Shown here: positions 1 to 64,000 of the stretch, in pieces
How the letters are laid out: each line of letters begins with the position of its first letter
How positions within the stretch are numbered: position 1 is the first letter of the stretch
Source of the DNA: Bdellovibrionales bacterium
Lineage (GTDB): Bacteria > Bdellovibrionota > UBA1018 > CAIMNF01
DNA: 64,000 nucleotides
Assembly (NCBI GenBank): GCA_947372355.1
Contig: CANBTI010000001.1
Coordinates: forward strand, 18,296 to 82,295
Reading direction: 5' to 3'
The notes under the pieces: generated by a model
The model's input: only the letters and a program-made list of their open reading frames with translations
The model's database searches: none
What the model was told of the DNA's origin: nothing
Translations under genes and position numbers: made by a program

Positions 1-1
1 T

Positions 2-1420
2 GCGGGATTGAATTTCGATCAAGACACTAACCATAATCTTTATACTGCTTTTAAATGGGTTCACATGTTGATCGTTTTAGGTTTTTCAATTTACATTCCT
101 GGCTCTAAGCACTTACACATCGTTGCTGCTGGGCCAAATACTTTTTTGAAAAAACTGAAACGCGAAAAGGGAATCACTTCCATTAATTTTGAAGATGAAT
201 CCACCACTCAATATGGTGCCGCAAAAGTAACCGACATGAGTTGGAAAGACTCCTTAGATCTTTACTCTTGTACTGAATGTGGAAGATGTGAAGAACTTTG
301 TCCTGCATGGAATACACAAAAACCACTTTCTCCAAAAAACCTAATCGTAGATCTAAAGAAAAATCTTCATAGAAACAAAGAGCTTATTTTGGCAGGGAAA
401 ACCGAAGAAGTCTCCCATGTTATTGATGATCATGTTACAGAAGATGTGATTTGGGCTTGTACCACTTGTCGAGCATGTGAGATTGCTTGTCCTGTTTTTA
501 TTGAACACACAGATAAAATTTACGATATTCGTAAAAATCTAGTGATGATGGAATCAAAATTTCCAGCAGAAGTTCAAGCTGTATTTAAAAATATGGAAAC
601 CAATGCATCTCCTTGGGCGTTTAGTCCTTCCGAGCGCGCTAACTGGGCTGATGGTTTAGATGTTAAAAAGATGGCCGATGTAGGATCTGCTGAAAACCTC
701 GATGTACTACTTTGGGTTGGATGTGCAGGATCTTACGACGATAGAAATAAATCCGTTGTGAAGTCCTTTGTGAGTTTACTCAATAAGGCTGGAGTTAAGT
801 TTGCTATTCTTGGAACTGAAGAACAGTGTACCGGAGATTCCGCTCGAAGAATTGGTAATGAATATTTATTTCAAACGTTAGCAAAAGCAAACGTTGAAAC
901 CCTTAATCGTTATCAGGTGAAAAGAATCGTAACTGCATGTCCACATTGCTTTAACACTCTTAAAAATGAGTACGGCGAGATGGGCGGCCAATACGAAGTG
1001 ATTCATCACTCTCAATACATTGCAAATATGATTGCTGAGGGAAAACTCAAATCAACAAAACCAATAAATGAAACCATTACTTTCCACGATAGTTGCTATC
1101 TAGGAAGATGGAACAACGTTTACTCCGAACCTAGAGCTGCAATTGAATCCATTCCACAAGTAAAAATTGTGGAAATGCGCCTCAACCACGACAAGGGAAT
1201 GTGTTGTGGAGCTGGTGGCGGACGCATGTGGATGGAAGAACATCTAGGTAAACGCATTAACGTTACCCGCACAGAGCAAGCTCTTGAAACAGGGGCCACC
1301 ACTGTTGCAACCGCATGTCCATTTTGTATCACCATGATCAATGATGGAATGAAAGAGAAAGACATGGTTGGTAAAGTTAAGGTTAAAGATATTTCTGAAT
1401 TAATCGACGAAACCACTTAA
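2..1420 (+). CDS. Fe-S oxidoreductase, HdrD/GlpC/LutA-like (2x[4Fe-4S] plus 2 CCG domains); 5' end probably outside window
   Basis: Two ferredoxin motifs (CTECGRCEELCP, CTTCRACEIACP) and two cysteine-rich CCG-type motifs (CPHCF...; MCCGAGGG...ACPFC). The reading frame is open to the window edge, and the TTG at 8 is probably not the true start. The stop overlaps the next gene's ATG (TAATG). Confidence 0.6.
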   Translation, partial: AGLNFDQDTNHNLYTAFKWVHMLIVLGFSIYIPGSKHLHIVAAGPNTFLKKLKREKGITSINFEDESTTQYGAAKVTDMSWKDSLDLYSCTECGRCEELCPAWNTQKPLSPKNLIVDLKKNLHRNKELILAGKTEEVSHVIDDHVTEDVIWACTTCRACEIACPVFIEHTDKIYDIRKNLVMMESKFPAEVQAVFKNMETNASPWAFSPSERANWADGLDVKKMADVGSAENLDVLLWVGCAGSYDDRNKSVVKSFVSLLNKAGVKFAILGTEEQCTGDSARRIGNEYLFQTLAKANVETLNRYQVKRIVTACPHCFNTLKNEYGEMGGQYEVIHHSQYIANMIAEGKLKSTKPINETITFHDSCYLGRWNNVYSEPRAAIESIPQVKIVEMRLNHDKGMCCGAGGGRMWMEEHLGKRINVTRTEQALETGATTVATACPFCITMINDGMKEKDMVGKVKVKDISELIDETT

Positions 1421-2400
1421 TGACGAATTCAAAGTCAATTTTCTTAAATGGAAATGTTCTAAACATCATTCAAGCACCCATTGCATTGGGGCAAACGCTG
1501 AACGGTGTGGAACAAGGTCCAGAAATATTGATTCAAAATGGACTCATCGAGCAGATTAATGATCTAGGTTGGACGATTGGTAAAAATTCAAACATTAATA
1601 TTCACGATCTAAAGTGGAACTCACCCAAAGCAAACCTTCCGGCTCATCAACATGGACTTAAAATTAAATTTCCACTTGAGCTTGGTGATGCTTGCCGTGA
1701 GCTTTCTGAAATTTCTAAAAAATCAAATGATGATCGCGAATTTACTCTTACGTTGGGTGGAGATCACAGTGTTGCCATTGGATCAATTGGTGGCGCGCTT
1801 CTCTCTAGACCAAATCTAGGCGTAATTTGGGTCGATGCACACGGAGATTTCAACACACCCGAAACTTCACCCAGTGGAAATATTCATGGAATGCCTCTAT
1901 CGTTTCTAACGGGTTTAATGAAACATTATTCCATTCCTAGTTTTGATTGGTTAAAAAATTTTTTAACTCCCAATCAACTTATATTAGTGGGTATTCGTTC
2001 AATTGATCCCGAAGAAAAGGCCTTAATGAAGTCTTGGGGTGTTCATGTTTTTTCCATGACTGAGGTTGATCGCTTAGGGATTGGTAAAGTTATGGAACAA
2101 ACTTTTGATATTCTCTTTAAATCTGGAAAAAGACCTCTGCACATTAGCTATGATATCGATGCTGTGGATCCGCACTTCGCACCCAGCACTGGAACTAGAG
2201 TGAGAGGGGGCTTGAACTATCGCGAAGCTCACTTTATCGCAGAAGCTACTGCCGAAACTGGGGCGCTAGTAGGAATGGACTTAGTAGAAATCAATCCTAA
2301 TCTCGGTTATGTTGATCCCGCTCATCGAGAAGAAAAAAACATTACTGTTGAAATCGGGCTTGAACTGATTACTTCTGCTCTCGGTAAAAAAATTTACTAA
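1420..2400 (+). CDS. Arginase/agmatinase-family ureohydrolase
   Basis: Mn-binding signature motifs GGDHSVAIGS, DAHGDFNTPETSPSGNIHGMP and SYDIDAVDP. About 326 aa. Translationally coupled to the upstream Fe-S gene. Confidence 0.6.
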   Translation: MTNSKSIFLNGNVLNIIQAPIALGQTLNGVEQGPEILIQNGLIEQINDLGWTIGKNSNINIHDLKWNSPKANLPAHQHGLKIKFPLELGDACRELSEISKKSNDDREFTLTLGGDHSVAIGSIGGALLSRPNLGVIWVDAHGDFNTPETSPSGNIHGMPLSFLTGLMKHYSIPSFDWLKNFLTPNQLILVGIRSIDPEEKALMKSWGVHVFSMTEVDRLGIGKVMEQTFDILFKSGKRPLHISYDIDAVDPHFAPSTGTRVRGGLNYREAHFIAEATAETGALVGMDLVEINPNLGYVDPAHREEKNITVEIGLELITSALGKKIY

Positions 2401-2406
2401 ATTTTA

Positions 2407-2586
2407 TTATTTTTTAGGTTGAAAATCACTATGTACAGCGATGAAACGCTTTACGGCAGTGTTCACAATCTCAGATTCAGAAAGTTTTGAATAAGCTGAC
2501 ATTTTTTTCAATGTTTCAGCCACTTCAGTCTCTAAATTAATGGTTACTGGCTTACTCTCACCTTTTAATTGATAATCGTCTTTCAT
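2407..2586 (-). CDS. Small hypothetical protein, possibly ribbon-helix-helix (CopG/ParD-like) DNA-binding
   Basis: ATG at 2586 (the ORF track starts it at a TTG at 2607). N-terminal beta-strand-like KPVTINLETEVAETLKK followed by a helix LSESEIVNTAVKRF fits an RHH pattern. No obvious SD. Convergent with the arginase gene. Confidence 0.25.
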   Translation of the reverse strand: MKDDYQLKGESKPVTINLETEVAETLKKMSAYSKLSESEIVNTAVKRFIAVHSDFQPKK

Positions 2587-2754
2587 AGATTTTGAATTTA
2601 CAACCAAATCAATTGAGTGTCGATATCATTTACACCAGCGCCCAAATCTAACACACGGTATAATTAAACTCCGCGTAATCACTATGCTTTTATACGAAAA
2701 TAAGTGGCCCCCTCCTTGCTTTACATAACAGTAGAGAGAAAAGAGGAACTGTTT

Positions 2755-4281
2755 ATGAAAAAGTCTATATTAGTATTATCGATCCTGATTCCGATGATTG
2801 CACATGCTGGCCCAGGTAAACCCAAGCATAAAAAATCACACACCAAGACACACGCTAAAGTGAAAGCAACTAAGGCAACTGAAGAAGTAGCCCCAGTAGT
2901 TGTTTCTGCACCAGTTGAAGCGAATCCATCAACAGGATTTAAAACACTTTCATCACTTGATCTTAAAGATGCAAACTTAACTTTAGGATTATCAGCCGAC
3001 CAACTACAAATTAGCGGAAATTTACCAAAAGAATGCGCCGACCACATCAGCATTAGTAACATTGAACGTTTTTCTTCATCAAAATCTGCTGATGATTTAA
3101 AAGGTGTTGATTCAGATAAATCTGTAGATTTAAAAGAATACTCTTCTACCATTCAAGCACAAATTACTTTTTGCACTGATGTAAAAACACCTACTTTAAA
3201 AGATTGTATTGCCAATGCAAAAAGTGGTTCAGAAATGGTTGATCTTTCCAAAGATCCAAACTTCTCTAGAACGGTATCGTTAAGCCCGGAACTCGCAATA
3301 GCCGGAATAGTTGGTGAACCAATGACCCTCAAATCTCCTGAATTCATCAAAATGGAAAAAGAGTTACAAAAATTAGATTGTAAAGAATGTAATTCAGATT
3401 GGAAACTTTTAAGCTCTCACCTTTCAGAAGCAAAAGAATTAAATTCACCTCTACTTGCCTCCATGATGAATAAACTTTTTGATGGTGCTCTTGTAGATAT
3501 GGATAAGAAAATTTCTGATAGCAACACCCTTAATTCTTTAGAAAAGATGAGAGATCAACTTTTAGAGATGAGCGCATATGCCACTACAGAAGAACAACGC
3601 GAGTTAGCTCTTAGTTTATTTGATAAAATTTCAGAAAAGAACCTAGCGCTTGCTGGTTCTGGATTCAAAACAGCTTCAATGGCAACAAAGCATGCAGATT
3701 TCGCAAAACAAACTTACTCAAAAGTAGCTAAGTTAGCTGGATTGTCTGCTGAAAAACGTGATGAATATAATGCAAAAGCAGCTGAGTTCACTATGGGAAA
3801 TGAAAAAAGAGTTCAATTTATCGCTTCCATTGATGGTGATCATCCGGAAGTTCGTCAGTATCTTAAAAATTCAGACAACGAACAGCTAGCATTGCAATAT
3901 CAAATTCAAAAAACCTGTTCAGGTTACATGAATCAATATAAATTTACACAATGCGGCGAACTTCAGAACAAATACTCTTCCAACCAACAAGCGGTTCAAG
4001 GTTTGCAAACTCAATTCAATCTTGCAGACAACAAAAACTGGAACGGAATTTTCTCTTACTGGGACAAGAAAAACATCTCTTACGATCAACAATGGAAAAC
4101 ATCCTTCATTCATCCAACTAATACAATTTCAACGAATTCCTTGCCTGTAATGTATGATCCTCGTGATCCTAAATATGCAAACTTCGATGCATCTAAACTT
4201 TATCAACCAAATATGATGATGCCTCAAGTGAACAGCGCTTATAACGAACAAACTTTTACAGTTACACCTTCGATTCATTAG
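2755..4281 (+). CDS. Secreted hypothetical protein (signal peptide, Lys-rich N-terminal region)
   Basis: ATG at 2755 preceded by the SD AAAAGAGGAA. Signal peptide MKKSILVLSILIPMIAHA. No recognisable domain. Followed by a strong terminator. Confidence 0.55.
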   Translation: MKKSILVLSILIPMIAHAGPGKPKHKKSHTKTHAKVKATKATEEVAPVVVSAPVEANPSTGFKTLSSLDLKDANLTLGLSADQLQISGNLPKECADHISISNIERFSSSKSADDLKGVDSDKSVDLKEYSSTIQAQITFCTDVKTPTLKDCIANAKSGSEMVDLSKDPNFSRTVSLSPELAIAGIVGEPMTLKSPEFIKMEKELQKLDCKECNSDWKLLSSHLSEAKELNSPLLASMMNKLFDGALVDMDKKISDSNTLNSLEKMRDQLLEMSAYATTEEQRELALSLFDKISEKNLALAGSGFKTASMATKHADFAKQTYSKVAKLAGLSAEKRDEYNAKAAEFTMGNEKRVQFIASIDGDHPEVRQYLKNSDNEQLALQYQIQKTCSGYMNQYKFTQCGELQNKYSSNQQAVQGLQTQFNLADNKNWNGIFSYWDKKNISYDQQWKTSFIHPTNTISTNSLPVMYDPRDPKYANFDASKLYQPNMMMPQVNSAYNEQTFTVTPSIH

Positions 4282-4308
4282 AATCTTTACTGTAATAAAT
4301 ATCCTTCG

Positions 4309-4350
4309 GTGCGCTTTAGTATGAGAATACTAGAGCGCACTGTTTTTTTT
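4309..4350 (+). terminator. Rho-independent terminator
   Basis: GTGCGCTTTAGTA-loop-TACTAGAGCGCAC stem followed by T8. Confidence 0.7.
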
Positions 4351-4435
4351 GTTTGACGTTCAACCCACTTAGCCGTTATTCCTATATATACAACGTTGCA
4401 ATAGATGCACAGTAATACAGCAAAGGGGATTTTTT

Positions 4436-4672
4436 ATGGCAGCTTCATCTAGTCAGCAGGCAAAAGGTACAGTTAAATGGTTCAACGACGCAAAAGGTTT
4501 CGGTTTTATTCAAACTGAAGTTTTAACGGGCGATATTTTCGTTCATTATAGCGCTATTCAAGGCGATGGTTTCAAAACCTTGTCTGAAGGACAAGCGGTT
4601 GATTTCGAACTAGTTACAGGTCCTAAAGGTCCACAAGCTTTCAATGTAATGAAAGCAGAATCAAACAACTAA
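4436..4672 (+). CDS. cspA: Cold-shock protein, CspA family
   Basis: [15 protein letters not shown] ... FVHYSAI ... RNP1/RNP2 motifs typical of the CSD fold. SD AAAGGGGA upstream. Confidence 0.9.
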
Positions 4673-4715
4673 TAACTTAAATCTGTGGTTTAAAAACAGA
4701 TGATTTTCGTTTTTA

Positions 4716-4750
4716 TAAAAAAGGCTTGTTCTTCGGAACAAGCCTTTTTT
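4716..4750. terminator. Bidirectional Rho-independent terminator between convergent csp and the M20-like gene
   Basis: A7-GGCTTGTTC-TTCG-GAACAAGCC-T6, flanked by A-run and T-run. A second hairpin ATCTGT..ACAGAT lies at 4681-4701. Confidence 0.7.
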
Positions 4751-4772
4751 GTTTATATTTTTTAATAAAAAA

Positions 4773-6215
4773 TCAGCCGCTCATGGCAAATATTAGATCT
4801 TGGTAATAATGGATCGCTTTTTGTAATTCTTCCCAAGTCACTTGCTCGTTAGGACCCTTTGGATGAGTGTTCATAGAACCCATACCCACAATCGATGTTG
4901 GAAACTTTGCTTTAACAAATAAACCTGCATCGCTCAGGTAATTAATGTTTTTTGAGCTGAGCACAAATTCCGATAAAGCACCCGGTACAGAATAGTTTTT
5001 CATCATTTGAAAATGAAGGTGTGGATAGTGAACTAAAGATTTAGAAACTATTTCTTTCCATTCCTTTTCAACAACATTTAGCAGGTGATTCGGCATTAAT
5101 CTTAGTTCAAATGAAAGTGAAATTTTCCCAGGACTCTTCATTTGAACGCGGGTAATTGAACCTTGGCTATTGGGTTGATCAAAACTTAAATTAGGTTGAA
5201 GATTCAACTTTTCAATAAATTGTTTCCACTCATAATCAAGGCGCAAAATTACTTCAACTAACTGTTGAGGGATAAAGCTTGCTCCAGTATCCGTGGCGTT
5301 AGAGTATTCAACCCTGAATGTACGCTCTAGATTTCCGTGACTAAGATGTGTTTTGATGAATTGTTTAAAGTCTTCGAATTGAAAAGTAGTTAGATATATT
5401 TTTACTTTTGCTAAATCAGGAACTGCACCCTCTGCACCCTTTACAGATAAAGATCCCCACTGGAAATCAAACCCTGCATCCGTTGCATCCAATAATAAGT
5501 TCATGAGTAAATCAAAAGAATTGGATGCATGATTTTTTTGTGCAAGATCTAAACTTAATCCTGTGGTTAAAATTTCCACACATCGATTATAACCCTTTGA
5601 ATCTCGCTCTTTTCCAGCAGCATCAACTTCAATTTGAAAAACAAGTTGCCCTGGTGATTGGTTGGTTTGTAAAAGTTGAGTGGGTGCAAATGTGTAAACT
5701 GATTTTGGATTTACAGAAAGGGATTCAACTAAATATTTAGAACCCAGCATTCCAAATTGGGATGCGCATGTCCCCACTAAATATATTGGTGTTTTGTGGC
5801 TTCTCTTTGGCAAATCTGCGGCACCAAATATCCTACACAGAAAATCGAGTTTGCCTTGTACGGCTCCAGCACCAACAATTTTATTCTCATCTACATAAGC
5901 TGCAAAAGGATTACCTTGTGTGAGAGTCCATTGAGCGGGAATGCTTCCGCTAGTAACATCCAATGGATTTACAAATAAAACTCCGTTACGCGTTGATCGA
6001 TCCACTAGCGTGTCTGAACTAAATCCAATTAAATTAGACTGACGTTTTGAAAGTCGCTCTACCGAATGACCTACGGGTTGAATTTGAGTTTTAAATCCAA
6101 ACTCGGTCATGAGTGCACGTAAATATAAAACTAATTCATCATTCCCATTTTCTTCATGAGAAGGAATACTAAGTACTTTTTTTGCACATTCTTTAAAATA
6201 ACTGAAATTTGGCAT
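4773..6215 (-). CDS. M20/ArgE/DapE-like family protein; catalytic metal-ligand motifs not evident
   Basis: N-terminal region (LSIPSHEENGNDELVLYLRALMTEFGF) and overall length resemble M20 peptidases. The usual H-x-D, GxxD and EE motifs are not recognisable. ATG at 6215 chosen (ORF track TTG at 6233). Confidence 0.3.
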   Translation of the reverse strand: MPNFSYFKECAKKVLSIPSHEENGNDELVLYLRALMTEFGFKTQIQPVGHSVERLSKRQSNLIGFSSDTLVDRSTRNGVLFVNPLDVTSGSIPAQWTLTQGNPFAAYVDENKIVGAGAVQGKLDFLCRIFGAADLPKRSHKTPIYLVGTCASQFGMLGSKYLVESLSVNPKSVYTFAPTQLLQTNQSPGQLVFQIEVDAAGKERDSKGYNRCVEILTTGLSLDLAQKNHASNSFDLLMNLLLDATDAGFDFQWGSLSVKGAEGAVPDLAKVKIYLTTFQFEDFKQFIKTHLSHGNLERTFRVEYSNATDTGASFIPQQLVEVILRLDYEWKQFIEKLNLQPNLSFDQPNSQGSITRVQMKSPGKISLSFELRLMPNHLLNVVEKEWKEIVSKSLVHYPHLHFQMMKNYSVPGALSEFVLSSKNINYLSDAGLFVKAKFPTSIVGMGSMNTHPKGPNEQVTWEELQKAIHYYQDLIFAMSG

Positions 6216-6283
6216 CTTACTTATAAATATCAAATACTTATTTTTCTTGCAATGTCATAGGCAAAATCGTTTAATGAAACAAA

Positions 6284-6982
6284 ATGAGTGCATTTTCAGA
6301 CTTAGAAGCAGCGGGAAAGTATAAAGAGGCAATAGCCCTCCTTCAACAAAATCCCACTTACGATGCTAATTACTTTTTTAATTTAGGGGTATTATTTGGC
6401 AAGGATCAACAAGCAGGTCTAGCTGTGGCTTATTTGGAAAAATCTAACCATCTCAGACCACATGACCCTGAAATTCTTAAAAATCTTAAGATTGCTCAAC
6501 CTCAACTTAAACAGCAACTGTTGGACAATAAGGCGCAAATCACCGAATTAGACGGCGCATCCAACTCACTTGAAAAGTTTGCAGATCGAATACAGCAGGA
6601 TGAAATTCTAGGGGTCATCGGGCTGGTGATGCTCATTGTTTCGTTGCTATGGATACGTGCATATTTAAAGACACGCAACATCACAAAAACCTTTTTAAAA
6701 CCATCTGGCTGGTTTGGCGCACTGGCCGTAGTTCTCTCTTTTGCTTTTTATGGTGTTCATAGAGCTGGCAGCTCAAACCCACCGGCACTACTTTTAATGA
6801 AACAACCACTCAGGAGCGGTCCGGGTATGAATTATCCAGAAATTGTCTCACTTGATGCTGGAATCAAGGTAAGAATGGTTGGCTCATCCATTACCCTAAA
6901 TGAAACAGAGGGTTGGCAAAAAATTCGTTACAATCATGATTTAACAGCCTGGATTCCGCTCTCCAGTTTACTCCCACTGTAG
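6284..6982 (+). CDS. Membrane protein with TPR-like N-terminus, two TM helices and a C-terminal SH3b-like domain
   Basis: Hydrophobic segments GVIGLVMLIVSLLWI and WFGALAVVLSFAFYGV. C-terminal GWQKIRYNHDLTAWIP resembles bacterial SH3. Confidence 0.4.
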   Translation: MSAFSDLEAAGKYKEAIALLQQNPTYDANYFFNLGVLFGKDQQAGLAVAYLEKSNHLRPHDPEILKNLKIAQPQLKQQLLDNKAQITELDGASNSLEKFADRIQQDEILGVIGLVMLIVSLLWIRAYLKTRNITKTFLKPSGWFGALAVVLSFAFYGVHRAGSSNPPALLLMKQPLRSGPGMNYPEIVSLDAGIKVRMVGSSITLNETEGWQKIRYNHDLTAWIPLSSLLPL

Positions 6983-6991
6983 TATAAAGGT

Positions 6992-7636
6992 ATGATGAAA
7001 AAACATATGAGATTAATTCCAATTTTTATTCTAAGTCTCGCGCTTGTTTTTCAAGCTGGCTGTTCATCAAAAAAAGTAAATGAGAACGATCCAAAAGAAA
7101 TGTTTAATGATGCAGAAGCCGACATTAAAAATGATCGCTATCTTCTGGCCTTGGATAAACTAAGAGTTATCAAAAGTAAATTTGCTTACTCTAGTTATGG
7201 TGCATTAGCTCAATTAAAAATTGCAGATGTTTTTTTCTTACAAGAATCTTATCCAGAAGCTGCTTCATCTTTTGAAACTTTTGTTGAACTCTTTCCAAAG
7301 CATGAGAAGGCATCGTACGCGCTTTTTAAAGCTGGTGAATCTCAATTCTTGGATATTCCTTCAAATATTGCTCGCGATCTAAAATCTGCAGAAAGTGCAA
7401 TTCAAACTTTAGATCTATACGCCAGTAAATATCCAACAGGAGAACACCTTCAAAAAGCCCTCCAAATGAGACAACTGGCTTTTGATCGTTTAGCAGAAAA
7501 AGAACTGAGTATCGCAGAATTTTACATCAAAAGAAAAAAACCAGATTCCGCTAGATTAAGACTTAATAAAATTCTAGATAATTTCAGCAAATCTTCTTCA
7601 GCAGAAAAAGCCAAAGAACTTTTAAAATCACTTTAA
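6992..7636 (+). CDS. TPR lipoprotein, BamD (YfiO)-like outer-membrane assembly factor
   Basis: Lipobox LVFQAGC. TPR-like repeats with a BamD-like pattern (YALFKAGESQF..., AEFYIKRKKPDSA). Confidence 0.45.
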   Translation: MMKKHMRLIPIFILSLALVFQAGCSSKKVNENDPKEMFNDAEADIKNDRYLLALDKLRVIKSKFAYSSYGALAQLKIADVFFLQESYPEAASSFETFVELFPKHEKASYALFKAGESQFLDIPSNIARDLKSAESAIQTLDLYASKYPTGEHLQKALQMRQLAFDRLAEKELSIAEFYIKRKKPDSARLRLNKILDNFSKSSSAEKAKELLKSL

Positions 7637-7641
7637 ACACT

Positions 7642-8331
7642 ATGATCTCTATTGATGAAATTCATCAGAAAATAAAAGATCGCGATTATCACGGAGCTGA
7701 TTCGTTGATTGCTCTCGGCATTAAGCATGAGCCTGATAATGCAGATCTATATTATCTTCGAGGTTTACTTCGGAGCTATCAGGGAAAACTAACTCTCTCC
7801 ATTGAAGATCTTAAATATTGCCTTAAAACGGATTCTAAACACACAGACGCAGCAGTGTGTTTAAGCATCATTTTAAATGATATTGGTCATTATGAAGAAG
7901 CAAAAGTTATTTTTGATCGAGCAAACCAAAGTGTATTTTTAAAACAAACTGGCGATGACACTCAAGTTGACCAAAAGTTTGCTGTTAAACATTTTGAACT
8001 TGGAGATTTATATTTTCGTCATCGACGCTTTGATGAAGCAATTGAAGAGTACAATAAGGCAATTATTTTAGATCCTGCCAGTACAGAGACTAGAGTGAAA
8101 CGGGCAAAGGCTTTTGCTAAAAAAGGTTTTCTCACCAGAGCCATTCAAGATTTGCAGCAATTAAAAATTGAGCGTCCAAATAGTACGATGGTTGGAGTTC
8201 AGCTGGGCTTATTACACTACAGCCAAGGAAATGTACTTGATGCTCAAATTGAATGGGATTCGGTTTTAGAAAACGATCCTGTAAATCGCGAAGCCATTGC
8301 CTACTTAGAGCTGATTAAAAAATTAGATTAA
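7642..8331 (+). CDS. TPR-repeat protein
   Basis: Multiple TPR-like helical repeats (YYLRGLL..., AIEEYNKAIILDP...). Confidence 0.45.
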   Translation: MISIDEIHQKIKDRDYHGADSLIALGIKHEPDNADLYYLRGLLRSYQGKLTLSIEDLKYCLKTDSKHTDAAVCLSIILNDIGHYEEAKVIFDRANQSVFLKQTGDDTQVDQKFAVKHFELGDLYFRHRRFDEAIEEYNKAIILDPASTETRVKRAKAFAKKGFLTRAIQDLQQLKIERPNSTMVGVQLGLLHYSQGNVLDAQIEWDSVLENDPVNREAIAYLELIKKLD

Positions 8332-8853
8332 TTCTACGCGAGCGTGAACTGGAAGTTCTTTTACTTCTAGTGCAGCCAAAGCAGACTTTTCTGTACTCTT
8401 TGAAGGATTCGCAATTAAGTGAGTGCGAAGTTCTTTAAACATTGGATGTTTGATTGGTTGATCATTCTCTTGAAGTACAATTTGTTTTGCAGTTTTTTCG
8501 CGAACATTGATTACCAGAGGAGCCTTTAGATTAGCGGTCATTTCTGACATCACAGCAGGAATGGTAAGAATGGTAAACACACTTGCATCTTTAATCGATG
8601 AAAGACGAAGCTCGCGCAATTCAGCAGCTGACAATCTTACAATGTATTCTGGTTTAAATATTTTTGGTTCTAAAACTGGAAATGCTAGATGAGGCTTACT
8701 TAATGATTGCAGCCATAGGATCAAGGTATCGTCACCTGGATCTACCAAGCAAAAATTCTGATCTTCTGGAAAACCTAATACACCACTTGGAATGGAAATT
8801 ATTTCTTCAGAAGAAACTTCGATCTGTCCAAAACGTCCTGTTTTTACGATCAC
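8323..8853 (-). CDS. fliW: Flagellar assembly factor FliW (CsrA antagonist)
   Basis: N-terminus MIVKTGRFGQIEVSSEEIISIPSGVLGFPE...WLQSL matches the FliW family pattern. Lies downstream of csrA in the flagellar operon. Confidence 0.75.
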   Translation of the reverse strand: MIVKTGRFGQIEVSSEEIISIPSGVLGFPEDQNFCLVDPGDDTLILWLQSLSKPHLAFPVLEPKIFKPEYIVRLSAAELRELRLSSIKDASVFTILTIPAVMSEMTANLKAPLVINVREKTAKQIVLQENDQPIKHPMFKELRTHLIANPSKSTEKSALAALEVKELPVHARVELI

Positions 8854-8988
8854 AAATACCTCCAGGATAAATTTACCCTAGTAATACAATACCTTGTTTT
8901 TCAAAGAGAGCAATAGCGTTATTCGCTAAAACGAAGAAATTGTCAAAATAATGACAATTTAACATTTGGGCCGATGGGTGGGATTTGA

Positions 8989-9210
8989 TTAATCTTTTAG
9001 GATTTTAGATAATTGCTGTAGTTCTGGTGCTGCTCCAGCCTCTTTATTGGAGTCCTGAATGGCTGAGTAAACTTCTTCGCGGTGAATTTTGGTCTCTTTG
9101 GGTGCTTGAATCCCTAAACGGACTTGCTTGCCCTTGATCTGCACTACGGTGATCTTAATGTGATCATCTATCGCAATGCTTTCACCCAATTTACGGGTTA
9201 AAACTAACAT
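8989..9210 (-). CDS. csrA: Carbon storage regulator CsrA
   Basis: MLVLTRKLGESIAIDDHIKITVVQIKGKQVRLGIQAPKETKIHREEVY is a canonical CsrA. Confidence 0.9.
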   Translation of the reverse strand: MLVLTRKLGESIAIDDHIKITVVQIKGKQVRLGIQAPKETKIHREEVYSAIQDSNKEAGAAPELQQLSKILKD

Positions 9211-9310
9211 CTTTACTCTCCATAGTTTTTAAATAACCGTCTTAATTACTTTTAATAATCCATGACGATACCGCATTAATTAGCTTAATCTTAAGGCTTT
9301 CACAAGAAAA

Positions 9311-10327
9311 TTATCTTAAAAAGTCTAACAAAGTGGGTTGAATCAAATGTTTCGAACTAGCAAGACTGCTCTTAAAAACAGTCTCTTCTTTTGCCAAATC
9401 GCTTACAATTTGCGTCATGTCTGCATCTTCAATACTTGAACTTAACTGAGCATTGGCGATGTTGTGTCGATCCATCGTGTTGATATTACCTTGGATTCCT
9501 TGAACCCTTGAACCGATTTTAGAGCGGGTTGAAACCACTTTTCCCAAAAGATCGTCAAAACGCTCCAAAGTTCCGCGGATCGTTGATTGATCTCCGGTTA
9601 ATAATCCAATCCGCAAAGACTTCAACTCTTCAAATAAATTTACATTTGGTGAGGCGCCCGACTTTTCTTCCATGCCCTCAGTGGCAAGACGTCTAACGGG
9701 ATCAGGTTTTTTATCATCTAATGGTTTTGTCTGATCAAGCGTTCTTTGATTTAACTCTCTTTGATCGGTTGAGTTTTCTGGATTCGTATTAAAAATTTGA
9801 TGACCAGGAATATTCATCCCAATAAATACTTCTCGACCAATCTCTACCATCATCTCACCAGCATCACCGTGATAATTTCCGTCTGAATCTACAGGATTGG
9901 TTGTGTTCTTATAACCCCCAAAAAGAAATCGATCGCCGACTCTTCTGTTTGAAGTGGCGATGGCTCTTTGAAAAAGTTGATTCACTTCTTCGGAAACACC
10001 CAATCTTGTCTCTTTAGTAGAACTCGCGCTACTGGATTGGCCGATAGCAATTTCCTTTGCTCTCATCACAATCTCACTTAAATCCTCAAGAGCGGCATCA
10101 GTATTCTCTAAAAATGCTTGAGCTAATTTTGCATTAGACTGGAATTGTTCATTGTTCACTTTGTCGGTCCTCACTTCAAGAATTTTAGCCGATCCGACTG
10201 GATCATCTGAGGGCTTATTTAGTTTTTTTAGCGTAGAGTTTTTTAATTGAAGATCATCCATACGTGACTTTGATCTAGTCATGTTGTCTCGAACCACCCC
10301 AAAATTAGTGTTATCGCTGATTCTCAA
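9311..10327 (-). CDS. flgL: Flagellar hook-associated protein 3, FlgL
   Basis: Flagellin-like N- and C-terminal helices. Position immediately after flgK. Confidence 0.7.
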   Translation of the reverse strand: MRISDNTNFGVVRDNMTRSKSRMDDLQLKNSTLKKLNKPSDDPVGSAKILEVRTDKVNNEQFQSNAKLAQAFLENTDAALEDLSEIVMRAKEIAIGQSSSASSTKETRLGVSEEVNQLFQRAIATSNRRVGDRFLFGGYKNTTNPVDSDGNYHGDAGEMMVEIGREVFIGMNIPGHQIFNTNPENSTDQRELNQRTLDQTKPLDDKKPDPVRRLATEGMEEKSGASPNVNLFEELKSLRIGLLTGDQSTIRGTLERFDDLLGKVVSTRSKIGSRVQGIQGNINTMDRHNIANAQLSSSIEDADMTQIVSDLAKEETVFKSSLASSKHLIQPTLLDFLR

Positions 10328-10331
10328 TTAG

Positions 10332-11759
10332 TTACCCTCTTAACCTTAGTACAGTATCTAGCATTTCATCTGCCGTTTTAATTACTTTTGCTGAAGCATC
10401 AAATGCATGCTGAAATTGCATTAAATTCGTAGTTTCCTCATCGATCGAAACACCTGAAGTTTGTTCTCTCACTTTTCCAAGCTGAGCCATAATGCTTCTA
10501 TTTTGAGATAGAGTTTCGTTATTACGGGCATTCGTTACACCAATATCACTTACGATCGAGTTATAAAAATCGTCTGCAGTAGTGCGCCCGCCATTGAACA
10601 AATGAACATTTTGAAGGTTTGAAATTGCAAGTGCGTTGCGATTATCTCCCGGAGCATCTGGCTGAAGTGCGATTGCGATGTTTCCTACCGAGGAATGAAT
10701 GTCTTGTGACAATGCAAGTCTCTGAGCTGCTCCCTCTGGTCCATCCATTGGAGCAAAAAAACTGATTCCAGTTTTGCCGTCTGCCGTAAATCCCTTTTCA
10801 TGAAGTTCATTCACCGAACTGGCAACCGAAAATGCAAGTTGATCTAAACGATCTAAAACCATTGAAATGGATTTATCACGAGTTTCAATCAATGCACCTA
10901 ATTTACCATTTTTAAAACGATCAGTAAGATATTGAGTGCTGTGAGGTGAGCGAGCAATTTGTAATGAATTTGCAACACTTCCTTGATCCTCTTGAGCTGG
11001 TGCACGTCCCACATGATAAGATTCAAAATTTACACCCGTTACAATTGGTCCAACACCGCGAATGTCTACGTTCACCATTCCGCTGTTATCTTTAGTTACA
11101 TTTAAATCAACTAGTGTATTCATTTTTTTGATCACCATATCTCGGCGATCTTGTAAATCGTTGGCATCATTGCCTTGAATTTCAGCTACATGAATACGGT
11201 TATTCAATTCTGCTAGTTCTTTACCAAATGAAGTGAGCTCCTTCATGTTTCCATCAACACGGTTATCAACATGATTACGAATTTGTTCAACTTCTGTGCG
11301 AATTCTTCTAAAATCACCCACCATCGCTTGAGAAGATTCACGCACCGCTTGTCTTACTGCTTCACTAGATGGTTCACTAGAGAGCTTTCTAAAATCGTTA
11401 AAAAACTTTGCGACCAAGCGATTGAGTCCATCACCATTCATTTCATTGAAAACATCTTCAACTTGTCCTAAAAAAACTTGTTTTTCTTCGTTATAGGAAA
11501 GATCTCTCCCACCTTCACGAAGTTGTTTTTCAATATAATTATCGTTAATTCTTTCAATGCGAGAAAGCTTAGAGCCTTGGCCGTAGTAAGGACCACCTTG
11601 TCCAGCAATTTGATTTGTTACTTGAGCTTCAGAAACCGCACGTTGACGTGAAAATCCCTCAGTACCAGCATTCGAGATATTATGACCAGCGGTTGCGATT
11701 CCTGCTTTCGCAGTCGTCATTCCCGATTTTCCTGATTGAAAAACATTCAACAAGGCCAT
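10332..11759 (-). CDS. flgK: Flagellar hook-associated protein 1, FlgK
   Basis: N-terminus MALLNVFQSGKSGM...NISNAGTEGFSRQRA. C-terminal conserved helix. Confidence 0.8.
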   Translation of the reverse strand: MALLNVFQSGKSGMTTAKAGIATAGHNISNAGTEGFSRQRAVSEAQVTNQIAGQGGPYYGQGSKLSRIERINDNYIEKQLREGGRDLSYNEEKQVFLGQVEDVFNEMNGDGLNRLVAKFFNDFRKLSSEPSSEAVRQAVRESSQAMVGDFRRIRTEVEQIRNHVDNRVDGNMKELTSFGKELAELNNRIHVAEIQGNDANDLQDRRDMVIKKMNTLVDLNVTKDNSGMVNVDIRGVGPIVTGVNFESYHVGRAPAQEDQGSVANSLQIARSPHSTQYLTDRFKNGKLGALIETRDKSISMVLDRLDQLAFSVASSVNELHEKGFTADGKTGISFFAPMDGPEGAAQRLALSQDIHSSVGNIAIALQPDAPGDNRNALAISNLQNVHLFNGGRTTADDFYNSIVSDIGVTNARNNETLSQNRSIMAQLGKVREQTSGVSIDEETTNLMQFQHAFDASAKVIKTADEMLDTVLRLRG

Positions 11760-11765
11760 TTAAGT

Positions 11766-12308
11766 TTATACCTCTCTCGAAATTAATCTTGGACCATGCT
11801 CGTTCGCTGATGCTGTATTTTTTTGTCCCTGTTGGTTATAGGTTCTTGCTTGATGTGTGGTTTCACCGAAAATGTTTCTCTTCATATTATCAATATGCTG
11901 AAGAGACGCATTCACAAGGTTTCCATTCACTTCGTTTTGTTTTTTAATTCTTTCTACTAATAAAATTAAAACACTCAAATCAGATTGAAGTCTGCTCGAA
12001 ATTTCAAGATCATTGGATTGAAAGTGCAAAATTAATTCACGTAAGGACGGAGTTTTTGTTTCTAAATTTTGTTCTTGTGCTATTGCATACACAATCGACT
12101 GACGACTCATTTCAGATTGATGAATCCAATGAATCAAAGCTTCTTTTGCTGCTGCTGCTTCATAAGTAGCCTTAACGTCTGCATTGGTAATTGCTTCGTT
12201 TTCTGATTTAACTACATCGTTCAATTGTCGGTGTAACCCAATCAAATCCTGTAAGGATCCGTGAAGTTTTTCCGATAATTTTTCCGATAATTTTTTTTCT
12301 GTTTCCAT
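11766..12308 (-). CDS. FlgN-like flagellar chaperone (putative)
   Basis: Helical coiled-coil protein of about 180 aa directly upstream of flgK. Start taken at METEKK. Contains a KLSEKLSEKL duplicated motif. Confidence 0.4.
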   Translation of the reverse strand: METEKKLSEKLSEKLHGSLQDLIGLHRQLNDVVKSENEAITNADVKATYEAAAAKEALIHWIHQSEMSRQSIVYAIAQEQNLETKTPSLRELILHFQSNDLEISSRLQSDLSVLILLVERIKKQNEVNGNLVNASLQHIDNMKRNIFGETTHQARTYNQQGQKNTASANEHGPRLISREV

Positions 12309-12359
12309 TTTCATCCTCACCCGCATCCTGCTCGGAGGTTAATTGGTTTTGTTAAAAAC

Positions 12360-12686
12360 TTATGCGCCAGCTAAACGAATGTGATCATCCACTAGTTTAT
12401 CAGCAATTGCATCTGCTCCAACATTGTATTTTTTATTTTGAATGCGCTCTTTGAGTTCAGCGATTTTTGCTTCGCGCACATCAGGAGTATCTGCCGCGAT
12501 TTGCTTTGCTTTCGCCATATCTTTTGCTTTTGAAGAAATCTCTGCGTTTGCAGATTCACTCTTCGGAGCTGAAATAGATTCTTCTGATTTATTTTCATAA
12601 CCAGAGATTTTTGACTTTTCTATTTTTTTGGTATCTGAACTTTGAATGCCTGAACTACCGGCTGCAATGTTTGAATTAATCTTCAT
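12360..12686 (-). CDS. flgM: Anti-sigma-28 factor FlgM
   Basis: C-terminus KIAELKERIQNKKYNVGADAIADKLVDDHIRLAG matches the FlgM sigma-28-binding region. Start taken at MKINSNIAAG (the ORF track's upstream extension is unlikely). Confidence 0.65.
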   Translation of the reverse strand: MKINSNIAAGSSGIQSSDTKKIEKSKISGYENKSEESISAPKSESANAEISSKAKDMAKAKQIAADTPDVREAKIAELKERIQNKKYNVGADAIADKLVDDHIRLAGA

Positions 12687-13035
12687 GTGTACCTCCTGTA
12701 CCTTGAGACCTATTATTATTATACTTTGGCTGTGGTTGTGAGCGCAACCAATAATCAATAATTTGTTGAGAAAGTCCTAAAGAATTGCCCTTTGCTGAAA
12801 TATCCGCATACTCTTGGTCAAGCATTCCCTGATAAATATCTGACGCTGAATTATGCAATGAAAACTCGTTTGGTTCGCCTTGTGTTTTTTTCATCGCGTC
12901 CATCATCATAGAAGTGAATTGAGCCTCTAAACCCTCGGCAGCCTTACGCATTTCCGGTGAGATCCTAGGATCGTCATTATTTTGATGCTGCGTTTTAATC
13001 GGTGGAATTTGGGGGGGGGTTGAGGAGGGTTTCAT
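12676..13035 (-). CDS. Flagellar rod-binding protein (FlgJ N-terminal-domain-like)
   Basis: AEGLEAQFTSMMMDAMKKT...SDIYQGMLDQEYADISAKGNSLGLSQQI matches the rod-binding (FlgJ N-terminal) family. No muramidase domain. Overlaps flgM by 11 nt. Confidence 0.6.
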   Translation of the reverse strand: MKPSSTPPQIPPIKTQHQNNDDPRISPEMRKAAEGLEAQFTSMMMDAMKKTQGEPNEFSLHNSASDIYQGMLDQEYADISAKGNSLGLSQQIIDYWLRSQPQPKYNNNRSQGTGGTHED

Positions 13036-13062
13036 TACAAAACCCCCCTCAACCCGTGAATC
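13008..13062 (-). promoter_or_regulatory. Stable stem-loop sequestering the SD and start codon of the flgJ-like gene; contains a G9/C9 tract
   Basis: mRNA sense: GGGUUGAGGGGGGUU-[UUGUAAUGA]-AACCCUCCUCAACCC. The stem is 15 bp with one G.U pair, the AUG sits in the loop, and the SD GAGGGGGG lies in the 5' arm. Confidence 0.5.
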
Positions 13063-13231
13063 GATGGCTCTATCGACGAGAACATCTTGTTCTTTAAGCC
13101 GGGCCGTGAATTTTCAGTTTCATGATAACCCACCATCCTAGCAGGTCGTTGCTGATTGACTGTTTCCTGGTTCACGTCCACATTTATCCTTCCTTGGATT
13201 AGCTTTGTCTTCTTCCCTTCGTTCACAATTG

Positions 13232-14257
13232 TTACAACAACTCCAGTTCCGCTTGAAGCGCACCGGTTGCCTTGATGGTTTGAAAAATCGCTGTAAGATC
13301 TTTCGGTTGAACACCAAGGGTGTTGAGTAATTTTACTAAATCAGAAACGGTTGCGCCCTTCACCTCATAGAGACGATCGCCTTTTCCCGCATTTCCTTTA
13401 ACTTGAATTGAAAGATCACCGTGAGCAATCGCAACGGGAGTAATACTCACATGATCACCCATCACTACCGTGCCGGTTCTTTCGTTTAATACAACTTTTG
13501 CTTTTGAATCTACAACCACTCGAACATTTTCAATTCGAGCCATAAGTTCTACTGTATTTCCGTCATAATTGAACGGCACTACTACGTCTACTGTTGCGCT
13601 GTCTCTTGCTGATGCAAACTTTCCGCCTAATTCCGCGTTTACTAGTGATACTAGACGGGCTGCGGTGGTGAAGTCTGGATTGTTGAGCGAGAGACGAAAG
13701 CTCTTTTTTCCGGAGAAATTCGTATCAACGTCCTTTTCAATCATCGCGCCAGAAACAATTCTACCCACTGTAGGAAAAGTAGATTTTCCATCGGCTAACG
13801 ATCCTAAAGTTACCGTACCTTGAGCAACGGCATAAGTTTGCTGATCACCAGCACGTAGTGGTGTCACCAAAAGAACTCCGCCCTCTAATGATGTTGCATC
13901 TCCGATAGAGCTAACAGTGATATCAATTTGAACACCTGATCGTGCAAACGGAGGAAGTTTTGCGGTAACAATAACAGCTGCTGCATTTTTAGAATTAATT
14001 TTTTCATTCTTTGTTACGTCTAAGCCTAGCTTACTAAAAAGCTTACCCAAAGATCTTGCAGTAACATCGGCACTAGAATCTCCGGTTCCTTTTAATCCAA
14101 CAATCACTCCGTATCCGATAAGAATATTCTCGCGAACACCCTTCACAGAAGCGATATCTTTTAATCTAGCTCCGGAATTTTCTGCGCGTGATGCAGAAGA
14201 AACCAAAAGCATCGTCACCAGTAATGAACTAGCGAGCAACGCGTACTTTATATTCAT
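13232..14257 (-). CDS. flgI: Flagellar P-ring protein FlgI
   Basis: Signal peptide plus KDIASVKGVRENILIGYGVIVGLKGTGDS, the canonical FlgI motif. Confidence 0.9.
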   Translation of the reverse strand: MNIKYALLASSLLVTMLLVSSASRAENSGARLKDIASVKGVRENILIGYGVIVGLKGTGDSSADVTARSLGKLFSKLGLDVTKNEKINSKNAAAVIVTAKLPPFARSGVQIDITVSSIGDATSLEGGVLLVTPLRAGDQQTYAVAQGTVTLGSLADGKSTFPTVGRIVSGAMIEKDVDTNFSGKKSFRLSLNNPDFTTAARLVSLVNAELGGKFASARDSATVDVVVPFNYDGNTVELMARIENVRVVVDSKAKVVLNERTGTVVMGDHVSITPVAIAHGDLSIQVKGNAGKGDRLYEVKGATVSDLVKLLNTLGVQPKDLTAIFQTIKATGALQAELELL

Positions 14258-15122
14258 ATAATTTCCCCGATTTTATTAAGTCTGCATCATCAAAATCTGT
14301 TGCCGGCGCAACCGCTACTAATGAAACAAGTTTTGAAGATCCTCTAAACATCACACGCTTTACCGCTCTGATTTTATAATTCCCATTTTGGTATCGATCT
14401 ATAATTTCAGCACGAAATTCTTCACTAGGAAGCACACCAATTGATTTACTTAAATCAACTTGGGACCATCTCACCGCTTTTTCCATTTTGGTTTTAATGA
14501 TTTCAGCATCATTAGTTTTTAAATCTTCGGCTGCTACGTTACGGTAAGCTTGCAAATCTTTGTCGTCTTTAGCTCCAGAATTATTCTTGAGATAAAGCGC
14601 CATTTCAACTTCTTGCTCAGCAGGAGAAAGGCTTTTTTTGATTTCTTCGCCTATGTGTTTCACCATTTCTTCTTCTACTTTAATTGAAATAATATCTCCC
14701 ATGGCACGCACTTTAGTTTTGGAATAGAAATAATTTGAATCATTCTCTCCTGTCCAAAGCGATCCATCACCAGGAGCTCGATCAATAAAATCAGCTTTAG
14801 TTGCACGATCACCTCTCGCATATTGAGATACATATGCGCCGCGATTAGTTTCAATTTTTCCACGAACTTGTTCGTCTGTTGGATCTAAAGCATCACTTTG
14901 TCCAGTTTCAGATACACTTGCAACTTCTCTAGTTTGGCTTTCATAAGATGAATTTTCACGAGTTGTTTCAACAGGAGTTCTCGCCGCGCCCCAGTTTGGA
15001 TGTTGATCGCCATAAGTGAGCTTATTGTAATCTTCGCTTTCTGCACCACTGAACACACTATGAAAAGTTGAACAACCAGTGAGAATAAAAATGAAAGTCA
15101 GTACTAAAAAATATACTTTCAT
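14229..15122 (-). CDS. flgH: Flagellar L-ring lipoprotein FlgH (with an extended low-complexity N-terminal linker)
   Basis: Lipobox LTGCS. Conserved DGSLW...AMGDIISIKVEE core. About 70 extra residues lie between the lipobox and the core. Overlaps flgI by 29 nt. Confidence 0.8.
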   Translation of the reverse strand: MKVYFLVLTFIFILTGCSTFHSVFSGAESEDYNKLTYGDQHPNWGAARTPVETTRENSSYESQTREVASVSETGQSDALDPTDEQVRGKIETNRGAYVSQYARGDRATKADFIDRAPGDGSLWTGENDSNYFYSKTKVRAMGDIISIKVEEEMVKHIGEEIKKSLSPAEQEVEMALYLKNNSGAKDDKDLQAYRNVAAEDLKTNDAEIIKTKMEKAVRWSQVDLSKSIGVLPSEEFRAEIIDRYQNGNYKIRAVKRVMFRGSSKLVSLVAVAPATDFDDADLIKSGKLYEYKVRVAR

Positions 15123-15859
15123 AATCTCACCTCAACTGAATGATCTTCAAGTACTTTACCCACTAAATCTTTTTTGGATTTTGTGGTTAGAATATGAACC
15201 CTTTCTCCAATAGATGCATTTTCCAAAATGGTTGCTGCAGTAGTCAGCGAAAGATCTCCCGAAGTCAGTTCAAGTTTAACTGTTTCACCTTTGCGTACAT
15301 CTGGTTGCTTTTGAACCGCATTGGTCACAACAAACTGTCCCTCTAAAATAGATTGTTTGGTTTCCATTTGCTCAAGTTTAGATTCATCAAAAATAATTGC
15401 TGATCGATAATCACGAGCATTTCCAGTGGCTACGTTTAGATTTTCAATTCTAAAATCTTCTTTTTTTAATCTTGTATTTGGATATATTCTTCGAATCGCT
15501 ACCGGAGTTTTCACCATCGCCTGGTAAGGGGTTTGAATTCTTATGCTTGTACCCTCTGCAGATGTTAACTCTAACAACACCACTCCATTTGCACGATCTT
15601 CGATGATTCGAACATTGGCTAATTCATTTATTGAAGAAATTTCGGGTGATTTTACTAATTTTTCTAAATTAGGTAATTTTATTTCTGCGTATGGAAGTTT
15701 TTCACTTAAGATTTTATGAATGCGTGACGAAAGGAGATTAGCATCATCCAGCGCGTAAGAACTAGTAGAACAAAATGAAATCGCAATTGCTGCTAAGTTC
15801 AGAACTCTATTCACTGCTTCCCTCCTTGGGATAAAACCAGTTCTCTTCCTGAGAACCAC
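15119..15859 (-). CDS. flgA: Flagellar basal-body P-ring formation protein FlgA
   Basis: C-terminal SAF-like segment GETVKLELTSGDLSLTTAATILENASIGERVHIL. Position upstream of flgH and flgI. Confidence 0.7.
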   Translation of the reverse strand: MVLRKRTGFIPRREAVNRVLNLAAIAISFCSTSSYALDDANLLSSRIHKILSEKLPYAEIKLPNLEKLVKSPEISSINELANVRIIEDRANGVVLLELTSAEGTSIRIQTPYQAMVKTPVAIRRIYPNTRLKKEDFRIENLNVATGNARDYRSAIIFDESKLEQMETKQSILEGQFVVTNAVQKQPDVRKGETVKLELTSGDLSLTTAATILENASIGERVHILTTKSKKDLVGKVLEDHSVEVRL

Positions 15860-15885
15860 ACCTCTCTTCAGAGGTATTTATTAAA

Positions 15886-16671
15886 CTATCTCACAATATT
15901 CGTAGTTGCTTCAAGCATTTTATCAGCCACACCCATAACTCTTGTATTCATTTCATAAGCTCGTTGGGCACCAATCATCTCAATCATACTGTTGGCAACA
16001 TTGACGTTTGAAGATTCAATCGCGCCCTGAAGAACCGTACCGGTTCCAGCCTCTCCAGGAACACCTAATTTAGGCTGTCCACTTCCAACCGTTGGTTTAT
16101 AAAAGTTATTTCCGATTGCCATTAATCCTTGCGGATTAACAAAATTAGCAACCTGAATATTTCCGATTACCGATTCGCCCTCATTAGTAATTGCTTTTAC
16201 TTCTCCAGTTGGCGAAATAATGACGGCATTTGCTTCATTGGGAATAATTAATTGCGGCTCTAAGAGAGCGCCATTACTTAGACTCACTCTTCCCTGAGAA
16301 TCCAGTTTAAAATTACCCGCGCGAGTAAACACCACTTCACCAGTATTGGGCAACTTAACAGGCAAAAATCCTTTGCCTTCAATCATCATATCGTAGGGAG
16401 CATTCGTTACTTTAGTAGATCCTTGTTCAAAAATTTTATGAGTCGCTCCAACCTTTACTCCCATCCCCTTTTGAATTCCAACAGGAGTAACGCTTGAGGC
16501 ACCTTGGCGCGCACCCGGTTCTTTCACGGTTTCATACATAAGATCATGAAATTCAGTTACGTCTCTTTTATATCCGTCCGTGTTCACATTGGCTAAATCA
16601 TTGGCAATACGATCAATATTTGCTTGCTGTGCCTCTAACCCAGTAGACGAAGTATTGAGTGCTCTTAACAT
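15886..16671 (-). CDS. flgG: Flagellar distal rod protein FlgG
   Basis: N-terminus MLRALNTSSTGLEAQQANIDRIANDLANVNTDGYKRD. C-terminus IESSNVNVANSMIEMIGAQRAYEMNTRV. Confidence 0.85.
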   Translation of the reverse strand: MLRALNTSSTGLEAQQANIDRIANDLANVNTDGYKRDVTEFHDLMYETVKEPGARQGASSVTPVGIQKGMGVKVGATHKIFEQGSTKVTNAPYDMMIEGKGFLPVKLPNTGEVVFTRAGNFKLDSQGRVSLSNGALLEPQLIIPNEANAVIISPTGEVKAITNEGESVIGNIQVANFVNPQGLMAIGNNFYKPTVGSGQPKLGVPGEAGTGTVLQGAIESSNVNVANSMIEMIGAQRAYEMNTRVMGVADKMLEATTNIVR

Positions 16672-16692
16672 GATTGATTACCTCTCATAAAA

Positions 16693-17514
16693 TTACATTT
16701 TTCCAATTTCATTTACTTCCTTAGAAAGCATTTCGTTCACGGTTTTCATTGCTTTCAAATCTTGCTCAAACATCCGGTTTGCGCGAATTAAATTACTAAT
16801 TTCTTGAACTGGATTTACGTTTGATGTTTCAACCATCCCTTGTTTCGCTTGTGTATTCACAGCTTCAAGACCTGGATTTTTTGCTAAGTTTTTATTTTCA
16901 AAGTTTGAACTACCCACTTTTCTGATTTGATTAAGATCAGCAAATTCAACAATACTCAGTTGAGCTATTTTTTCATCTCCAACGTAAATATCTCCACGGT
17001 CATTTACATGTAATGCGCCTTCGTGTTCACTCACATTAATTTCTCTGCCTGCAGGATCAGAAACTTCTCCCTCTGCTCCTTTTGATAAAACGGGATAACC
17101 TTCAGAAGTTACAATTTTTCCTTCTGAGGAAAGCTTAAAACTACCTGCTTTTGTATATCTTACGCCGTTTGGTGTGGCGATTTCGTAAAAGCCAGGTCCA
17201 CTTAATGCGATATCCAGTGGGTTATCTGTTACCTTAAAACCACCGGTTGAAAATTTTGTTTGTGTACCACTCACCACCACAAATGATTGATCTTTTCCAT
17301 CTAGTGGATACAAATCTTTATCCTTAATCGGTGATCTCGGAATTTCTTCACCTTCAGCAGTCATTTTTTCATTTTTGGAGAGGTATTCTTTAAAGGTAAT
17401 GTCGTCGCGCTTAAAACCATTGGTATTCACGTTGGCAAGATTATTGGAAATCACCTCGATCTGATGATCTCGTGCCATTGCTCCTGAAACGGCTGGCCAA
17501 AGTGGTTTAGACAT
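16693..17514 (-). CDS. flgF: Flagellar proximal rod protein FlgF
   Basis: Rod-protein N- and C-terminal motifs (ISNNLANVNTNGFKRD; ETSNVNPVQEISNLIRANRMFE). First gene of the minus-strand flagellar operon. Confidence 0.75.
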   Translation of the reverse strand: MSKPLWPAVSGAMARDHQIEVISNNLANVNTNGFKRDDITFKEYLSKNEKMTAEGEEIPRSPIKDKDLYPLDGKDQSFVVVSGTQTKFSTGGFKVTDNPLDIALSGPGFYEIATPNGVRYTKAGSFKLSSEGKIVTSEGYPVLSKGAEGEVSDPAGREINVSEHEGALHVNDRGDIYVGDEKIAQLSIVEFADLNQIRKVGSSNFENKNLAKNPGLEAVNTQAKQGMVETSNVNPVQEISNLIRANRMFEQDLKAMKTVNEMLSKEVNEIGKM

Positions 17515-17655
17515 CTTGTACTTACCTTTCGCGCATCCTGCGACTCAACTCTTATATTTTACGATAGAGTGTGACTCGGATGCAAAAGAAATAGATTAGT
17601 CAAATCTTTGGTGTAGGCACATTTTGCCGTTAAATATCGATTCTAATATGATACG

Positions 17656-18516
17656 TTGATAACACTCATGATTTTAATGAATGCAAAACCTCTTATTGAG
17701 AAAAGAAGAGAATTTCTAAAAGAAAAAACGAATGCGCTTGTGCATACTTTAGGTCGCGCACCAGCACTTGCCGTTATTCTCGTTGGTAGCAACCCTGCTA
17801 GCCAAATCTATGTTTCAAATAAATCAAAAGCAGCAGAGTCGGTCGGTTTCACCAGTGAAACATTTCAATTTGAAGAATCTACACCACCGCAAAAAGTATA
17901 TGAACTTGTTCAACAACTAAATGAAGATCCTGCTATTGATGGAATATTAATTCAACGCCCACTACCTAATTCATTTTCAAATCAAGAAGTAATGTTTTGG
18001 GTACTGCCCGAAAAAGATGTGGACTGCTTGCATCCTGAGAATATTGGACTATTAACTTCAGGACTCCCTCGCTTTAATCCCTGTACTCCAGCGGGTGTTT
18101 TGTTGTTGTTAGATTTTTATCAACTTACCGTTGATGGAAAAATCGCATGTGTGATCGGCAGAAGCAACATTGTTGGAAAACCACTTGCAAGCATGTTGCT
18201 CGCAAGAAACGCTTCTGTGATTCAAATTCATCGAGGAACTAAGAATCCCTCTGCGCTATGTAAACAAGCCGACTTTATATTTGCAGCAGCCGGCTCTAAA
18301 AAATTAGTTCAAAGCGATTGGGTTAAACCGGGCGCAGTCATTGTTGATATAGGAATCCATCGCGAAGAGAATGGAAAGCTCTGTGGCGATGTCGATTTTG
18401 AATCAACCTCACCAATCGCTTCCGCAATGACACCTGTTCCCGGTGGAGTTGGCCCCATGACCATTCAAGTTTTACTAGAAAACACTTATCAAGCAGCAAT
18501 CAATCAAGGATCATAA
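17656..18516 (+). CDS. folD: Bifunctional methylene-THF dehydrogenase/cyclohydrolase FolD
   Basis: LAVILVGSNPASQIYVSNKSKAAESVGF and GVGPMT motifs. The true start may be the MNAKPL Met at about 17680. Confidence 0.85.
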   Translation: MITLMILMNAKPLIEKRREFLKEKTNALVHTLGRAPALAVILVGSNPASQIYVSNKSKAAESVGFTSETFQFEESTPPQKVYELVQQLNEDPAIDGILIQRPLPNSFSNQEVMFWVLPEKDVDCLHPENIGLLTSGLPRFNPCTPAGVLLLLDFYQLTVDGKIACVIGRSNIVGKPLASMLLARNASVIQIHRGTKNPSALCKQADFIFAAAGSKKLVQSDWVKPGAVIVDIGIHREENGKLCGDVDFESTSPIASAMTPVPGGVGPMTIQVLLENTYQAAINQGS

Positions 18517-18520
18517 TCGC

Positions 18521-19630
18521 ATGCTAAAGAAAACAGCACTTAATGAAGAACATCGTAAAATCGGCGGTAAAATGGTTGATTTCGGGGGATGGGATTTACC
18601 CGTTCAATATAGTGGTCTCATGGCCGAACACACCGCGGTCAGAAATGACTGTGGAATTTTTGATGTAAGTCACATGGGCGAAATTATGATTGAGGGAAAT
18701 GGTTCTCTTGATTTTGTAAACTTTCTCACTACCAATGATGCATCAAAACTAGCAATTGAGCAGGCGCAATATTCTGCTCTTTGTAATTCTGAAGGGGGAA
18801 TTGTTGATGATTTGGTTGTTTATCGTTTAGGAAATGAAAAATTTTTTTTGGTGGTTAACGCATCTAATACCGATAAAGATTTTGAACACATTAAAAAAAC
18901 CCTTCAAAATTATTCGGGAATTAAACCTTCCGTAAAAAATCTTTCAACTGAATTCTCACAAATTGCAATTCAAGGCAGAAAAGCCGAATCTATTCTTCAA
19001 AATTTAACGGATACAAAATTAGAAGAAATTAAAACCTACTGGTGCAAAGAGGGAAAAGTTTTAGGATCCAATGCCGTGATTGCAAGAACCGGATATACAG
19101 GTGAAGATGGTTTTGAAATTTACATCCCTTGGAATGATGCTCCAAAAATATGGAATGCACTTCTTGAGGTGGGTAAACCCGTTGGCCTACTCCCTTGTGG
19201 TTTAGGCGCTCGCGACACTCTAAGATTAGAAATGAAATATGCGCTTTATGGACACGAGCTCAATGATTCCACTAATCCTCTTGAGGTTGGTTTGGGCTGG
19301 GTAACTAAACTTAACAAATCTGGTGATTTTATTGGCAAAGATAAAATAGCTGCACTAAAAGAAAGCGGAACAAAAAAATCTTTAGTCGGTGTAAAATCTT
19401 TAGGTCGTGGAATTCCTAGACAAGGATATGAGGTTTATAGCAGCGACCAAAGCAAGTTAATTGGAAATATTACCAGTGGAACATCTTCACCGAGTTTAAA
19501 GTATCCAATAGGCGTTGCTTTTATCGATAAAAACTTTGAAAATGTGGGTACACATTTATGGGTTAAAGTAAGAGAAGACTTTCATGAATTTGAAGTGGTA
19601 AAAACACCATTTTATAAAAAGGAACAATAA
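18521..19630 (+). CDS. gcvT: Glycine cleavage system T protein (aminomethyltransferase)
   Basis: DFGGWDLPVQYSGLMAEHTAVRNDCGIFDVSHMGEI is canonical for GcvT. Confidence 0.9.
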   Translation: MLKKTALNEEHRKIGGKMVDFGGWDLPVQYSGLMAEHTAVRNDCGIFDVSHMGEIMIEGNGSLDFVNFLTTNDASKLAIEQAQYSALCNSEGGIVDDLVVYRLGNEKFFLVVNASNTDKDFEHIKKTLQNYSGIKPSVKNLSTEFSQIAIQGRKAESILQNLTDTKLEEIKTYWCKEGKVLGSNAVIARTGYTGEDGFEIYIPWNDAPKIWNALLEVGKPVGLLPCGLGARDTLRLEMKYALYGHELNDSTNPLEVGLGWVTKLNKSGDFIGKDKIAALKESGTKKSLVGVKSLGRGIPRQGYEVYSSDQSKLIGNITSGTSSPSLKYPIGVAFIDKNFENVGTHLWVKVREDFHEFEVVKTPFYKKEQ

Positions 19631-20016
19631 TGAACTATCCAAATAATTTTAAATACACCAAAGAACACGAATGGGCTGAGTTGATTTCTTCAAATCAAAT
19701 TAGAGTGGGCATTACTGATCATGCTCAATCAAGCTTAGGGGACATTGTTTATCTTGATTTACCAAAAGTTGGAAAAGAACTTAAGGCTCACGATACCTTT
19801 GGTGTAGTAGAAAGCATTAAGGCTGTTTCTGACCTTTATTCTCCCGTGAGTGGTAAAGTTGCTTTAGCCAATACTGATCTCATTACGGATCCAGGAAAGA
19901 TCAATTTAAATGCTCATGGGGAATGGCTCCTCGTGATTGAGTCTTCAGATGCAAAATCTCAATATGATGGCCTAATGAATTCTGATGATTACACAAATTA
20001 CGTCAATTCCATCTAA
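19630..20016 (+). CDS. gcvH: Glycine cleavage system H protein
   Basis: Lipoyl-lysine motif VESIKAVSDLYSPVSG. About 128 aa. Confidence 0.9.
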   Translation: MNYPNNFKYTKEHEWAELISSNQIRVGITDHAQSSLGDIVYLDLPKVGKELKAHDTFGVVESIKAVSDLYSPVSGKVALANTDLITDPGKINLNAHGEWLLVIESSDAKSQYDGLMNSDDYTNYVNSI

Positions 20017-20890
20017 TCAAAATCAATTCAAATGGATTGATATTGGTGATCCCACTCCTGAAAATTTAGAGAATATTTCAAATGAATTTGGAATTCACCC
20101 TCTTTCTTTACAAGATAGTCTAGAGCCTTACCATCTTCCCAAATATGAACGTAACGAAGAGTATGTTTTTATTATACTCCGTTCAGTAGATCCAAATCGA
20201 TCAAAAGACACTTCTGATATAAATGAGTTAACTAGAAAAGTAGCAATTTTTCTTGGAAAAGATTTTATCATTACCACTCATCACTCCGATGTGACATTCA
20301 TAAAAAACTTACGTGAAAAATGGACTAAGAAGCTTTCTACTTATGTGGGTGATCCAAAACTTCATTTGTGTTTAGATATTTTAAATCAAGGATTTAACAG
20401 TTTTGATCAGCCCATTGATGAATCTTTGGCCCTACTCAATGGGTTTGAACAAGAAAGCATTATTCACTTAAAAAAGGTTTACACACTCCGAAAACAATCT
20501 TCAACCTTTAATCGTTTATTAAGATTATCTCATGATATCTGTGTAAAGCTAAATGCGGATAGCGATCCCTCATCTAGAATTTATGTACAGGATCTAAAAG
20601 ATGATCTTGAGAACACCATTTTTTTCTCGGAAGATCTAAATGAAAATATTCATAATTTCATCAATCTTCAACTTTCTCTGCAATCACAAAAAACAAATGA
20701 AACCATGAGAGTGATGGCAATTTTTTCAGCATTTTTTATGCCTATTACATTTATTGTAGGCTTATATGGCATGAACTTTAAGCACATGCCTGAGCTAGAA
20801 TGGCAGTATGGTTATTTATTTTCACTCATACTTATGTTTTGTTCTTCTCTGGCAATTTACATTTGGTTTAAAAACAAGAAATGGCTTTAA
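19985..20890 (+). CDS. corA: CorA-family Mg2+/Co2+ transporter
   Basis: C-terminal two TM helices with the YGMNF (GMN) motif. Overlaps the gcvH 3' end by 32 nt. Confidence 0.8.
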   Translation: MITQITSIPSNQNQFKWIDIGDPTPENLENISNEFGIHPLSLQDSLEPYHLPKYERNEEYVFIILRSVDPNRSKDTSDINELTRKVAIFLGKDFIITTHHSDVTFIKNLREKWTKKLSTYVGDPKLHLCLDILNQGFNSFDQPIDESLALLNGFEQESIIHLKKVYTLRKQSSTFNRLLRLSHDICVKLNADSDPSSRIYVQDLKDDLENTIFFSEDLNENIHNFINLQLSLQSQKTNETMRVMAIFSAFFMPITFIVGLYGMNFKHMPELEWQYGYLFSLILMFCSSLAIYIWFKNKKWL

Positions 20891-21555
20891 TTTCCATGAT
20901 TAAATATATTTTTTTTAGTCTTACTTTCATCTCTAATTCGTTTGCCGCTGAACCCTCGTGGGAAACCATCAAAACCACAAAGGACGGAATTAAGGCTGAA
21001 AAACGTGAGGTTCCAGGCAGTTCTGTATTAGCATTTCGGGGTGAAGGCATTATCGATGCTCCGATCACTAAAGTTGCGACTATCATTTTTGATACTAAAC
21101 GCGCACCTGAATGGATTGTTGATTTAGTTTCATCTAAAATTATTCGTTGGACCTCTAAAGATGAATACATTGAATACGATCACGTATCCACTCCTCCCAT
21201 CATCATGAAAGATCGAGACTTTGTTTCTAAAGTTAAACTCTCGATTGATCCCGCTACTAAAGTAATTAAGTTTTTGTATTTAAACACCCTCGATCCAGAT
21301 GCTCCAGAGACGAGCTATATTCGTGGTGATTTAATGAATACAACTTTTACCCTAAAATCAATTGATCAAGATAAGAGAACCAGCGTAGTTGGTGAAATCC
21401 ATTGTGATCCAAAGGGCTCTGTGGCTAAATGGATCGTAAATTTTTTTCAATCCGACTGGCCAATTGATACGATTAGAAATCTTCGCAAGCAAGCCTCTAA
21501 AGCAGATGTAAAGGATGACCAGAAAATTCTAGAGCTTTTCTCTAATCATTTATAG
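20881..21555 (+). CDS. Secreted hypothetical protein, possible START/SRPBCC-like lipid-binding fold
   Basis: Signal peptide [13 protein letters not shown]. About 200-aa mixed alpha/beta domain. The assignment rests on weak pattern resemblance only. Confidence 0.3.
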
Positions 21556-24443
21556 TTTTCAATCGGCGCACAAGTGCACATCAGATTTCGATCACCGTAA
21601 ACATTATCTATCCGAGAAACGGAAGGCCAAAACTTCTTTTCCCTTACAAATGATAGTGGGTAAATTGCCTGTTCTCTTGAATATGGGTAAATCCATTCAG
21701 TAGAAGTTGCGACAATTGCAGTGTGTGGTGCATTTTTTAATACATTATTTTTAGGATCAGCTTTTTTTAATCTGATTTCTTCAATTTCACCACGAATTGA
21801 AATCATGGCATCAATGAAACGATCCATTTCGGCTTTAGTTTCACTTTCAGTTGGCTCAATCATCAACGTTCCCGAAACTGGAAATGAAACCGTTGGGGCG
21901 TGAAAACCGTAATCCATTAATCTTTTTGCAATATCTTCTACTTCAACACCTGTTTCAGCTTTAAGTGGCCTTAAATCTAAAATGCATTCATGTGCAACTC
22001 GACCTGAAAACCCTTTATATAGAACCGGAAAATAAGATTCCAATCTTTTAGCAATATAATTTCCATTCATGATTGCAACTTCAGTTGCATTTTTGAGTCC
22101 CTCTGCACCCATTAACTTCATATATACCCATGAAATGGTAAGAATGCTTGCACTACCCCAAGGAGCGGAAGAGACGGCTCCAAAAGATTTTTCACCACCC
22201 ATTTTTGCAAGAACATGATTTGGCAGAAATGGAGCAAGTTGTTTTTTTACTGCAATTGGTCCCATACCTGGTCCGCCACCACCGTGTGGAATACAAAAAG
22301 TTTTATGTAAGTTTAGATGACAAACATCTGGGCCAAAATCGCCTGGTCTACAGAGACCAACTTGTGCATTCATGTTGGCACCATCCATATACACTTGACC
22401 GCCATTGGAGTGAATAATTTCGCAAATCTCTCCAATTTTCATTTCAAAAACACCATGTGTAGATGGGTAAGTAACCATCAATGCAGCCAATACATTTTTA
22501 TGAAGGTCAGCTTGTTTTTTTAAATCATCAACATCTACGTTTCCATCGCGATCGCATTCAACAACCACGACCTTAAATCCTGCCATCACCGCTGAAGCTG
22601 GATTGGTTCCATGGGCTGATTTTGGAATCAAACAAACTTCCCTATGATGATCGCCTCTAGATTCGTGATATGCGCGAATTGCTAATAATCCCGCATATTC
22701 TCCTTGAGATCCGGCGTTTGGTTGTAATGATACAGCATCAAAACCGGTCACTTCAGCAAGCATTTTTTCTAAATCATCAAACATCTCTAAATAACCTAAT
22801 GTTTGAACTCTTGGCGCTGCTGGATGCATTTTTCCAAACTCAGGCCAAGTTACTGGCATCATCTCAGTAGAAGCATTTAGCTTCATCGTACAAGATCCAA
22901 GTGGGATCATGGAGAAATTTAGTGAAAGATCTTTTCTTTCTAGCGAAGCCATATAGCGAAGCATTTCATGTTCAGAGTGATAACGATGAAACACCGGATG
23001 AGTGAGAAAATCATCCGTTCTCACTAACGATTCATGAAATGAAATCCGAGAACCTAGGCTTGCACGATCTGAAATATTTTTAATGGAGCCTGAAGAAAAA
23101 GCATCCAACAAAATTTGAAGTTCAAGAAGTGTGCTCGACTCATCAAAATTAACTGAAACCTTAGTTTCGTTAATTTGGTAAACATTTATTTTGTTTTCAT
23201 CTAATTTAGAAATTATTTTTTTTAATAGTATTGGATCTTTAAGATTAACGGCCACGGTATCAAAAAAATTTTCCGTTAAAATTTCAAATCCAAGTGATTT
23301 TAACTCAGTGGCAAATAAGTTTGCAATTCCGTGAATCTTTTTTGCAATTTGAGTTAGCCCTTTTGGTCCATGGTAAATTGCATACATCGATGCCATTACC
23401 GCGAGTAAAACCTGAGAAGTACAAATGTTACTCGTCGCTTTCTCTCTTCGAATGTGTTGCTCACGAGTTTGAAGCGCCAAACGAATTGCAGGATTTCCTC
23501 GCACATCTTTAGAAAGACCAACTATTCTTCCTGGTAAACTTCTTTTAAACTCATCCTTACAAGCCATATAGGCCGCACTTGGTCCGCCAAATCCCATCGG
23601 AACTCCAAAGCGTTGAAAGCTTCCGATTGCAATATCAGCACCAATTGCTCCGGGACTTTTAAGCAAAGTTAATGCAAGCGGATCGGCCACAACCGTTACC
23701 AGCAAACCCTTATCTTTTGCACTTTTGATTTTTTCTTCAATTTTAGAATCGATTTCTCCCAGTGTATCCGGATATTGAAAAATAACTCCAAACATAGATT
23801 CATCAGGTGCGTATTCGTTTGCTGAAAATATCTTAATGTTAATTTTTAAAGGCTTTGCACGCGTTTGGATCACGGCAATGTTTTGAGGATGCAATCGTTC
23901 AGAAACATAAAAAGTATTTCGATCACTTCCTGCCTTACTCATTGCCATTGCTTCTGCACTAGCAGTTGCTTCATCTAATAATGAAGCATTAGAAATGGGC
24001 AATCCAGTAAGATCAGCTGTCATGGTTTGAAAATTAAGAAGCGCCTCTAATCTACCTTGAGCAATCTCTGCTTGATAGGGTGTATACTGAGTATACCAAC
24101 CTGGGTTTTCAAAAATATTTCTTTGAATCACGGCAGGAGTAATTGTGTCGTGAAAACCCAAACCAATTAATGATCGATAAACACTATTTTTGGAAGCAAT
24201 TTTTTTTAGTACATTTAAAACTTCTACTTCACTCTCAATCGTTTCAATATTGATTGGCTTTTTTACCCGAATCGATTCAGGAATGGTTTCACTAATAAGT
24301 TGGTCAAGGGATTTTACGTCAAGATTTTTTAAAATTTCTTTTCTTTCACTCTCATTAGGTCCTATATGGCGCATTGGAAAGGAATGGTAATCAGACAATA
24401 TATATTTTTCTAAAATTTCTGCCTTTTTTGTAGGGTTTTGCAT
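21546..24443 (-). CDS. gcvP: Glycine dehydrogenase (decarboxylating), single-chain GcvP
   Basis: 965 aa. Segments [20 protein letters not shown] and the PLP region of P-protein. Convergent with the START-like gene. Confidence 0.9.
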
Positions 24444-24550
24444 AAAATAATTTTACACGATGATTTTATTTTCAGAAAGGACTTCCAAAAATTATTTTAT
24501 TATAATAGCTTCTCGACTCGTTCAGCATCAGGATATTGGGATCATTGATT

Positions 24551-24862
24551 ATGCAACTTACAGAACCAACAACTTCATACGTGTCAGAAACTAAATTAAA
24601 TACAGTAGATTGGTCTAGAGCATTTAATACATCAATTCTTTCTACTGTGATTGAGTCTAAGAGCCTAGACTCTGAGATTGAAACTCTATTAAGTACTCCA
24701 GAGTACTCAGCTATTCTTCTTGCCGCACAAAGCCTATCTTCTAACTTAAATATTAGTCCAGAAGCCGCAACTGAAAGATTAATTGAAACATTTCGCAGCA
24801 TTGATCATTGTTGGGAAAAAATACTTCTTAAAAAGGGTGCTCAGTCTCTATTAGGATTGTAA
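24551..24862 (+). CDS. Small acidic hypothetical protein
   Basis: Third-position A/T bias matches the genome's codon usage, better than the overlapping minus-strand ORF 24472-24801. Weak SD. Confidence 0.3.
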   Translation: MQLTEPTTSYVSETKLNTVDWSRAFNTSILSTVIESKSLDSEIETLLSTPEYSAILLAAQSLSSNLNISPEAATERLIETFRSIDHCWEKILLKKGAQSLLGL

Positions 24863-24866
24863 TCGA

Positions 24867-25697
24867 TTAGGTTTTTAAAACGAAATCCCATCTAATTTGA
24901 GCATTTCCGCTATCATCTAATAATCCCTTAGGTGGATTTGGATAAGGTCCAGCTTTATTCAAAGCACCAACTGCTGCAGAATCAAGATCAAGAGCTCCTG
25001 ATTCTTGTAATAACTGAACCCTCACAATTTCACCCTTAACGTTGATCGTAATCAGGGTTCTTGTTGTAAAATCGGTTTGAGTGGCAAGGTGCCTTCCAGT
25101 CTTATATATTCTTTCAATTTGAGACCGAACCATAGGTTGCCAGGTTTGATCTAACTGTTTACGAACTCTTTCAAAATAAGAAAAGAATACATACTCTTTT
25201 GTATTCAGGGCAGAGGTTTCTCCCTGCTTAAGTCCTTGTATATATTGTCCGCCGTGTACATCTTCCCCCAAAGAGTTTGATGCCCAGTTTTTTTCCTTTT
25301 CGTAAGGCTCTGTTTTTTGAGTATTGATTTTTACTCCTAAATCGCTCACCGTTACGGGCTTTGATCTAGCCTGAGGGGTCACCTTAGGTTGGCCGGCAGG
25401 TTGAACGCTTCCAACTTTTACCGCAGATTTTTCTTCTTTCACGACTCTATTTTTATCACTTAAATATGAATCTTTTTTAGCAACTTTCGCAATTTCTCCC
25501 TGAGAAGGTTGCACTATACTTTTATTTTGATCTTTTTCAGTCTTTTTATCAATAAAACTAATTGAAATTGGTTCGTCTTGCGTTTTGATTTTAGGCGCAA
25601 TGGTGGCGTAAAGAGCGATCAATATGATCAGCATCAAGTGTAGACTTAAGGACCTGGAAAAAGGATTTTGAAAAACTCGAATACTCACAGTTTTCAT
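24867..25697 (-). CDS. TonB-family protein (C-terminal TonB domain)
   Basis: N-terminal TM anchor, a Lys/Pro-rich linker, and a C-terminus ...VKGEIVRVQLLQESGALDLDSAAVGALNKAGPYPNPP with a TonB_C-like pattern. Confidence 0.55.
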   Translation of the reverse strand: MKTVSIRVFQNPFSRSLSLHLMLIILIALYATIAPKIKTQDEPISISFIDKKTEKDQNKSIVQPSQGEIAKVAKKDSYLSDKNRVVKEEKSAVKVGSVQPAGQPKVTPQARSKPVTVSDLGVKINTQKTEPYEKEKNWASNSLGEDVHGGQYIQGLKQGETSALNTKEYVFFSYFERVRKQLDQTWQPMVRSQIERIYKTGRHLATQTDFTTRTLITINVKGEIVRVQLLQESGALDLDSAAVGALNKAGPYPNPPKGLLDDSGNAQIRWDFVLKT

Positions 25698-25804
25698 ATC
25701 GGCTACTTCTGTCAGTAAATTAACAATGTCTTAAAAAAACTTTGTTAAAATGATTACCAATATGATTTTGAATGCAATTAGCAGACCCTATACCTACTTA
25801 TAGT

Positions 25805-26548
25805 CTAGTTTCGGATGATAAAACTAAGGGGCAATAAGGCATTTCCATTTTTATCGATCATGCCTTTTGGCGGATTTGGGTAAGGACCAGCTTTATTTAG
25901 AGCAACGACATCTGCCTGATCTAATTCCAAGTTTCCAGACTCTTGTAATAATTGAACTTTTAACACTTCACCCTTACCGCTCAAAGTAACCATAGTACGA
26001 GTTACAAAAGAATCTTCTGTGGAAAATTTGCGCCCAGCAGCATATTGCAACTCTATTTGCTTACGGATAATCGGAACCCAGGCTCCATAAAGCTGATTAT
26101 ATATTCGACCAAAGTAACTATAAAATATTGATTCTTGAGTGTTTAGCTCGGATGTTTCGGTTTCCCTTAGACCCCGAACATAATCTCCACCCTTTTCGGC
26201 TTCACCCAAAACATGGGAAGTCCAATTGCTTTCATTTTCAACGGGTGCCCTTTGATCAGTGTTAATTTTTACACCAAGATCGCTCACTTTAACTGTGGAT
26301 ATTGATTTGGGTAAACCACCACTTCCAAACTCTCTTGATGATTTTTGCTCTTTAAAATCCCTGTTTTTGTTGCTTAATATTGCTTTAGATTTATTTTTAA
26401 ACTTTGGCTCCATCAACTGAATGGTCAGTGGACCCTCTTGTTCTTTAGTTTTTGGTGCCACCATCAAATACATCACCACCATCAGCGATAAGAGCAGATG
26501 AAGTGCTATGGATCTAGAAATTGGCTTATCAAGATAACTAATATTCAC
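25805..26548 (-). CDS. TonB-family protein, tandem paralog of 24867-25697
   Basis: Same architecture with a clear paralogous C-terminus (GKGEVLKVQLLQESGNLELDQADVVALNKAGPYPNPPKG). The two also share a VSDLGVKINT block. Confidence 0.55.
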   Translation of the reverse strand: MNISYLDKPISRSIALHLLLSLMVVMYLMVAPKTKEQEGPLTIQLMEPKFKNKSKAILSNKNRDFKEQKSSREFGSGGLPKSISTVKVSDLGVKINTDQRAPVENESNWTSHVLGEAEKGGDYVRGLRETETSELNTQESIFYSYFGRIYNQLYGAWVPIIRKQIELQYAAGRKFSTEDSFVTRTMVTLSGKGEVLKVQLLQESGNLELDQADVVALNKAGPYPNPPKGMIDKNGNALLPLSFIIRN

Positions 26549-26627
26549 GTCTTATGATTAATATCTTTTACTGACAAAATAGTCAAAAATTGGACTAACG
26601 CCACAAGTTATAATATGACCATGTTCC

Positions 26628-27830
26628 ATGGATTTACAATTCCGGCTTGCCACTACAGAAGATATTTTTAGACTAATTGAGTTATATCATGTGGTTTATC
26701 GCGGAACATACCCTGAACCTCTCATGAATCAATTTGGGGTGATGAAAAAGTTTTTAGAAGAACCGGGCTCTTATTGGTTCATAGCCGAAAACTCTAATTC
26801 AATTAAAAGCTCGCCCATCGTTGCTTCCGTTGCGGTAAGGTATGATGCAGAAAATCGTTTAGCAAAAGCATTTGGTGCTGCCGTACTAGATCAGCATAGA
26901 AGAGCTGGGCTCATGGAAAAACTTCTTTCCCATTGCATTGAATACATGCAAAAAAATACTGCCGGAGCTGATGTGGTCTATGCAACCACCAGAACCGTTC
27001 ACGAAGGAGCTCAGGCAGTTACTGATAAATTAGGTTTTAAAAAATTGGGAATTTTTCCCAACTCACACAAAAGCATCGATTACGAAACACATTGTCTTAC
27101 GGCTGCATTTTATAGAAATGCGATAGAAAACAGATTTCAAAATTACTCCCTACACGAAAAGCTTCGCGGTTTAGTAAAAATTGTTACTGAAGAAGTTTCA
27201 CAGATGGGTGAACTTAAGTTTATCATCCCTGATTTACCCAGCAAAATCTTAATCGAACCTCCTCATTTAGAACTAGTGACTTCAGAACATTTTGTAAAAT
27301 ATCGATATGAAAAACTGAAAAAGGAAAAGGAGTTACAGTTTGCTTTCTTTCCTTTTCACGAGCCAAACACATTGATCCTTAGTCCTGATCAATCAATTGA
27401 AATTTTTTGCTACCACTCTCCCGGTGATGCTTATTCAGTTATCGTTGGGGGTAAGGTAGACAATTCGATTAACTATAGTTCTCTTTTTAATACAATCGCC
27501 AACCTACTGAGAGATCATCAAGCGAGATATGTAGAAATTTTAGTTCGTGCAGATAAACCAAAGATTATTGATTCATTTTTAAAAGCAAAATTTATTCCAA
27601 GCGCATTTTTCCCTGCGTTTCAACTCCATGAAGGCAAAAGATATGACTATGTGGTGATGAATAAAACTTTTGAAATTTTTGATTTTCAGAATATTAGTTT
27701 AAAAGGTCTAAATCAAAAATATTTAGAAGAATATTTTAATCACTGGAAACAAAGTTCTTTAAACCCAAAAATGCTTCAACAACTCTCTACTCATCCTCTC
27801 GAAGCGTATCATCATCGGTCTCAGGAATAG
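26628..27830 (+). CDS. GNAT-family N-acetyltransferase-like protein (about 400 aa, probably two domains)
   Basis: The N-terminal 150 aa have a GNAT-like pattern (FRLATTEDIFRLIELYH ... AENSN...VASVAV...RRAGLMEKLL). Confidence 0.4.
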   Translation: MDLQFRLATTEDIFRLIELYHVVYRGTYPEPLMNQFGVMKKFLEEPGSYWFIAENSNSIKSSPIVASVAVRYDAENRLAKAFGAAVLDQHRRAGLMEKLLSHCIEYMQKNTAGADVVYATTRTVHEGAQAVTDKLGFKKLGIFPNSHKSIDYETHCLTAAFYRNAIENRFQNYSLHEKLRGLVKIVTEEVSQMGELKFIIPDLPSKILIEPPHLELVTSEHFVKYRYEKLKKEKELQFAFFPFHEPNTLILSPDQSIEIFCYHSPGDAYSVIVGGKVDNSINYSSLFNTIANLLRDHQARYVEILVRADKPKIIDSFLKAKFIPSAFFPAFQLHEGKRYDYVVMNKTFEIFDFQNISLKGLNQKYLEEYFNHWKQSSLNPKMLQQLSTHPLEAYHHRSQE

Positions 27831-30330
27831 CCGTTTGAGTAGTTACACCAGCAGCGTCTGTTCCTGTGGTAATTGATCTTGTGCTTCCAGGTTCAGTTCC
27901 GGCGATAAAAGCTTCTTTAATTGAGCGTGCTCCATCAGATCTTTTTCCTGTTTTTGAATCAATATTTACAAATGTAATTCCATCAGGAATTGCAAAGTCA
28001 TCCATGGGATAATCTTTCAAAACATTTTGCATATATTTTGTCCAAATAGGTAAGGCTGTTCCAGCGCCGGTTTCACCGTGACCCATTGAACGTTGATCAT
28101 CGTAACCCACCCAAACACCTGTCACTACTCGAGGTGAAAATCCAATAAACCAACCATCTCGGAAATCTTGAGTCGTTCCAGTTTTTCCAGCAACAGGTCT
28201 ACCCAACACATTTGCTTTTGCAGCTGTACCGAACTGAACCACTTCTTTCATTAAGTGAGTCATGACATAGGCAACTCTTGGATCGAGTCTTTGTCCTTCG
28301 ATCATTGGATAGTATTGAGCTTGATCCTTTTTAACTTCCTTTTTCTCTCCCTCGGGAGTGGGCGTAGCTACTGCAACTTTTTCAGAGTTTGTTTCTAAAA
28401 CTCTTCCGTCACGATCTAGAATTTTTTCAAACATGACTCCTTGGAAGTTTTTTCCCTGAAGTGGAAATGCTGTAAAAGCCTGAACCATATCTTGAACGGA
28501 TGCGTTTGCTGAACCCAGTGAAATAGATAAATCAGCATTAAATGGACCCTCAAGCCCCAATCTTTTAGCAGATTCAATTACAGTAGAAACTCTTACGTCC
28601 TGAACAATTTTAATCGTTGGAATATTTCTAGAGTTAATTAATGCTTGTCTAAAAGTAGTGTCTCCATAAAATTTTTCTTCGTAATTTTCTGGTCTCCAAG
28701 TTCCATTTTCTGCATCTTCAAAAACCACAGGAGAATCAACAATAATACTTGCTGGAGTGAATCCTTTCTCTAAGGCTGTTGCATAAATAATGGGTTTAAA
28801 TGTAGAACCCACTTGCCGTTTTGCTTGAATCGCACGATTAAATTGTGATTGTCCGTAATCATAACCACCAACCATTGCTAAAATTTGTCCTGTTTGAACA
28901 TCGACAGAATACAAAGCGCCTTGAATTTCAGGAATTTGAATTAATCTAGCCTTCCACCCATCTCTACTATTTGAAATTGCCTTAACCCAAACAACATCAC
29001 CCTCGTGAAGAACGTCGGATATTTGTTTGGGAATTTTAGAAATTGCATCAGCAGGATGCGCCCAAAGAACCTGATCAAATGGGATATATACTTGAGTTAA
29101 TCCAATGTTTGCATAGGCCATTTTTTTATCTGGCAACACCTGGGTAACTACTGCTTTAAATTTTTTTCCTGCAATTGTCTTTTCATAATTTGGATCAAAT
29201 TCCTGAATTGCCGACTCTAAATCCAAAGTTCCTTCTTCAATTAAATATCGATAAGGAAATAATTCGTGAGTTAACTCTTTCTTTGCATCCGCCTTAAAAA
29301 CTTCTCGTTCTTTTGGATTGAGATTTTTAATGGGGCCTCGGTAACCTTTTCTTTGATCAAAATCCTCAAGACCCTCTTCCATCGCTGAAGTTGCATATTC
29401 GTAATACTTTATTCCCGCGGGTACCACTACAGTGAGTGCCTCTTCATATAGCGCTTTTTCACCATACTTTTGAGATAAGTGTCTGCGTAAATGCTCTACA
29501 AAATGGGGCGCAAGCTTTTGTTCGGTTCCATCATTGACATAAATCTTTACGCGTTCCGTGCCGGCTTTTTTCTGTTCCGCTTCATTGATGTATTTGTTTT
29601 CTCGCATTCTTTTTAAAACATAAAGTTGTCGTTCTTTAGCTTTTTTCGGATTGAGAAGGGGGGAGTACTTTCCAGGAGCCGTTGGCAATCCTGCAATTAA
29701 TGCCATTTCTGCGATGGAAAGTTTTTTTACATCCTTATGAAAATATGTTCTTGCTGCTGCCTGAACGCCATAAGATCCACTACCAAGATAAATCTGATTT
29801 AAATACAGATACAAAATCTCTTCTTTGGTAAGTGCTTTTTCTAATTGAAACGCTACAAAAAGCTCTCTTACCTTTCTAATGATATTCCTATCTGGACTAA
29901 GATATAATGATTTTGCAATTTGTTGTGTAATGGTACTTCCACCTTGAACCACTTGTCCTGCTAAAAAGTTTGCAACGGCTGCTCTTGCAATAGCTAAAAA
30001 ATTTACGCCCTGATGTTCAAAAAAAGTTGAATCTTCTGCCGATAAAAAAGCTTGAACCAATTTTTGTGGAATTTGATCGTACGGAGTGAGGTATCTTTTT
30101 TCTTTATAGAACTCCGCCATCACTTTTGTTTGTCCGTTTTCGATGGAGACAATTTGAGTTACTCCGAGTGGTCGATAATCTGAAACTTTATTAATTTCTG
30201 GCGAGTCTTGAGAAATCTTTTTATATACATAAAAAGCTGCACCAACGCCAACAACAGCTAGACACATTCCAATAAATATAATGGATTTGAGACTTACTTT
30301 AATTGAGAACTTTTTCTTTAGTCGAGCCAT
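27787..30330 (-). CDS. mrcA: Penicillin-binding protein 1A (bifunctional glycosyltransferase/transpeptidase)
   Basis: GT51 motifs (EDSTFFEHQGVN, GGSTITQQIAKS). Transpeptidase motifs STFKP, SRN, KTGTT. Confidence 0.9.
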   Translation of the reverse strand: MARLKKKFSIKVSLKSIIFIGMCLAVVGVGAAFYVYKKISQDSPEINKVSDYRPLGVTQIVSIENGQTKVMAEFYKEKRYLTPYDQIPQKLVQAFLSAEDSTFFEHQGVNFLAIARAAVANFLAGQVVQGGSTITQQIAKSLYLSPDRNIIRKVRELFVAFQLEKALTKEEILYLYLNQIYLGSGSYGVQAAARTYFHKDVKKLSIAEMALIAGLPTAPGKYSPLLNPKKAKERQLYVLKRMRENKYINEAEQKKAGTERVKIYVNDGTEQKLAPHFVEHLRRHLSQKYGEKALYEEALTVVVPAGIKYYEYATSAMEEGLEDFDQRKGYRGPIKNLNPKEREVFKADAKKELTHELFPYRYLIEEGTLDLESAIQEFDPNYEKTIAGKKFKAVVTQVLPDKKMAYANIGLTQVYIPFDQVLWAHPADAISKIPKQISDVLHEGDVVWVKAISNSRDGWKARLIQIPEIQGALYSVDVQTGQILAMVGGYDYGQSQFNRAIQAKRQVGSTFKPIIYATALEKGFTPASIIVDSPVVFEDAENGTWRPENYEEKFYGDTTFRQALINSRNIPTIKIVQDVRVSTVIESAKRLGLEGPFNADLSISLGSANASVQDMVQAFTAFPLQGKNFQGVMFEKILDRDGRVLETNSEKVAVATPTPEGEKKEVKKDQAQYYPMIEGQRLDPRVAYVMTHLMKEVVQFGTAAKANVLGRPVAGKTGTTQDFRDGWFIGFSPRVVTGVWVGYDDQRSMGHGETGAGTALPIWTKYMQNVLKDYPMDDFAIPDGITFVNIDSKTGKRSDGARSIKEAFIAGTEPGSTRSITTGTDAAGVTTQTAIPETDDDTLREDE

Positions 30331-30350
30331 TAAATGATTCTAACTTTAAT

Positions 30351-31103
30351 TCAATTTTTTATCCAATGGATGAGGTATTCATGATTCCCATCTGTGCCCA
30401 AAATTGGTGATGGAATCATTCCTTTGACGCTTAATCCAATTTCTTTTTCGGCCCAAGCAACCGTTTCACTCATCACGCTTTGTGCTATTTCTTGATCTCT
30501 AACAATTCCACCCTCTTGAACCCATTCTTTAGCCACTTCAAATTGTGGCTTAAATAAAACCACCAATTCTGTTCCAACTTTCATCACTTTTTGCAGTGCA
30601 GGCAAAATCAATTTTATGGAGATGAATGAAACATCCATCACCATAATGTCAAAGTAGGTATTAAAATGATCAAATTCTAGATATCTAGCATTATAGTTTT
30701 CTCTTGAATCTACTCTTGGATCTGATCTTATTTTCCAAGCAAGCTGATTGGTACCAACATCAATGGTGAATACTTTTGTAACTCCAGAATCTAAGAGTAT
30801 CTCAGTAAACCCACCTGTAGACGCTCCTACATCTAATGCCATCTTGTTTTTTACATCGATCTTAAACTCTTCTAATGCTTTTTTTAATTTAAGTGCCCCA
30901 CGTGACACGTATTTTATCTCAGGTTCCCTTAGTCTAAAATTTCCCTCTTTTGAAACCAACGTTCCAGGTTTTAATATGGGTTCATCATTTAGAAGTACAT
31001 GACCTGCTAATATCATCGCCTGTGCTTTTGCCTGAGTTGAAATGATTCCCAACTCAACCAAAACTTTATCAATTCGATCTAATTGTTTTTTTTTAGTCGC
31101 CAA
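30351..31103 (-). CDS. tlyA: TlyA-family rRNA 2'-O-methyltransferase
   Basis: S4-like N-terminus (RIDKVLVELGIISTQAKAQAMI) and a FtsJ-like methyltransferase core (ALDVGASTGGFTE). Confidence 0.8.
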   Translation of the reverse strand: MATKKKQLDRIDKVLVELGIISTQAKAQAMILAGHVLLNDEPILKPGTLVSKEGNFRLREPEIKYVSRGALKLKKALEEFKIDVKNKMALDVGASTGGFTEILLDSGVTKVFTIDVGTNQLAWKIRSDPRVDSRENYNARYLEFDHFNTYFDIMVMDVSFISIKLILPALQKVMKVGTELVVLFKPQFEVAKEWVQEGGIVRDQEIAQSVMSETVAWAEKEIGLSVKGMIPSPILGTDGNHEYLIHWIKN

Positions 31104-31108
31104 GATAT

Positions 31109-31339
31109 TTATTCAGGATTAAACGGCTTTGTTTCAACCGTGTCTGCGTTTGCTTTTGTAAGTATTTCAACCTTTTGCTCGGCTTGAGACAATAAGGTTT
31201 GGCACTGTTTAACTAGGCCTACGCCTTCTTGAAAAGCGGTGAGTGCATCTTCGAGTGGCAGCGTTCCTGTTTCTAGATTTTTTACGAGAGTTTCTAGTTT
31301 TTGTAAGGATTCTTCAAAATTTGCAGATGATTTACTCAT
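31109..31339 (-). CDS. xseB: Exodeoxyribonuclease VII small subunit
   Basis: NFEESLQKLETLVKNLETGTLPLEDALTAFQEGVGLVKQC is canonical for XseB. Confidence 0.85.
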   Translation of the reverse strand: MSKSSANFEESLQKLETLVKNLETGTLPLEDALTAFQEGVGLVKQCQTLLSQAEQKVEILTKANADTVETKPFNPE

Positions 31340-31342
31340 GTA

Positions 31343-33346
31343 CTACTCAGATAACACATTGATCACTCGCGGGGAAACGGGAATCAATGTTGATTTTATT
31401 ATATCTTTATTTTCATTCATTAATTGTGCTTGAACAAGTCCTTCCGGAACCTGAACGGATAAAAACCTTGGACAGAGTCCCTCTAGTGGGTAATCCAAAC
31501 TTAGTTTTTGATCACATAACACTGAATAGCTTTTAGATTCTAAACCAAATTTTTCAGTTAGATTTTCGATCTTTGCGATGTAGTGATTTCTGAATGCATC
31601 AATCTTTTTTGTATTGAACTCGCCCAAAATCATTCCACTTTGGTCATTTAAGTTTATGTTTACCTGTTTTAGCCAAGTGTAAATTAACTTTTCTGGATAT
31701 TGCTTTAATATAAACACACCCTTGCGAGTACGTTTATTTAATTGGTATCGGTATTGGTAGCTTTTTTCACCGTTTAATTTAGATGAAACATCAACAAAAA
31801 CTGGATATCCAGGAATTACGTTTATGTTTCTTAGGATTGCTAAGCCGTTTGAGTTTGTTTTAGTTTGAACTTCCGTTTGTGTTGAAATACCAACCGTCAG
31901 TCCACTTATATCATTTTGAGAATCTTTTTGTTCTCCTTTTACAATTTTGATGGGCACATTAATTGTTATTGGAGCAACTAAATCTAAATAGGTAACTGTT
32001 CCGCTTAAAACGGGTGTAAATATGGTTGTGTTTTCATCTTGTTTCTTTTGTGAAACTAACTCAACTACACCGGCACCCGGTTCTACATTTAGGATGATGA
32101 AATATTTTTTTGCATTCAATTCAAAATATTCAACCTCTTCTGATCTACCAGAAAATTCAATTTTGTATCCGTCTGGAAGTTTACCTAAGATCATTCCCAT
32201 TTCGCTCGAATAATGAACTCCAGATTTGATTGCTAAAAGTGCTACTGAGTTTTGATCTAATAATAGTGTACCGTTTGAACTAACTTGTGGGTAGTAACTC
32301 AACAGAGGGAAATATCCTTCTGTTTCCACCTTTACCCAGCCTTCTTCGTTCCCGTTTTTGGATATCCATGTTTTGCGCGTTGGGCAAATTTGAGTAGCCT
32401 CTTGGATTTCATTTTGTATAGGCTTTAATAAATTCATCTTAGGAAGCAAACTGCATTCTTTAGAGTCTTTAGTAAAACTTTGTTGATCACTATTGGTATC
32501 GTTTTGAACGTCGTTGTTGTGATCGATTTCATCCTCGACTGGAGTTGCCGTCGGCTTTTTATAGTTTGTTACTACAGGAGTTTTAATTTTATTATTCGAT
32601 ACATAGGATTCAATATGCTTCTCTAAAAGTGCATTTTCAATTTTTTTACCTAAATCAATATCGTTATTTTCAGTTATTTTTATTGGTTCTACTCTCACTT
32701 GAGCTGAGCTTTGTTCAATATTTACTTTGATTGAATCTTTTTCTATCGGCTTATTAATAATAGGTTCATTTATTTTTGCATTGCTCGATTGTAATTGTAT
32801 ATTTGGTTTTGTTTTTTGAGTATTCAAGTGGTGAGTACTCATTTTATATTTAGTCGCAATAGCTTGTAATGGCATTTTAGTCGCCGAAGAAGATGCAATC
32901 ACAATTGACTCTGTTTTTAACGGAGTATTGTTCATCACCATGATAAAATTGTTGCTCAATTTTTTTGATGCGATTTGGTAATCTTGAAATAAATCAGTGC
33001 TATTAATTTTTGCAACAACGTTTGCTAATTTATCAAAATTACTATGTTTGGTAGCTAGGCTAACTTTTCTATAGTTCTTGATGCTTTTTTCAAGATGAAA
33101 ATCTGCTAATTTTATTTCTTGGTTTCCAATATTTGAAGCGGGATAATCAACAGTAGCTAACGATACTTTTTCTTGATTAATTGCTGTCGAAATCCAGTTA
33201 ATTTTAGAGTAACTAATTTCTCTATTTGAAAAAATATTATCTATTTTTATAGTATTAAAATTTGCACCAGAGACAAAGCCTGAAAGAAGGCACGCCGAAG
33301 TAACAAGAGTAAAGCGTAATGCTTTTGGTGAAATGAATCCGTTCAT
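31343..33346 (-). CDS. Large secreted hypothetical protein (signal peptide, 667 aa)
   Basis: Signal peptide LVTSACLLSGFVSGA. No recognisable domains. Sits directly upstream of xseB with a 3-nt gap. Confidence 0.5.
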   Translation of the reverse strand: MNGFISPKALRFTLVTSACLLSGFVSGANFNTIKIDNIFSNREISYSKINWISTAINQEKVSLATVDYPASNIGNQEIKLADFHLEKSIKNYRKVSLATKHSNFDKLANVVAKINSTDLFQDYQIASKKLSNNFIMVMNNTPLKTESIVIASSSATKMPLQAIATKYKMSTHHLNTQKTKPNIQLQSSNAKINEPIINKPIEKDSIKVNIEQSSAQVRVEPIKITENNDIDLGKKIENALLEKHIESYVSNNKIKTPVVTNYKKPTATPVEDEIDHNNDVQNDTNSDQQSFTKDSKECSLLPKMNLLKPIQNEIQEATQICPTRKTWISKNGNEEGWVKVETEGYFPLLSYYPQVSSNGTLLLDQNSVALLAIKSGVHYSSEMGMILGKLPDGYKIEFSGRSEEVEYFELNAKKYFIILNVEPGAGVVELVSQKKQDENTTIFTPVLSGTVTYLDLVAPITINVPIKIVKGEQKDSQNDISGLTVGISTQTEVQTKTNSNGLAILRNINVIPGYPVFVDVSSKLNGEKSYQYRYQLNKRTRKGVFILKQYPEKLIYTWLKQVNINLNDQSGMILGEFNTKKIDAFRNHYIAKIENLTEKFGLESKSYSVLCDQKLSLDYPLEGLCPRFLSVQVPEGLVQAQLMNENKDIIKSTLIPVSPRVINVLSE

Positions 33347-33393
33347 TTTTAAATCTAACTTAATGATGAAGTATTAATCTTCAATTCACAAAT

Positions 33394-33426
33394 AAAAAAA
33401 GGACCAACGATTAGTCAGTCCTTTTT
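33394..33426 (-). terminator. Rho-independent terminator after atpC
   Basis: A7-GGAC-loop-GTCC-T5. Reads as hairpin plus U-run on the minus strand. Confidence 0.6.
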
Positions 33427-33453
33427 AAATTTTTGAATAGCCAAAAAATTGAA

Positions 33454-33858
33454 TTAATTGTCAATGCTTTGACGGATAATAGATCTTTGTAGTTTCAATT
33501 GGTATTTTTTGAATGCATGTTCATCAAGACCTGCTTCGCTTAGCATTTTTTCTGCTTTTGCTTGAGCGTGTTTTGCACGAACCTTATCAATCTCACCAGC
33601 CAGCTCAATAGTTTCAGCAATTACTTTCACGGTTCCATTTTCAATATTCAGGAACCCAGTAGAAATCACTCCTACTACCTTCACTGATTTAGATGACGTA
33701 TAAACAAAACGTCCTGTATCTAAAGTGGAGATCATGTCGGCATGCCCAGGGAGAACTTCAATCTCACCTTCAACCGTAGTAATGATTAACGATTGAATTG
33801 GTTCGTCTTGAAGTAATTTTCTCTCTGGAGCTAAAATGCTGAGATTAAAAGTATTCAT
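33454..33858 (-). CDS. atpC: F1 ATP synthase epsilon subunit
   Basis: N-terminal beta-sandwich pattern (LSILAPERKLLQDEPIQSLIITTVEGEIEVLPGH). Confidence 0.85.
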   Translation of the reverse strand: MNTFNLSILAPERKLLQDEPIQSLIITTVEGEIEVLPGHADMISTLDTGRFVYTSSKSVKVVGVISTGFLNIENGTVKVIAETIELAGEIDKVRAKHAQAKAEKMLSEAGLDEHAFKKYQLKLQRSIIRQSIDN

Positions 33859-33859
33859 A

Positions 33860-35284
<1,425 letters not shown>

Positions 35285-35310
35285 CTAATTCTCCTTCGAT
35301 TATTTATAAC

Positions 35311-36174
35311 TTAAACTGTTTTTTGGGACTCACTACCCGCAATAATTTCTAACAATTCTTTAGTGATTCCGGCTTGGCGTTGTTTGTTGTATTGCAATGT
35401 CAACTTCCGGATCATGTCACCAGCGTTTTTAGTCGCGTTCTCCATAGCACCCATACGAGCACCATGTTCAGAAGCTTGCGCCTCTAAGAAAGCTTTAAAA
35501 ATTTGGATGGTAAAATACTTTGAAGCTAAAGAATCATACAATTCTTTTTTGCTCGGAACAAAAATAGCAAGGTCACGATTCTTAGCTGCATCAGCTCCAG
35601 TTGCTTCAGCGAGGGGAAGCACTTTATCTGTTTTAATTTCTTGGGTAATCGCGTTTTTGAACTCATTAAACACGAAGTAAACTTCATCCACTTCACCTTT
35701 GTCGTATAAAGGAGAAATTACTTTTGCTAATTCCGTTGCTCTACGAAATGTGATTTTTTGACCAAATTCTTCATAATGAGCAATATCGGCTTTAAATCTA
35801 AGTTTGATAATTTCTTGAACTTTTTTACCTACGAAAACACATTTTACTGCATTTCCTTGGGCTTGCTTATCAGTCAAAAACTGAGAAGCAGCGCGGATCA
35901 CAGTAGCATTGTAACCACCGCAAAGACCACGGTCTGAACTAAAGGCAACCAATAAACTTACTGGTTTGCGGTTTATGCTTCCAGTGTCTTCAGAGTTTCC
36001 TTCGGAGAGAGCGCTCATTAAGTTGGCAATTTCTCGCGCATACGGACGCTGACTTAAGATCGCATCAGTAGCTCGGCGAAGTTTTGCCGCAGAAACCATC
36101 TTCATTGCTTTAGTGGTTTGCTGAGTATTCTTCGTAGAAGTAATTCGTTTTTTGAGGTCTTTGATACTAGCCAT
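35311..36174 (-). CDS. atpG: F1 ATP synthase gamma subunit
   Basis: N-terminus MASIKDLKKRITSTKNTQQTTKAMKMVSAAKLRRA. Confidence 0.9.
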   Translation of the reverse strand: MASIKDLKKRITSTKNTQQTTKAMKMVSAAKLRRATDAILSQRPYAREIANLMSALSEGNSEDTGSINRKPVSLLVAFSSDRGLCGGYNATVIRAASQFLTDKQAQGNAVKCVFVGKKVQEIIKLRFKADIAHYEEFGQKITFRRATELAKVISPLYDKGEVDEVYFVFNEFKNAITQEIKTDKVLPLAEATGADAAKNRDLAIFVPSKKELYDSLASKYFTIQIFKAFLEAQASEHGARMGAMENATKNAGDMIRKLTLQYNKQRQAGITKELLEIIAGSESQKTV

Positions 36175-36182
36175 TTTTTTTC

Positions 36183-37688
36183 CTAGTTAAAAGTCTTCAT
36201 GAAAGCTTTGATCGCTTCTTCTAGTTTTGCCTTAGTTGCATCATCAATTTTTTGTGTTTTCACAATTGATTCAGTCACTTCTGGGCTGTTTTTAGCAAGA
36301 TAAGCTTGGAATTGATCTTCAAAATCAGCAATTTTATCTAGTGGAACGCTGTCTATAAAACCATTCACACCTGCGAAAATAGAAGTAATTTGTTTTTCAA
36401 CAGCAAATGGAGTGTATTGAGCTTGCTTCAACAGTTCTACCAATCGTTGACCACGCGCCAACTGACGTTGAGTTGCAGGATCAAGATCAGAACCAAATTG
36501 TGCGAATGCTGCCTTCTCGCGATATTGCGCAAGATCAAGACGAAGCGTACCGGCAACTTGTTTCATCGCTTTAATTTGAGCAGATCCACCCACACGAGAA
36601 ACTGATAAACCCACGTTTACTGCTGGACGAACACCACTGTTAAATAAATCTGAATCCAAGAAAATTTGTCCGTCGGTGATGGAGATCACGTTCGTAGGAA
36701 TATAACCAGAAACGTCACCCGCTTGAGTTTCAATAATTGGAAGCGCAGTAATACTTCCAGCACCTTTTTTATCGCTCAACTTTGCGGCGCGCTCTAACAA
36801 GCGAGAGTGAATGTAGAACACGTCTCCTGGGTAAGCTTCGCGTCCTGGAGGACGGCGAAGTAAAAGTGATAATTGACGATAAGCTTGAGCTTGTTTTGTT
36901 AAATCATCATAAACAATGAGTGCATGCATTCCGTTATCACGGAAATACTCAGCCATAGTTACTCCAGTGTATGGAGCTAAAAATTGAAGTGGAGCTTGAT
37001 CAGAAGCGCCTGCTGTCACAACGATTGTATATTCCATTGCTCCAGCTTTTTTCAAACGATCTACCACTTGTGCAACTGTAGATTGTTTTTGTCCGATCGC
37101 TACATATACACAATAAACATTTTTGCCTTTTTGATTGATGATTGTATCAATCGCAATAGCGGTTTTACCCGTTTGGCGGTCACCAATGATTAACTCGCGT
37201 TGTCCGCGTCCGATTGGAATCATCGCATCGATGGCTTTAATTCCAGTTTGTAGAGGCTCATGTACCGATTTACGATCAATGATTCCTGGGGCCTTCACTT
37301 CAATGAGGCGAGTTTCTTTTGCTTTTAAATCACCTTGTCCATCAATCGCTTGTCCAAGAGCATTCACAACGCGACCAAGTAGTTCTTTACCAACTGGCAC
37401 TTGAACAATTTTTCCAGTACGTTTAACAATTGAACCTTCACGAATTTGAGTTTCATCACCCAAAATTACAGCACCAACAGAAAGCTCCTCTAAGTTAAGA
37501 ATCATTCCTGAAACGTTGTTACCGAAATCAACTAACTCTCCGGCCATTACTTTATCTAAACCGTAAATTTTTGCTACACCATCACCTACCGCTAATACTG
37601 TTCCTGTCTCAGAAACATCAAGACGGCTGTCTAGGTTGGAAAGTTGGCTCTTGAGTACTTCTGCAATTTCGTTGGCTTTTAAGCTCAT
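36183..37688 (-). CDS. atpA: F1 ATP synthase alpha subunit
   Basis: Walker [10 protein letters not shown]. About 500 aa. Confidence 0.95.
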
Positions 37689-37743
37689 TTTCTTTTTCCT
37701 TCTTTTAGTTCAAGCAACCACCGCCAGGTGGTGCATTTAATTT

Positions 37744-38280
37744 TTACTGAAAACTGTCTTTAACTTTATTTAACTTGGTGCGAACTGTGCCATCGTAGGT
37801 TTTTTCACCTACAGTTACTCTTAATCCTGCAATTAAACTTGGATCTACTTTTTCTTTTAAATGAACTTTTTTATTCATTTTTTTAGAAATTGCCATTTCA
37901 ATTGAATTCACTGTTCCTGCGTCCAATGGAATCGCACTAACAACTTCGCCAATTAATCCACCGCTTTTTTGAACTTGGATCGATTCAACTTCAGCTAAAA
38001 TAGAACCAAGAATCCCTAATCTATTGCGCTTAATTAACATCGAAATAAATTTTTCAGAAATCGGAGATAAATTCATTTTTTGAGAAAACAATTTTAGAGC
38101 ACCTTGTTTTTCGTCGTCACCCAAAACAGGGTTATCAAAAACTTTAATCATCAATGGAGATTCAACTGCTAGCTTTGAAAAGGCATCAAGCTCTTTAATT
38201 ACGGATTCCATCGAAAACTTAGATCCCGGAGCGGATAAAACATCCACTAATACCTGTGAATAAAGTCTAATCGCCTTCAT
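37744..38280 (-). CDS. atpH: F1 ATP synthase delta subunit (OSCP)
   Basis: 178 aa. Position between atpF and atpA. Typical delta C-terminal pattern. Confidence 0.8.
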   Translation of the reverse strand: MKAIRLYSQVLVDVLSAPGSKFSMESVIKELDAFSKLAVESPLMIKVFDNPVLGDDEKQGALKLFSQKMNLSPISEKFISMLIKRNRLGILGSILAEVESIQVQKSGGLIGEVVSAIPLDAGTVNSIEMAISKKMNKKVHLKEKVDPSLIAGLRVTVGEKTYDGTVRTKLNKVKDSFQ

Positions 38281-38744
38281 GCTGAAACCTCTTTCACAAA
38301 CTGCTCATTAATTCCTTTATGAGTTTGTTCATTAAGTCCTGCTTTAACTTTTTCTTCTACTAAGCCAATGATTTGTCCTGCAATGCTTTTGGTCACTTGC
38401 TCGCGGATTTGAACTTCTAAAGATTTTCTATTTAGCTCTGCTTCAGTATTCATTTGGGCAATAATTTTAACTGAAGAATCTTTAATCTCTTTTACCTGAG
38501 ATGCTTCGCGCTCTTTCCAATCAGAAAATACAATCTCTTTTTCTTTTTGAAGGTTTGCAAATCTAGCTTCAATCTCTTGTTTTTTACTGTTTGCAGTAGC
38601 CGTTTGTACTTTAGCTTTATTTAATCCTTCGCTCACTTCTTCAAAGCGAGTTTTCATAAACTTCACAAAAGAATCTTTTGTTTTATAAATAATAAAAGCG
38701 AGAAGCCCAAAAAGATGAATAGCCGGGAGTAATAGTTTTTCCAT
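38277..38744 (-). CDS. atpF: Fo ATP synthase b subunit
   Basis: Single N-terminal TM helix followed by a long charged helix. Start taken at MEKLLLPAIHLF. Confidence 0.7.
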   Translation of the reverse strand: MEKLLLPAIHLFGLLAFIIYKTKDSFVKFMKTRFEEVSEGLNKAKVQTATANSKKQEIEARFANLQKEKEIVFSDWKEREASQVKEIKDSSVKIIAQMNTEAELNRKSLEVQIREQVTKSIAGQIIGLVEEKVKAGLNEQTHKGINEQFVKEVSA

Positions 38745-38745
38745 T

Positions 38746-39186
38746 TTATTTTCCTGCCAATACCTTTTGAGTAATTGTTTCTGCCATTGAAGCAACTTGA
38801 GTTTTTAACTCTGATTCAACCTTTGTTGCATCACCTTGAAGTTGATCAAAAACTTTTTTATATTCTTTTTTAAGCTCTTCTTTGTGCTTTAAAAGAGCCG
38901 CATCCTCTTGTGATCTTGCATTAGTTAACGCTTGATCGTGTTGAGATTTTGCCTCTGTACGAATTTGTGAAAGTGTTTTTTCGTATTCACTTATTTTTAG
39001 CTCTACTGCTTTTAAAAGTTCAGTAGCTCCTTCAACATCATTTTTTAAACTTTGGTTACGTTTTTCGATGATTTTTTGAAAGGGCTTTAAATAGATGGCG
39101 GAGAGTGCAACAAAAAAAATCGCAAAAAGTGCGAATTGAATTAGAAATGTATTATTAACTTCAAGCTGCTCAAGTATTTCGTTCAT
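38746..39186 (-). CDS. Fo ATP synthase b' subunit (second b-type subunit)
   Basis: Same architecture as atpF (TM helix plus charged helix) but a distinct sequence. Confidence 0.65.
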   Translation of the reverse strand: MNEILEQLEVNNTFLIQFALFAIFFVALSAIYLKPFQKIIEKRNQSLKNDVEGATELLKAVELKISEYEKTLSQIRTEAKSQHDQALTNARSQEDAALLKHKEELKKEYKKVFDQLQGDATKVESELKTQVASMAETITQKVLAGK

Positions 39187-39293
39187 GTTGGTTCAACCAT
39201 GCTATCAGCTCTTATTTATTGAGCTTTTTTTATTAAAAAATTGAATAGGTTGTCCAGTTAGTTATCATGGGCTCTCAGAAGCGGTCAAGAAAG

Positions 39294-39656
39294 TTATCTC
39301 ATTTTGTTGGTGCCTTCAAAGATCACACCCTCTTCAACCTTTAAACTTGGCGTACTCATTTCACCGCGAAATATTGCAGGCTTTCTGATTTCAACACGGT
39401 ACTTTGCGTTAATTTCTGCCTCAACTCTGCCATAGATAATGACCACGCCTGCGTGAATTTGTCCCTCAACGCGCCCAGACTCTCCAACCACAAGTACATC
39501 TGGTGTTTCAATTTTTCCTCGCAGCGTTCCATTAATATGAAAGCAACCGCTGTAAGCCAAAGTTCCTTCGAACACTGCATTAGAGTCCAAAACTCCAGTG
39601 ACCTGATCAGCAACAACTTCTGGAACGATGAAATTTTCTAGCTTAAAATTTGCCAT
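39294..39656 (-). CDS. Bactofilin-family cytoskeletal protein
   Basis: 120 aa with a beta-helical repeat pattern (FEGTLAYSGCFHINGTLRGKIETPDVLVVGESGRVEGQIHAGVVIIYGRVEAEINAKYRVEIRKPAIFRGEM), typical of DUF583/bactofilin. Lies 4 nt downstream of parB. Confidence 0.7.
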   Translation of the reverse strand: MANFKLENFIVPEVVADQVTGVLDSNAVFEGTLAYSGCFHINGTLRGKIETPDVLVVGESGRVEGQIHAGVVIIYGRVEAEINAKYRVEIRKPAIFRGEMSTPSLKVEEGVIFEGTNKMR

Positions 39657-39659
39657 GAC

Positions 39660-40658
39660 CTATCGAGCATCTCCTAAAAGCAAAGATACAATTCGATTCA
39701 TTTCCTCTAAAGATGAAAAGTGAATTTTCACTTCTCCTGATTTTTCACCCTTCACTTCAACTTTGGTCATATATTTACGAGTTAATAATTGAGTGAGACG
39801 CATGGTATCTGGATTAATTCCAATTCCAGCACTTTTTTTGGTTTCTTGTTTTTTAGGTGCGATAGCAGCCTTTTTTTCTTGGGCTGTTTTTTCAGTTTGT
39901 CTTACGCTTAGATTTTTTTCTAAAATCTCTTTCGCTAATCCTTCACGCTCACTGGTGTCTTCGATAGATAAAAGCGCCTTAGCGTGTCCGCGAGATAGGT
40001 TGCCTTTTTTTAATTGTAATAAAATGAAATCAGAAAGTTTTAGAATACGTAATGCATTTGCAATTGTTGCACGATCTTTACCCATTCTTTTCGCGAGATC
40101 TTCTTGAGACAATTGAAATTCTTGCATCAATTGAAAATAGGCAAGTCCTTCATCTACACAATTTAAATCTTCGCGTTGAATGTTCTCAACAATTGCTAGC
40201 TCTAAAGCCTCACGATCCGTGCTTTTTCTCATCACTACAGGCACTGTTTTTAGTCCTGCAATTTTTGAAGCTCTCAATCGACGCTCGCCCGCAATCAACT
40301 CATACTGCTCACCGTTTTTTCTAACGATGAGTGGTTGAATTAATCCGTTTTCACGAATGGATTGAGCAAGCTCTTGAAGTGCAGTTTCATCAAATTCGCG
40401 ACGTGGCTGAAATTCATTTGCTTTAATTTCATCTACACCAATCACCGAAATGCCCATGTGACGATCACGGTTTAAACCCGGTTGTTCGTTAGGATCAACA
40501 TTCGGTCTGCCGAGTGGGGTGGAATTTAAAATCACTGAAGCTGAATTCATAGAATTCGGACTAGTTGCGCTTGTGGATCCAGGAAATAAAGACGCTAATC
40601 CCTTACCTAGAACTGATTTGTTTTGATTTAAATTATTATTTTGTTTTGGAGTTTCCAT
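39660..40658 (-). CDS. parB: Chromosome partitioning protein ParB (Spo0J)
   Basis: ParB box LIQPLIVRKNGEQYELIAGERRLRAS plus an HTH region. Confidence 0.9.
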   Translation of the reverse strand: METPKQNNNLNQNKSVLGKGLASLFPGSTSATSPNSMNSASVILNSTPLGRPNVDPNEQPGLNRDRHMGISVIGVDEIKANEFQPRREFDETALQELAQSIRENGLIQPLIVRKNGEQYELIAGERRLRASKIAGLKTVPVVMRKSTDREALELAIVENIQREDLNCVDEGLAYFQLMQEFQLSQEDLAKRMGKDRATIANALRILKLSDFILLQLKKGNLSRGHAKALLSIEDTSEREGLAKEILEKNLSVRQTEKTAQEKKAAIAPKKQETKKSAGIGINPDTMRLTQLLTRKYMTKVEVKGEKSGEVKIHFSSLEEMNRIVSLLLGDAR

Positions 40659-40663
40659 ACTGC

Positions 40664-41473
40664 TTAAGCCCCTAATTCAGGTGTAAATGTTGATTTTTGA
40701 ATTTCATGCGTTTTAGTCAGAACTTCGCGCGCAAGATCTAGGTAAGCCGTGCAGCCCTTTGAGTTCACATCATAAAGAATGATTGGTTTACCAAACGAAG
40801 TGCATTCGCTGAGTTTAATATTTCTAGGAATTACCGTTTTAAAAACGAGCTCACTAAAATGAGTTCTCACTTCTTTTTCTACTTCATGACTTAATTTTAA
40901 TTGAGAGTTAAACATGGTTAAAACAATGCCTTCAATTTCAAGTGTAGGATTTACACTTTGGCGAATTAATCCAATGGTAGTCATCAGTTGCCCCAAGCCT
41001 TCTAATGCAAAGTATTCTGCTTGTAGTGGAATAAGAACTGAATCCGCTGCGGTTAAAGCATTTACAGTGAGAAGCCCTAAAGTTGGGGGGCAATCAATAA
41101 AAATGTAATCGTATTTGCTTTTCACTTCTTGAAGTGCAGCTTTTAATTTTCCTTCTCTCGCAAACGCGCCTACCAATTCAACTTCGGCTCCTGCTAAGTG
41201 TGGGTTGGCTGGCAATAAATCTAAGTGATCAATTTCAGTGGCACGGATTGCATTCGCAATTGCAACCTCACCCATCAACACATGGTAAGTGGTTGCTCCT
41301 CCGTCTTCAATATTTGGACTCACTCCAACCGATGAAGACGCATTTCCTTGTGGATCAAAATCTACGAGCAAAACTTTTTTATCTGCGAGTGAAAGTGATG
41401 CGGCTAAATTTACTGTGGTGGTTGTTTTTCCCACTCCGCCCTTTTGATTTACGACTGCAATAATTTTTCCCAT
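40664..41473 (-). CDS. parA: Chromosome partitioning ATPase ParA (Soj)
   Basis: Deviant Walker A KGGVGKTTT. About 269 aa. Confidence 0.9.
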   Translation of the reverse strand: MGKIIAVVNQKGGVGKTTTTVNLAASLSLADKKVLLVDFDPQGNASSSVGVSPNIEDGGATTYHVLMGEVAIANAIRATEIDHLDLLPANPHLAGAEVELVGAFAREGKLKAALQEVKSKYDYIFIDCPPTLGLLTVNALTAADSVLIPLQAEYFALEGLGQLMTTIGLIRQSVNPTLEIEGIVLTMFNSQLKLSHEVEKEVRTHFSELVFKTVIPRNIKLSECTSFGKPIILYDVNSKGCTAYLDLAREVLTKTHEIQKSTFTPELGA

Positions 41474-41554
41474 GCTTTACCTCTGTATATATATGAGCCG
41501 GGCGTATATTCCGGAGAACCGTTTCTACATCTAATTGCTCATAATCTAAATCAC

Positions 41555-41601
41555 AAAAACAAAAAGGGGGCTGGCTTGTCATATAGACGAGCTCAAGCCC
41601 C
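41555..41601 (-). terminator. Rho-independent terminator after rsmG
   Basis: Minus-strand sense: GGGGCTTGAGCTCGTCTATATGACAAGCCAGCCCCC followed by TTTTTGTTTTTG. Confidence 0.5.
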
Positions 41602-41760
41602 GATTGATATTGTCCATCGCATTATTGTGACTCCCAGGAAAATCTTCAATAATTAAGTGTGGTTGCGGTGAGGATCAATATTGCTAACCAAATTTTTTAC
41701 TGCTTATGGGAAAATTCTACCTATTATTTTATGGATATCAATAGAAAAGATTATCCATTA

Positions 41761-42429
41761 TTACTTTTTTTTAAGATTAATCAAAATTCTGTATTTGTCG
41801 CCGGAAGAGTACTCTTGTGAATGACTAACCGTCAATTTTTTGCCGAATCTACTTAATTGAGCTTCTTTCCACTCTTCAGACCAGCCCTTACTCTTAAATA
41901 AAATGAAATTGTTCCACGTGGAACAATTAGAAATCCATCCTGCTATCTTCTCTACCGTACCTACAGCTCTAGCAATAATAGTGTCAGGCTCAATTTCGTT
42001 AATGACCAGTTCCACCCTTGAGGAAGAAACTAATACATTTTTCAATCCCAACTCTGCGGCCGCATTTACCAAAAATTCAGCCTTCTGAGTTTCAGAATCA
42101 CACAAAAACCACTCTCTACCCTCTTCTAAATCAATAGAGGCCGCCAAAAGGCCAGGAACACCACAACCAGAGCCGATATCTAGAACAGCATCACCTAAAG
42201 TTTCCATTTTAAATAGCTCTAATACATCGATCAAATGGCCATCTATAAAATCATTTACACCCAAAATTCTTGTTAAATTTTGTATCTCATTTTCTCGGTG
42301 TAAAATTTCAGCAAATTTACTTGCACGAAAAACCTGCTCCGGCGTCAGGCTGAATTGTTTTTGATCAATTCTAGTTTGGATAGCCTTTGAAAACTGTTCT
42401 TGAGACGGGGTACTTGATTCAGTAATCAT
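41761..42429 (-). CDS. rsmG: 16S rRNA m7G527 methyltransferase RsmG (GidB)
   Basis: SAM motif VLDIGSGCGVPGLLAA. Overlaps the mnmG stop. Confidence 0.85.
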   Translation of the reverse strand: MITESSTPSQEQFSKAIQTRIDQKQFSLTPEQVFRASKFAEILHRENEIQNLTRILGVNDFIDGHLIDVLELFKMETLGDAVLDIGSGCGVPGLLAASIDLEEGREWFLCDSETQKAEFLVNAAAELGLKNVLVSSSRVELVINEIEPDTIIARAVGTVEKIAGWISNCSTWNNFILFKSKGWSEEWKEAQLSRFGKKLTVSHSQEYSSGDKYRILINLKKK

Positions 42430-44342
42430 GACTTAATTTGCTCGATCCTATTTATGTGCTTATTTTTAATGAAAATCATCAAATTTGCTACTGCAGCGGG
42501 AGTTACTCCGGATATACGAGACGCTTGGCCAATATTTTCAGGGCGTGTTTCTAATAATTTACTTTTAATCTCGTTTGATAAACCAGGAACAATTTTATAA
42601 TCAAATGAAGTTGGTATTTTCATGAGTTCAGCGTTACGAACTCCTTCAAGCAACTGAAGATCCTTTTCGATATATCCATTATACTTAATTTGAATTTCAA
42701 CTTGCTCAAGAACTGAAAAATTAATTTCATCAGTTACAAACCCAAGCTTAGCAAGAATTGAAAAATTAACTTCTGGACGTCTTAACAAGGCCTCAGCGGA
42801 AATGCGGTCTTTAATTTCTGTTAGTCCTAGGCCAGTAAAAAGTACATTAGTGGCAAGAGTTGGATAAAAGTAAAAACTAGAAATTTCTGATTTCAGCTTT
42901 TCAATTTTAGAAAATTTAATATCAAAAATATTCTTTTCACGATCACCCAACATTCCAACCTGAATGGCGCGAGGTGAAAGTCTTAGATCTGCATTATCTT
43001 CACGAAGAAGAAGTCTATATTCTGCGCGCGACGTAAACATGCGATAAGGTTCATCTGAACCCTTCAAAATAAGATCATCAATCATGACCCCAATGTATCC
43101 CTCATGACGCGATAAGATAAATTCTGGTAAACCCAAAGTATAATGAGCTGCATTAATTCCTGCAATAATCCCCTGACCCGCCGCTTCCTCATAACCAGAA
43201 GTTCCATTCACTTGGCCTGCGAAGAAAAGACCAGGAACGTCCTTGCATTCTAGAGTTCCCTTTAGCTGCCTTGCGTCAACAGAGTCATACTCTACTGCAT
43301 ATGCATATCTAATAAATACGGCTTTTTCTAAACCAGGAATTGAATGAACAAACTCTTCCTGCACTTCAATCGGGAGAGAAGTAGAAATTCCATTTACATA
43401 AATTTCATCCACATCTAAACCCTCAGGCTCTAAAAAAAGCTGATGGCGATCTTTATCTTTAAAACGTGAAATTTTATCTTCTATAGAAGGACAATAACGT
43501 GGACCAATGCCAGTAATTGCTCCGCTATACATTGCCGACAAACCAATATTTTTTTCAATAATGTCGTGTGTAGTTTGATTGGTATAAGTTAAATAACAAT
43601 TTACTTGAGGAAGCGCAGGGTAAACATCTGCTCCATGGTAAAAAGAAAAAGGAAGTAAAACTTCATCACCTGGTTGTGGAGTGGTAACGGTCCAATCGAT
43701 TGAATCTTTATGCAGTCTTGGTGGTGTGCCTGTTTTAAGACGACGAAGACTTAACCCTAAGATTTTTAAATCTTCACTCAGAGTTTTAGAAGATTTATCT
43801 CCTAGTCGTCCGCCCTCTTCTTGCTCTTTCCCCCTGTGCATGATCGCACGTAAAAAAGTTCCTGAAGTGATGACCACTGATTTTGCGCGAATTTCACCTG
43901 TATATTCTGTGCTAGAAATTTTAACGCCTAAAACTTGTTTTATACCCAAATCATTATTTTCAATGATGAGACCACTCACTTCTCCCTCAATAATCTCCAA
44001 ACCAGGAAGAGACTTCAAAAGAGATTGCATATTTTCAGCGTAAAGTTTTTTATCGCACTGGGCGCGCGAAGAGCGAACGGCCGGACCTTTGCTAGAATTC
44101 AATCTTCTAAATTGGATGGTTGATAGATCGGTGATTCTTCCCATCACGCCACCAAGTGCATCAACTTCTTTTACCATTTGGCCTTTAGCTAATCCGCCGA
44201 TGGCTGGGTTACAAGACATTGCACCAATCTTGTTTTGATCAAGTGTGATCATAGCAGTGCGCGCACCTAATGTAGCGGCAGCATTTGCAGCTTCACATCC
44301 AGCGTGACCGCCTCCAATAACAATAACATCGTAATATTTCAT
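42426..44342 (-). CDS. mnmG: tRNA uridine-5-carboxymethylaminomethyl modification enzyme MnmG (GidA)
   Basis: FAD motif YDVIVIGGGHAGCEAA. 638 aa. Confidence 0.95.
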   Translation of the reverse strand: MKYYDVIVIGGGHAGCEAANAAATLGARTAMITLDQNKIGAMSCNPAIGGLAKGQMVKEVDALGGVMGRITDLSTIQFRRLNSSKGPAVRSSRAQCDKKLYAENMQSLLKSLPGLEIIEGEVSGLIIENNDLGIKQVLGVKISSTEYTGEIRAKSVVITSGTFLRAIMHRGKEQEEGGRLGDKSSKTLSEDLKILGLSLRRLKTGTPPRLHKDSIDWTVTTPQPGDEVLLPFSFYHGADVYPALPQVNCYLTYTNQTTHDIIEKNIGLSAMYSGAITGIGPRYCPSIEDKISRFKDKDRHQLFLEPEGLDVDEIYVNGISTSLPIEVQEEFVHSIPGLEKAVFIRYAYAVEYDSVDARQLKGTLECKDVPGLFFAGQVNGTSGYEEAAGQGIIAGINAAHYTLGLPEFILSRHEGYIGVMIDDLILKGSDEPYRMFTSRAEYRLLLREDNADLRLSPRAIQVGMLGDREKNIFDIKFSKIEKLKSEISSFYFYPTLATNVLFTGLGLTEIKDRISAEALLRRPEVNFSILAKLGFVTDEINFSVLEQVEIQIKYNGYIEKDLQLLEGVRNAELMKIPTSFDYKIVPGLSNEIKSKLLETRPENIGQASRISGVTPAAVANLMIFIKNKHINRIEQIKS

Positions 44343-44359
44343 AAAACTGAAGCGATTAA

Positions 44360-44770
44360 CTACCGCTGAGGTGCATTTTTGTCGATGTAATTGATTATTT
44401 CTTCGAGAGTAGTTCCGGGAGTAAAAATCATATGAGCTCCGGCTTCTTTCAGAGAATCAAAATCTTCTTCGGGAATAATTCCACCCACTAAAAAGAGAGT
44501 GTCATTCATACCTGCGGATCTTACCCCATTGATCACTTCTGGGACGAGGGCATTATGGGCACCAGAAAGTACACTGATTCCAACTACATGGGCGTCTTCT
44601 TGAATGGCAGCCTGAACGATCATTTCGGGCGTTTGGTGTAATCCAGTATAAATCACTTCAAATCCGGCATCTCTCAAAGCTCTGGCAATCACTTTGGCGC
44701 CTCGATCATGCCCATCTAGGCCTGGTTTAGCGATTAAAACTCTGATTTGGTTGCGTTTATTCATTTCCAT
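44360..44770 (-). CDS. Acyl-CoA mutase B12-binding small subunit (IcmB/MutA-like)
   Basis: 136 aa. Contains the DxHxxG cobalamin-binding motif ([10 protein letters not shown]), SVLSGAH and GGIIP. Confidence 0.75.
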
Positions 44771-44806
44771 AACCTACCGAAATCTTTAGGAAAAATCAAT
44801 TTTAAC

Positions 44807-44851
44807 AAAAAAATAGGTTAAGTATATGTAATTATTACACAAACTTAACCT
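44807..44851 (-). terminator. Rho-independent-terminator-like hairpin between the mutase large- and small-subunit genes
   Basis: Minus-strand sense: AGGTTAAGT-loop-ACTTAACCT followed by TATTTTTTT. Confidence 0.45.
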
Positions 44852-45121
44852 ATATTAGTCTCCCCTGAATTTCTGGAGGAGAGCCTGAGCCAATGGCAGC
44901 AATAATAGGAAAAGTAATAACTCACCCATTGTTCCCCACTTTCTCTGTGGCAAAACTAAACCATCAACACATTATTATAATTCTTAATCAGCAATGCTTA
45001 TGCCAAAGAGTAAAAAAATATTTCGGAAACATTACAATTGTTTTATGAGGTGCGTAACGAGTTATCCAATTAAGAGACGTTTAAATAACTATTATGCACC
45101 AGTGCGATTTGAACTAATGAC

Positions 45122-46777
45122 TTAGAATTTACCGTCTTCTCGATATTCTCCATACACACCACGAAGAGTGTCGCAAACTTCTTGGAGGGTAGAATAAACT
45201 TTAACCGCTTCTAAAATTGAAGGCATCAAATTCACACCTTTTTCAGCTGCTTCTTTCACATCGGAAAGACACTTTTTAACAGCAACGTTATCGCGACGAG
45301 CTTTAAGCTCTTTTAGTTTTTGAATCTGCTTTTCTCCAACAGTGCGATCAATGTACAATGTTCCCATTGTTCTTTTCGCTTCTTGTTGTTGAAATTTATT
45401 CACTCCAACCATTACCTTTTCTTTACTCTCTAATTGCCTTTGAAAACGATAAGCACTATTTGCGATTTCAGATTGAGGATAACCATTTTCAACTGCTTTA
45501 ACCATTCCACCCATTTCATCGATTTTATCAATATAGGCGAGAGCATCTTTTTCAACTTTATTGGTGAGATATTCAACCAGATAAGAACCACCTAGTGGAT
45601 CTGCAAAATTAGCTACCCCACTTTCTTCAGCAATGATTTGTTGTGTACGAAGCGCAATCACCACGGCTTCATCGGTAGGTAGGGCTAAGGTTTCATCCAT
45701 TGAATTTGTATGAAGTGAATTTACACCTCCCAAAACACCTGCCATTGCTTGAACAGCAACACGAACAATATTGTTCATTGGTTGTTGAGCCGTTAAAGAA
45801 ACTCCTGCTGTTTGAGCGTGAGTGCGAAGCATCCATGATTTTGGATTTTTAGCTCCGTATTTATCTTTCATTTTTCTAGCCCAAATTCTGCGAGCTGCAC
45901 GAAATTTAGCAATCTCTTCAAAAAAATCATTATGAACATCAAAAAAGAAACTTAATCTTGGAGCGAATTCATCAATATCCATTCCACGCTTTACTGACTC
46001 TTCAACATAAGCCAATCCATCTGCCAACGTGAAGGCTAGTTCTTGGACAGCTGTCGCTCCGGCTTCACGAATATGGTAACCAGAAATTGAAACTGTATTC
46101 CAATTTGAATAATGTTTTGTTCCATATTCAATTGTATCAATCACACATTTAACTGCTGGAGCAATTGGGAAAAGCCACTCTTTTTGAGCAATGTATTCTT
46201 TTAAAATATCATTTTGAAGAGTTCCGCGAACCTTTTCTTTTGGAACACCTTGTTTTTCAGCCATTGCATAGTACATGGCAAGAATTACAATTGCTGGTCC
46301 GTTGATGGTCATCGATGTAGTCACATCACCAAGCGGAATACCCGCAAATAACCTTTCCATATCTTCTAAAGAAGAAACAGAAACACCACATTTGCCTACT
46401 TCTCCCAGTGATTTTGAGGAATCACAATCGTATCCCATTAATGTTGGCATATCAAAAGCAGTGGATAAGCCTGTTTGACCTTGTTCTAATAGCAATTTAA
46501 AGCGTTTATTGGTTTCATCTGGAGATGCAAAACCTGCAAATTGGCGCATCGTCCAGAGTTTTCCACGATACATATTATGCTGAACACCGCGAGTAAAAGG
46601 AAACTCGCCTGGCAAACCAAGATCCTGATCAACATTGAAATTAATTTTTTCTAAATCTTCCGGAGTGCAAAGAAGTGGAACTTCCATGTCGCTCAAGGTG
46701 GTAAACCGCTCAGGGCGTGGCGGAGATTTTTTTTCAATTTCAGCTTTTTTCTTTTCCCACTCTGCACGCTTACTCAT
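45122..46777 (-). CDS. Acyl-CoA mutase catalytic (large) subunit; isobutyryl-CoA-mutase-like signature
   Basis: Methylmalonyl-CoA-mutase-family TIM barrel ([25 protein letters not shown]...). The positions that align to MCM Tyr89/Arg207 appear to be Phe (RQFAGF) and Gln (YIAQKEW). No C-terminal B12 domain (it is split). Confidence 0.7.
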
Positions 46778-46802
46778 AGTTCATCCTTAAAAAATTAGTT
46801 TA

Positions 46803-47990
46803 TTACTTTTTTGCAAGTTCATTTGCTGCGATCACAAGTTTTTGAATTTCACTTGTTCCTTCGTAAATTTCAGTAATTTTTGCATCACGAAAATTTCTCT
46901 CCACAACATATTCCTTTGTATAGCCGTAACCACCATGAACCTGAATGGCTTTTGTTGCTATCCACATTGCAGCTTCGGAAGCTGCAAGTTTTGCCATGGC
47001 CGCTTCACGCGCAAAGGGAAGACCTAAATCTTTTCTTTGAGCTGCAAACCAAGTCAACAAGCGAGCTCCTTGTAATCGGGTTGCCATTTCAGCAATATAA
47101 AATTGAATTGCTTGTAATTTTGCAATAGGAGCTCCGAACTGTTCGCGTTCTGATGCGAATTTTTTGGAAGCCTCAAGAGCACATGTTGCAATACCAAGAG
47201 CCTGAGATGCAATTCCAATTCTTCCGCCATCCAGTGTGCTCATAGCAATTTTAAAGCCTTCACCTTCTTTTCCTAATAAACACTCATCAGGAACAATCAT
47301 GTCATCAAAAAACAATGATGCGGTTGAGGACGCGGTAATTCCAAGTTTATCCTCTAGCTTATTAACACTGAAACCTTTTGTTTTTGTATCAACAACAAAT
47401 GCACAAATCCCTTTATGTTTTAATTCAGGATTAATAGTTGCAAGTAAAATGCAGTAATCTGCTTCGCGTCCATTGGTGATCCAGTTTTTTGAACCATTAA
47501 TTTTATATCCACCTGGAACTTTTTCAGCGCGACACTTGAGGCCGGCGGGATCAGATCCATGACCTGGTTCAGATAAAGCAAAGCAACCTAGCTTGCTACC
47601 GCTTGCGAGCGGCTTTAAAAATTTTTCTTTTTGAAGATCATTACCAAACGCCTGAATTGGATAGCAAACTAACGAGTTGTTTACCGACATGATCACGCCA
47701 GTAGAGGCACAAGCAGCAGAAATAGATTCCATCGCCATTGCGTAGGTAACTGTATCTAGCCCAGCACCGCCCCACTTCTCTTCAACCATGATTCCCATCA
47801 AACCCATTTCAGCCATTTGCTTTACATTTTCAGTGGGAAACTCGCCCGATTGATCATGATGAGAGGCAACTGGTGCCACTGTTTTTTGAGCAAACTGATT
47901 AATTTGATCCATCATCATTATTTGTGATTCATCGAGATTTGGCCAAGTTTTTGAGTAGTCCATAATTTTTCCTTTCATCAATTTGATCAC
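46803..47990 (-). CDS. Acyl-CoA dehydrogenase (short/branched-chain type)
   Basis: ACAD motifs (GCFALSEPGHGSDPAG; YEGTSEIQKLVIA). The true start may be the MDYSKTW Met at 47963. Confidence 0.85.
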   Translation of the reverse strand: MIKLMKGKIMDYSKTWPNLDESQIMMMDQINQFAQKTVAPVASHHDQSGEFPTENVKQMAEMGLMGIMVEEKWGGAGLDTVTYAMAMESISAACASTGVIMSVNNSLVCYPIQAFGNDLQKEKFLKPLASGSKLGCFALSEPGHGSDPAGLKCRAEKVPGGYKINGSKNWITNGREADYCILLATINPELKHKGICAFVVDTKTKGFSVNKLEDKLGITASSTASLFFDDMIVPDECLLGKEGEGFKIAMSTLDGGRIGIASQALGIATCALEASKKFASEREQFGAPIAKLQAIQFYIAEMATRLQGARLLTWFAAQRKDLGLPFAREAAMAKLAASEAAMWIATKAIQVHGGYGYTKEYVVERNFRDAKITEIYEGTSEIQKLVIAANELAKK

Positions 47991-48088
47991 GATTTACAAA
48001 AAAAGTTAATTCAAAAAGACACTTAGCTGAGCTTGACAAAATTACAACGGAGTAAAAAACTAGAGACTATAAATTTTAAGGCAAAACT

Positions 48089-49477
48089 ATGAAAAAAATT
48101 GATCTAAAACTATTCAGTGTTCTGATGCTCCTTGCTTTTGTAATTTACTTTGCTCAAACCAGAGATTTCGGATTGATGTTTGACGGTCTTACTTATTCAA
48201 CTCTTGCTAAAAATATTTTAAGAACTGGGGATTGGAAAGTTCTTCATTATGACCTTAGGCAATATCCTGATGCATATTACCACCCACCCCTAGCAATGTG
48301 GATTCAGGCATTGATCTATAAGTACTTCGGGAGCGCTGAACCGATCTCTCGCATTTTTCCTGCAACATGTGCACTCCTCACTACAGGTATTTTGTTTTTA
48401 TTTACTCGCGCTCGTTTTGGAATAACAGCGGCGTTTTGGGCAACGATCGCACTCATCACTTCAACTCGATTCATTAAATGGGGAACTAATTTCTATCTTG
48501 ATGGAATTGCAGGATTCTTTAATTTTACAGGCTTTATTATTTGGATGTGGATGATCACTAAAACATCAAAAAACAATAAAACAGATCCATTGATTGCTGG
48601 ATTTGCAGGTGTATTTTTAGGATTAGGATTCATGACGAAAGGTGTTGTGGCATTTCCTATTTTAGTGGCGGTATTGGTTTCAACTCTACTTTTTTTAAGC
48701 TTAAGAAACCTAATATTAATGTGTGTTTTTACTATAGGTGCCCTATTACCCATACTTGCCTGGATTCAACTCGGTGATGGATTGCATTACTTAGAAATGT
48801 ATTTTAAAACATCTGCTTTTGGTCGCTCAAGTGAGTTGAATTTTCGACCATGGCAAAACATTCGAAACATTTGGATCCCATGGTGGCCTATTTTTGCCAT
48901 TAGTATATTCACAGCTTTTAGAAAATTTATAAAAAGAGAAATGATCATCCCTTCGCTTTGTGCTGCTGCATTAGCAATGCCTTCGGCACTCACCTTTAGT
49001 GCTAATTATTTCGAACATTACATTACACCATTTTTTCCTTTTGCGTCTCTTCTGGTTGGAATTCAAATTTCAAATTGGATAAGAAAAGATTACGTAGAGA
49101 AATACTTAAAGTTTACCTTTGGTGCTGCCGTTGTTCTTGCTGTATTACTCGCTACCATTGCGCCGAATGTAAACAAACAAAAAGACATCCCTTCGATGTT
49201 ATGGATTCGTGAAATAAACACTCTTCCAAAAGAGAAGTTAATCACAATTAGAAAAATCGTCTTCACCGAAAAAAGTGCTGAAATATGGCTAAATTTAGCA
49301 ACAATTCTTGCTAAAACTAATTGGCAAGCAATTGGATTGTTTGGGGTGAATGAAAAGGCTGAGGCAAACACTATTCTAGTTACAAAAGCTGGTGAAATTC
49401 CTGATTCTTCTTGGAAAAAAATTCCTTACCTTTATGTAGAAGGAAATGATTTTTATTCTTCTGAAAATAATTTTTAG
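48089..49477 (+). CDS. Polytopic membrane glycosyltransferase, GT39/GT83 (ArnT/PMT_2)-like
   Basis: Multiple TM helices. N-terminal pattern FAQTRDFGLMFDGLTYSTLAKNILRTGDW...YYHPPLAMWIQAL is typical of ArnT/PMT-family enzymes. Confidence 0.5.
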   Translation: MKKIDLKLFSVLMLLAFVIYFAQTRDFGLMFDGLTYSTLAKNILRTGDWKVLHYDLRQYPDAYYHPPLAMWIQALIYKYFGSAEPISRIFPATCALLTTGILFLFTRARFGITAAFWATIALITSTRFIKWGTNFYLDGIAGFFNFTGFIIWMWMITKTSKNNKTDPLIAGFAGVFLGLGFMTKGVVAFPILVAVLVSTLLFLSLRNLILMCVFTIGALLPILAWIQLGDGLHYLEMYFKTSAFGRSSELNFRPWQNIRNIWIPWWPIFAISIFTAFRKFIKREMIIPSLCAAALAMPSALTFSANYFEHYITPFFPFASLLVGIQISNWIRKDYVEKYLKFTFGAAVVLAVLLATIAPNVNKQKDIPSMLWIREINTLPKEKLITIRKIVFTEKSAEIWLNLATILAKTNWQAIGLFGVNEKAEANTILVTKAGEIPDSSWKKIPYLYVEGNDFYSSENNF

Positions 49478-50325
49478 GAATACGTGTAAAAACCACGTCC
49501 AGATTTTTTACCCATCCATCCGGCTGCAACATATTGTTTCAACAAAGGGCAAGGACGATACTTAGAGTCGCCTAGTCCTTGATGAAGAATTTCCATAATC
49601 GCTAAACATGTATCAAGGCCAATAAAATCGGCTAAGGTGAGTGGTCCCATGGGTTGATTTGTTCCAAGCTTCATCGCAATATCAATATCTTCAACTGATG
49701 CAATTCCCTCATAAAGGGTGTAAACAGCTTCATTAATCATGGGCATTAAAATTCGGTTCACGGCAAATCCTGGAATATCGCGGGCTTCAATAAAAGTTTT
49801 TCCCATTTTTTCAGCCGTCGCACGAATCGTGGCAAAAGTTTCCTTTGAGGTTTGAATCGCACTAATTCCCTCAACCAACTTCATCACAGGAACTGGATTC
49901 ATAAAATGCATTCCAGCAAACTGGGTTGGGCGCTTAGTTGCTGCAGCAAGTTCTGTAATACTAATTGAAGAAGTATTTGAGGCAAAAAGAGCAGAAGCTT
50001 TTGTAGTTAAATCCAGCTCTTTCCATATTTTTTTCTTCAGTTCAATATTTTCTGAAACTGCCTCGATGATTAAATCACAATCTTTTAAATCGGAGAGCGC
50101 ATTCACACCCTTCAACCGAGATGTCGTGTTAGAAACCTCTTCTGCTGTGAGTTTTTGTTTTTGAACGGCTTTATCCAGTTGGGCTTTTATCTTCTCTATA
50201 CCCACATTTGCACTTGATAGATTTTGATCTGCTATTAGTACTTCAAAACCATTTTGGGCAGCAACTTGTGCAATTCCTTGTCCCATTTGACCAGCGCCCA
50301 CTACACCTATTAATTTTATATTCAT
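49474..50325 (-). CDS. hbd: 3-hydroxybutyryl-CoA/3-hydroxyacyl-CoA dehydrogenase
   Basis: NAD Rossmann motif IGVVGAGQMGQGIAQV. About 283 aa. Confidence 0.85.
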   Translation of the reverse strand: MNIKLIGVVGAGQMGQGIAQVAAQNGFEVLIADQNLSSANVGIEKIKAQLDKAVQKQKLTAEEVSNTTSRLKGVNALSDLKDCDLIIEAVSENIELKKKIWKELDLTTKASALFASNTSSISITELAAATKRPTQFAGMHFMNPVPVMKLVEGISAIQTSKETFATIRATAEKMGKTFIEARDIPGFAVNRILMPMINEAVYTLYEGIASVEDIDIAMKLGTNQPMGPLTLADFIGLDTCLAIMEILHQGLGDSKYRPCPLLKQYVAAGWMGKKSGRGFYTYS

Positions 50326-50346
50326 CGTTATCCCCTAATGTAATTC

Positions 50347-51849
50347 TTATTTACCAATACAAAAATCAGAAAAAATTTTACCCAAAACATCATCAGGTAA
50401 AGTTTCACCTATTAATGCACCCAATTCACCCATTCCATGCCTAATGCCGGTAGCAAACATCACTAAATCTGAAGAATCTTTTGCTTCTCTTAAACATTTG
50501 AGCGATTTTTGTATCGCTTGAAGATGTTCAATTTGTGTAATCACCACTTCCCCCGGAGCTCGCTCAAGGAGTGTTTCTGCGATTGAAGCCATTTTTTCTG
50601 CTACTGGGGTAATTCCTTCTAAAGTGACTGATGAAATCCATGTCCAGTTACTGACTTCCGGAAATTCTTTTATTAATTGTTCTGTTATTAAATTTTGGTT
50701 TTTTGTTTCAACTTTATCTTTTTTCGTGATCACACCTAAAAAGTTTTTGTCTTTAACTGAATTTAAAAATGTTCTGATCTGATTTAGATTAGGATCGATA
50801 CCGTCTACTACGACTAAAACTAGATCAGATTTTTGGGCTGCTTGAATGGTGCGTTCAATACCTATTTGTTCGATTTTGTCAGCATCATGATTTACGACCA
50901 CACCCCTAAGGCCCGCGGTATCTGAAAGACGGAATGTAACATAACCTTTTTTTCCATGTAAATTCAGCTTTTCACGAACCACATCTCGAGTTGTGCCGGC
51001 AATGTCTGAAACAATGGATCGATCTTCGCCTAAAAGAGCATTAAAAAAAGAAGATTTTCCTGCATTAGGTAATCCGAATAAACTTACTGGAACTCCATCA
51101 GTAAACTTTTTTCCTCGATCAAAGCTTCCATTTAATCGCTCTAGTAATAAAACAATAGAATCAAGACGTTGATTTAAACGAGGAAGACTCACTTCATCTA
51201 TATCTTGATCTGAAAAATCAATTCCAACTTCAGATAAAGTTGCAAGCTGCATGAGATCGGTACGAATTTTTTCAATCAGCTCATGTTGTGATCCAGAAAG
51301 TTTTTCTAGAGCCAGATCTAATGCAAAATCATTTTCTGCAATAATTAATTCCTTAATTGCTTCCGCTTGAGATAATTGCAATTTTCCATTTTTCACAGCC
51401 CGAAAAGAAAACTCGCCCGGTAAAGCCAATCGAACATCGTTTTCGAATAAAAGATCTAGGGTTTTTTGCGCGATGATTGGACTTCCGTGAAGAAAAAACT
51501 CTACTACATTTTCCCCTGTAAATGATTTGGGTTCAAAATAAGGAATCATGATCGCATCATCAATTTTTTTTGATTGATCACTGATCCAAATTCTTTTTGC
51601 CTTACGATCATCTGAGGGCAATAGTTCTGAATTAGAAATTTTTTCTGCTATTTTAATAGCTTGAGAACCAGAAACTCTCAAAACACACAATGCGCCACCG
51701 GTAGGTGTGCAGAGTGCAGCTATCGTTTTATTGGATAAATATCCTGCTGAATCAATATGCTTTTGCTTCTTAGGATCAGAAGCCTGTTGCAATACCTGCG
51801 GCACCCGATACTCCAAGTTTTTTGTTAAGATATTGTTGTTGAGCAACAC
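50347..51849 (-). CDS. mnmE: tRNA modification GTPase MnmE (TrmE)
   Basis: G-domain GLPNAGKSS, a TIAALCTPTGGALCVLRVSG N-domain, and the C-terminal FCIGK. The 5' end is uncertain. The ORF-track GTG start at 51849 overlaps yidC by 74 nt. Confidence 0.85.
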   Translation of the reverse strand: MLLNNNILTKNLEYRVPQVLQQASDPKKQKHIDSAGYLSNKTIAALCTPTGGALCVLRVSGSQAIKIAEKISNSELLPSDDRKAKRIWISDQSKKIDDAIMIPYFEPKSFTGENVVEFFLHGSPIIAQKTLDLLFENDVRLALPGEFSFRAVKNGKLQLSQAEAIKELIIAENDFALDLALEKLSGSQHELIEKIRTDLMQLATLSEVGIDFSDQDIDEVSLPRLNQRLDSIVLLLERLNGSFDRGKKFTDGVPVSLFGLPNAGKSSFFNALLGEDRSIVSDIAGTTRDVVREKLNLHGKKGYVTFRLSDTAGLRGVVVNHDADKIEQIGIERTIQAAQKSDLVLVVVDGIDPNLNQIRTFLNSVKDKNFLGVITKKDKVETKNQNLITEQLIKEFPEVSNWTWISSVTLEGITPVAEKMASIAETLLERAPGEVVITQIEHLQAIQKSLKCLREAKDSSDLVMFATGIRHGMGELGALIGETLPDDVLGKIFSDFCIGK

Positions 51850-53185
51850 TCACGATTGAATTCACGAGCATGTACACACATAATCCTGCTGGAGTGGTAA
51901 GCATGAAAGCTCCAAAAATAAGTGGCATAAACTTCATCATCTTTTGTTGAGCAGGATCCATTCCTGGTGATGGCGGTGTGAGTTTTTGTTGTAAAAACAT
52001 CACTAATGACATCAACACTGGTGTGATGAAATAAGGATCTTTTGCAGCAAGATCTTGCAGCCAAAAAATGAATGGTGCGTGCTTTAACTCAACCGCAGTA
52101 TCAAGTGCTCTATATAATGCGAAGAAAATCGGCATTTGAAGAAGCATTGGGAAACATCCCGCCATTGGGTTGTAACCCGACTCCTTCATTACTTTCATCA
52201 TTTCTTGATTAAAAGCCTGTTTGTCGTCCTTATGCTTTTCTTTAAGAGCATTCATTTTTGGCTGGAAATCAGCCATTTTTCTCATACTTTTCATGCTCTT
52301 CAATACGAGTGGAAAGGTAAGAAGTTTAATCAAAATAGTGAGTAAAATGATGGCTACACCATAGTTACCAACATATTTGTAAATGAATTTTAGAGTCCAA
52401 AGAATGGGATAAGCTAAAAAAGCAAAGAAACCCAAATCAACTGTTGTATCTAATGATTTTTCAATGGAGCGAAGAAGGTCTAGGTGTTTTGGAGCAAAAA
52501 CAGCTTTAAACTTTAAGCTCAATTGATTGTTGCTCACTGGATACTGCAATGATGCCTGAACATTCTCTTGTGCTGTTTTTTCTAAAAGAACTTTTTGGGG
52601 TGTTGTTTCAGGAATAACGGTAAATACAAAATAATGACTTCCGGCACCCACCCATTTTACTGGCGTACCAACACTAATGGCATCAATGCTTTTGTTCACC
52701 AAGTGGCGTTCAATTTTACTATCAGTAAAATAAAAAATTTCACGGTAGCGAGCTTCGGGATCGTCTTTATATCCATGGGAAACTACATTTAAAAATGCAC
52801 TTTCTGGTGCTTTTTCTTTAAACTGAACAAATACACTGATATCAGCAACGTGATCATGGATATCATAAACACGCTTATACAGTACTTTACTGTCTTCAAA
52901 CGACCATTCAAAAACATTATTTCCAAGTGATTTAAATTGAGTAGCAGCCTGTTGGTTAAGGTAAGCGTAATCCGCACCTGAAAAAGTAAGCAGTAATGAA
53001 CTTTCGTAACCAGTGATGGTTTTTAAATCTACGTTTTCTTTTTGGTCATTCATCGCCCAATTACGAATCCAAAATGAACCTGAATCAACATTCAATGAAG
53101 AGCTAGGAAGATTTACTATTTCAGCAAATGAAGCGGGATTAAAAAAAGAAAATAACAATGTGGCTCTTAGAATAATTTTTTTCAT
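51776..53185 (-). CDS. yidC: Membrane protein insertase YidC
   Basis: Periplasmic domain plus five TM helices. Conserved GNYGVAIILLTILIKLLTFPL. Confidence 0.9.
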   Translation of the reverse strand: MKKIILRATLLFSFFNPASFAEIVNLPSSSLNVDSGSFWIRNWAMNDQKENVDLKTITGYESSLLLTFSGADYAYLNQQAATQFKSLGNNVFEWSFEDSKVLYKRVYDIHDHVADISVFVQFKEKAPESAFLNVVSHGYKDDPEARYREIFYFTDSKIERHLVNKSIDAISVGTPVKWVGAGSHYFVFTVIPETTPQKVLLEKTAQENVQASLQYPVSNNQLSLKFKAVFAPKHLDLLRSIEKSLDTTVDLGFFAFLAYPILWTLKFIYKYVGNYGVAIILLTILIKLLTFPLVLKSMKSMRKMADFQPKMNALKEKHKDDKQAFNQEMMKVMKESGYNPMAGCFPMLLQMPIFFALYRALDTAVELKHAPFIFWLQDLAAKDPYFITPVLMSLVMFLQQKLTPPSPGMDPAQQKMMKFMPLIFGAFMLTTPAGLCVYMLVNSIVSVAQQQYLNKKLGVSGAAGIATGF

Positions 53186-53412
53186 ACAGGATCATAACCT
53201 CCAGATCGGGAAAACGGATGACAACGTAAAACTCTTAAAATTGTTTTAAAACTTCCTTGAACAATCCCATACTTCTCAATCGATTGTTCGCAATAACAAG
53301 AACAGGTTGGCTCAAACTTGCAGCCAGAGTAAGGATTACCACTGATTGTTCGTGAAAAACCATGAAGAAGTGGAGATAAAACACGATGGTATAACTTAAG
53401 AATGATTTTCAT
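53182..53412 (-). CDS. yidD: Membrane protein insertion efficiency factor YidD
   Basis: GCKFEPTCSCYCEQSIEKYG ... HPFSRSGGYDPV is the canonical DUF37 pattern. Confidence 0.85.
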   Translation of the reverse strand: MKIILKLYHRVLSPLLHGFSRTISGNPYSGCKFEPTCSCYCEQSIEKYGIVQGSFKTILRVLRCHPFSRSGGYDPV

Positions 53413-53735
53413 GCAGGTAAGAGCTTTTCTAATGTTGCTCTAACTTGACTACCTGTGCGGAAATTAACTTTCACATAACCAGGTACAACAATATTATAAT
53501 CTGCTGGTTTAAAAGTTAATTGATGAAGTCTAAAGTGTTCTCTAATTTGTCTTTTGATTTTATTGCGTAAAACACTATTTGTTTTTGCTTTAACCGTAAC
53601 ACCAATGCGGGCAAAACCTAATGAGTTGGGAATGCGAAAAATTACGCAATTCTCCAATTTCTTTACATTGCTTTGATGAAAGAATTTTAAATACTCTTGT
53701 CTCTTTCGAACGCGAACGTTCTTGGGAAACTTCAT
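53409..53735 (-). CDS. rnpA: RNase P protein component
   Basis: RNR-like motif RNKIKRQIRE. Position between rpmH and yidD. Confidence 0.85.
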   Translation of the reverse strand: MKFPKNVRVRKRQEYLKFFHQSNVKKLENCVIFRIPNSLGFARIGVTVKAKTNSVLRNKIKRQIREHFRLHQLTFKPADYNIVVPGYVKVNFRTGSQVRATLEKLLPA

Positions 53736-53768
53736 TGATAAAGCCTTCTGTGAGAAAGTTTAAACCGA

Positions 53769-53918
53769 TTATTTACCAGCAACAGTAGGAACGAGGCGTT
53801 TACGGCCGCGAGCACGACGACGAGCTAATATTTTTTTTCCACCGGCAGTCGCTAAACGAGTGCGGAAGCCATGGGTGTTAGTTCTCTTCTTACGAGATGG
53901 TTGATACGTACGTTTCAT
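53769..53918 (-). CDS. rpmH: 50S ribosomal protein L34
   Basis: Manually translated (below the ORF-track size cutoff): [49 protein letters not shown]. Confidence 0.9.
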
Positions 53919-54002
53919 AGTCGTAATGACTTATCGGATAAGTGGCCTCATTGTCAATCCCACAAGTTCATGTTAGTTAAGTACGTCGCAGGTAGTATAA
54001 CC

Positions 54003-55466
54003 ATGAATGATTTAAATCTTTGGGCAACAGCATATCGTCAGATTCTCCAAAACCACGCAAATCCAACCGAAATGAAGTTTTGGCTTGATGCGTTAAATTG
54101 GGGTAAGCTCGAACCTATGGCTTCTGGTAAGGTGCATATATTTCTCACAGCACCCAGCGTATTTTATGCAAACTTTATTAATCAACAATTTAAGGCCGAA
54201 ATCGAGAGCGCTACCTCTCAAATTTTAGGTAAATCCTGTGAAGTTTCAATCGCCGTATTAGAATCTAAGCCCGCTGAAGAAGTAGAAGAAGCAATTATAT
54301 CTATCAGTAATACTTCAGTAAATAACACTTTTGAAAACCCTTTGTCTCCACCTACCGCTTCTGATTTTACTCCAGCAATGGCTCAATCTAATCAAAGTTC
54401 CCCTTCTCCAGGTTTTGTGAATCGTGGATCTCATAAATCAAATGTAATCATTAATGATTTTTTAGACCCAACTTTAACCTTTGATAACTACATCATGGGG
54501 CCTTCAAATCAATTTGCTTATGCATCCGCTTTTTCAACTTCAGAAAAACCAGCCGTTCAATACAATCCACTTTTTATTTATGGCCCTCCAGGAGTTGGAA
54601 AAACCCATCTATTGCATGCTTTAGGTAATCAAATAAAAAAGAAAAATCCTCATATTCGGGCTTATTTTGTTTCGGCTGAAAAATTTGTGAACGAATTTAT
54701 CGAAAGCATACAACATAAAAATCCAGGCGATTTTAGGGCTAAATACCGCGATAATGTTGATCTTCTTCTCATCGACGATATTCAATTTATCGTGGGTAAG
54801 GATCGTTCAGAAGAAGAGTTTATCCATACCTTCAATACATTACACAGTCTTAAAAAAATGATTGTTCTTACTTCTGATAAAGCGCCAAAAGACATCGATG
54901 GTTTAGAGGACCGAATTCGTACTCGTTTTGAAATGGGACTGGTTGCTGATATTCGCCCGCCAGAAATTGAAACTCGCATTGCAATTTTAAAAGCAAAAGC
55001 GGAAGCAGACGACATGTATTTGCCAGATGATGTTGCAACATTTTTAGGTACCTATGTAAAAGATACGGTCAGAAACCTTCATGGTGCTTTAGTAAAGCTT
55101 CAACAATATGCTTCACTCACAGGCTCAGAAATAACTTTAGATTTAGCTAAGCAAGTTTTACAAAACTCCATTCCTGAAGAAGGACAAGAATACACAGTTG
55201 AAATAATACTCAATGCTGTTTGTAAGCACTTTAATCTTAAGATGAAAGAACTAAAGGGAACATCCAGAGCAAAACAGTTTTCTATGCCTCGCCAAATTGC
55301 CATGTATCTGATTAGAAAATACGCAAATTTAGGATTTAGAGAAGTAAGTCAGATTTTTGACAAAGATCACTCCACCGCAGTTCATGCTTATCAAAAAATC
55401 GAACTGGAGATGGAATCTGACCCTGAACTAAAGAGAAATGTGGAAACCATTAGAGAGCAGCTGTAA
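54003..55466 (+). CDS. dnaA: Chromosomal replication initiator DnaA
   Basis: AAA+ Walker A GPPGVGKTHLLHA, sensor motifs, and a C-terminal DNA-binding domain. Start taken at MNDLNLW. The ORF-track N-terminal extension runs antisense through rpmH and is rejected. Confidence 0.9.
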   Translation: MNDLNLWATAYRQILQNHANPTEMKFWLDALNWGKLEPMASGKVHIFLTAPSVFYANFINQQFKAEIESATSQILGKSCEVSIAVLESKPAEEVEEAIISISNTSVNNTFENPLSPPTASDFTPAMAQSNQSSPSPGFVNRGSHKSNVIINDFLDPTLTFDNYIMGPSNQFAYASAFSTSEKPAVQYNPLFIYGPPGVGKTHLLHALGNQIKKKNPHIRAYFVSAEKFVNEFIESIQHKNPGDFRAKYRDNVDLLLIDDIQFIVGKDRSEEEFIHTFNTLHSLKKMIVLTSDKAPKDIDGLEDRIRTRFEMGLVADIRPPEIETRIAILKAKAEADDMYLPDDVATFLGTYVKDTVRNLHGALVKLQQYASLTGSEITLDLAKQVLQNSIPEEGQEYTVEIILNAVCKHFNLKMKELKGTSRAKQFSMPRQIAMYLIRKYANLGFREVSQIFDKDHSTAVHAYQKIELEMESDPELKRNVETIREQL

Positions 55467-55596
55467 AAAGCGTCAAATTAGCCACATTAATCAAATAAAC
55501 TATAATAAAATAAAATAATTTCATTTAAATTTCTTACAAAACGTAAGAACCTATTATTAGGCCTGGGGCGCAAGGATGCTTCACGGGAGGATAATT

Positions 55597-58500
55597 TTGG
55601 TTTCAAGGATGAAGATTTTTAAAAAAGTTTCTACACTTTTCTCAGTGTTATTCATAACTCTGAGCCCTTCTACGTCCTTTGCTAACTGGACACGTTATCA
55701 AAATTATAAAATAAAATTAGACGTTCCAACAGGCTGGAAAATTGAGCGTGATCTTTTTGGAATGCCAATTACCGTATTGGGTCCTGAAAGAAATGGAGAG
55801 CGTGCAGTACTGAGTGTTCAGCACACCCCCGTTTTTGGTTTAGAATTTAATCATCAAAATATAGTTAAAACTAAAAATCAATACTATGAAGGAAGAAAAA
55901 AATGGGTTGATTCACTTGAAGACGCTTCTTTTTTAAGTGAAATTCCATACCAACACATAAAGCAAGAAAATGGGAACGACGGCTTTGAAATGGGTTTTAG
56001 ATACCATGTCAGAAACCTCGACTTAGAAGAAAAAAGTATTCAATTGAATTGTGGAAATCGACTTTTTTTAATTAAAACTCTTTCAAGCAATAAAATTCCT
56101 GAAGCAGATACCGCTCAATTAGCAAAATTAGTGAATGAGTTAGATTGCGTTTCTACCACTTCAAAAGATGGCGCTTATGAACCAAGCGTTCTTCAAGATT
56201 TTGATCGTAAATTTAAGGATCAAATATCTGGAACTTCACCTTGGCCTACAAAAGAGCAAATTAAAGATTCTGGCACACCTGAAAAAGCAGTCATGCTTGA
56301 AGCATTGGTAGAGTTCTATAAAAATTACGAAAATTCTGGAGGAGAAGATTCTTATTCATACAATCGTAATCCAGTTAAAGATCAATATTTTGCAAAAATT
56401 AAAGATAGAACAGATCAAATTTTTTCAATCTTCTTATCTAAAGCGTCTGCAAAAGATGGTTATGATTGTTTTTTTGGTGGTTGGCCAAGTAAATTTATAA
56501 AAAAGAATGGTGTAGCTACCTGTGGTTATCCATGGGAAACAAATTCAGATTATTCAAAAAACAATTCTGGCTGTGGAGAAGGAAAACTAGGCTGTAACCC
56601 TTCTCTATTTGGATCAAATATTTGTGTTGATGTAAGCAATAGCGGCGAACGATCACATGCTACTCTTTCTTGCGAAATGGGTTTTCGCTCTAGTGGTAAA
56701 AGTTACGAAGATGTTGTTAAATCAGCTGATTTTGATCAATCCGTTCTAAATAACACTCTAAACTCAGCAAAAGAAGTGTGCAGTCAGGAACCATATACCT
56801 CAGCAAATTATGGTTTATGTTCAACCCTTAAAGAAAAATTAGGAATCAGTATCTCATCCGGAAAACATGCTCAAGATGAATCCGATGTAAAATTTATTAA
56901 TGGCATGGAAGAAATGAAGCCAGAAAATTTTGATGAATATGTAAAGGCTACAGAAAAAAACTATAAAGAATTTGAAGCTCGATGCATCGACGAAAAGGGT
57001 GATCTTAAAACAAATGTTGAAGGATGTTTAGAGGATCATTTAGCCATTTTAAATGACTTAGAAAAAATTGATAAAAGATCAAAAGATATTGGGCAAGAAT
57101 TACAAGAAGAAGATGCACCAAACTCAATCAATAATGGAAATTGTTCAAAGGCAGACTGTAGTTCACCCACTGTTGAAAGTGTTCAACCTAAAAAGGATGA
57201 ACCATCAAATGGTAAGTGTTCAGTTCAAGAGGAAAAAAGAAAAAAAGAAAAAGAATGTAATTGGTCTAAGGGTATGTTCATGGCAGGAAGTTGTGCTTGG
57301 AATGTAATCACTTCAATGGTGAGTTCATTGTGGGGAACAATCAAAGCAATAGGTGAGCTTGCGTGGGATGGTGTGAAGTGGGTTGGGAATAAATCTGTTC
57401 AGGGTGCCAAATGGCTTGCTAGTTTGGTTGGTTATGAAGATGAATCATCTAAAAAATTAAATACAGCTGCACAAACGAGTAATAGCGCAATTGAATCTTT
57501 CAAAAAAGATCCAATGGGATCTGCTATCAATTTTTTCAAAAGTATCTATGATGGTGTTGTAAATTTTGTTTCTACTGATGTTGCCTGCGAAAAATGGTCT
57601 GGCGTTCCACACAATTCAACATGTTTATTGCCTGCAAGTGGTTGGAAATGTATGCCTTGCATGGATCGAATGGATACCGTTTGTTCAACAGTAGGATATG
57701 TTGCGGCTGAATTTCTACCTGCTTTCTTCACCGGTGGAGCAACTTCTGCTTTAAAAGGATCTGCAATCGCTGCAAAAGTAGGTGGATATCTTGGTAAAGT
57801 GAGTAAGCTGGGGAAACTCACTCGACTAGAAGCTGATATTATAAAACTTACGAGTAAAGCAACTAAAGTAGAAAGATACGGCTTAAGAGCAGCTAAATAT
57901 GAATCAGAAGTTTTAAAAGCAGAAATCGGTATTGCTGGAAATTTAAGTAAAACACAAAAAATTATTGGAAAAGTTTATAATGTAAGCCGCTGGCCAGTTA
58001 AACAATTCAATAAAATAAAGAGTGCATATACCCGTGCAAAAAATGTATTAACTGGGTTTAAATCTAAGGCCTTTGGTTCTGTTAAAAATACAATTGAAGG
58101 ATTACAGAGACTACGAAAAAAATATTATGTTGTTAAAGCTGGTTCATGGGTAGTTGAAAACACTGTTGTTCAACCATTAAAATTAGCAGCAAAAATAGCA
58201 ACCGCTCCTATTCGTTATCCAATGAGATGGACAAATAGTTATGTCAGGACACAAGCGAAGATATATAAGGTAGGACTAAGATTTGGAGAAAAAAGATTTA
58301 ATGATGTGTTGGTAAAATCAGCAAGCATGAGTAAGTATCCAACCTTAGCTAAAAACATAGCTTTATATAGCTCTATTTCTAAATATCCTGCATTTGGCTC
58401 TCATATGTTGGATGAGTTTAGAGAAAGACTCAGCATGAAAGATGATAACAATCCAAATATGTTTTGGAAATCATCCCATGAAATTGAAGTACAAGCTAAA

Positions 58501-59121
58501 CTTGATGGTAAAAATCCTGAGGAAGTAAAATCAATTCTAAAGAAAAACAGGATCGATTTAATGACTAATACAATCGTTATGGATGCCTTAAATGCGGGTA
58601 AAGATCCAAAAGAAGTGGATTTAAAATACCTTTCAAAAATTAGAGGGATTTCCAATGAAGAAATTCGTGTGGAATCAATCGATTCAAGACTTCAAGCAAT
58701 TGCCAATGGAACTTTGCCAACTTTCACTCAAAGTGATTATGATGCAATAGCAAAAATTAATAAGATCAGTTCAACAGAAGCAAAAAATCAAATTCAAAAT
58801 GAAGTTAAAATTCAAGTTGCTTCATCAAAGGTAATCAATCTTTTGAATGAGGGTAAAAAACCAGAAGATGAGGCATTGAAAAATCTAGCATCACTCAAAA
58901 AAGTGAACGTTGATGAACTGGTAATTGAATCCATTGATTATAGAATTAATTCTGTATTGGGCGGAGTAAAACCAAAGTTTTCTAGTTTTGATTATGAAAC
59001 ATGGGCAAGAGTAAATCATGTCTCTATTGAAGAGGCTAAAAAGTATATCGATTCTGAAGTGCAGGATTCATTAAATATGATTTCTGATCCTTCATCAACT
59101 AATGGAGCAAAAACGCAATGA
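55597..59121 (+). CDS. Large secreted Cys-rich hypothetical protein (cassette gene A, about 1175 aa)
   Basis: Probable TTG start at 55597, 6 nt after the SD GGGAGGA. Signal peptide ...LFITLSPSTSFA. The N-terminal domain carries a DVPTGWK motif. The middle is cysteine-rich. The C-terminus carries two tandem repeats of about 70 aa. Confidence 0.55.
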   Translation: MVSRMKIFKKVSTLFSVLFITLSPSTSFANWTRYQNYKIKLDVPTGWKIERDLFGMPITVLGPERNGERAVLSVQHTPVFGLEFNHQNIVKTKNQYYEGRKKWVDSLEDASFLSEIPYQHIKQENGNDGFEMGFRYHVRNLDLEEKSIQLNCGNRLFLIKTLSSNKIPEADTAQLAKLVNELDCVSTTSKDGAYEPSVLQDFDRKFKDQISGTSPWPTKEQIKDSGTPEKAVMLEALVEFYKNYENSGGEDSYSYNRNPVKDQYFAKIKDRTDQIFSIFLSKASAKDGYDCFFGGWPSKFIKKNGVATCGYPWETNSDYSKNNSGCGEGKLGCNPSLFGSNICVDVSNSGERSHATLSCEMGFRSSGKSYEDVVKSADFDQSVLNNTLNSAKEVCSQEPYTSANYGLCSTLKEKLGISISSGKHAQDESDVKFINGMEEMKPENFDEYVKATEKNYKEFEARCIDEKGDLKTNVEGCLEDHLAILNDLEKIDKRSKDIGQELQEEDAPNSINNGNCSKADCSSPTVESVQPKKDEPSNGKCSVQEEKRKKEKECNWSKGMFMAGSCAWNVITSMVSSLWGTIKAIGELAWDGVKWVGNKSVQGAKWLASLVGYEDESSKKLNTAAQTSNSAIESFKKDPMGSAINFFKSIYDGVVNFVSTDVACEKWSGVPHNSTCLLPASGWKCMPCMDRMDTVCSTVGYVAAEFLPAFFTGGATSALKGSAIAAKVGGYLGKVSKLGKLTRLEADIIKLTSKATKVERYGLRAAKYESEVLKAEIGIAGNLSKTQKIIGKVYNVSRWPVKQFNKIKSAYTRAKNVLTGFKSKAFGSVKNTIEGLQRLRKKYYVVKAGSWVVENTVVQPLKLAAKIATAPIRYPMRWTNSYVRTQAKIYKVGLRFGEKRFNDVLVKSASMSKYPTLAKNIALYSSISKYPAFGSHMLDEFRERLSMKDDNNPNMFWKSSHEIEVQAKLDGKNPEEVKSILKKNRIDLMTNTIVMDALNAGKDPKEVDLKYLSKIRGISNEEIRVESIDSRLQAIANGTLPTFTQSDYDAIAKINKISSTEAKNQIQNEVKIQVASSKVINLLNEGKKPEDEALKNLASLKKVNVDELVIESIDYRINSVLGGVKPKFSSFDYETWARVNHVSIEEAKKYIDSEVQDSLNMISDPSSTNGAKTQ

Positions 59122-59654
59122 AAACAATACTGTCAATTTTATTAGTCATCTGTGGTGCAAAAGCATTTGGTGAATCTAAAAATTACAACATTCAAAATCA
59201 AAAAATTACGATTGATGTGCCAACAGGATGGAAAGATGTTGAAGATTTTGCTGGCAGTCCACTCACCTTTTTTGGGCCTGAAAATAAAGACGGACCAAGA
59301 ACAGTAGTAACCATTTCACCAACTGGACAAGAAGATAAAAATCATTTTTTCGCTGATATGAAAAAAAATATCGCTGGTTATAAAGTTGGACGTGAGGATT
59401 GGTTAAAAGGGAATTTTGGAACCTCCATTTCTTACGATAAATATAAGGAAGAAAAATGGACTGGGATAGAAGTAGCTCGCGAATTTGGTTATCATTACGA
59501 ACTACCAAGCGGAAAGTTTTATGAAAGATCCGTTTATGTGATGTGCGGTGGTAATAAACTTGTGTACATCAAATCATTAGTTCCAGAACAGTTTGAATCA
59601 ACTCATAATTCGTTAGTAGAAAAATCAATTAAAAGCTTAGGGTGCGCAAAATGA
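59118..59654 (+). CDS. Secreted small protein paralogous to the N-terminal domain of cassette gene A (cassette gene B)
   Basis: Signal peptide MKTILSILLVICGAKAFG. Shares DVPTGWK..GPE..C-G-N-L..IK-L...LGC blocks with residues about 40-190 of gene A. Its start overlaps the gene A stop (ATGA). Confidence 0.55.
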   Translation: MKTILSILLVICGAKAFGESKNYNIQNQKITIDVPTGWKDVEDFAGSPLTFFGPENKDGPRTVVTISPTGQEDKNHFFADMKKNIAGYKVGREDWLKGNFGTSISYDKYKEEKWTGIEVAREFGYHYELPSGKFYERSVYVMCGGNKLVYIKSLVPEQFESTHNSLVEKSIKSLGCAK

Positions 59655-61762
59655 AAAATACAGATCAACAAAACGGAAAAATAATCATGAACTCATTATC
59701 AAAATTATTGGCTTTTGCAATTTGTTTACAGCTAACGGTAGGAATTTATCCAGTTCAAAACCACATGGCTTATGCGCAAGATGATCGTAGTATCAGTACT
59801 AATGAAAGTAAGGCAAATCGTGGGCCTGCTTCAGATAATTTGAATATGGATGCTAATGAAGCTAATGATCATTCTAAAAATTATATTAAATTATTTAATG
59901 ATCAATGTGTTGGTTCAAATGGAAAAATAAAAGGCAGTACTGCTTTTATGCATGATAAGGAAATCGGTTCTAGTGAAGAACCAAGAATGTATAATTGTTC
60001 TGAAGCGGCAACAATAATTCAAAAAATTATTATACCAGGAATGAATGATATTTCTGAAGAAGTAAAACATTCAAAAATAAATCCAAACTGCCCTACTTGT
60101 GGAATTCCAAACCAAGATGAAGATTCTGTTAAAAATGGTCAGCTGGTTTCGGGATCATGTTCTGCAGAAGAACAAAAGAAGTTTGCTAAACAAGATTGTT
60201 CCTTTGGTTGCAATATTTTATATACCATTGGTTCACAAGATAAAAGTTGCCCTAAATCTTCTGGTATTTCTGGAAAATGCGCACTTGAAATTTCAAAAGG
60301 CGTTTTAAAAGGTATTTATGATGTTCTTGCTTTTCCATTCATTATGGTAAAAGACGCCGGTGTTTGGACATATAATAAAATTTTTGGCAAATCCGAGAAT
60401 GAAACTACAGAAAAATCACAAGTTCTTAGTGGTTTAACAGATCAAGATATTAAGGATGGGGAAAAAAATCCTGAAAAATTAAAACAAACTTTACTTCAAA
60501 GATCTGCAAAATTCTTTAATGATCTTGGAAAAGCAATTATTGGTTATCCCGAGTATGAGGAAAAATCAAAATGTGCTGATTGTGCTGCTAAAGCAGATCT
60601 TATGTGCGGTGTTATAGGTAATACTAGCGGATTTTTAATCACAATGTTTGGTAATGGAGCAATTTTTGGTGCTACTGAAGGTATTGCTGAAAGAATTGCA
60701 TCAAAACTTGTTAAGGTATCAAAAGGTACAGGCAAATTTGCTAGTATTGCTAGTAAAACTATACTCGTAGCTGAAAAAACTAGTTTAGCTGCTACTAAAG
60801 TTGGTAAATTTGTTTCTAAGCCATTTATTCGTTTTGGTGAAGTTGTGGCGAGTGGAGCCTCAAAAGTTTCTGTTTCAAGTTTAAAATGGTGGGAGTCTTT
60901 TAAATCAAAAAAATTATATGAAAATTTAATTAAATTTAAAGATTCTAGATCTTTAAAAGTTGTATCTAACTCAATCCCAGGAAAAATAACACTTTCGATC
61001 GGGCGTGGAGTTAGTAATAGTTTTGAAAAAGCAGGTGTTTTCGTTAAAAAAATTGGTAAGGTTGCTAGTAATATTCAAGAAACTACTCATGATTTTGGTC
61101 TTGGATTAACTAATTCAAAGTTATTAAGAGCTCAAAAAATTAATAAACTTAGATCAGCTAAGGCTGCAGCTAATGCTACAAATGAAGCTCTTCGTGGAGT
61201 GGATGAACTTAAAGTAGTGAAAGATGCTTCTGAAGGCAGAACTGCTGAACAGTGGACTGATTTAAAACAAAAAGCTTCCAATGAACTTCAGGGCTTAAAA
61301 GTGAAACATTTGGATGATGTTGAAAATGCGGTGCCAGCCGAATTTGAAATTAATGCAGGAAAAGAAAAAAGTATTCTTGTTGAAACTTCAAAAGGAACGC
61401 GTGAATTAAAAATCGCAAAACCTGCTGATGTTGAAAGCATCCATACTTATCAAGATGGAAAATTAGCCATCGTTCAACATAGAGATGGTTCATACATCAT
61501 TCATGATATGGATGCCGGTTCTCACCTCACCCAAGTTCCAAAAGGAAAAGAAGAGTTTGTAGATGCTCTTCTTGGTAAGAAAACTAAGAACTTTGATGAT
61601 CTTGAAGGCATGTCTTACACACAAGTGAAGACAAACTTAAAAATCAACGGAACTAAGTTTACTGAAGAAGTAGATGCAACTGGAGCTAAAACAATGAAAA
61701 TTGAAACTCCAAATGGATGTAATCCGAAATCACTCAGTTTTGGTGTGGATAAAGCGATCTAA
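59642..61762 (+). CDS. Secreted Cys-rich hypothetical protein paralogous to the central module of cassette gene A (cassette gene C)
   Basis: Signal-like LSKLLAFAICLQLTVGIYPV (alternative start MNSL at 59687). Shares the blocks C-x2-C-x5-C-x2-(I/V)G...F..G(A/G)..G...I..K and C..G..G.CA...G.L.GIYDVLAFP with gene A. Overlaps gene B by 13 nt. Confidence 0.5.
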   Translation: MRKMKNTDQQNGKIIMNSLSKLLAFAICLQLTVGIYPVQNHMAYAQDDRSISTNESKANRGPASDNLNMDANEANDHSKNYIKLFNDQCVGSNGKIKGSTAFMHDKEIGSSEEPRMYNCSEAATIIQKIIIPGMNDISEEVKHSKINPNCPTCGIPNQDEDSVKNGQLVSGSCSAEEQKKFAKQDCSFGCNILYTIGSQDKSCPKSSGISGKCALEISKGVLKGIYDVLAFPFIMVKDAGVWTYNKIFGKSENETTEKSQVLSGLTDQDIKDGEKNPEKLKQTLLQRSAKFFNDLGKAIIGYPEYEEKSKCADCAAKADLMCGVIGNTSGFLITMFGNGAIFGATEGIAERIASKLVKVSKGTGKFASIASKTILVAEKTSLAATKVGKFVSKPFIRFGEVVASGASKVSVSSLKWWESFKSKKLYENLIKFKDSRSLKVVSNSIPGKITLSIGRGVSNSFEKAGVFVKKIGKVASNIQETTHDFGLGLTNSKLLRAQKINKLRSAKAAANATNEALRGVDELKVVKDASEGRTAEQWTDLKQKASNELQGLKVKHLDDVENAVPAEFEINAGKEKSILVETSKGTRELKIAKPADVESIHTYQDGKLAIVQHRDGSYIIHDMDAGSHLTQVPKGKEEFVDALLGKKTKNFDDLEGMSYTQVKTNLKINGTKFTEEVDATGAKTMKIETPNGCNPKSLSFGVDKAI

Positions 61763-62218
61763 TACTGGTTAATTAATATTATCTATAAGTAACAAATAGT
61801 TACGTTATAATTAATATTTCATCCCCCAGTTAGTGTTCTTTTATTTTCTTATAACCTGTTTTTGAACCATGAATTAACCGCTTATCCACATTCATTTGTG
61901 GATAGTTATGGTGGATAATTGTTTTATTGAACCTATTAAATTCAGTTTAATTATTATTTTATTTAGTAATTGGATACTTTTGGTGAATAAGCTGGTGAAT
62001 GACCATATGCTTCTTGGTTTTAATGGATTTTTCTTTTTTATCCCCAAACTTTGAATTAATATTCACCTTTGTTTTAAACCATTATAAAACATAGATTCAT
62101 GTTTAATTTTAATTAGTTAGAGGGTTTTCCACCTAATTCACACTACTATGACTACTATGATCTTTATATATAAATACTTCTATGAGAGTAATTTGAGATT
62201 CGAGGTTGTGGATAAGAT
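61763..62218. other. Candidate chromosomal replication origin (oriC): DnaA-box cluster plus AT-rich unwinding region
   Basis: TTATCCACA at 61882-61890. Reverse-orientation boxes TGTGGATAG (61897-61905), GTGGATAAT (61911-61919) and TGTGGATAA (62207-62215). Near-box TTATCCCCA at 62037-62045. Flanked by very AT-rich stretches. Confidence 0.7.
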
Positions 62219-63322
62219 ATGAAATTTAATATTCAAAGAGATCATCTTTTAAGTGCATTACAAAAAATTTCTTCAGTGATTGAAAAGAAACATACCATGG
62301 AGATTCTGGGTAATATTCTTTTTGAAGCAAAGAATGATCAACTCACTCTTTCAGGAACAGATCTTGAAGCAGGAATTCAAATCACTTTAGATGCACAAAT
62401 TCAAGAGCCAGGTAAGTTAACACTTTCTACAAAAAATATTACCGACATCACTAAAGAATTACCAAACCAAGTGATGCACTTTAATTTAAAGCCAAATCAT
62501 TGGGTTGAAATTACATGCTCTAAAGCTAGATTCAACGTTGTGAGTATTTCAGCAGAGGGTTATCCTAATCTTCCTCTCTTTGAAGAAAAAAATTATATCT
62601 ACGCTAATTCAGAACGATTAAATGAAATGATCGAAAAAACTGAGTTTGCAGTTTCAACCGATGCTACTCGTTATCATTTGAATGGAGTTTATTTTGAATT
62701 ACTTCCTTCTGGAATGATTCGAATGACAGCAACCGATGGTCATCGTCTTTCTTATATTGATCATGAAGTTTTTACTAAACCCATTGATTTAAAACGTGGA
62801 GTGGTAATTCCTAAAAAAGGATTAACAGAGCTTCATAAAATGCTTCAAGGAACTAAAAATATAGGAATCGCTTTTGAGAAGGGTTATTTATATGCCAAAT
62901 CAGAAGGTGCTTTTTTATTCATTCGTTTGATTGAAGCTGACTACCCTGATTACCGACAAGTCATTCCTCAAAATTTAGATAAAACTGCAATTCTAAAACG
63001 TGAAGATCTTTTAGGTGCTTTAAAAAGAGTTTCCCTCATGGCTCATGAAAAAAGCAAAGGGGTTAAAATCAGTGTTCAAAATGATTTAATGACCGTTGCT
63101 TCTTCAAATCCTGATATGGGTGAAGCCCGTGATGAAATTAGTATGAAATATCAAGGTGAAGCAGTTGAAATTGGATTCAATGCTAAATACATTATGGAAT
63201 GTCTTGAAGTGATGAAGGATCCAGAAATTGAATTACACTTTAAAGACAAAACCAAACCAGGTTTAATTCAATCGGTAGCGCATAAAAATCATTGTTATGT
63301 AATTATGCCGATGCGTATCTAG
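62219..63322 (+). CDS. dnaN: DNA polymerase III beta sliding clamp
   Basis: N-terminus MKFNIQRDHLLSALQKISSVIEKKHTMEILGNILFEA. Three-domain clamp of 367 aa. C-terminus ...VIMPMRI. Confidence 0.9.
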   Translation: MKFNIQRDHLLSALQKISSVIEKKHTMEILGNILFEAKNDQLTLSGTDLEAGIQITLDAQIQEPGKLTLSTKNITDITKELPNQVMHFNLKPNHWVEITCSKARFNVVSISAEGYPNLPLFEEKNYIYANSERLNEMIEKTEFAVSTDATRYHLNGVYFELLPSGMIRMTATDGHRLSYIDHEVFTKPIDLKRGVVIPKKGLTELHKMLQGTKNIGIAFEKGYLYAKSEGAFLFIRLIEADYPDYRQVIPQNLDKTAILKREDLLGALKRVSLMAHEKSKGVKISVQNDLMTVASSNPDMGEARDEISMKYQGEAVEIGFNAKYIMECLEVMKDPEIELHFKDKTKPGLIQSVAHKNHCYVIMPMRI

Positions 63323-63333
63323 TTAAAATAATT

Positions 63334-64000
63334 TTGAAAATAAAAAATATTCAGATTCGGAACATTCGAAATATTGAGGAAATGAATATTTCTTGTGAAC
63401 AAGGAATTCATTTTATTCATGGAGAGAACGGACAAGGTAAAACAACCGTTCTTGAATCTATTTATATTTTAAGTAACTTAAGATCTTTTAGAGATTCTGA
63501 TTTAGCATCCGCGTTAAAATATAATGAGCAGGCTGGCAAAATAAAAGGTTCTTTTGAAATTGATCCTAGTACTCAAGCTGAACTGAAAGTTGAGCTCATT
63601 CAGAATCCTCAGCGATTTGAGAAGCGTGCCTATGTAAACCACAAGCTCACAAGAAGCGCAGCGGATTACTATGGCGTTAAACTTCAACATTCACCGATTC
63701 AATTTCATGCAATCAATCTCAACCCAACCTCAACAGATTTAATTCGCGGAGAACCTGCGTTAAGAAGAAATTATTTTAATCAAGTAATCTCAAGTCAAAA
63801 TCCTCAGTACATGAATACGCTGAAGCGCTACCAAAAATTTGTAGATCAAAAGAATGCTTTTTTAAAAGATGAAGAAAGATGGGATAATTCCCTACTTAAA
63901 GTACTGAATGAGGGATTAATAAAAGAAGGTGCAATGATCCATTTTGAGAGAATAAAATATCTTTCAAAAATGACCAATCCAGTGCAGCAATTTTTATCCA
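63334..64000 (+). CDS. recF: DNA replication/repair protein RecF (3' end outside window)
   Basis: IKNIQIRNIRNIEEMNI...FIHGENGQGKTTVLESIY is the RecF N-terminus with Walker A. Probable TTG start at 63334. The frame stays open to the window end. Confidence 0.8.
   Translation, partial: MKIKNIQIRNIRNIEEMNISCEQGIHFIHGENGQGKTTVLESIYILSNLRSFRDSDLASALKYNEQAGKIKGSFEIDPSTQAELKVELIQNPQRFEKRAYVNHKLTRSAADYYGVKLQHSPIQFHAINLNPTSTDLIRGEPALRRNYFNQVISSQNPQYMNTLKRYQKFVDQKNAFLKDEERWDNSLLKVLNEGLIKEGAMIHFERIKYLSKMTNPVQQFLS

Follow-up and report, generated by a model that had tools for sequence, protein, structure and literature searches.

A conserved hairpin over the flgJ ribosome-binding site in Bdellovibrionota, and its probable part in translational coupling to a hidden upstream ORF

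In Escherichia coli, the leader of iraD contains a short uORF to which iraD translation is coupled, and it is this uORF that CsrA represses (Park et al. 2017, PMC5574718). Coupling as a mechanism is established elsewhere, with both RNA-unfolding and re-initiation models described, and its classical examples include phage f1 VII/IX, MS2 coat-lysis and rpmI-rplT (PMC12548453), along with ATGA/TGATG overlaps (PMC6728339). CsrA and FliW control flagellar mRNAs, such as hag in Bacillus subtilis and flaA, flgI and flgM in Campylobacter jejuni, intercistronic sites included (PMC4894983), and the CsrA of Bdellovibrio is reported to repress via GGA hairpins (PMC13443453).

The locus described here lies in a Bdellovibrionales contig, within the 64-kb stretch of DNA analysed (hereafter the window). 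It heads a co-directional cluster with the order flgJ-flgM-flgN-flgK-flgL-csrA-fliW, the equivalent operon of which is co-transcribed in Geobacter (PMC11934962). The features discussed below, including four RNA hairpins (H1 to H4) and a small ORF (X) between flgI and flgJ, are collected in Table 1.

Table 1. Genes, RNA hairpins and sequence signals around the flgI-flgJ junction (window coordinates)
Feature	Position	Strand	Description
flgI	13232..14257	-	P-ring; upstream gene
H1	13186..13199	-	AUCC[AAGGAA]GGAU; ANGGAX hexaloop, C-G-closed stem; SD of X; candidate CsrA/RsmE-type site
Small ORF X	13035..13181	-	Unannotated; 48 aa from GTG 13181; open frame in 54/54 loci
Invariant CCAGGAAAC block	13162..13170	-	X codons Gln-Glu-Thr; additional GGA motif
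H2	13128..13146	-	ACCUGCUA[GGA]UGGUGGGU; 8-bp helix around invariant GCUAGGAUGG
H3	13079..13093	-	AGAAC[AAGAU]GUUCU; covarying hairpin
H4	13017..13055	-	Predicted flgJ RBS-sequestering hairpin; 5' arm 13055-13039, loop 13038-13034, 3' arm 13033-13017
flgJ-like Shine-Dalgarno (SD) GAGGGGGG	13050-13043	-	Within H4 5' arm; AUG 7 nt away
Overlapping stop/start UAAUG	13033..13037	-	X stop UAA 13037-13035; flgJ AUG 13035-13033
C9 run	13011..13019	-	G9 on + strand; codons ACC-CCC-CCC-C; first 3 C form the H4 stem base
flgJ-like	12676..13035	-	119 aa; single-domain rod-binding protein (PF10135)
flgM	12360..12686	-	Anti-sigma-28; overlaps flgJ 3' end by 11 nt; own GGAGG SD 12698-12694
csrA	8989..9210	-	Downstream, in the same co-directional cluster as flgJ
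fliW	8323..8853	-	Protein antagonist of CsrA; flgJ cluster

The hairpin over the flgJ ribosome-binding site

On the minus strand, the H4 locus reads GGGUUGAGGGGGGUU-UUGUAAUGA-AACCCUCCUCAACCC, followed by further C. RNAfold predicts a GC-rich stem of 17 bp without internal mismatches, closed by the loop GUAAU, with a folding energy of -30.8 kcal/mol at 37 °C (z = -4.07); none of 200 dinucleotide shuffles folded as well, and the stem still formed within a 301-nt context. The A and U of the flgJ start codon (13035-13034) lie in the loop, and the 3' arm corresponds to flgJ codons 2-6. The initial annotation, which called for the RNAfold energy given above, had described a hairpin burying the SD and AUG of flgJ; its sequence and the placing of the SD and of codons 2-6 in the two arms hold, although the stem has 17 bp and not 15. 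Its expectation that ribosomes would be blocked is borne out by computation: unfolding the region from -15 to +4 of the flgJ start would cost 25.5 kcal/mol, whereas the mean over the 55 ORF starts of the window is 5.6 kcal/mol (sd 4.0), with the next highest at 14.7. The flgJ value thus exceeds that of the window's other starts by about 5 sd.

Conservation was assessed in 20 orthologous loci picked solely by FlgJ protein similarity. An H4-equivalent structure is present in all 20, with compensatory changes in 9 of 12 stem pairs; 95.3% of cells are paired and 15 pairs carry double changes, a degree of covariation reached by none of 500 shuffles. Orthology had been proposed earlier as a check on both the hairpin and the C tract; the hairpin passes it, and the tract, 5 to 9 C long, recurs in 14 of the 20. 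Across 64 loci, the median opening energy of the flgJ ribosome-binding site is 24.5 kcal/mol, compared with 7.2 for 336 control ORF starts, and 88% of these loci lie above the control 95th percentile (Mann-Whitney p = 3e-32). A G-rich SD block is common to all loci, and conservation bears on the pairing between this SD and C/U-rich codons further 3', the start codon sitting in the loop or next to it. The loop sequence varies across loci except for the start codon, and distant relatives have another geometry, an 11-bp SD:anti-SD helix around an inner hairpin. H4 is real and conserved in dozens of related bacteria.

Several known element types were searched for in the region. Rfam covariance models gave no relevant match between 12000 and 14000 at E <= 10, returning just spurious eukaryotic snoRNA and lncRNA hits. 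A REP-like repeat family was rejected, the H4 arm sequence having no other copy in the window, as was an intrinsic terminator, since no U-tract comes after H4, only C9 on the mRNA strand and GTGAATCG on the opposite one. Scans of 8000-14400 for intrinsic terminators and for sigma-70 promoters found nothing above shuffles, and H4 was not reported by the former.

A small ORF that ends in the hairpin loop

The reading frame of X, for which GTG 13175 and GTG 13226 are other candidate starts, runs through H2, H3 and the 5' arm of H4. Its last eight codons are the H4 5' arm, flgJ SD included, and GAGGGGGG doubles as Arg-Gly codons close to the end of X. The stop/start overlap is ATGA in 44 of 54 loci and TAATG in a further 6 (50/54 in total). 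Stop codons are absent from the X frame in all 54 loci, but occur in the other two frames in 34/54 and 53/54. The motif-to-flgJ-start distance is constant modulo 3 in 51/54 loci, even though it ranges from 119 to 152 nt and takes 11 different lengths. The X start appears accessible (opening energy 4.6 kcal/mol) and is preceded by an SD. Judged by this strong comparative coding signature, X behaves as a translated ORF.

In distant relatives, the start of X overlaps the flgI stop, and a long form of X constitutes a family of 316 hypothetical proteins, always located between flgI and flgJ. The short X peptide has 2 matches among 5.8 billion proteins; this scarcity reflects a lack of annotation, not absence of the ORF. 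Neither form matched Pfam or NCBIfam. An AlphaFold2 model of long X, built with a 72-sequence alignment, is mostly coil (pLDDT 61, pTM 0.21), and the protein is predicted to be largely disordered. The conserved part of X is N-terminal and constrained at the RNA level. Within the window subclade, the C-terminal half is read in different frames by two subgroups, through compensating 1-nt and 2-nt indels, and it is the openness of this half, not its peptide, that is kept. Some conserved 'protein motifs' here, namely QET/ARMVG in X and the N-terminal MKxPxxPP and C-terminal TGGTHE of FlgJ, are RNA signals seen through the reading frame.

We rejected a programmed frameshift that would join X and flgJ into one product, because an AUG or GUG start with its SD spacing is kept in all loci; in one locus (L003), moreover, a stop codon interrupts the flgJ frame 4 codons 5' of the AUG.

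Two marks of a coupled gene pair are found here, a stop/start overlap and a stable fold around the SD and start codon of the second gene. Given that the X stop overlaps the flgJ start inside the H4 loop, coupling is the best explanation of the arrangement, and H4 is probably the locking element of an X-flgJ translational-coupling junction, one that most likely keeps flgJ silent unless ribosomes first translate X. An RNA-binding protein had been suggested earlier as the agent that opens the hairpin, but because a conserved ORF ends in its loop, a translating ribosome is the likelier opener. While H4 is undisturbed, the flgJ SD and start would remain buried. A ribosome on X would open the 5' arm and, at termination, cover the whole hairpin; flgJ could then be started in one of two ways, by re-initiation of the terminating ribosome on the overlapping AUG or by a fresh 30S subunit loading before the stem refolds. 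FlgJ synthesis would thus be slaved to X translation. In the presumed ancestral layout, in which flgI, X and flgJ are joined by 4-nt overlaps, it would be slaved to translation of flgI-X. Two observations sit less easily with coupling: short X is hardly ever predicted by gene callers, as its two database matches attest, and long X is mostly disordered by prediction.

Upstream GGA hairpins and a possible CsrA layer

Upstream of H4, the transcript carries further conserved helices with GGA motifs. A c[ANGGAX]g hairpin equivalent to H1, which matches the high-affinity CsrA/RsmE consensus (PMC4005645), is found in 60 of 70 loci on many different stems. In the window subclade, the loop and 3' arm of H1 (AAGGAAGGA) are also the SD of X, 5 nt from its GTG; this role is not general, as X of distant relatives starts at the flgI stop. 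H2 has five variable pairs, each of them paired in 51-53 of 53 distinct sequences, and a sharp boundary. The H3 loop reads A(N)GGAX in 56/69 loci, with the GGA lost in the window. An attenuator-like switch, pairing the 3' strand of H2 with the anti-SD arm, is possible in the window but was dropped, as it is not kept in the far subgroup.

From these motifs it is quite possible, if short of probable, that CsrA gates the translation of X. The initial annotation had placed CsrA at the flgJ hairpin itself; it may act instead at the canonical A(N)GGAX loops 80-160 nt upstream. The presence of csrA and fliW within the same cluster favours such a layer. Since the number of C[ANGGAN]G hairpins in the 64 kb is near chance expectation (2 observed vs 1.3 expected, not a significant enrichment), the argument for CsrA draws solely on conservation. 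Against it, in distant relatives, where the GGA hairpins lie inside the ORF and initiation of X is coupled to the flgI stop, CsrA would have no simple way to block that initiation. Moreover, H3 lacks its GGA in the window, and the order of flagellar assembly gives no obvious reason why free CsrA should repress a rod-stage protein.

If this layer operates, free CsrA would shut X and, via H4, flgJ too, and FliW would relieve the repression, which would create a feedback loop on the cluster that encodes both proteins. The full composite switch, with X carrying a CsrA-type A(N)GGAX array, translation of X as the sole ribosome route that opens H4, and CsrA/FliW feedback on the cluster head, all across a large Bdellovibrionota clade, is put forward tentatively and with somewhat less confidence than the gating of X by itself.

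Other explanations and comparison with known systems

The best of the competing explanations, though an unlikely one, is a late sigma-28-type promoter inside X. Transcripts would then begin a few nucleotides 5' of H4, with X untranslatable and flgJ off; flgM, flgN, flgK and flgL would still be made, owing to the strong separate SD of flgM, and FlgJ would come from read-through flgA-H-I-X transcripts only. The independent GGAGG of flgM fits this picture, as does a TAAAG-N14-GTCGATAG motif at 13096-13070, which agrees with the sigma-28 consensus at 11 positions out of 13, both in the window and in the three relatives nearest to it. In Geobacter, a 218-bp fragment upstream of flgJ served as the regulatory region driving a complementing gene (PMC11934962). 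However, the motif falls to at most 9/13 beyond the nearest relatives, whereas H4 is universal, and it overlaps the covarying H3, which accounts for part of the match. Promoter-dependent gating of this kind is, in any case, compatible with the coupling model. A sigma-54 promoter in the flgI-flgJ spacer was also considered and rejected, no conserved match being present.

It is less likely still that H4 is an mRNA processing or stability element, either an RNase III site parting flgI-X from flgJ or a stem that protects the end of a transcript. Such a role would suit a GC-rich stem of this length and near-perfect pairing located between two genes, yet the pairing that is kept is specifically that of the SD with C/U-rich codons, the loop holding or adjoining the start codon, and the geometry differs in distant relatives. 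No U-tract follows H4 on either strand. RNase III typically prefers roughly two helical turns, and the stems observed here are shorter.

Very little speaks for a trans-acting RNA-binding protein, such as CsrA, that binds H4 itself and opens or locks it, and we regard this as improbable in spite of the csrA gene in the same cluster. The GGA-containing element that had been proposed at H4 is absent from the mRNA strand in the window and occurs on the antisense strand only; in those relatives whose SD contains GGA, the motif is hidden by stem pairing, the context of lowest affinity (PMC4005645), and the loop, start codon aside, is unconserved.

An equally slight chance attaches to the C9/G9 tract acting as a slipped-strand phase-variation switch of flgJ, the second role that the initial annotation had envisaged for this region. 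The tract does lie early in the ORF, where it encodes T-P-P as had been noted, and it is the sole G/C run of at least 7 nt in the 64 kb. Slips of one nucleotide truncate the product, not after about 8 codons as had been stated, but to 35 aa (-1) or 13 aa (+1). Its conservation across species, however, runs against codon bias: the 14 orthologous loci keep a CCC-CCC Pro-Pro tract, while CCC makes up 13% of Pro codons in the window and CCC-CCC occurs just once among 20 Pro-Pro dicodons. In distant relatives, the C-run itself is the anti-SD partner, and beyond the stem base C9 can be read as a conserved Pro-Pro tract that serves as a back-up or ancestral anti-SD. The nearest relative, 99% identical, has a C->T substitution giving C8 and no indel; two loci (L035 and L036) have C8 by substitution, in frame, and all other loci are in frame too, so that no sign of phase variation emerged from a comparison that covered assembled contigs, few of them near-identical.

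Finally, an RNA thermometer, which the initial annotation already doubted, can be set aside despite the sequestered SD and AUG, since a mismatch-free, GC-rich stem of this length and energy is far too stable for physiological melting, and the source organisms come from environmental, largely freshwater-type, metagenomes.

Translational coupling through H4 hence remains the preferred reading, and with it an apparent 200-nt intergenic spacer becomes a defined, testable regulatory module, in which four conserved RNA helices accompany a hidden ORF whose stop overlaps the next start. X is identified as an uncharacterised gene family whose truncated form is overlooked by gene callers, and the junction offers a natural, deeply conserved system for asking how strongly an RBS hairpin can enforce coupling. 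Should CsrA act as suggested, the reach of the CsrA-FliW pair would extend beyond flagellin to a gene of the rod stage and to the next gene, which encodes the anti-sigma factor.

Among known systems, the attenuation and arrest-peptide leaders (ermC, secM-secA, mifM-yidC2) resemble this locus in that the position of a ribosome on a short upstream ORF sets the state of a hairpin at the downstream SD. X differs in that no arrest motif is conserved at its C-terminus, the conserved region being N-terminal, and given that its stop overlaps the flgJ start, coupling is indicated rather than stalling.

With the classical coupled pairs, the locus shares a 4-nt or 1-nt stop/start overlap, an SD inside the upstream ORF and an inhibitory hairpin on the downstream RBS that, as proposed here, is melted by the upstream ribosome. 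Unlike in those pairs, the stem is unusually strong and perfect, with a computed opening cost of about 25 kcal/mol, and compensatory change has kept it throughout a clade; the first member of the pair, an ORF of 46-48 codons that lacks annotation, encodes a peptide partly free of constraint.

The likeness to CsrA-FliW control lies in a FliW-type CsrA system adjoining flgK and flgL and in GGA hairpin loops in flagellar mRNAs, intercistronic positions included. Here, however, the target would be the flgJ junction and not flagellin, and the action would be indirect, via a uORF and an SD-sequestering hairpin.

By analogy, the iraD leader would be the exact architectural precedent. In both, several CsrA sites (candidate sites in our case) are found a long way 5' of the RBS under control, one of them overlapping the uORF SD, the downstream SD is hidden by RNA structure, the uORF stop overlaps the downstream start, and regulation runs wholly via coupling, as is proposed here. 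The present locus differs in belonging to Bdellovibrionota and to a flagellar flgJ-flgM-...-csrA-fliW cluster, where the loop would be autoregulatory. Its GGA hairpins lie inside the ORF, its CsrA sites are predicted from sequence, and its uORF descends from a real gene of 80-115 aa that is coupled to flgI in relatives; the element has been kept across about 70 divergent loci. If the composite switch is true, iraD-type control by CsrA through a coupled uORF would have evolved independently a second time, and here with much wider conservation.

The start-burying hairpin of the flgJ-like gene

The flgJ-like gene belongs to a minus-strand flagellar cluster ordered flgG, flgA, flgH, flgI, a spacer of ~196 nt, flgJ-like, flgM, flgN, flgK, flgL, csrA and fliW, and the nearest relatives are MAGs labelled Bdellovibrionales, Oligoflexia or Bdellovibrio. 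In Geobacter, co-transcription of a flgJMNKL-csrA-fliW operon has been shown experimentally (PMC11934962). Across the flgJ start region the minus strand reads ...CACGGGTTGAGGGGGGTTTTGTAATGAAACCCTCCTCAACCCCCCCCCAAATT..., which RNAfold folds into a hairpin, here H4, with a 17-bp stem, a GUAAU loop and an energy of -30.8 kcal/mol (z = -4.07; 0/200 shuffles as stable). The stem is retained when folded within a 301-nt context. The A and U of the flgJ AUG fall in the loop, and the 3' arm corresponds to codons 2-6 of the ORF. Making flgJ positions -15 to +4 single-stranded requires 25.5 kcal/mol, while the mean over 55 ORF starts in the window is 5.6 (sd 4.0) kcal/mol and the next highest value is 14.7. 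Given these fold statistics and opening energies, the initial annotation was correct in describing a stable hairpin that buries the flgJ SD and AUG, and the structure is far from chance. Its arm sequence does not recur as a dispersed repeat.

Features of the flgJ region and other elements, in window coordinates
Feature	Position	Strand	Remarks
fliW	8323-8853	-	
csrA	8989-9210	-	
flgM	12360-12686	-	11-nt overlap with flgJ
flgM start region ACAGGAGGTACACATGAAGATTAA	SD GGAGG 12698-12694; flgM ATG 12686-12684; flgJ stop 12678-12676	-	
FlgJ C-terminus T-G-G-T-H-E-D	12684-12698	-	near-invariant
flgJ-like gene	12676-13035	-	119 aa; single-domain rod-binding protein, PF10135, E = 9e-10
C9 run	13019-13011	-	sole G/C run of at least 7 in the window
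H4 stem	13055-13039 with 13033-13017	-	
flgJ SD GAGGGGGG	13050-13043	-	5' arm of H4
X	13035-13181	-	unannotated small ORF
sigma-28-like motif TAAAG-N14-GTCGATAG	13096-13070	-	inside X
H3 AGAAC[AAGAU]GUUCU	13093-13079	-	A2 columns 172-186
H2 ACCUGCUA[GGA]UGGUGGGU	13146-13128	-	
H1 AUCC[AAGGAA]GGAU	13199-13186	-	
flgI	13232-14257	-	upstream of the spacer
Perfect 15-bp inverted repeat AAAAAAGGCTTGTTC/GAACAAGCCTTTTTT	4717-4750		
Hairpin tttc[AAGGAT]gaag	55601-55614	+	

Equivalent hairpins with differing stem sequences were present in all relatives collected, namely 16 species-level genomes gathered by FlgJ protein patterns alone (50-79% identity) and three closer metagenomic relatives. In each of them the 5' arm carries the SD, the loop the start codon and the 3' arm codons 3-6. 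The loss from orthologous loci that the initial annotation had proposed to look for is not seen; the hairpin is kept in every collected locus, with double-sided changes. In A2, an alignment of 20 flgJ loci, RNAalifold recovers the H4 stem, and pair counting finds 92.4% of cells paired and both sides changed in 9/12 pairs. Three further helices upstream, H1-H3, are supported by RNAalifold and pair counts. The four-helix structure has 95.3% of cells paired and double changes in 15 pairs; 0/500 shuffles reach these values, and slid controls all drop to 37-54%. H4 is real and its structure is functionally constrained. Across 64 loci, the median opening energy of the flgJ ribosome-binding site (RBS) is 24.5 kcal/mol, compared with 7.2 for 336 other ORF starts from the same loci, and 88% of the flgJ loci exceed the control 95th percentile (p = 3e-32). 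Distant members use another geometry, in which the SD GGAGGGGGG pairs around an inner hairpin with UCCCCCCU, a segment 35-45 nt into flgJ that encodes L-P-P-S. Judged from these comparisons, the RBS lock on flgJ is ancient.

Most lineages encode the Pro-Pro pair after the H4 stem as CCC-CCC, and the run measures 5-9 C in 14/20 A2 loci. Only 13% of the window's Pro codons are CCC, and of its 20 Pro-Pro dicodons this one alone is CCC-CCC. With the proximal arm blocked, the C-run of the window can pair with the SD instead (-17.2 vs -32.7 kcal/mol); its homologue in distant relatives is itself the anti-SD. Since CCC-CCC is kept against codon usage, takes this anti-SD role and stays in frame in all copies, we read the run as a constrained RNA and codon feature. 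Its proposed role as a slipped-strand (phase variation) site is unsupported, as a C-to-T substitution (Thr to Ile) accounts for the C8 of the nearest relative (99% protein identity). A slip would yield products of 35 aa (C8) or 13 aa (C10) rather than truncation after about 8 codons.

Two further observations concern neighbouring sequence. Read in the flgJ frame, the ribosome-binding site of flgM yields the FlgJ C-terminus T-G-G-T-H-E-D, and the conservation of this "protein motif" probably reflects constraint on the nucleotides. Farther away, the 15-bp inverted repeat sits between convergent ORFs 4436-4672 (+) and 4773-6233 (-) and looks like a bidirectional intrinsic terminator.

The hidden reading frame X

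The flgI-flgJ "spacer" is strongly conserved in nucleotides, with the invariant blocks CCAAGGAAGGAT, CCAGGAAAC and TGCTAGGATGG. The frame of X, which lies within it, is open in 20/20 A2 loci, terminates in a TAA or TGA that overlaps the flgJ ATG, and has the conserved N-terminus M-[IN]-Q-E-T-x-x-x-Q-R-P-A-R-M-V-G. Searching with a DNA pattern that combines two of the invariant blocks added 58 metagenomic loci. FlgJ rod-binding genes lie directly downstream in 67/71 distinct loci, the other four including two cut by contig ends and one X-flgJ fusion, and longer loci share flgA-H-I-X-J-M-N-K synteny. The fusion, in L050 (Ga0138276_1260019), is an in-frame ORF of 203 aa, unfused in the close relative L102, and stems from either a natural frameshift or misassembly. 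Among 54 loci with the flgJ frame fixed independently, the X frame is stop-free in all, the other two frames being interrupted in 34 and 53. The motif-to-flgJ-start distance is 2 mod 3 in 51/54, over 11 lengths (119-152 nt), and the stop/start overlap is ATGA in 44 and TAATG in six.

In more distant members, X is a gene of 80-115 aa whose start codon and the flgI stop overlap as GTGA or ATGA. This long X forms a family of 316 "hypothetical proteins" with no Pfam or NCBIfam model; structure prediction gives mostly disorder, with a small beta-hairpin for the conserved N-terminal motif M-I-x-W-K-D-F-x-L-D-D-x-x-G-P-x-L (loci L045-L102). The N-terminal part is missing from the window's lineage, where 46-48 codons remain with their own SD, a short form missed by gene callers (two matches in 5.8 billion proteins). 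In the window, X probably starts at GTG 13181, 5 nt after AAGGAAGGA, and the start is accessible (opening energy 4.6 kcal/mol). In L001, X must start at the MNQET position because in-frame stops lie further upstream. Two subgroups of the window's subclade read the H3 block in different X frames, and 1-nt plus 2-nt indels restore the frame before H4. Because of this switching and restoration, selection on the 3' half of X is, as far as the alignments indicate, for an open frame delivering ribosomes to H4 and not for a peptide. For one FlgJ homologue, P0008 (139 aa, JGI), the gene call extends too far upstream: the added N-terminal residues MLAEQDVLANRSIVSRAGEGFFV come from reading the X region in the flgJ frame, and translation probably begins at the GTG of 'VKS' instead.

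Proposed coupling of flgJ to X and other readings

The flgJ SD lies within the last X codons, and stop and start overlap in the H4 loop. Sequence and comparison show the structure with its conservation, the ORF signature and the overlap; translation of X, and a need for it in flgJ expression, we infer. The best-supported function of H4 is to enforce this coupling to the hidden upstream ORF. The stem would make independent 30S binding very costly, whereas a ribosome reaching the end of X would already have opened the 5' arm and, on arriving at the stop, would cover the remaining stem. flgJ would then start by re-initiation or rapid 30S entry, two accepted, non-exclusive models of coupling (PMC12548453; PMC6728339). 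Weakly sequestered loci are few and tend to have no good SD at all, which likewise enforces coupling.

An appealing though weakly supported possibility is a sigma-28-like promoter inside X, whose transcripts would start ~5-8 nt 5' of H4, lack the X start, and express flgM, through its own GGAGG SD, but not flgJ. The motif matches at 11/13 positions in the window and its three nearest relatives, L035, L037 and L042, but at 9/13 in L002 and L003, and is missing from farther relatives. Readings of H4 as an RNase III site or stability element, a terminator, a thermometer or a direct protein-binding site each fail on specific features.

GGA hairpins, CsrA and known systems

The initial annotation linked CsrA to a GGA-containing element in the hairpin. 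GGA is absent from the mRNA strand of H4 but present in X, so that the idea is unsupported for H4 and survives for candidate hairpins upstream. The published high-affinity CsrA/RsmE consensus is an ANGGAX hexaloop directly atop a stem (PMC4005645). H1 is a C-G-closed ANGGAX hexaloop in 60/70 loci, on widely varying stems (atcc/ggat, gcatc/gatgc, ctgtcc/ggatgg, tttcc/ggaaa and others), and serves as the SD of X in the window subclade. The H3 loop is a C-G-closed A(N)GGAX in 56/69 loci, with GGA lost in the window (AAGAU), on a covarying stem (GAAC/GUUC, GGGC/GCCC, GGAC/GUCC, GGUC/GACC). In H2, five variable pairs are paired in 51-53/53 distinct sequences, the next outward pair in only 29/53. 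The X changes RP to PL plus V to A correspond exactly to compensatory substitutions in H2, which marks this X "protein motif" as RNA-constrained.

One C-G-closed ANGGAN hexaloop hairpin per 64 kb is about the chance expectation; the only other in the window (55601-55614) lies ~30 nt inside the start of a 1181-aa ORF (55576-59121). In distant relatives the GGA sites fall inside an ORF coupled to flgI. FliW-type CsrA of C. jejuni binds many flagellar mRNAs, intercistronic sites included (PMC4894983), and in a heterologous assay CsrA from Bdellovibrio acts as a repressor by way of GGA hairpins (PMC13443453). The logic of CsrA control for a rod-stage protein is not obvious; like the chance expectation and the position of the sites in distant relatives, this counts against such a layer. 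CsrA action on X through these putative sites is a tentative proposal, to which we give slightly less than even weight.

Translational coupling with an RBS lock is a known mechanism. The module, in which the conserved ORF X carries CsrA-type hairpins before a csrA-fliW-containing flagellar cluster, appears undescribed; Rfam, Pfam and NCBIfam contain no entry for it, and literature searches turned up no description. In the window subclade, and with its CsrA sites putative, it duplicates the architecture of E. coli iraD (PMC5574718): in both, several GGA sites lie upstream, one of them on the uORF SD, the uORF stop overlaps the target start, and the target SD is sequestered.

Follow-up and report, generated by a model that had tools for sequence, protein, structure and literature searches.

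Layout of the par locus

The locus described here lies within a 64-kb stretch of DNA, referred to below as the window, which comes from an uncultured lineage of the Bdellovibrionota with a GC content of roughly 37%. It comprises a parA-parB pair, a bactofilin gene placed directly behind parB and then the first gene of an ATP synthase operon, together with a parS-like palindrome and two promoter-like elements:

41910-41925, palindrome without strand: parS-like perfect palindrome TGTTCCACGTGGAACA, in the 3' portion of rsmG, ~440 nt ahead of parA
41714-41741, minus strand: candidate par promoter, sigma-70-like, TTGATA-16-TAGAAT, in the 287-nt rsmG-parA spacer
40664-41473, minus strand: parA, chromosomal partition ATPase of 269 aa (Pfam AAA_31 with an E-value of 1e-65, CbiA and ParA)
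39660-40658, minus strand: parB, 332 aa (Pfam ParB_N, HTH_ParB and ParB_C; TIGR00180 parB_part, 181 bits)
39294-39656, minus strand: bactofilin gene, 120 aa (PF04519, 85.4 bits)
39263-39288, minus strand: promoter-like motif TTGACC-N15-TGATA, 5 nt past the bactofilin stop, in the spacer to atpF'
38746-39186, minus strand: atpF', b-type subunit of ATP synthase (PF00430), which opens an atpF'-F-H-A-G-D-C operon

The spacers measure 5 nt between parA and parB, 3 nt between parB and the bactofilin gene, and 107 nt between the bactofilin gene and atpF'. The parB/bactofilin junction reads ...CGA TAG gtc ATG GCA, so that the ATG of the bactofilin is the fourth nucleotide past the parB stop, following a 3-nt spacer. 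atpD and atpC were also identified within the downstream operon, of which atpF' is context and lies outside the par unit. On the plus strand, dnaA is found at 53871-55466, some 12.4 kb from the start of parA and 14.2 kb from that of the bactofilin gene, and the cumulative GC skew reaches its minimum at ~55 kb in the window. The initial annotation had put the bactofilin start 4 nt past the parB stop and the locus near the origin, with dnaA about 13 kb away, and both measurements agree with it. Its suggestion of relevance to predatory bacteria is not carried forward, as a predatory lifestyle follows here only through affiliation with metagenome-assembled genomes of uncultured Bdellovibrionota. 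No matches were obtained when the window was scanned for tRNAs and against Rfam.

Translated parA has the Walker A motif KGGVGKT, and translated parB has GERRLRA. The parS-like palindrome is the sole match to the parS consensus in the 64 kb when up to two mismatches are allowed, and 28 related loci have the exact 16-mer in the corresponding position, some of them twice. When all six frames of the window were scanned with HMMs and phmmer, one ParA, one ParB and one bactofilin were found, with no second copy of any. Judged from its sequence, the locus therefore encodes a chromosomal ParABS system, consisting of a Walker-type ParA, a three-domain ParB and an origin-proximal parS. The candidate par promoter agrees with the consensus at 10 of 12 positions and is the top site between 38700 and 42500, a ranking by consensus match only.

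Identity, fold and constraint of the bactofilin

The 120-aa product matches the Bactofilin family PF04519 with an E-value of 3.2e-24 and 85.4 bits, against a cut-off of 27.9, over residues 22-116 and profile positions 2-96 of 98, which upholds the family assignment of the initial annotation; no NCBIfam model matches it. In the AF2 model (pLDDT 89.4), residues 20-120 form a right-handed beta-helix, and residues 1-19 constitute a disordered N-terminus of low confidence. Foldseek searches with this model returned 6RIB, the Thermus bactofilin filament (TM 0.92, rmsd 1.1 Å), 6RIA (TM 0.90) and 2N3D (TM 0.88), after which the matches have a probability of at most 0.16. The PDB entries matched by sequence are 6RIA and 2N3D.

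Residue F113 is invariant across 23 aligned sequences and aligns with F105 of TtBac, F130 of BacA and F125 of BacM, the phenylalanine at the end interface. In BacA the F130R mutation abolishes polymerisation (PMC12448750), and in BacM the I124D/F125R mutations disrupt the fibres (PMC4372379). Polymerisation of the window bactofilin would require no nucleotide and would proceed via the hydrophobic beta-helix ends, with F113 acting as the interface phenylalanine.

The protein has 21 residues before the Pfam domain and ends 4 residues past it, with no tail. The membrane-targeting consensus of bactofilins, MFSKKKK, is characterized by a hydrophobic residue at position 2 and two lysines (PMC12448750), and no such sequence is present in the N-terminus MANFKLENFIVPE. 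This opens with MANFKLENF (MNY.L[ED].F in relatives) and, in the alignment, lacks a pair of lysines and has an overall acidic composition. Since both a membrane peptide of this type and a tail are missing, the protein probably forms cytoplasmic fibres like those of mature, processed BacM.

Comparison with four relatives gave a pN of 0.03-0.05 against a pS of 0.70-0.86, indicating that the open reading frame is under strong purifying selection. A chance open reading frame is rejected on this ground, as well as by the PF04519 match and the fold match to 6RIB. Among the closest relatives, no other protein encoded in the cluster is conserved as well as the bactofilin, which is 91-92% identical, against 75-77% for ParB.

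Gene order, the boundary with the atp operon and the role of the bactofilin

The parA-parB-bactofilin adjacency is present in all 13 Bdellovibrionota genome loci. It is likewise found in 21/21 assessable metagenome relatives at a minimum of 48% identity and in 23/38 more distant ones, or 44 of the 59 combined. When relatives are grouped into 90%-identity clusters and the assessable cases are split by identity band, parB immediately precedes the bactofilin gene in 8/8, 20/20 and 18/30, and the spacers between called genes in relatives range from -13 to +30 nt. Named Myxococcota loci have the order mnmG-rsmG-parA-parB-bactofilin; among the distant loci, only one group (L095) was tied to the Myxococcota, via named matches. 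The trio is also kept where the downstream genes differ and encode an Mnh antiporter, a transposase or a cytochrome c peroxidase. One Holosporales locus (L014) has no bactofilin, but it extends only 0.7 kb downstream of parB and is unusable as a negative. The adjacency is thus conserved, as had been anticipated.

Alignment of the spacers between the bactofilin gene and atpF' brought out the atp promoter-like motif. In the form TTGACC-N14-16-TGnTA it occurs in 35 of 40 such spacers, which total 5.2 kb, compared with 11 occurrences in 536 kb elsewhere, and within the window it is unique on both strands. A generic promoter scan missed TTGACC-N15-TGnTA because its -10 part is non-consensus, and a generic terminator scan found no terminator-like site between the bactofilin gene and atpF'. 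The recurrence of the motif indicates that the bactofilin gene ends the par unit and does not start the atp operon; together with the loci that have no atp genes, it is the ground for rejecting the bactofilin as the first gene of that operon. The bactofilin is a genuine gene and the last cistron of an origin-proximal, chromosomal parS-parA-parB unit. It would be transcribed together with parAB, as suggested by the spacing and by a promoter-like motif that starts only past the gene, and it is probably translationally coupled to parB.

It is highly improbable that the bactofilin is part of the ATP synthase operon, or that its adjacency to parB reflects passive, origin-proximal synteny with no regulatory link, even though atp genes follow it in 12/12 assessable relatives at no less than 48% identity, the bactofilin-atp link persists without parB in some distant relatives (L061, L098, L024) and no terminator is predicted ahead of atpF'. 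Against this stand the conserved motif, the far closer spacing to parB than to atpF', the Myxococcota and other loci that hold parB-bactofilin with no downstream atp genes, and the co-transcription with parB that experiments on the model species B. bacteriovorus and M. xanthus have demonstrated. The reading that we lean towards, with somewhat less than even confidence, is that the protein forms a BacM-like structural fibre that helps to maintain cell shape or to make the envelope robust, and whose production keeps pace with the par operon. BacM of M. xanthus is the only characterized parAB-adjacent bactofilin; it affects cell shape, whereas its deletion leaves the localisation of ParA and ParB unaltered (PMC5703909) and it is dispensable for segregation (PMC3899335). 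The initial annotation had held that Myxococcus bactofilins scaffold ParABS and are encoded next to parAB. The first part stands for BacNOP, acting with PadC, but the BacNOP operon is separate from parAB, and it is bacM that is the neighbour of parAB (PMC5703909), so the Myxococcus precedent argues as much against a ParABS role as for one. Several points also weigh against a BacM-like fibre. Retention of the gene order across two phyla despite replaced downstream genes usually points to functional coupling, and the bactofilin outstrips ParB in conservation among the closest relatives. Furthermore, the missing segregation phenotype of BacM could reflect take-over by its BacNOP paralogues; the literature gives B. 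bacteriovorus only one bactofilin homologue (PMC6985089). In the absence of a canonical membrane-targeting peptide, a part in the positioning of envelope enzymes is also less obvious.

We prefer a BacM-like fibre to a ParABS scaffold, although the latter remains a respectable second candidate. As a scaffold, the polymer would anchor or position ParB-parS and/or sequester ParA at a defined cell site, and the three genes would form one segregation module, in which one protein would do the work of BacNOP-PadC in M. xanthus. The deep conservation of the order, the retention of the trio with differing downstream genes, the tight or overlapping spacing and a conservation of the bactofilin at least equal to that of ParA and ParB all favor such a role, as do the precedent for bactofilins that organize ParABS (PMC5703909) and the missing membrane peptide, which suits a cytoplasmic, nucleoid-side function. 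It is weakened by the result for BacM, the one parAB-adjacent bactofilin to have been tested, by the absence of a PadC-like second ParB-fold gene from the window and of a BacP-like C-terminal tail from the protein, and by the fact that adjacency is weak evidence here, because the mnmG-rsmG-parAB block is itself a conserved synteny of functionally unrelated genes. In our view, the bactofilin is not a component that the ParABS machine requires. A bolder proposal, which we consider rather unlikely, is that parS-parA-parB-bactofilin represents an ancient four-part segregation module, older than the split between Bdellovibrionota and Myxococcota, in which ParB-parS and ParA have the bactofilin as their dedicated anchor or ruler, and that the absent BacM phenotype results from a later take-over by the duplicated BacNOP-PadC; if so, the parAB-linked bactofilin would still do the anchoring in single-bactofilin lineages such as this one. 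Less likely again is that the bactofilin acts as a general polarity hub with clients of another kind, for instance factors for motility, pili or division, much as BacP recruits SofG, and that the link to parAB serves only cell-cycle-timed expression. Bactofilins are indeed multipurpose hubs (PMC5703909), the bactofilin of Bdellovibrio figures among the polarity candidates in reviews (including PMC6985089), and members of this bactofilin subfamily away from parB adjoin varied genes, for Ser/Thr kinase-PEGA, RodA/FtsW and pentapeptide-repeat proteins. However, no client gene adjoins the bactofilin here, and at its termini the protein offers hardly any extension to which clients could bind.

Comparison with known bactofilin systems

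In fold, the window bactofilin resembles TtBac of Thermus (6RIA/6RIB) and BacA of Caulobacter (2N3D), with TM scores of 0.88-0.92, rmsd values of 1.1-1.4 Å and 29-32% identity. These two proteins differ from it in having an N-terminal membrane-targeting sequence of the MFSKxxK type and no linkage to parAB. With BacNOP-PadC, the sole bactofilin system demonstrated to organize ParA and ParB-parS (PMC5703909), it would share the bactofilin polymer. That system, however, requires the ParB-fold adaptor PadC and includes BacP with its long C-terminal tail, and HMM and phmmer searches of the 64-kb window found neither a PadC-like second ParB-fold gene nor a bactofilin paralogue.

The gene for BacM (MXAN_7475) adjoins parAB on its downstream side and is co-transcribed with it (PMC5703909; PMC3899335). 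BacM peptides were deduced from the mutagenesis primers in PMC4372379, and the Myxococcota BacM-like proteins carry those peptides. The window bactofilin is 44% identical over 98 aa, corresponding to the beta-helix, to one such Myxococcota protein, and the interface residues L35 and I124/F125 of BacM are represented by L23 and I112/F113. Both belong to the same large subfamily; in a weak neighbor-joining tree of ~100 residues, the window and BacM-like proteins fall into separate clades, with clades not linked to parB interspersed. The BacM-like proteins are ~150 aa in length, with a MALFGxKK N-terminus, a cleaved N-terminal stretch of ~28 aa and a proline-rich C-terminal tail, whereas the window bactofilin has neither this N-terminus and cleaved stretch nor the proline-rich tail. 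The BacM locus also differs in its downstream gene, which encodes a lipoprotein or another product and is not an atp gene.

Bdellovibrio-like bacteria have numerous chromosome copies to segregate along a filament. The locus bears on how ParB-parS is anchored in such bacteria, a task for which the bactofilin linked to parAB has already been put forward as a candidate in reviews. What the survey adds is that two phyla retain the parA-parB-bactofilin order whichever genes follow it, that the bactofilin is under constraint as strong as that on ParA and ParB, and that the atp operon is preceded, directly past the bactofilin gene, by a conserved promoter-like element of its own. Taken together, these observations make a functional study in B. 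bacteriovorus better motivated.

A close parallel by gene position is Bd3904 of B. bacteriovorus HD100, a member of the same phylum-level group as the window lineage; the gene for Bd3904 comes straight after the canonical chromosomal parAB, with rsmG and parS close by. The genes bd3906-bd3905-bd3904 (parA3-parB-bactofilin) are co-transcribed, as revealed by RT-PCR (PMC7186360), and have been mapped (PMC10547168). The two loci differ in that B. bacteriovorus has a small gene, bd3907, between rsmG and parA, where the window has the 287-nt spacer. The ParAB-bactofilin module proposed in the initial annotation is borne out in its tight and conserved linkage to parB, but it is not new, the same hypothesis having been published for B. 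bacteriovorus (PMC7186360; PMC10547168). The locus is a further example of the published Bdellovibrio/Myxococcus layout and leaves knowledge of the arrangement itself unchanged; its bactofilin is the probable counterpart, in an uncultured member of the Bdellovibrionota, of bd3904 in B. bacteriovorus and bacM in M. xanthus.

Identity and setting of the bactofilin

The 120-aa ORF following parA and parB encodes a real bactofilin, as is evident from its family, its fold and the purifying selection acting on it. A PF04519 profile search gives 85.4 bits (E 3e-24, cut-off 27.9), which upholds the family assignment made in the initial annotation, and the protein also matches, by sequence, the bactofilin of Thermus (6RIA, E 3e-11) and BacA of Caulobacter (2N3D, E 4e-8). 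Modeled with AlphaFold2 from 23 homologues (mean pLDDT 89.4), the protein has a beta-helix at residues 20-120 and a disordered segment at residues 1-19; the model's top structural matches are 6RIB (TM 0.92, rmsd 1.1 A), then 6RIA and 2N3D, with no other comparable. Comparison with four relatives at 91-95% protein identity shows saturation at synonymous sites (pS 0.70-0.86) alongside a pN of 0.03-0.05. Residue F113 is invariant across the bactofilin alignment and corresponds to TtBac F105, BacA F130 and BacM F125; mutation of the matching residues abolishes or disrupts polymerization (PMC12448750; PMC4372379). The N-terminus, MANFKLENF, is unlike the membrane-targeting consensus MFSKKKK, and the protein ends four residues past the bactofilin domain.

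Gene order around the bactofilin, and the replication genes of the window
mnmG, 44342-42426 (-), first of the minus-strand order
rsmG, 42429-41761 (-), then a 287-nt spacer to parA
parA, 41473-40664 (-), 5-nt spacer to parB
parB, 40658-39660 (-), 3-nt spacer to the bactofilin gene
bactofilin gene (120-aa ORF), 39656-39294 (-), 107-nt spacer to atpF'
atpF'-atpF-atpH-atpA-atpG-atpD-atpC (-), 3' of the bactofilin gene
dnaA, 53871-55466 (+)
dnaN, 62219-63322

The bactofilin gene was described initially as lying directly after parB in an origin-proximal region, and both points hold. The junction reads TAG-gtc-ATG, a 3-nt spacer with the ATG beginning at the fourth nucleotide past the stop, and the positions of dnaA and dnaN, together with a cumulative GC-skew minimum at around 55 kb, place the region near the origin. 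The ParABS set in the window is complete. It comprises one ParA with the Walker A motif KGGVGKT, one ParB with the three canonical domains and a GERRLRA motif, and a parS-like perfect palindrome, TGTTCCACGTGGAACA, which reads AATTGTTCCACGTGGAACAATT in the window and occurs there once, at 41910-41925 within the rsmG coding sequence. The 16-mer is identical at the equivalent site in 28 related loci, Bdellovibrionota-type and some Myxococcota-type, and several relatives have two copies some 160-220 nt apart. The window encodes one bactofilin, and no PadC-like second ParB-fold gene is found within its 64 kb.

The wider neighborhood has features of its own. The dnaA-dnaN pair, normally adjacent, is separated by an unusual gap of about 6.7 kb, in which three consecutive ORFs (1181, 178 and 706 aa; 55576-61762, +) have no Pfam match at E<=1e-5. 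Directly 5' of mnmG, a split methylmalonyl-CoA mutase (44360-46777, -) is encoded as a B12-binding subunit (136 aa) and a catalytic subunit (551 aa), close to acyl-CoA dehydrogenase and 3-hydroxyacyl-CoA dehydrogenase genes. Some 9 kb away from the bactofilin gene is a gene for a class A penicillin-binding protein (transglycosylase and transpeptidase; 27787-30330, -). In Caulobacter an enzyme of the PBP1A type is recruited by BacA, but nothing in the window ties the two genes together.

Conservation of the parA-parB-bactofilin order

The adjacency noted initially is correct and strongly conserved. A genome scan with ParB gave 15 loci, 13 of them from Bdellovibrionota MAGs labeled Bdellovibrionales, Oligoflexia or Bacteriovoracaceae (two bins apparently mislabeled), and mnmG-rsmG-parA-parB-bactofilin-atpF'-atpF-atpH is kept in 13/13 as far as the contigs reach. 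In the two closest loci, identity to the window is 91-92% for the bactofilin, 86% for ParA and 75-77% for ParB, and the called genes around homologues of 61%, 58% and 43% identity again read ParB-bactofilin-ATP-synt_B. The par-bactofilin-atp clusters of CALPVV020000023.1 ('Nitrosovibrio sp. Nv4', L002) and CAMCGZ010000001.1 ('Bdellovibrio sp. ZAP7', L005) are 71-91% protein-identical to the window, and the 'Nitrosovibrio' title, at any rate, seems to reflect a mistake in binning or naming.

Searching metagenomes with the bactofilin alignment yielded 80 loci, annotated by tblastn with the window proteins. Where the bactofilin is at least 48% identical, parB lies directly upstream in all 21 assessable loci and atp downstream in all 12 assessable loci; at 37-47% identity the counts among assessable loci are 23/38 and 4/13. 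Clustering of all loci at 90% identity left 64 clusters. Because loci were picked by likeness to the window bactofilin, these counts describe its subfamily, not all bactofilins or parAB operons.

Neighbors of the bactofilin gene by cluster identity to the window protein
At least 65%: parB upstream 8/8; atp downstream 7/7
48-64%: parB upstream 20/20; atp downstream 18/18
Below 48%: parB upstream 18/30; atp downstream 6/14

Several distant loci keep parA-parB-bactofilin with other genes in place of atp, among them Mnh antiporter subunits, a transposase with an M49 peptidase, and a cytochrome c peroxidase. Close relatives of one such bactofilin (L095) are named Myxococcaceae or Myxococcales, and the loci of two named Myxococcota relatives read mnmE/mnmG-rsmG-parA-parB-bactofilin, without atp genes. 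The unit under conservation is thus parA-parB-bactofilin, not bactofilin-atp.

Bactofilins without parB adjoin pentapeptide-repeat proteins, RodA/FtsW, adenylate cyclase or an ISL3 transposase, or else follow a Ser/Thr kinase with PEGA domains and precede atp. In a neighbor-joining tree of about 100 residues, which is weak evidence, parB-linked members occur throughout the subfamily and groups lacking the link branch among them, a pattern that fits an old link to parB followed by losses or duplications. A sister group (L061, L097, L098, L021-L023; roughly 39-46% identity) follows a Ser/Thr kinase with C-terminal PEGA domains and lacks parB; in L061, L098 and L021 the atp operon adjoins, so the bactofilin-atp link persists there without parB. 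A further group of related bactofilins (L058, L067, L077, L090, L091, L103) is followed closely, on the bactofilin strand, by an ORF of about 234-255 aa. In L067, L090 and L091, the three loci compared with Pfam, it encodes a pentapeptide-repeat protein, which may be an uncharacterized bactofilin partner. Locus L024 (2141-2757) joins the known bactofilin-M23 pairing to an atp neighbor, its 29%-identical bactofilin having an M23 peptidase gene upstream and an AtpI-like (ATPase_gene1) gene downstream.

The boundary with the atp operon

Alignment of post-bactofilin spacers from Bdellovibrionota-type loci (L001-L054) reveals a separate promoter-like element, TTGACC-N14-16-TGnTA or, more fully, TTGACC-N14-16-TGnTA(G/A/C)C, present in 35/40 bactofilin-atpF' spacers (5.2 kb) against 11 matches in the other 536 kb. 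Its single copy in the window lies at 39263-39288 (-), 5 nt past the bactofilin stop. The element is probably the promoter of the atp operon itself, its -10 being non-consensus, and on that reading the par unit would end with the bactofilin cistron. A generic sigma-70 scan did not pick it up. The best sigma-70-like site of the region is in the rsmG-parA spacer. No terminator is predicted between bactofilin and atpF', so read-through into atp is possible. The atp cluster opens with two b-type subunit genes (38277-39186, -; order atpF'-F-H-A-G-D-C), and atpI/B/E are absent upstream. Of the two b-type ORFs the second gives no Pfam match, and its start is probably miscalled since it overlaps the first by 50 nt as listed.

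Possible roles and comparison with BacM

Our tentative preference, held at slightly under even odds, is that the bactofilin would be a BacM-like structural fiber with its production coupled to the par operon, since BacM, the only tested parAB-adjacent bactofilin, does just that. The window gene would be co-transcribed with parB, probably with translational coupling, and its product would polymerize independently of nucleotide via its conserved hydrophobic ends into fibers that are cytoplasmic, not membrane-bound. A ParABS scaffold is a serious rival with a substantial, if smaller, chance of being right: the trio is conserved deeply and independently of downstream context, the bactofilin is under very strong constraint, and the missing BacM phenotype may reflect take-over by BacNOP. 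The mnmG-rsmG-parAB block, however, shows functionally unrelated genes staying adjacent near the origin. That the protein serves as a hub for other clients seems unlikely, and passive synteny or membership of the atp operon very improbable.

The Myxococcus precedent invoked initially merges two facts. A bactofilin gene, bacM, does lie immediately downstream of parAB in M. xanthus (PMC5703909), sharing a transcript with parAB and MXAN_7474 (PMC3899335), but the ParABS scaffold there is BacNOP with PadC, encoded away from parAB (PMC5703909). Deletion of bacM leaves ParA and ParB localization unchanged (PMC5703909), and segregation does not need BacM (PMC3899335). In Bdellovibrio bacteriovorus HD100, bd3906 (parA3), bd3905 (parB) and bd3904 (bactofilin) are co-transcribed, and a Myxococcus-like role has been suggested (PMC7186360); the gene map is also drawn in PMC10547168, and two reviews count the bactofilin among candidates for polarity or anchoring. 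Arrangement and hypothesis are already published for two model organisms. The literature searched yielded neither a functional test of any bactofilin from Bdellovibrionota nor a systematic survey of parAB-bactofilin synteny.

Published primers for mutagenesis allowed two BacM peptides to be deduced, HTLLGKG and DRGVIFEGSLKMENLG (PMC4372379). Both are present in the recovered Myxococcota proteins, the longer one carrying no more than two substitutions. One of these BacM-like proteins shares 44% identity with the window protein over the beta-helix. Proteins of this BacM-like kind are about 150 aa long and have MALFGxKK at the N-terminus, an N-terminal extension and a tail rich in proline. The window protein, as a minimal form, lacks these three features and is closer to mature, processed BacM than to the BacM precursor.

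Follow-up and report, generated by a model that had tools for sequence, protein, structure and literature searches.

The 64-kb window, i.e. the whole stretch of Bdellovibrionales DNA analysed here, contains two adjoining genes for the subunits of a split acyl-CoA mutase, and the locus raises two questions: which acyl-CoA would the enzyme rearrange, and what occupies the 351 bp (44771-45121) that part the two genes? The answer proposed, held at a probability of roughly 80%, is a stand-alone AdoCbl-dependent mutase of the IcmA/IcmB (isobutyryl-CoA mutase, ICM) type serving a valine-to-butyrate route, together with a separate small module in the gap. The features that bear on this answer are collected in Table 1.

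Table 1. Features of the mutase locus, in window coordinates
Feature	Coordinates	Strand	Size, basis and remarks
icmA-like gene, large substrate-binding subunit of predicted isobutyryl-CoA mutase	45122..46777	(-)	551 aa; Pfam, NCBIfam, HMMER vs PDB, MAFFT
icmB-like gene, small B12-binding subunit	44360..44770	(-)	136 aa; Pfam, NCBIfam
acd, acyl-CoA dehydrogenase, short-chain, butyryl-CoA type	46803..47990	(-)	PDB matches, Pfam
hbd, 3-hydroxybutyryl-CoA dehydrogenase (Hbd)	49474..50325	(-)	NF004474, Pfam 3HCDH_N and 3HCDH
Palindrome GCACTGGTGC	45096..45105	(-)	~95 bp upstream of the sigma-54-like element
Sigma-54-type -24/-12 element TGGCATAAGCATTGCT	44990..45005	(-)	GG-N10-GC; pattern TGGCAC-N5-TTGC
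Leader GCCACAGAGAAAGTGGGGAAC	44931..44951	(-)	Shine-Dalgarno-like GGGGA, 5-6 nt upstream of the small-ORF start codon
Unannotated 24-codon ORF, peptide MGELLLFLLLLPLAQALLQKFRGD	44855..44929	(-)	hydrophobic, single-helix-sized
Intrinsic terminator	44807..44853	(-)	11+7 bp hairpin (stem 44814-44852), then U7 (44807-44813)
Motif TTCCTAAAGATTTCGGTAG	44774..44792	(-)	just upstream of icmB; conserved in close relatives

An earlier, sequence-only reading had described a large subunit devoid of a B12 domain and a separately encoded small subunit with a DxHxxG motif, and both ORFs are present as described. The large subunit matches PF01642 MM_CoA_mutase at 732 bits and TIGR00641 acid_CoA_mut_N at 754 bits (cut-off 304), and neither Pfam nor NCBIfam places a B12 domain in it. 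The small subunit matches PF02310 and TIGR00640 (183 bits, cut-off 57), resembles HcmB and carries the base-off/His-on motif as GLDGHDRG at residues 17-24; its start, conserved among relatives, is the first ATG (44770), and the N-termini of the relatives' IcmB align as M-[ED]-x-x-x-R-N-Q-I-R. The substrate barrel would be formed by the large subunit, while B12 would be bound by the small one via the His of DxHxxG. Such a split is not unusual, since separate encoding is the classical form of ICM, the IcmA and IcmB of S. cinnamonensis being reportedly two separately encoded subunits. The S. cinnamonensis enzyme is reportedly also alike in having a large subunit without B12 domain, a small B12 subunit of ~136 aa, and Phe and Gln in place of Tyr89 and Arg207 of methylmalonyl-CoA mutase (MCM), with the residue numbers 80 and 198 that they also have in the window protein. 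It comes from another phylum, whereas the genes of the window adjoin each other in an hbd-acd cluster and are parted by an inserted mini-gene.

The substrate is suggested by a few active-site residues. In MCM the substrate carboxylate is held by Tyr89 and Arg207, and an alignment by eye had placed Phe and Gln at these positions; MAFFT alignment to MCM, HCM, PCM and IcmF reference sequences, from which a signature table was built, bears this out, and Tyr and Arg are not there. By HMMER and MAFFT alike, Phe80 of RQFAGF aligns to Tyr89 of P. shermanii MutB (1req) and Gln198 in KEYIAQKEW to MCM Arg207 (the R of KEFMVRNTY); the aligned residues of IcmF are likewise Phe and Gln. PDB 5req, which is presumably the Y89F mutant of MCM, likewise reads RQFAGF at the site where 1req reads RQYAGF. 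A third diagnostic position is Ala107, which MAFFT aligns to Asp117 of HcmA. Together Phe80, Ala107, Gln198, Tyr234 and His235 correspond to MutB positions 89, 116, 207, 243 and 244, where IcmF has the same residues (F, A, Q and YH), MCM has Y, A, R and YH, HCM (HcmA) has I, D, Q and YH, and Xaut_5043 has L, L, N and QH. The last protein is presumably an isovaleryl-CoA/pivalyl-CoA mutase (PCM), as Xaut_5043/5044 has reportedly been identified. The ICM signature consists of a few positions only. All 80 related genome loci have the F/A/Q/Y/H pattern, as do 119 of the 120 closest database proteins. Because Phe80 and Gln198 replace the Tyr and Arg of MCM, the pocket appears to fit an uncharged isobutyryl or n-butyryl group, and a pocket suited to an uncharged C4 group points to a predicted interconversion of isobutyryl-CoA and n-butyryl-CoA.

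Whole-sequence scores and public names give a different impression from the pocket residues. At least 595 species genomes have a member of this stand-alone mutase family, and the usual label is "methylmalonyl-CoA mutase family protein" or a variant with "N-terminal domain". A split MCM of archaeal/bacterial type with a role in propionate or succinate metabolism would agree with these names and with the 614 bits that the protein scores on the NCBIfam MCM equivalog model. That score lies below the model cut-off of 876, however; both carboxylate-binding residues are changed, Tyr89 to Phe and Arg207 to Gln, and the adjoining genes act on C4 acyl-CoAs and not on propionyl-CoA, so that an MCM is most improbable. 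The MCMs (P. shermanii MutAB, human MUT) share with the window protein the fold family, the radical B12 chemistry and His244, Gln197, Gln330 and other core residues, but carry the B12 domain on the catalytic chain itself. The ICM assignment, supported by the Phe/Gln pair, Ala107 and the butyryl-CoA gene context and still a prediction as to activity, thus corrects a routine mis-annotation of the relatives.

The solved structure with the best whole-sequence score is HcmA (4r3u, 566 bits, as against 300 bits for IcmF), and the HcmA/HcmB pairs of Aquincola tertiaricarbonis (4r3u) and X. autotrophicus (Xaut_5021/5018) are further alike in split form, in subunit sizes and in Gln207. Together with the HcmB-like small subunit and the nearby hbd gene, this would fit an HCM/RCM-type enzyme that interconverts 2-hydroxyisobutyryl-CoA and 3-hydroxybutyryl-CoA and passes its product directly to the neighbouring Hbd. 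However, HcmA has Ile89 and Asp116 in both 4r3u_A and Xaut_5021, two positions at which the window protein agrees with IcmF in having Phe and Ala, and the Asp is presumably the residue that binds the substrate hydroxyl group. The hcm cluster of X. autotrophicus, moreover, includes a 2-hydroxyisobutyrate-CoA ligase and a MeaB-like gene, and no adjacent ligase of this kind accompanies the window genes. A hydroxyacyl-CoA mutase is accordingly judged highly improbable. IcmF (PDB 4xc6; Ideonella L101) agrees with the window enzyme at all five checked active-site positions but is a single chain of ~1,100 aa that combines a B12 domain, a MeaB-like G-domain and a substrate domain, unlike the 551 + 136 aa split enzyme, which is without a G-domain; identity between the two is only ~39%, and the window protein scores 390 bits on the IcmF equivalog model, whose cut-off is 1500.

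Gene context supports the reading as an ICM. The order hbd, acd, icmA, icmB recurs in every close relative, one of which also has an enoyl-CoA hydratase (crotonase) within the cluster, and in Ideonella dechloratans a PGAP-annotated IcmF is followed by hbd and acd. The end of acd lies 25 bp upstream of icmA; as annotated publicly on the identical contig, the gene starts 9 codons later (386 aa). Over the 19.5 kb of overlap the window has the same sequence as CANCOA010000003.1 (GCA_947379695.1, L001). In the PDB, Acd matches rat and human SCAD best (405-407 bits), with lower scores for SBCAD (286 bits) and the isobutyryl-CoA dehydrogenase ACAD8 (243 bits), and Hbd reaches 418 bits on NF004474 (cut-off 408). 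The suggestion of a short-chain acyl-CoA dehydrogenase and a 3-hydroxybutyryl-CoA dehydrogenase in a butyryl/isobutyryl-CoA context had thus been sound. The hbd-acd-icm cluster adjoins the replication origin.

This gene order suggests that valine-derived isobutyryl-CoA is fed into butyrate oxidation. Isobutyryl-CoA, e.g. from valine breakdown, would be converted to butyryl-CoA, and the latter would be oxidised via crotonyl-CoA and 3-hydroxybutyryl-CoA to acetoacetyl-CoA and acetyl-CoA; both the catalytic activity and this direction of flux are predictions. For a Bdellovibrio-like lineage this suggests a B12-dependent route that leads from isobutyryl-CoA to acetyl-CoA; the cells would then depend on cobalamin, which they may take up from outside. 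Not all of the components lie together. As had been claimed, no MeaB-like chaperone is encoded in the window: no P-loop ORF fits, and tblastn with two MeaB-type proteins (Xaut_5042 and Xaut_5020) and the IcmF G-domain gave no match there or in the close relatives' loci; of 80 distant loci, 13 have a MeaB-type G-protein close to the mutase by the same queries. Adenosyltransferase, crotonase, thiolase and branched-chain keto-acid dehydrogenase were likewise not found within the 64 kb, and the pathway is therefore locally incomplete. An Rfam scan of 43500-48500 (E <= 10) yielded only chance matches to eukaryotic snoRNAs and miRNAs, and no cobalamin riboswitch.

Since the mutase reaction is reversible, the enzyme could instead be mainly biosynthetic, converting butyryl-CoA to isobutyryl-CoA as a source of primers for iso-branched fatty acids or valine, or could be a broader mutase that also accepts isovaleryl-CoA and pivalyl-CoA. 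The 64-kb window contains no valine-catabolic genes, and IcmF also interconverts pivalyl-CoA and isovaleryl-CoA (PMC10481361). Such a role is nevertheless quite unlikely: the SCAD-type dehydrogenase and Hbd, and the crotonase of the one relative, fit oxidation of the straight-chain product, and the dedicated Xaut_5043 mutase has the other residue set (L/L/N/QH). The Xaut_5043/5044 pair of X. autotrophicus Py2 is alike in its split large and small subunits and in its aliphatic acyl-CoA substrates, and differs in Leu89, Leu116, Asn207 and Gln-His at 243-244 and in an adjacent MeaB-like gene.

The ICM assignment is in itself unsurprising, also to a specialist in B12 enzymes; the small new observation is the mini-gene between the two subunit genes. 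A terminator-like hairpin in a gap of about 350 bp had been noted and is indeed present (-18.9 kcal/mol), but the remainder of the gap had been taken to be free of ORFs, which is incorrect: the spacer forms a module of its own, resembling a transcription unit, with a conserved 24-codon ORF. The module is composed of the palindrome, the sigma-54-type promoter element, the leader with its ribosome-binding site, the ORF and the intrinsic terminator of Table 1. The palindrome, a candidate enhancer-binding-protein site, appears as TCGCACTGGTGCGA in the related locus L103 and as GCACCGGTGC in L086. The sigma-54-type pattern occurs nowhere else in the 64 kb, where 0.19 matches would be expected by chance; the element is conserved in L086 (TGGCATATTGATTGCT), and L103 (TGGCACGTCGATTGC) matches the consensus. 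The window ORFs scanned included no Sigma54_activat protein. The leader is nearly identical in the window and in L086, L091, L096 and L103. A simple promoter and terminator scan gave nothing above shuffle expectation and omitted the hairpin because its stem is A+T-rich. The structure of the terminator is nevertheless conserved: the 181-nt region has a folding z of -4.1, and the consensus fold of the five variants with a hairpin has compensatory double changes in 4 of 19 pairs and a basal stem without a broken pair.

The small ORF appears to be a protein-coding gene, judging from its fixed frame and length and from changes that fall mostly at synonymous positions. It occurs in six sequence variants, each of 24 codons in the same frame with an ATG or GTG start, and in these the variable sites are distributed over the three codon positions as 7/4/20 (P = 0.001); no alternative frame is open in all six. 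The C-terminal half of the peptide is kept at the amino-acid level, with variation at third codon positions, which argues against a pure RNA. The 24-codon ORF was too short for annotation on the identical public contig. No Pfam family matches the peptide, nor the 175-aa and 549-aa ORFs in the gaps of relatives. A metagenome pattern scan for the peptide C-terminus gave no match, a relaxed pattern returned two contigs only, both of the L091 type, and phmmer against the full library with the 32-aa TTG-extended ORF as query returned one match. The mini-gene illustrates how "empty" spacers can hide short conserved ORFs.

The most likely function of the module is expression of a small membrane peptide unrelated to catalysis, and with a separate module in the gap icmB is therefore probably not simply co-transcribed with icmA. 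The earlier proposal of differential expression or a small RNA holds in part only: the spacer does resemble a transcription unit, but its content is a conserved protein-coding ORF, where none had been thought to exist. In the Rfam scan of 43500-48500 (E <= 10) no family matched the spacer. A type I toxin-antitoxin pair was also considered, and no antisense promoter was found in the scan.

The terminator starts 2 nt past the small-ORF stop and ends 36 nt before the icmB start. Another possible function of the module is that of a cis-regulatory leader in which translation of the short ORF decides terminator read-through into icmB. The ORF is directly upstream of icmB in all six variants, whatever stands further upstream; the stop-to-hairpin spacing is almost constant, 1-2 nt, in the five variants with a hairpin; the peptide is Leu-rich; and the promoter scan revealed no convincing promoter of icmB's own. 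However, the 7/4/20 pattern fits a functional peptide, though a regulatory arrest peptide would look alike, no conserved antiterminator pairing is apparent by eye, the L105 variant is without a strong terminator, and relatives with 85-93% identical IcmA are without the element altogether. A leader of this type, or alternatively a non-coding small RNA, is thus unlikely. Classical attenuation through Leu codons was rejected, since by eye neither the Leu codons nor the needed antiterminator sequence is conserved between variants.

In a related view the sigma-54-type promoter, the 24-codon ORF and the terminator would together be a switch before icmB only, and, separately, the icmA-icmB junction would be a lineage-specific hotspot for foreign cargo; among close relatives the gap is between 24 bp and 3.5 kb long, with differing cargo. 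Assembly of the active mutase would then be controlled via its small subunit and not depend on the catalytic one, by ribosome-dependent read-through of a terminator that begins 2 nt past the leader stop. This combination is considered quite improbable. Gating of icmB by the ORF, if real, would be unusual in that an enzyme is regulated through its cofactor-binding subunit.

The sequence between the terminator and icmB includes a further conserved motif, TTCCTAAAGATTTCGGTAG. A sigma-28 reading of it was rejected: the pattern TAAAG-N16-GCCGAT can be seen in L089 and L105 but is not matched in the window, which has no promoter of this type at any other place either. The motif itself is unique in the window and recurs in L083, L086, L089, L091, L096 and L105, and its distance to the icmB start codon varies among the close relatives.

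On every sequence test applied, the window enzyme is assigned to the two-subunit isobutyryl-CoA mutases (ICM), here from an under-studied phylum. A full-length MM_CoA_mutase domain (PF01642, 732 bits; TIGR00641, 754 bits) makes up the large ORF, in which Pfam and NCBIfam profiles find no B12 domain, and the small ORF supplies a B12-binding domain (PF02310; TIGR00640, 183 bits) carrying the DxHxxG motif as GLDGHDRG, as the sequence-only reading had described; separately encoded subunits are the classical state of isobutyryl-CoA mutase and no peculiarity. The same reading placed Phe (RQFAGF) and Gln (YIAQKEW) at Tyr89 and Arg207 of methylmalonyl-CoA mutase (MCM), and HMMER and MAFFT alignments agree. 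In HMMER comparison with PDB sequences, F of RQFAGF pairs with the Tyr that P. shermanii MCM (1req) and human MUT both have in RQYAGF, and Q of KEYIAQKEW pairs with R of KEFMVRNTY, i.e. Arg207; PDB 5req, the Y89F mutant, reads RQFAGF identically to the window protein.

The residue signatures were rebuilt from sequences, with references recovered by tblastn against plasmids: the X. autotrophicus Py2 hcm cluster (Xaut_5018-5021) for 2-hydroxyisobutyryl-CoA mutase (HCM), the Xaut_5042-5044 cluster of the characterised pivalyl-CoA mutase (PCM), and a PGAP-annotated fused mutase (IcmF) of Ideonella. MAFFT alignment of these with the window protein, MutB, human MUT and HcmA confirmed Phe/Gln, and not Tyr/Arg, at the two positions.

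Residues at the specificity positions (MutB numbering)
Position	MCM	IcmF	HCM	PCM (Xaut_5043)	Window
89	Y	F	I	L	F
116	A	A	D	L	A
207	R	Q	Q	N	Q
243-244	YH	YH	YH	QH	YH

By this alignment the window protein equals IcmF at all checked positions and differs from every other class at one or more: from MCM at 89/207, from HCM at 89 and 116, and from PCM across the signature (F/A/Q/YH instead of L/L/N/QH). IcmF shares all the checked residues but differs in architecture. In the window protein's own numbering the residues are Phe80, Ala107 and Gln198; 80 and 198 are also the numbers reported for S. cinnamonensis IcmA. A family scan by pattern, one genome per species, gave at least 595 confirmed relatives among 600 stretches listed, and the 80 loci that were kept come from Acidobacteriota, Chloroflexota, Myxococcota, Actinomycetota, Nitrospirota and archaea. 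F/A/Q/Y/H occurs in 80/80 of these and in 119/120 closest database proteins, a count biased in the Q column because one retrieval pattern included Q. The relatives are labelled "methylmalonyl-CoA mutase (family)" at source, names that are generic or wrong.

That the window holds no MeaB-like chaperone was also upheld: used as tblastn queries, two MeaB-type proteins, the IcmF G-domain and a PduO-type adenosyltransferase matched nothing in the window. The only GxxGxGK[ST] ORFs there, none of them fitting, encode DnaA, the beta subunit of ATP synthase and, truncated where the window ends (63286-64002), what we take to be RecF. By tblastn, MeaB lies near the mutase in only 13/80 distant loci and near no Bdellovibrio-like one; its lack here is unremarkable, and genome-wide absence does not follow.

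Features of the mutase locus and its surroundings; minus-strand order yidC, mnmE, hbd, acd, icmA, 351-bp gap, icmB, mnmG, rsmG, parA, parB
Feature	Coordinates	Strand	Remarks
hbd (3-hydroxybutyryl-CoA dehydrogenase)	49474-50325	-	downstream of yidC, mnmE
PMT_2 glycosyltransferase	48089-49477	+	between hbd and acd, opposite to neighbours
acd (acyl-CoA dehydrogenase)	46803-47990	-	
icmA (551 aa)	45122-46777	-	then 351-bp gap
Palindrome GCACTGGTGC	45096-45105	-	L103 counterpart TCGCACTGGTGCGA
Sigma-54-type element TGGCATAAGCATTGCT	44990-45005	-	consensus form in L103, TGGCACGTCGATTGC
Conserved leader		-	upstream of 24-codon ORF; 3' end GTGGGGAAC
24-codon ORF	44855-44929	-	encodes MGELLLFLLLLPLAQALLQKFRGD
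Hairpin stem	44814-44852	-	U7 at 44807-44813; -18.9 kcal/mol
TTCCTAAAGATTTCGGTAG motif	44774-44792	-	just upstream of icmB
icmB (136 aa, B12-binding)	44360-44770	-	then mnmG, rsmG, parA, parB
dnaA	53856-55466		
dnaN	62216-63322		

The neighbouring genes fit a butyryl/isobutyryl-CoA pathway, as had been proposed. Acd matches rat and human short-chain acyl-CoA dehydrogenase best (405-407 bits, versus 286 for SBCAD and 243 for isobutyryl-CoA dehydrogenase ACAD8), Hbd scores above its NCBIfam cut-off, and the order hbd-acd-icmA-icmB is conserved in every close relative examined, one of which adds an enoyl-CoA hydratase. The most economical reading of this context is a route in which isobutyryl-CoA would pass through butyryl-CoA, crotonyl-CoA and 3-hydroxybutyryl-CoA to acetoacetyl-CoA; its direction is one that we infer, because crotonase, thiolase and a source of isobutyryl-CoA are not among the ORFs scanned in the 64-kb window. 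On an Ideonella dechloratans plasmid (NZ_CP088082.1, 1273-7372; L101) an annotated fused IcmF is followed directly by hbd and acd, the same partners, which suggests an ICM-to-beta-oxidation module recurrent across phyla. The membrane glycosyltransferase gene that breaks the window cluster is missing at the equivalent position in relatives at 92% IcmA identity (L083), and in L089 lies on the cluster's strand beside enoyl-CoA hydratase.

What is new, and a small addition, is a 24-codon mini-gene, conserved but unannotated, that has a sigma-54-type promoter and sits within a hypervariable junction of the subunit genes. The sequence-only reading correctly gave a 351-bp spacer with a terminator-like hairpin; its ~270 bp without an ORF did not stand, as the 24-codon ORF there is conserved in relatives. 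Palindrome, sigma-54-type element (a single match in 64 kb versus 0.19 expected by chance), leader and ORF are common to the window and to the homologous loci L103 and L086. The ORF is found also, with a GTG start, in L091, L096 and L099, and in L105, the sole match (E = 3e-4) when the extended ORF was compared by phmmer with 1.84 billion representatives. All six variants share length and frame; they vary at 7, 4 and 20 sites in the first, second and third codon position (P = 0.001), and each of the other two frames is interrupted in at least one of them, so that the signature is that of coding sequence, not RNA. The peptide is hydrophobic (mean Kyte-Doolittle hydropathy 2.6, residues 4-18).

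The hairpin begins 2 nt past the ORF stop, and a consensus fold of five variants has 19 pairs, 4 with compensatory double changes and 0 broken in the basal stem; with its U7 tract it is, as judged from sequence, a genuine intrinsic terminator lying 36 nt ahead of the icmB start. Together the spacer's parts form a self-contained unit of candidate activator site, sigma-54 promoter, ribosome-binding site, small hydrophobic peptide and terminator, most likely an independent small membrane-peptide gene. The main rival, a cis-acting leader gating icmB, draws on the constant position of the ORF beside icmB, irrespective of upstream cargo, and on the near-constant stop-to-hairpin spacing (1-2 nt), but the amino-acid sequence is conserved, no conserved antiterminator is seen by eye, several close relatives lack the element, and L105 is without a strong terminator. 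L105 retains the peptide but has lost the CTCCTC...GRGGAG pairing possible in the remaining variants. Whether the unit is a membrane-peptide gene or a leader, simple co-transcription of icmB with icmA is improbable in the window genome. The TTCCTAAAGATTTCGGTAG motif is conserved in close relatives 3 to ~85 nt from the icmB start codon; in L089 and L105 it is followed by GCCGAT, resembling a sigma-28 promoter, a reading without support in the window, where that pattern is missing.

The icmA-icmB gap across relatives
Loci	IcmA identity to window	Gap	Content
L003, L004	75-76%	24-30 bp	none
L083-L085	92%	132 bp	none called
L089	85%	189 bp	none called
Window, L001, L002	100%	351 bp	mini-gene module
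L103, L104	91%	356 bp	mini-gene module
L094	93%	437 bp	HTH_XRE gene
L086, L087	95%	916 bp	175-aa secreted Cys-rich repeat protein, then mini-gene
L091, L096	94-95%	3.5 kb	RecQ helicase + 549-aa protein, then mini-gene

Among genomes with 75-95% IcmA identity to the window, the junction varies from 24 bp to 3.5 kb and looks like a local insertion hotspot. The 175-aa protein has the repeat motif GSYPSFDER; the 549-aa protein has no Pfam match.

The locus lies in an origin-proximal region, since dnaA is ~7 kb away. A contig of MAG GCA_947379695.1 is identical over a 19.5-kb stretch that includes the locus, and among named relatives the closest are MAGs of Bdellovibrionales and Bacteriovoracaceae; window G+C is 37%. 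Between dnaA and dnaN, normally neighbours, lie three successive ORFs of 1186, 183 and 709 aa (55561-61762, plus strand) without Pfam or NCBIfam match; in the identical public contig a 1181-aa gene is also called beside dnaA. Two further large ORFs, of 676 aa (31343-33373, minus) and 525 aa (2704-4281, plus), likewise match no Pfam or NCBIfam profile. A flagellar block (8323-17544, minus; fliW, a flagellin-like gene, flgK, flgN, flgI, flgH, flgA and two rod genes) shows the organism to be motile, and is followed at 17647-24452 by the glycine-cleavage genes gcvT and gcvP, with folD and corA.

Follow-up and report, generated by a model that had tools for sequence, protein, structure and literature searches.

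Genes for predicted exported proteins, carrying modules of a large superfamily, separate dnaA from a putative origin and dnaN in a Bdellovibrionota genome

What are the genes that lie between dnaA and dnaN in this genome of an uncultured, Bdellovibrio-like member of the Bdellovibrionales, and what might they do beside a putative origin of replication? The order rnpA-rpmH-dnaA-oriC-dnaN-recF-gyrB has been described for Bdellovibrio (PMC5124646). The clade to which the window belongs (the whole 64,000-nucleotide stretch of DNA analyzed here) otherwise keeps this canonical order, and the window itself has the conserved left flank yidC-yidD-rnpA-rpmH. In this flank, rpmH (53769-53918, minus strand), read from the sequence, encodes a 49-aa ribosomal protein L34 and is divergent with respect to dnaA, and a Ribosomal_L34 gene, also of 49 aa, occupies the corresponding position in relatives. 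The dnaA gene (54003-55466, plus strand) encodes 487 aa from the ATG at 54003 (Pfam Bac_DnaA, E 6e-61; Bac_DnaA_C, 2e-22). Position 54003 is the most likely start, rather than 53871, because the longer open reading frame would run into rpmH on the opposite strand and because relatives have DnaA proteins of 487 aa (as in L030 and L031). The right conserved flank begins with dnaN (62219-63322, plus strand), which encodes a beta clamp of 367 aa with all three beta-clamp domains and is followed in the source contig by recF-gyrB-gyrA. As a first-pass annotation had claimed, the adjacency of dnaA and dnaN is broken: 6.75 kb separate the dnaA stop at 55466 from the dnaN start at 62219, and they are filled by three co-oriented, tightly packed genes whose ATGA stop/start overlaps, at 59118 and 59651, can be read in the sequence. 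The literature searched describes neither the protein family nor this break in dnaA-dnaN synteny.

The three genes, here termed P1, P2, and P3, encode proteins predicted to be exported. P1 (55609-59121, plus strand; 1170 aa; alternative starts TTG at 55597 and ATG at 55576) is followed by P2 (59118-59654, plus strand; 178 aa), the ATG of which overlaps the P1 stop (ATGA), and by P3 (59651-61762, plus strand; 703 aa; alternative starts at 59642 and 59684), the ATG of which overlaps the P2 stop. The signal peptides previously proposed for all three were recognizable by eye as a basic n-region, a hydrophobic stretch and an AxA-type site (SFA/N, AKA/F, and AYA/Q, the slash marking the site), a pattern that, again judged by eye, is kept in homologues. 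Beyond the signal stretch, no further 19-residue window of P1, P2, or P3 is hydrophobic enough for a membrane helix, and neither a lipobox conserved among homologues nor a membrane or beta-barrel segment was found that could serve as an anchor. The description of these proteins as cysteine-rich holds for P1, which has 22 cysteines (about 20 of them invariant across 19 homologues), and for P3, which has 14; it fails for mature P2, which has only two, and a conserved cysteine pair in P2 suggests a disulfide bond.

Within P1, a signal peptide (read by eye at the N-terminus) precedes module A, a PsbP-fold domain (residues ~26-182); module B, the cysteine-rich 'YDCFFGGWPS...CNPSLFG' region (residues ~285-420); module C, with the core 'DVxC.KWSG.PH..C...C..C...GY..E..P...TGG' (residues ~540-740); a lysine-rich stretch (residues ~700-900); and helical tandem repeats (residues ~955-1160). 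P2 is homologous to module A (30% identity, E 1e-19), and the center of P1 resembles P3 (E 8e-8), whose cysteine-rich N-terminal half carries a shortened module C in common with P1, followed by a lysine-rich stretch and a beta-rich C-terminal domain (residues ~520-700). One module is present twice at this locus, split in P2 and P3 and fused in P1. The best explanation of this arrangement is a module made of a small exported protein with a predicted PsbP/DcrB fold and a large exported, putatively disulfide-rich protein whose core is conserved and whose C-terminal domain varies.

Comparison with domain collections bore out the claim that the proteins have no recognizable catalytic or housekeeping domain: P1, P2, and P3 have no significant match in Pfam, NCBIfam, or PADLOC, and no enzymatic or toxin domain was recognized in P1 or P3 with Pfam and NCBIfam. 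PHROGs yielded a single weak tape-measure match to P1 residues 563-749 (E 2.7e-4); we rejected P1 as a tape-measure protein, as only 1 of 31 relatives matched a tape-measure family. A PDB sequence search with profiles of both families returned nothing at E below 0.06, and Rfam gave two sub-threshold chance matches only over 53.3-62.6 kb. For the C-terminal parts of P1 and P3, there was no match in Pfam, NCBIfam, PDB sequences, or fold comparisons. Outside module A, the P1 and P3 models had no significant fold match; the P3 model is poor (pLDDT 50), and Foldseek found nothing for it at E below 0.2. Module A, modeled at pLDDT 85-89, matched in Foldseek 3lyd (E 3.6e-5) as well as PsbP, LpqN, EagT6, SciW, DcrB, and Tsi3, with the envelope proteins MTC28 and Apa, like LpqN and DcrB, also among the PsbP-fold matches. 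Structural alignments to PsbP/Mog1-fold proteins show 6-11% identity, and at the level of sequence relaxing the Pfam threshold to E <= 1 still gave no match to PsbP, DUF1795, or DcrB, and NCBIfam gave a single trace for this part, T7SS_Rv3446c (E 0.17). The N-terminus of P1 is thus modeled with the PsbP/DcrB/LpqN/Eag/Tsi3 fold and, because P2 is homologous to module A, P2 would be expected to have a fold of the PsbP/DcrB type.

Neither Pfam nor NCBIfam has a model for the cysteine-rich core module of P1 and P3. Searching exhaustively with a profile, we retrieved 875 proteins with this module at E <= 1e-3 (617 at E <= 1e-10), compared to 9-18 matches obtained by word-indexed protein search, which under-reported the superfamily, and the core motif is kept throughout. 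Among 31 long members, domains were found as follows: Fic in eight, RamC_N in two, and PI3_PI4_kinase and Gln_deamidase_2 in one each. Of ten proteins with module B only, five have ATLF and one has YkuD_2. By these profile matches, P1 and P3 are members of a large modular superfamily in which other members bear predicted Fic, ATLF-protease, kinase-like, glutamine-deamidase, and YkuD domains. The pairing seen at the cassette is also recurrent: P2-like genes adjoin large core-module genes at unrelated loci in L025, L026, and L027, and in L028 the P2-like part and the core module are fused; none of these four loci is near dnaA. One protein cluster in this set carries the name 'Fic family protein [Bacteriovoracaceae bacterium]'. 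The earlier label of unknown function accordingly stands insofar as no known domain was found, and can be narrowed insofar as the modules elsewhere precede enzyme domains and the fold predicted for P2 and the P1 N-terminus is of the PsbP type.

On balance, we think it probable that the interval is a lineage-specific, fast-evolving island of polymorphic secreted effectors and a PsbP-fold accessory protein, situated in the spacer between dnaA and oriC. The cassette proteins are probably secreted effectors and not replication machinery, a reading that rests on shared modules because P1 and P3 themselves have no recognizable enzymatic or toxin domain. As Sec-exported effectors, P1, P2, and P3 would act outside the cytoplasm, with the envelope or the cells of prey or competitors as targets. 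The role of P2, and of the P1 N-terminal domain, would be that of an accessory protein or chaperone, binding the core at its conserved hydrophobic part, and P2 would not be a payload-specific immunity protein. The cassette would have no direct role in replication; by its position, it would have the gene dosage of an origin-proximal locus and might be transcribed by read-through from dnaA, and its conserved flanks could let alleles be swapped by homologous recombination.

Some of the same features would suit surface or envelope proteins (adhesins, prey-recognition proteins, or periplasmic scaffolds) that evolve rapidly because they face prey, phages, or grazers, with P2 as an envelope-biogenesis helper of the DcrB/LpqN type. 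The proteins look exported, have conserved cysteines and lack a catalytic domain; the fold matches include LpqN, DcrB, MTC28, and Apa; the helical tandem repeats of P1 and the beta-rich end of P3 are typical of binding modules; and one superfamily relative sits within a flagellar gene cluster. We nevertheless consider this reading unlikely, as the modules of many relatives precede Fic, ATLF, kinase-like, or deamidase domains, which are enzymes with targets in other cells, and as the conserved lipobox, membrane segment, or beta-barrel segment needed for anchoring was not found in the cassette proteins. More tentatively still, the effector reading might be extended to an undescribed delivery system of predatory Bdellovibrionota, in which a Sec-exported, disulfide-locked core, namely module C with a buried hydrophobic helix, would take varied enzymatic payloads into prey with the help of a periplasmic PsbP-fold chaperone. 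The locus would then have been captured beside oriC, tying dosage and transcription to initiation and hence to the onset of growth in prey, and its alleles would be exchanged via dnaA/rpmH and oriC/dnaN arms; as a whole, we hold this extended proposal to be doubtful.

The PsbP fold serves immunity proteins (Tsi3, TplEi) as well as envelope lipoproteins, and the fold is therefore compatible with more than one role for P2. P2 could be an immunity protein of the Tsi3/TplEi type that shields the cell's own periplasm from P3 and P1, which would make the cassette a toxin-immunity locus. It is predicted to be exported, as periplasmic immunity proteins are, and small and large genes are tightly and recurrently paired. 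Immunity proteins, however, normally co-vary with the toxin domain, whereas P2-like proteins remain alignable to one profile (E 1e-28 to 1e-68) beside partners whose C-terminal domains differ (a beta-rich domain, Fic, or PGDYG). In addition, P2 lies upstream of its large partner gene, and a homologous domain is fused N-terminally in P1 and in L028, an arrangement easier to reconcile with a chaperone or adaptor than with an inhibitor. Together, these observations leave the immunity reading with little probability.

Comparison of the gap among relatives showed that the cassette, for which the first-pass annotation had left presence, absence, or variability to a synteny comparison, is neither unique to this genome nor universal. 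Rather than the same three genes with an annotated function in all relatives, the 15 readable loci hold three genes in five cases (including the window), two genes in five, another gene in one, and nothing in four. The dnaA-oriC spacer is probably dispensable. The one other gene, at the matching site in L008, encodes a membrane protein; we rejected it as a relocated copy of the PMT_2 gene of the window, to which it is not homologous. All P1 homologues with a readable contig sit at the dnaA-dnaN position. Two-gene and three-gene loci share a conserved P3 C-terminal domain, and therefore the payload is not obviously polymorphic at the dnaA-dnaN locus.

The cassette is under purifying selection (dN/dS 0.05-0.22), yet its proteins evolve fast, with dN of 0.2-0.29 compared to 0.03-0.16 in flanking housekeeping genes. 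Relative to the closest genome, dS is ~0.05 in yidC, rnpA, and dnaN and 0.32-0.62 across dnaA-P1-P2-P3, with only 67-71% DNA identity in the center of P3. From this one comparison, the cassette looks as though it has been exchanged by recombination, a signal that comes from a single pair of metagenome assemblies and that a chimeric assembly could mimic. A second close pair (L011 and L013) showed no local excess of divergence; L021 and L022 are identical.

These data also bear on whether the cassette travels with a mobile element or was recently acquired by horizontal transfer and landed beside oriC by chance. Its patchy distribution, its slightly lower G+C content (0.33-0.35 compared to ~0.37 in the surroundings), the block of raised synonymous divergence from dnaA to P3, and the different gene at the corresponding site in L008 would all be expected of such an element. 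However, in line with the earlier remark that no integrase or transposase marks the cassette, no integrase- or transposase-like open reading frame was found in the window, nor a tRNA gene or a flanking direct repeat; repeats between the two spacers amounted to short AT-rich chance matches, and PHROGs gave just the one tape-measure match. Moreover, the more the flanks diverge among the window, L029, L030, L031, and L001, the more the cassette diverges, and the P1-type homologues found are confined to the dnaA-dnaN locus. Mobile or recent horizontal origin is thus improbable: the lack of mobility genes, the parallel divergence, and the single locus are better accounted for by long vertical residence, with losses and homologous allele exchange, than by site-specific mobility.

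The putative oriC (61744-62218) lies after the cassette, directly upstream of dnaN, where it had been placed from the sequence, and a conserved core of DnaA boxes and AT-rich DNA supports this site. It comprises six DnaA boxes with at most one mismatch in a spacer of 26.5% G+C. Of 26 matches to TTATCCACA in the window (at most one mismatch), six, among them all three perfect matches of the window, fall within the 472 bp at 61744-62215, compared to ~0.19 expected (Poisson p ~6e-8); a perfect box lies inside the last codons of P3. Alignment of 12 loci delimited a conserved origin core (62120-62185, plus strand) with the DnaA box TTTTCCACC, ATTCACA, the trio-like repeats ACTACTATGACTACTATGATC, and an AT-rich TTTATATATA tract that is a candidate unwinding element. 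This core of ~65 bp upstream of dnaN is kept in all 12 aligned loci, whether the cassette is present or absent, its conservation was also seen by blastn, and the spacer before dnaN is similarly long in loci that have the cassette and in loci that lack it. Cumulative GC skew reaches its minimum at 54657, within dnaA and 7.4 kb to the left of the DnaA-box site. The positive GC skew of the cassette vanishes at third codon positions, and GC skew therefore cannot place the origin with a resolution better than ~8 kb.

Upstream of the cassette, the dnaA-P1 spacer (55467-55608, plus strand) is 142 bp long and AT-rich, with a GGGAGG ribosome-binding site, a sigma-70-like promoter match (TAGCCA-16-TATAAT, 10 of 12 matches, 55479-55506), and a one-mismatch DnaA box (55478-55486) that overlaps the promoter-like -35 element. 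In more distant relatives the spacer is not conserved, and neither a conserved DnaA box nor a conserved promoter was found in the dnaA-cassette spacer of relatives. No intrinsic-terminator-like site was found on the plus strand between 53700 and 63500, which agrees with the earlier claim that no terminator is evident between dnaA and the cassette; because none was found, co-transcription of the cassette with dnaA is possible, with the candidate promoter lying inside the spacer. That the cassette is tied to replication, with transcription from dnaA toward oriC modulating or being modulated by firing or with the cassette as a spacer or insulator, is very improbable: although no terminator-like site separates dnaA from the cassette or P3 from the DnaA boxes, boxes lie in the P3 end and over the -35 element, and at every locus but one the cassette runs in the direction of dnaA, close relatives with no insert or an unrelated gene keep this origin core, the box after dnaA is not conserved, the proteins are predicted to be exported, and other genomes carry homologous gene pairs at sites remote from dnaA.

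Although Bdellovibrio-like predators attract study as living antibiotics, few of the weapons that they secrete are known, and little is known of how these are delivered. The family delimited here comprises more than 800 modular exported proteins, lacks a curated model, and has a recurrent partner of predicted PsbP fold. Fic, protease, kinase-like, deamidase, and cell-wall-modifying domains occur among its members; the outcome is a concrete list of candidate effectors and a candidate chaperone-effector pair. The dnaA-oriC junction of a dnaA-oriC-dnaN origin evidently tolerates 2-7 kb of foreign genes while a core of ~65 bp stays beside dnaN, and the locus thus helps to delimit the minimal origin. 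It could also serve as a natural case in which to study transcription into an origin and head-on genes beside one.

Among known systems, the cassette resembles polymorphic toxins and effectors, a class reportedly delineated by Zhang, Aravind, and colleagues. These are multidomain proteins linked to Sec, T5SS, T6SS, or T7SS export, whose N-terminal parts are conserved and whose C-terminal toxin domains can be swapped. Like them, the cassette proteins have an N-terminal export signal (by eye) and N-terminal or central modules common to hundreds of proteins, relatives have variable C-termini that include Fic, ATLF metalloprotease, glutamine deamidase, and kinase-like domains, a small accessory gene adjoins the large one, and evolution is fast, with a signature of allele exchange in one genome pair. 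The differences are that modules B and C have no match among described trafficking, pre-toxin, or repeat domains, that neither large protein of the window has a recognizable toxin domain, and that the cassette has no linked dedicated secretion system. The small partner gene lies upstream, is kept whatever the payload, and in some cases is fused with its large neighbor; a cognate immunity gene directly 3' that co-varies with the toxin domain is absent, as the interval between P3 and oriC holds nothing.

For P2, the relevant comparison is with PsbP/Mog1-fold proteins, which include PsbP/CyanoP, DcrB, LpqN, MTC28, the Eag chaperones (DUF1795: EagT6, SciW, PA0094), Tsi3, and TplEi. Eag chaperones are cytoplasmic and work with prePAAR effectors of the T6SS. 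As with these chaperones, P2 is encoded beside a large effector-like protein with a predicted hydrophobic helix; unlike them, P2 has a predicted signal peptide, as do its partners, which contain no PAAR or Rhs domains.

The origin itself can be compared with that of B. bacteriovorus, in which oriC lies in a dnaA-dnaN spacer of ~250 bp and the gene upstream is dnaA (Makowski et al., 2016, PMC5124646). The window shares with it a cluster of DnaA boxes and an AT-rich element between dnaA and dnaN, boxes that fit the NN(A/T)TCCACA consensus, and one box inside the 3' end of the upstream gene (PMC5124646). In contrast to B. bacteriovorus, 6.3 kb of unrelated genes part dnaA from the putative box cluster in the window, and the gene that bears the box at its end is P3.

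The first-pass annotation placed three co-oriented genes in a 6.7-kb interval between dnaA and dnaN, an arrangement that open reading frames (ORFs) and flanking-gene domains confirm. To the right of yidC, yidD, rnpA and rpmH (all minus strand), dnaA (54003-55466, plus strand; Bac_DnaA, E 6e-61, and Bac_DnaA_C domains) is followed on the same strand by the ORFs P1 (55609-59121; alternative starts 55597 and 55576), P2 (59118-59654) and P3 (59651-61762; alternative start 59684), with ATGA overlaps at both the P1/P2 and P2/P3 junctions. A 456-bp spacer (26.5% G+C) separates P3 from dnaN, which starts at 62219 (plus strand) and encodes all three beta-clamp domains; recF, gyrB and gyrA come next, as read in contig CANCOA010000003.1 (metagenome-assembled genome GCA_947379695.1), an exact match to the window. 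The public record calls the longest dnaA ORF (531 aa, from 53871), which overlaps rpmH (53769-53918, opposite strand); because of this overlap, and because DnaA has 487 aa in relatives, the start is likely at 54003 (487 aa), leaving only ~84 bp between rpmH and dnaA. A promoter-like site lies at 55479-55506 within the dnaA-P1 spacer, and no terminator-like site was found from dnaA through the cassette to the DnaA boxes. As had been proposed, no integrase or transposase marks the cassette, nor was a tRNA gene or flanking repeat found there.

A DnaA scan of one genome per species identified 16 related loci (L-numbered here), all from uncultured Bdellovibrionales or Oligoflexia-type MAGs; further loci were added through look-ups of homologous proteins, and gap content was tabulated where the interval was readable. 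In this synteny comparison the cassette proved variable. P1-P2-P3 fills the gap in the window, L001, L020, L021/L022, L023/L024, L029, L030 and L031 (the two paired entries being one look-up each; duplicate contigs, single genome), while a P2-like gene and a 951-aa P3-like gene fill it in L010, L011, L012, L013 and L015. L009 has P1 + P2, inverted, on a contig that stops short of dnaN; L008 has an unrelated 455-aa multipass membrane protein (11427-12794); and the gap is empty in L002, L003, L005 and L007 (dnaA-dnaN distance 470-640 bp). On a DnaA+DnaN neighbour-joining tree, three-gene loci are paraphyletic relative to two empty loci and two-gene loci form a clade, and all P1-type homologues with a readable contig sit at the dnaA-oriC junction. 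Given this varying content, tree pattern and single site, the cassette is an old but dispensable resident of the junction in this clade, lost or rearranged at some loci; the L008 membrane protein shows that the junction takes other cargo too.

Three further observations concern these loci. Between P3 and the origin spacer, L020 (15841-16113) and L021 (15882-16136) have an extra small minus-strand ORF call (84-90 aa) with no counterpart in the window. Among species-level relatives in the genome collection, L001 (CALPVV020000009.1) is the closest (DnaA 80%, DnaN 94%) and shares the three-gene cassette. It carries the label 'Nitrosovibrio sp. Nv4'; as its origin region is clearly of Bdellovibrionales type, it is probably a mis-binned contig or mislabelled MAG. 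A PMT_2-type glycosyltransferase gene (48089-49477, plus strand), alone amid a minus-strand run, occurs in L029 and L031 but is missing from the same place in L030, another small presence/absence polymorphism.

Judged from sequence, all three proteins begin with typical Sec signal sequences, and none has a further hydrophobic segment long enough for a membrane helix. P1 contains 22 cysteines (~20 invariant across 19 homologues), P3 contains 14 and mature P2 only 2, so that the initial description as secreted and cysteine-rich holds for the export signals of all three and the cysteines of P1 and P3, and fails for those of P2. The absence of recognisable domains was borne out by Pfam, NCBIfam, PADLOC and PDB sequence profiles, none of which gave a significant match. 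P1 is homologous in its N-terminal domain to P2 (30% identity, E 1e-19) and in its centre to P3's N-terminal half (E 8e-8); the cassette is thus one unit twice over, 'small domain + large cysteine-rich protein', fused in P1 and split as P2 + P3. Two-gene loci have the split unit only. An AlphaFold model of P1 (19-sequence alignment; mean pLDDT 65) reached 85-89 at residues 26-182, for which Foldseek returned 3lyd (E 3.6e-5), then PsbP, LpqN, MTC28, EagT6, SciW, DcrB and Tsi3; this predicted domain matches the PsbP/Mog1 fold. The remainder of the model gave generic helical matches only, and a fold search with the poor P3 model (pLDDT 50) gave no match.

Homology searches indicate that the cassette is built from a large, previously undescribed superfamily with swappable enzymatic C-termini. 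Word-indexed searches found 18, 18 and 9 homologues of P1, P2 and P3, and with the P1 family profile an exhaustive HMM search recovered 875 proteins at E <= 1e-3, of which 617 reach E <= 1e-10. Matches separate into module A (profile positions 1-185, PsbP-like), module B (~250-420, cysteine-rich 'YDCFFGGWPS...CNPSLFG') and module C (~440-800, core motif 'D(V/I)FC.KWSG.PH.S.C..P.....C.SC....G.C..G....E..PAFLTGG', then a lysine-rich stretch); no curated model covers B or C. Over its hydrophobic, glycine-rich section (P1 residues 563-749, ~57295-57855), module C weakly matches a PHROG phage tail tape-measure family (E 2.7e-4), which may be compositional, since only 1 of 31 relatives matches a family of this kind. 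Long members (n = 31) carry Fic/DOC (8), RamC_N (2), PI3_PI4_kinase (1) or Gln_deamidase_2 (1) domains, and among ten module-B-only proteins five have an anthrax-lethal-factor-type metalloprotease domain and one an L,D-transpeptidase domain. The few available source names are 'Fic family protein [Bacteriovoracaceae bacterium]', 'Deltaproteobacteria bacterium' and 'bacterium'.

Distant members (L025, L026, L027, L028, L032) lie in contexts unrelated to dnaA: in L025 (1-17600) a 1111-aa member with a divergent P2-like neighbour sits in a flagellar cluster between fliJ and fliK/flgD/flgE, the L026 member lies among metabolic genes, and in L027 a separate, divergently oriented gene for a 767-aa Fic-domain protein (5553-7856, minus strand) is directly upstream of a P2-like gene paired with a 1061-aa core-module gene. 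In L025, L026 and L027 the P2-like gene directly adjoins the large module-C gene, and L028 has the two as one fused gene; a stand-alone module B + ATLF protein had no P2-like neighbour at its locus.

Against L030 and L031, cassette dN is 0.20-0.29 (0.03-0.16 for yidC, rnpA, dnaA and dnaN) and dN/dS 0.09-0.21; by these rates P1-P3 are real genes under purifying selection, evolving ~2-9x faster than their neighbours. Compared with L029, the closest genome, the flanks are 98-99.7% identical in DNA, while a block from ~54.1 kb, inside dnaA, to ~61.4 kb, in the 3' part of P3, is only 85-94% identical (54100-61400 versus L029 8450-15750), falling to 67-71% with indels in the P3 centre (60.3-61.2 kb). 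Synonymous divergence rises sharply, from dS ~0.05 (yidC 0.056, rnpA 0.060, dnaN 0.045) to 0.40 in dnaA, 0.45 in P1, 0.32 in P2 and 0.62 in P3. Since protein-level selection cannot raise dS, the simplest reading of this single genome pair suggests that homologous recombination imported a diverged allele and that dnaA hitch-hiked along. Both genomes being metagenome assemblies, such a block could also come from a strain-chimeric contig. A second pair (L011, L013) displays no local excess divergence.

Allowing <=1 mismatch, TTATCCACA occurs 26 times in the window, and six matches, including all three perfect ones, fall within 61744-62215 (~0.19 expected, p ~6e-8); the same search found no DnaA-box cluster upstream of dnaA. 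A ~65-bp core (62120-62185) comprising a DnaA box, ATTCACA, trio-like ACTACTATGACTACTATGATC repeats and a TTTATATATA tract is kept in 12/12 aligned related loci, with or without the cassette. This putative oriC layout agrees with the experimentally shown organisation in Bdellovibrio bacteriovorus, and a perfect TTATCCACA box (61744-61752, minus strand) inside the final P3 codons (...GVDKAI*) parallels B. bacteriovorus, where two DnaA boxes lie within the 3' end of dnaA (PMC5124646). Box cluster and core thus favour the origin position first suggested, 61.8-62.2 kb; the GC-skew check did not discriminate. The cumulative minimum falls at 54657, inside dnaA, and the strong positive skew of the cassette is gone at third codon positions; it therefore reflects amino-acid composition, and skew cannot decide between 55 kb and 62 kb. 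The origin is of the ordinary dnaA-dnaN type, pushed away from dnaA by the insert. With oriC right of the cassette, it follows from the geometry that dnaA and the cassette (8 kb) meet the leftward replication fork head-on.

Taken together, the finding is real, with more structure than the first-pass annotation could reveal: a variable, rapidly evolving, effector-like island specific to the lineage, located at the dnaA-oriC junction, running from the dnaA stop codon to oriC and encoding exported, disulfide-rich modular proteins with a PsbP-fold partner. It is no evidence for a new replication mechanism, and broken dnaA-dnaN adjacency is modestly unusual within the order, and across bacteria it is commonplace; more valuable as a lead are the superfamily and its PsbP-fold partner. 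P1 and P3 would be secreted effectors, or effector-like binding proteins, in a predatory or antagonistic lifestyle. P2, or module A, may serve the conserved hydrophobic helix of module C as a chaperone or adaptor in the periplasm, because P2 is conserved while payloads differ, lies upstream of its partner and can be fused to it N-terminally; immunity proteins track the toxin domain. Location probably matters only indirectly: the dnaA-oriC spacer is dispensable, an origin-proximal site would give maximal gene dosage during replication, and the highly conserved flanks would be ideal arms for allele exchange.

The cassette is not assignable to any described family. Module A has its fold in common with PsbP, DcrB, LpqN, Eag and Tsi3 without sequence membership and, unlike Eag chaperones, is exported. 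In contrast to polymorphic toxins, P1 and P3 have no recognisable toxin domain, and the cassette has no downstream immunity gene and no linked dedicated secretion system; in its working, the cassette would nonetheless resemble a polymorphic toxin/effector locus that includes an accessory protein.
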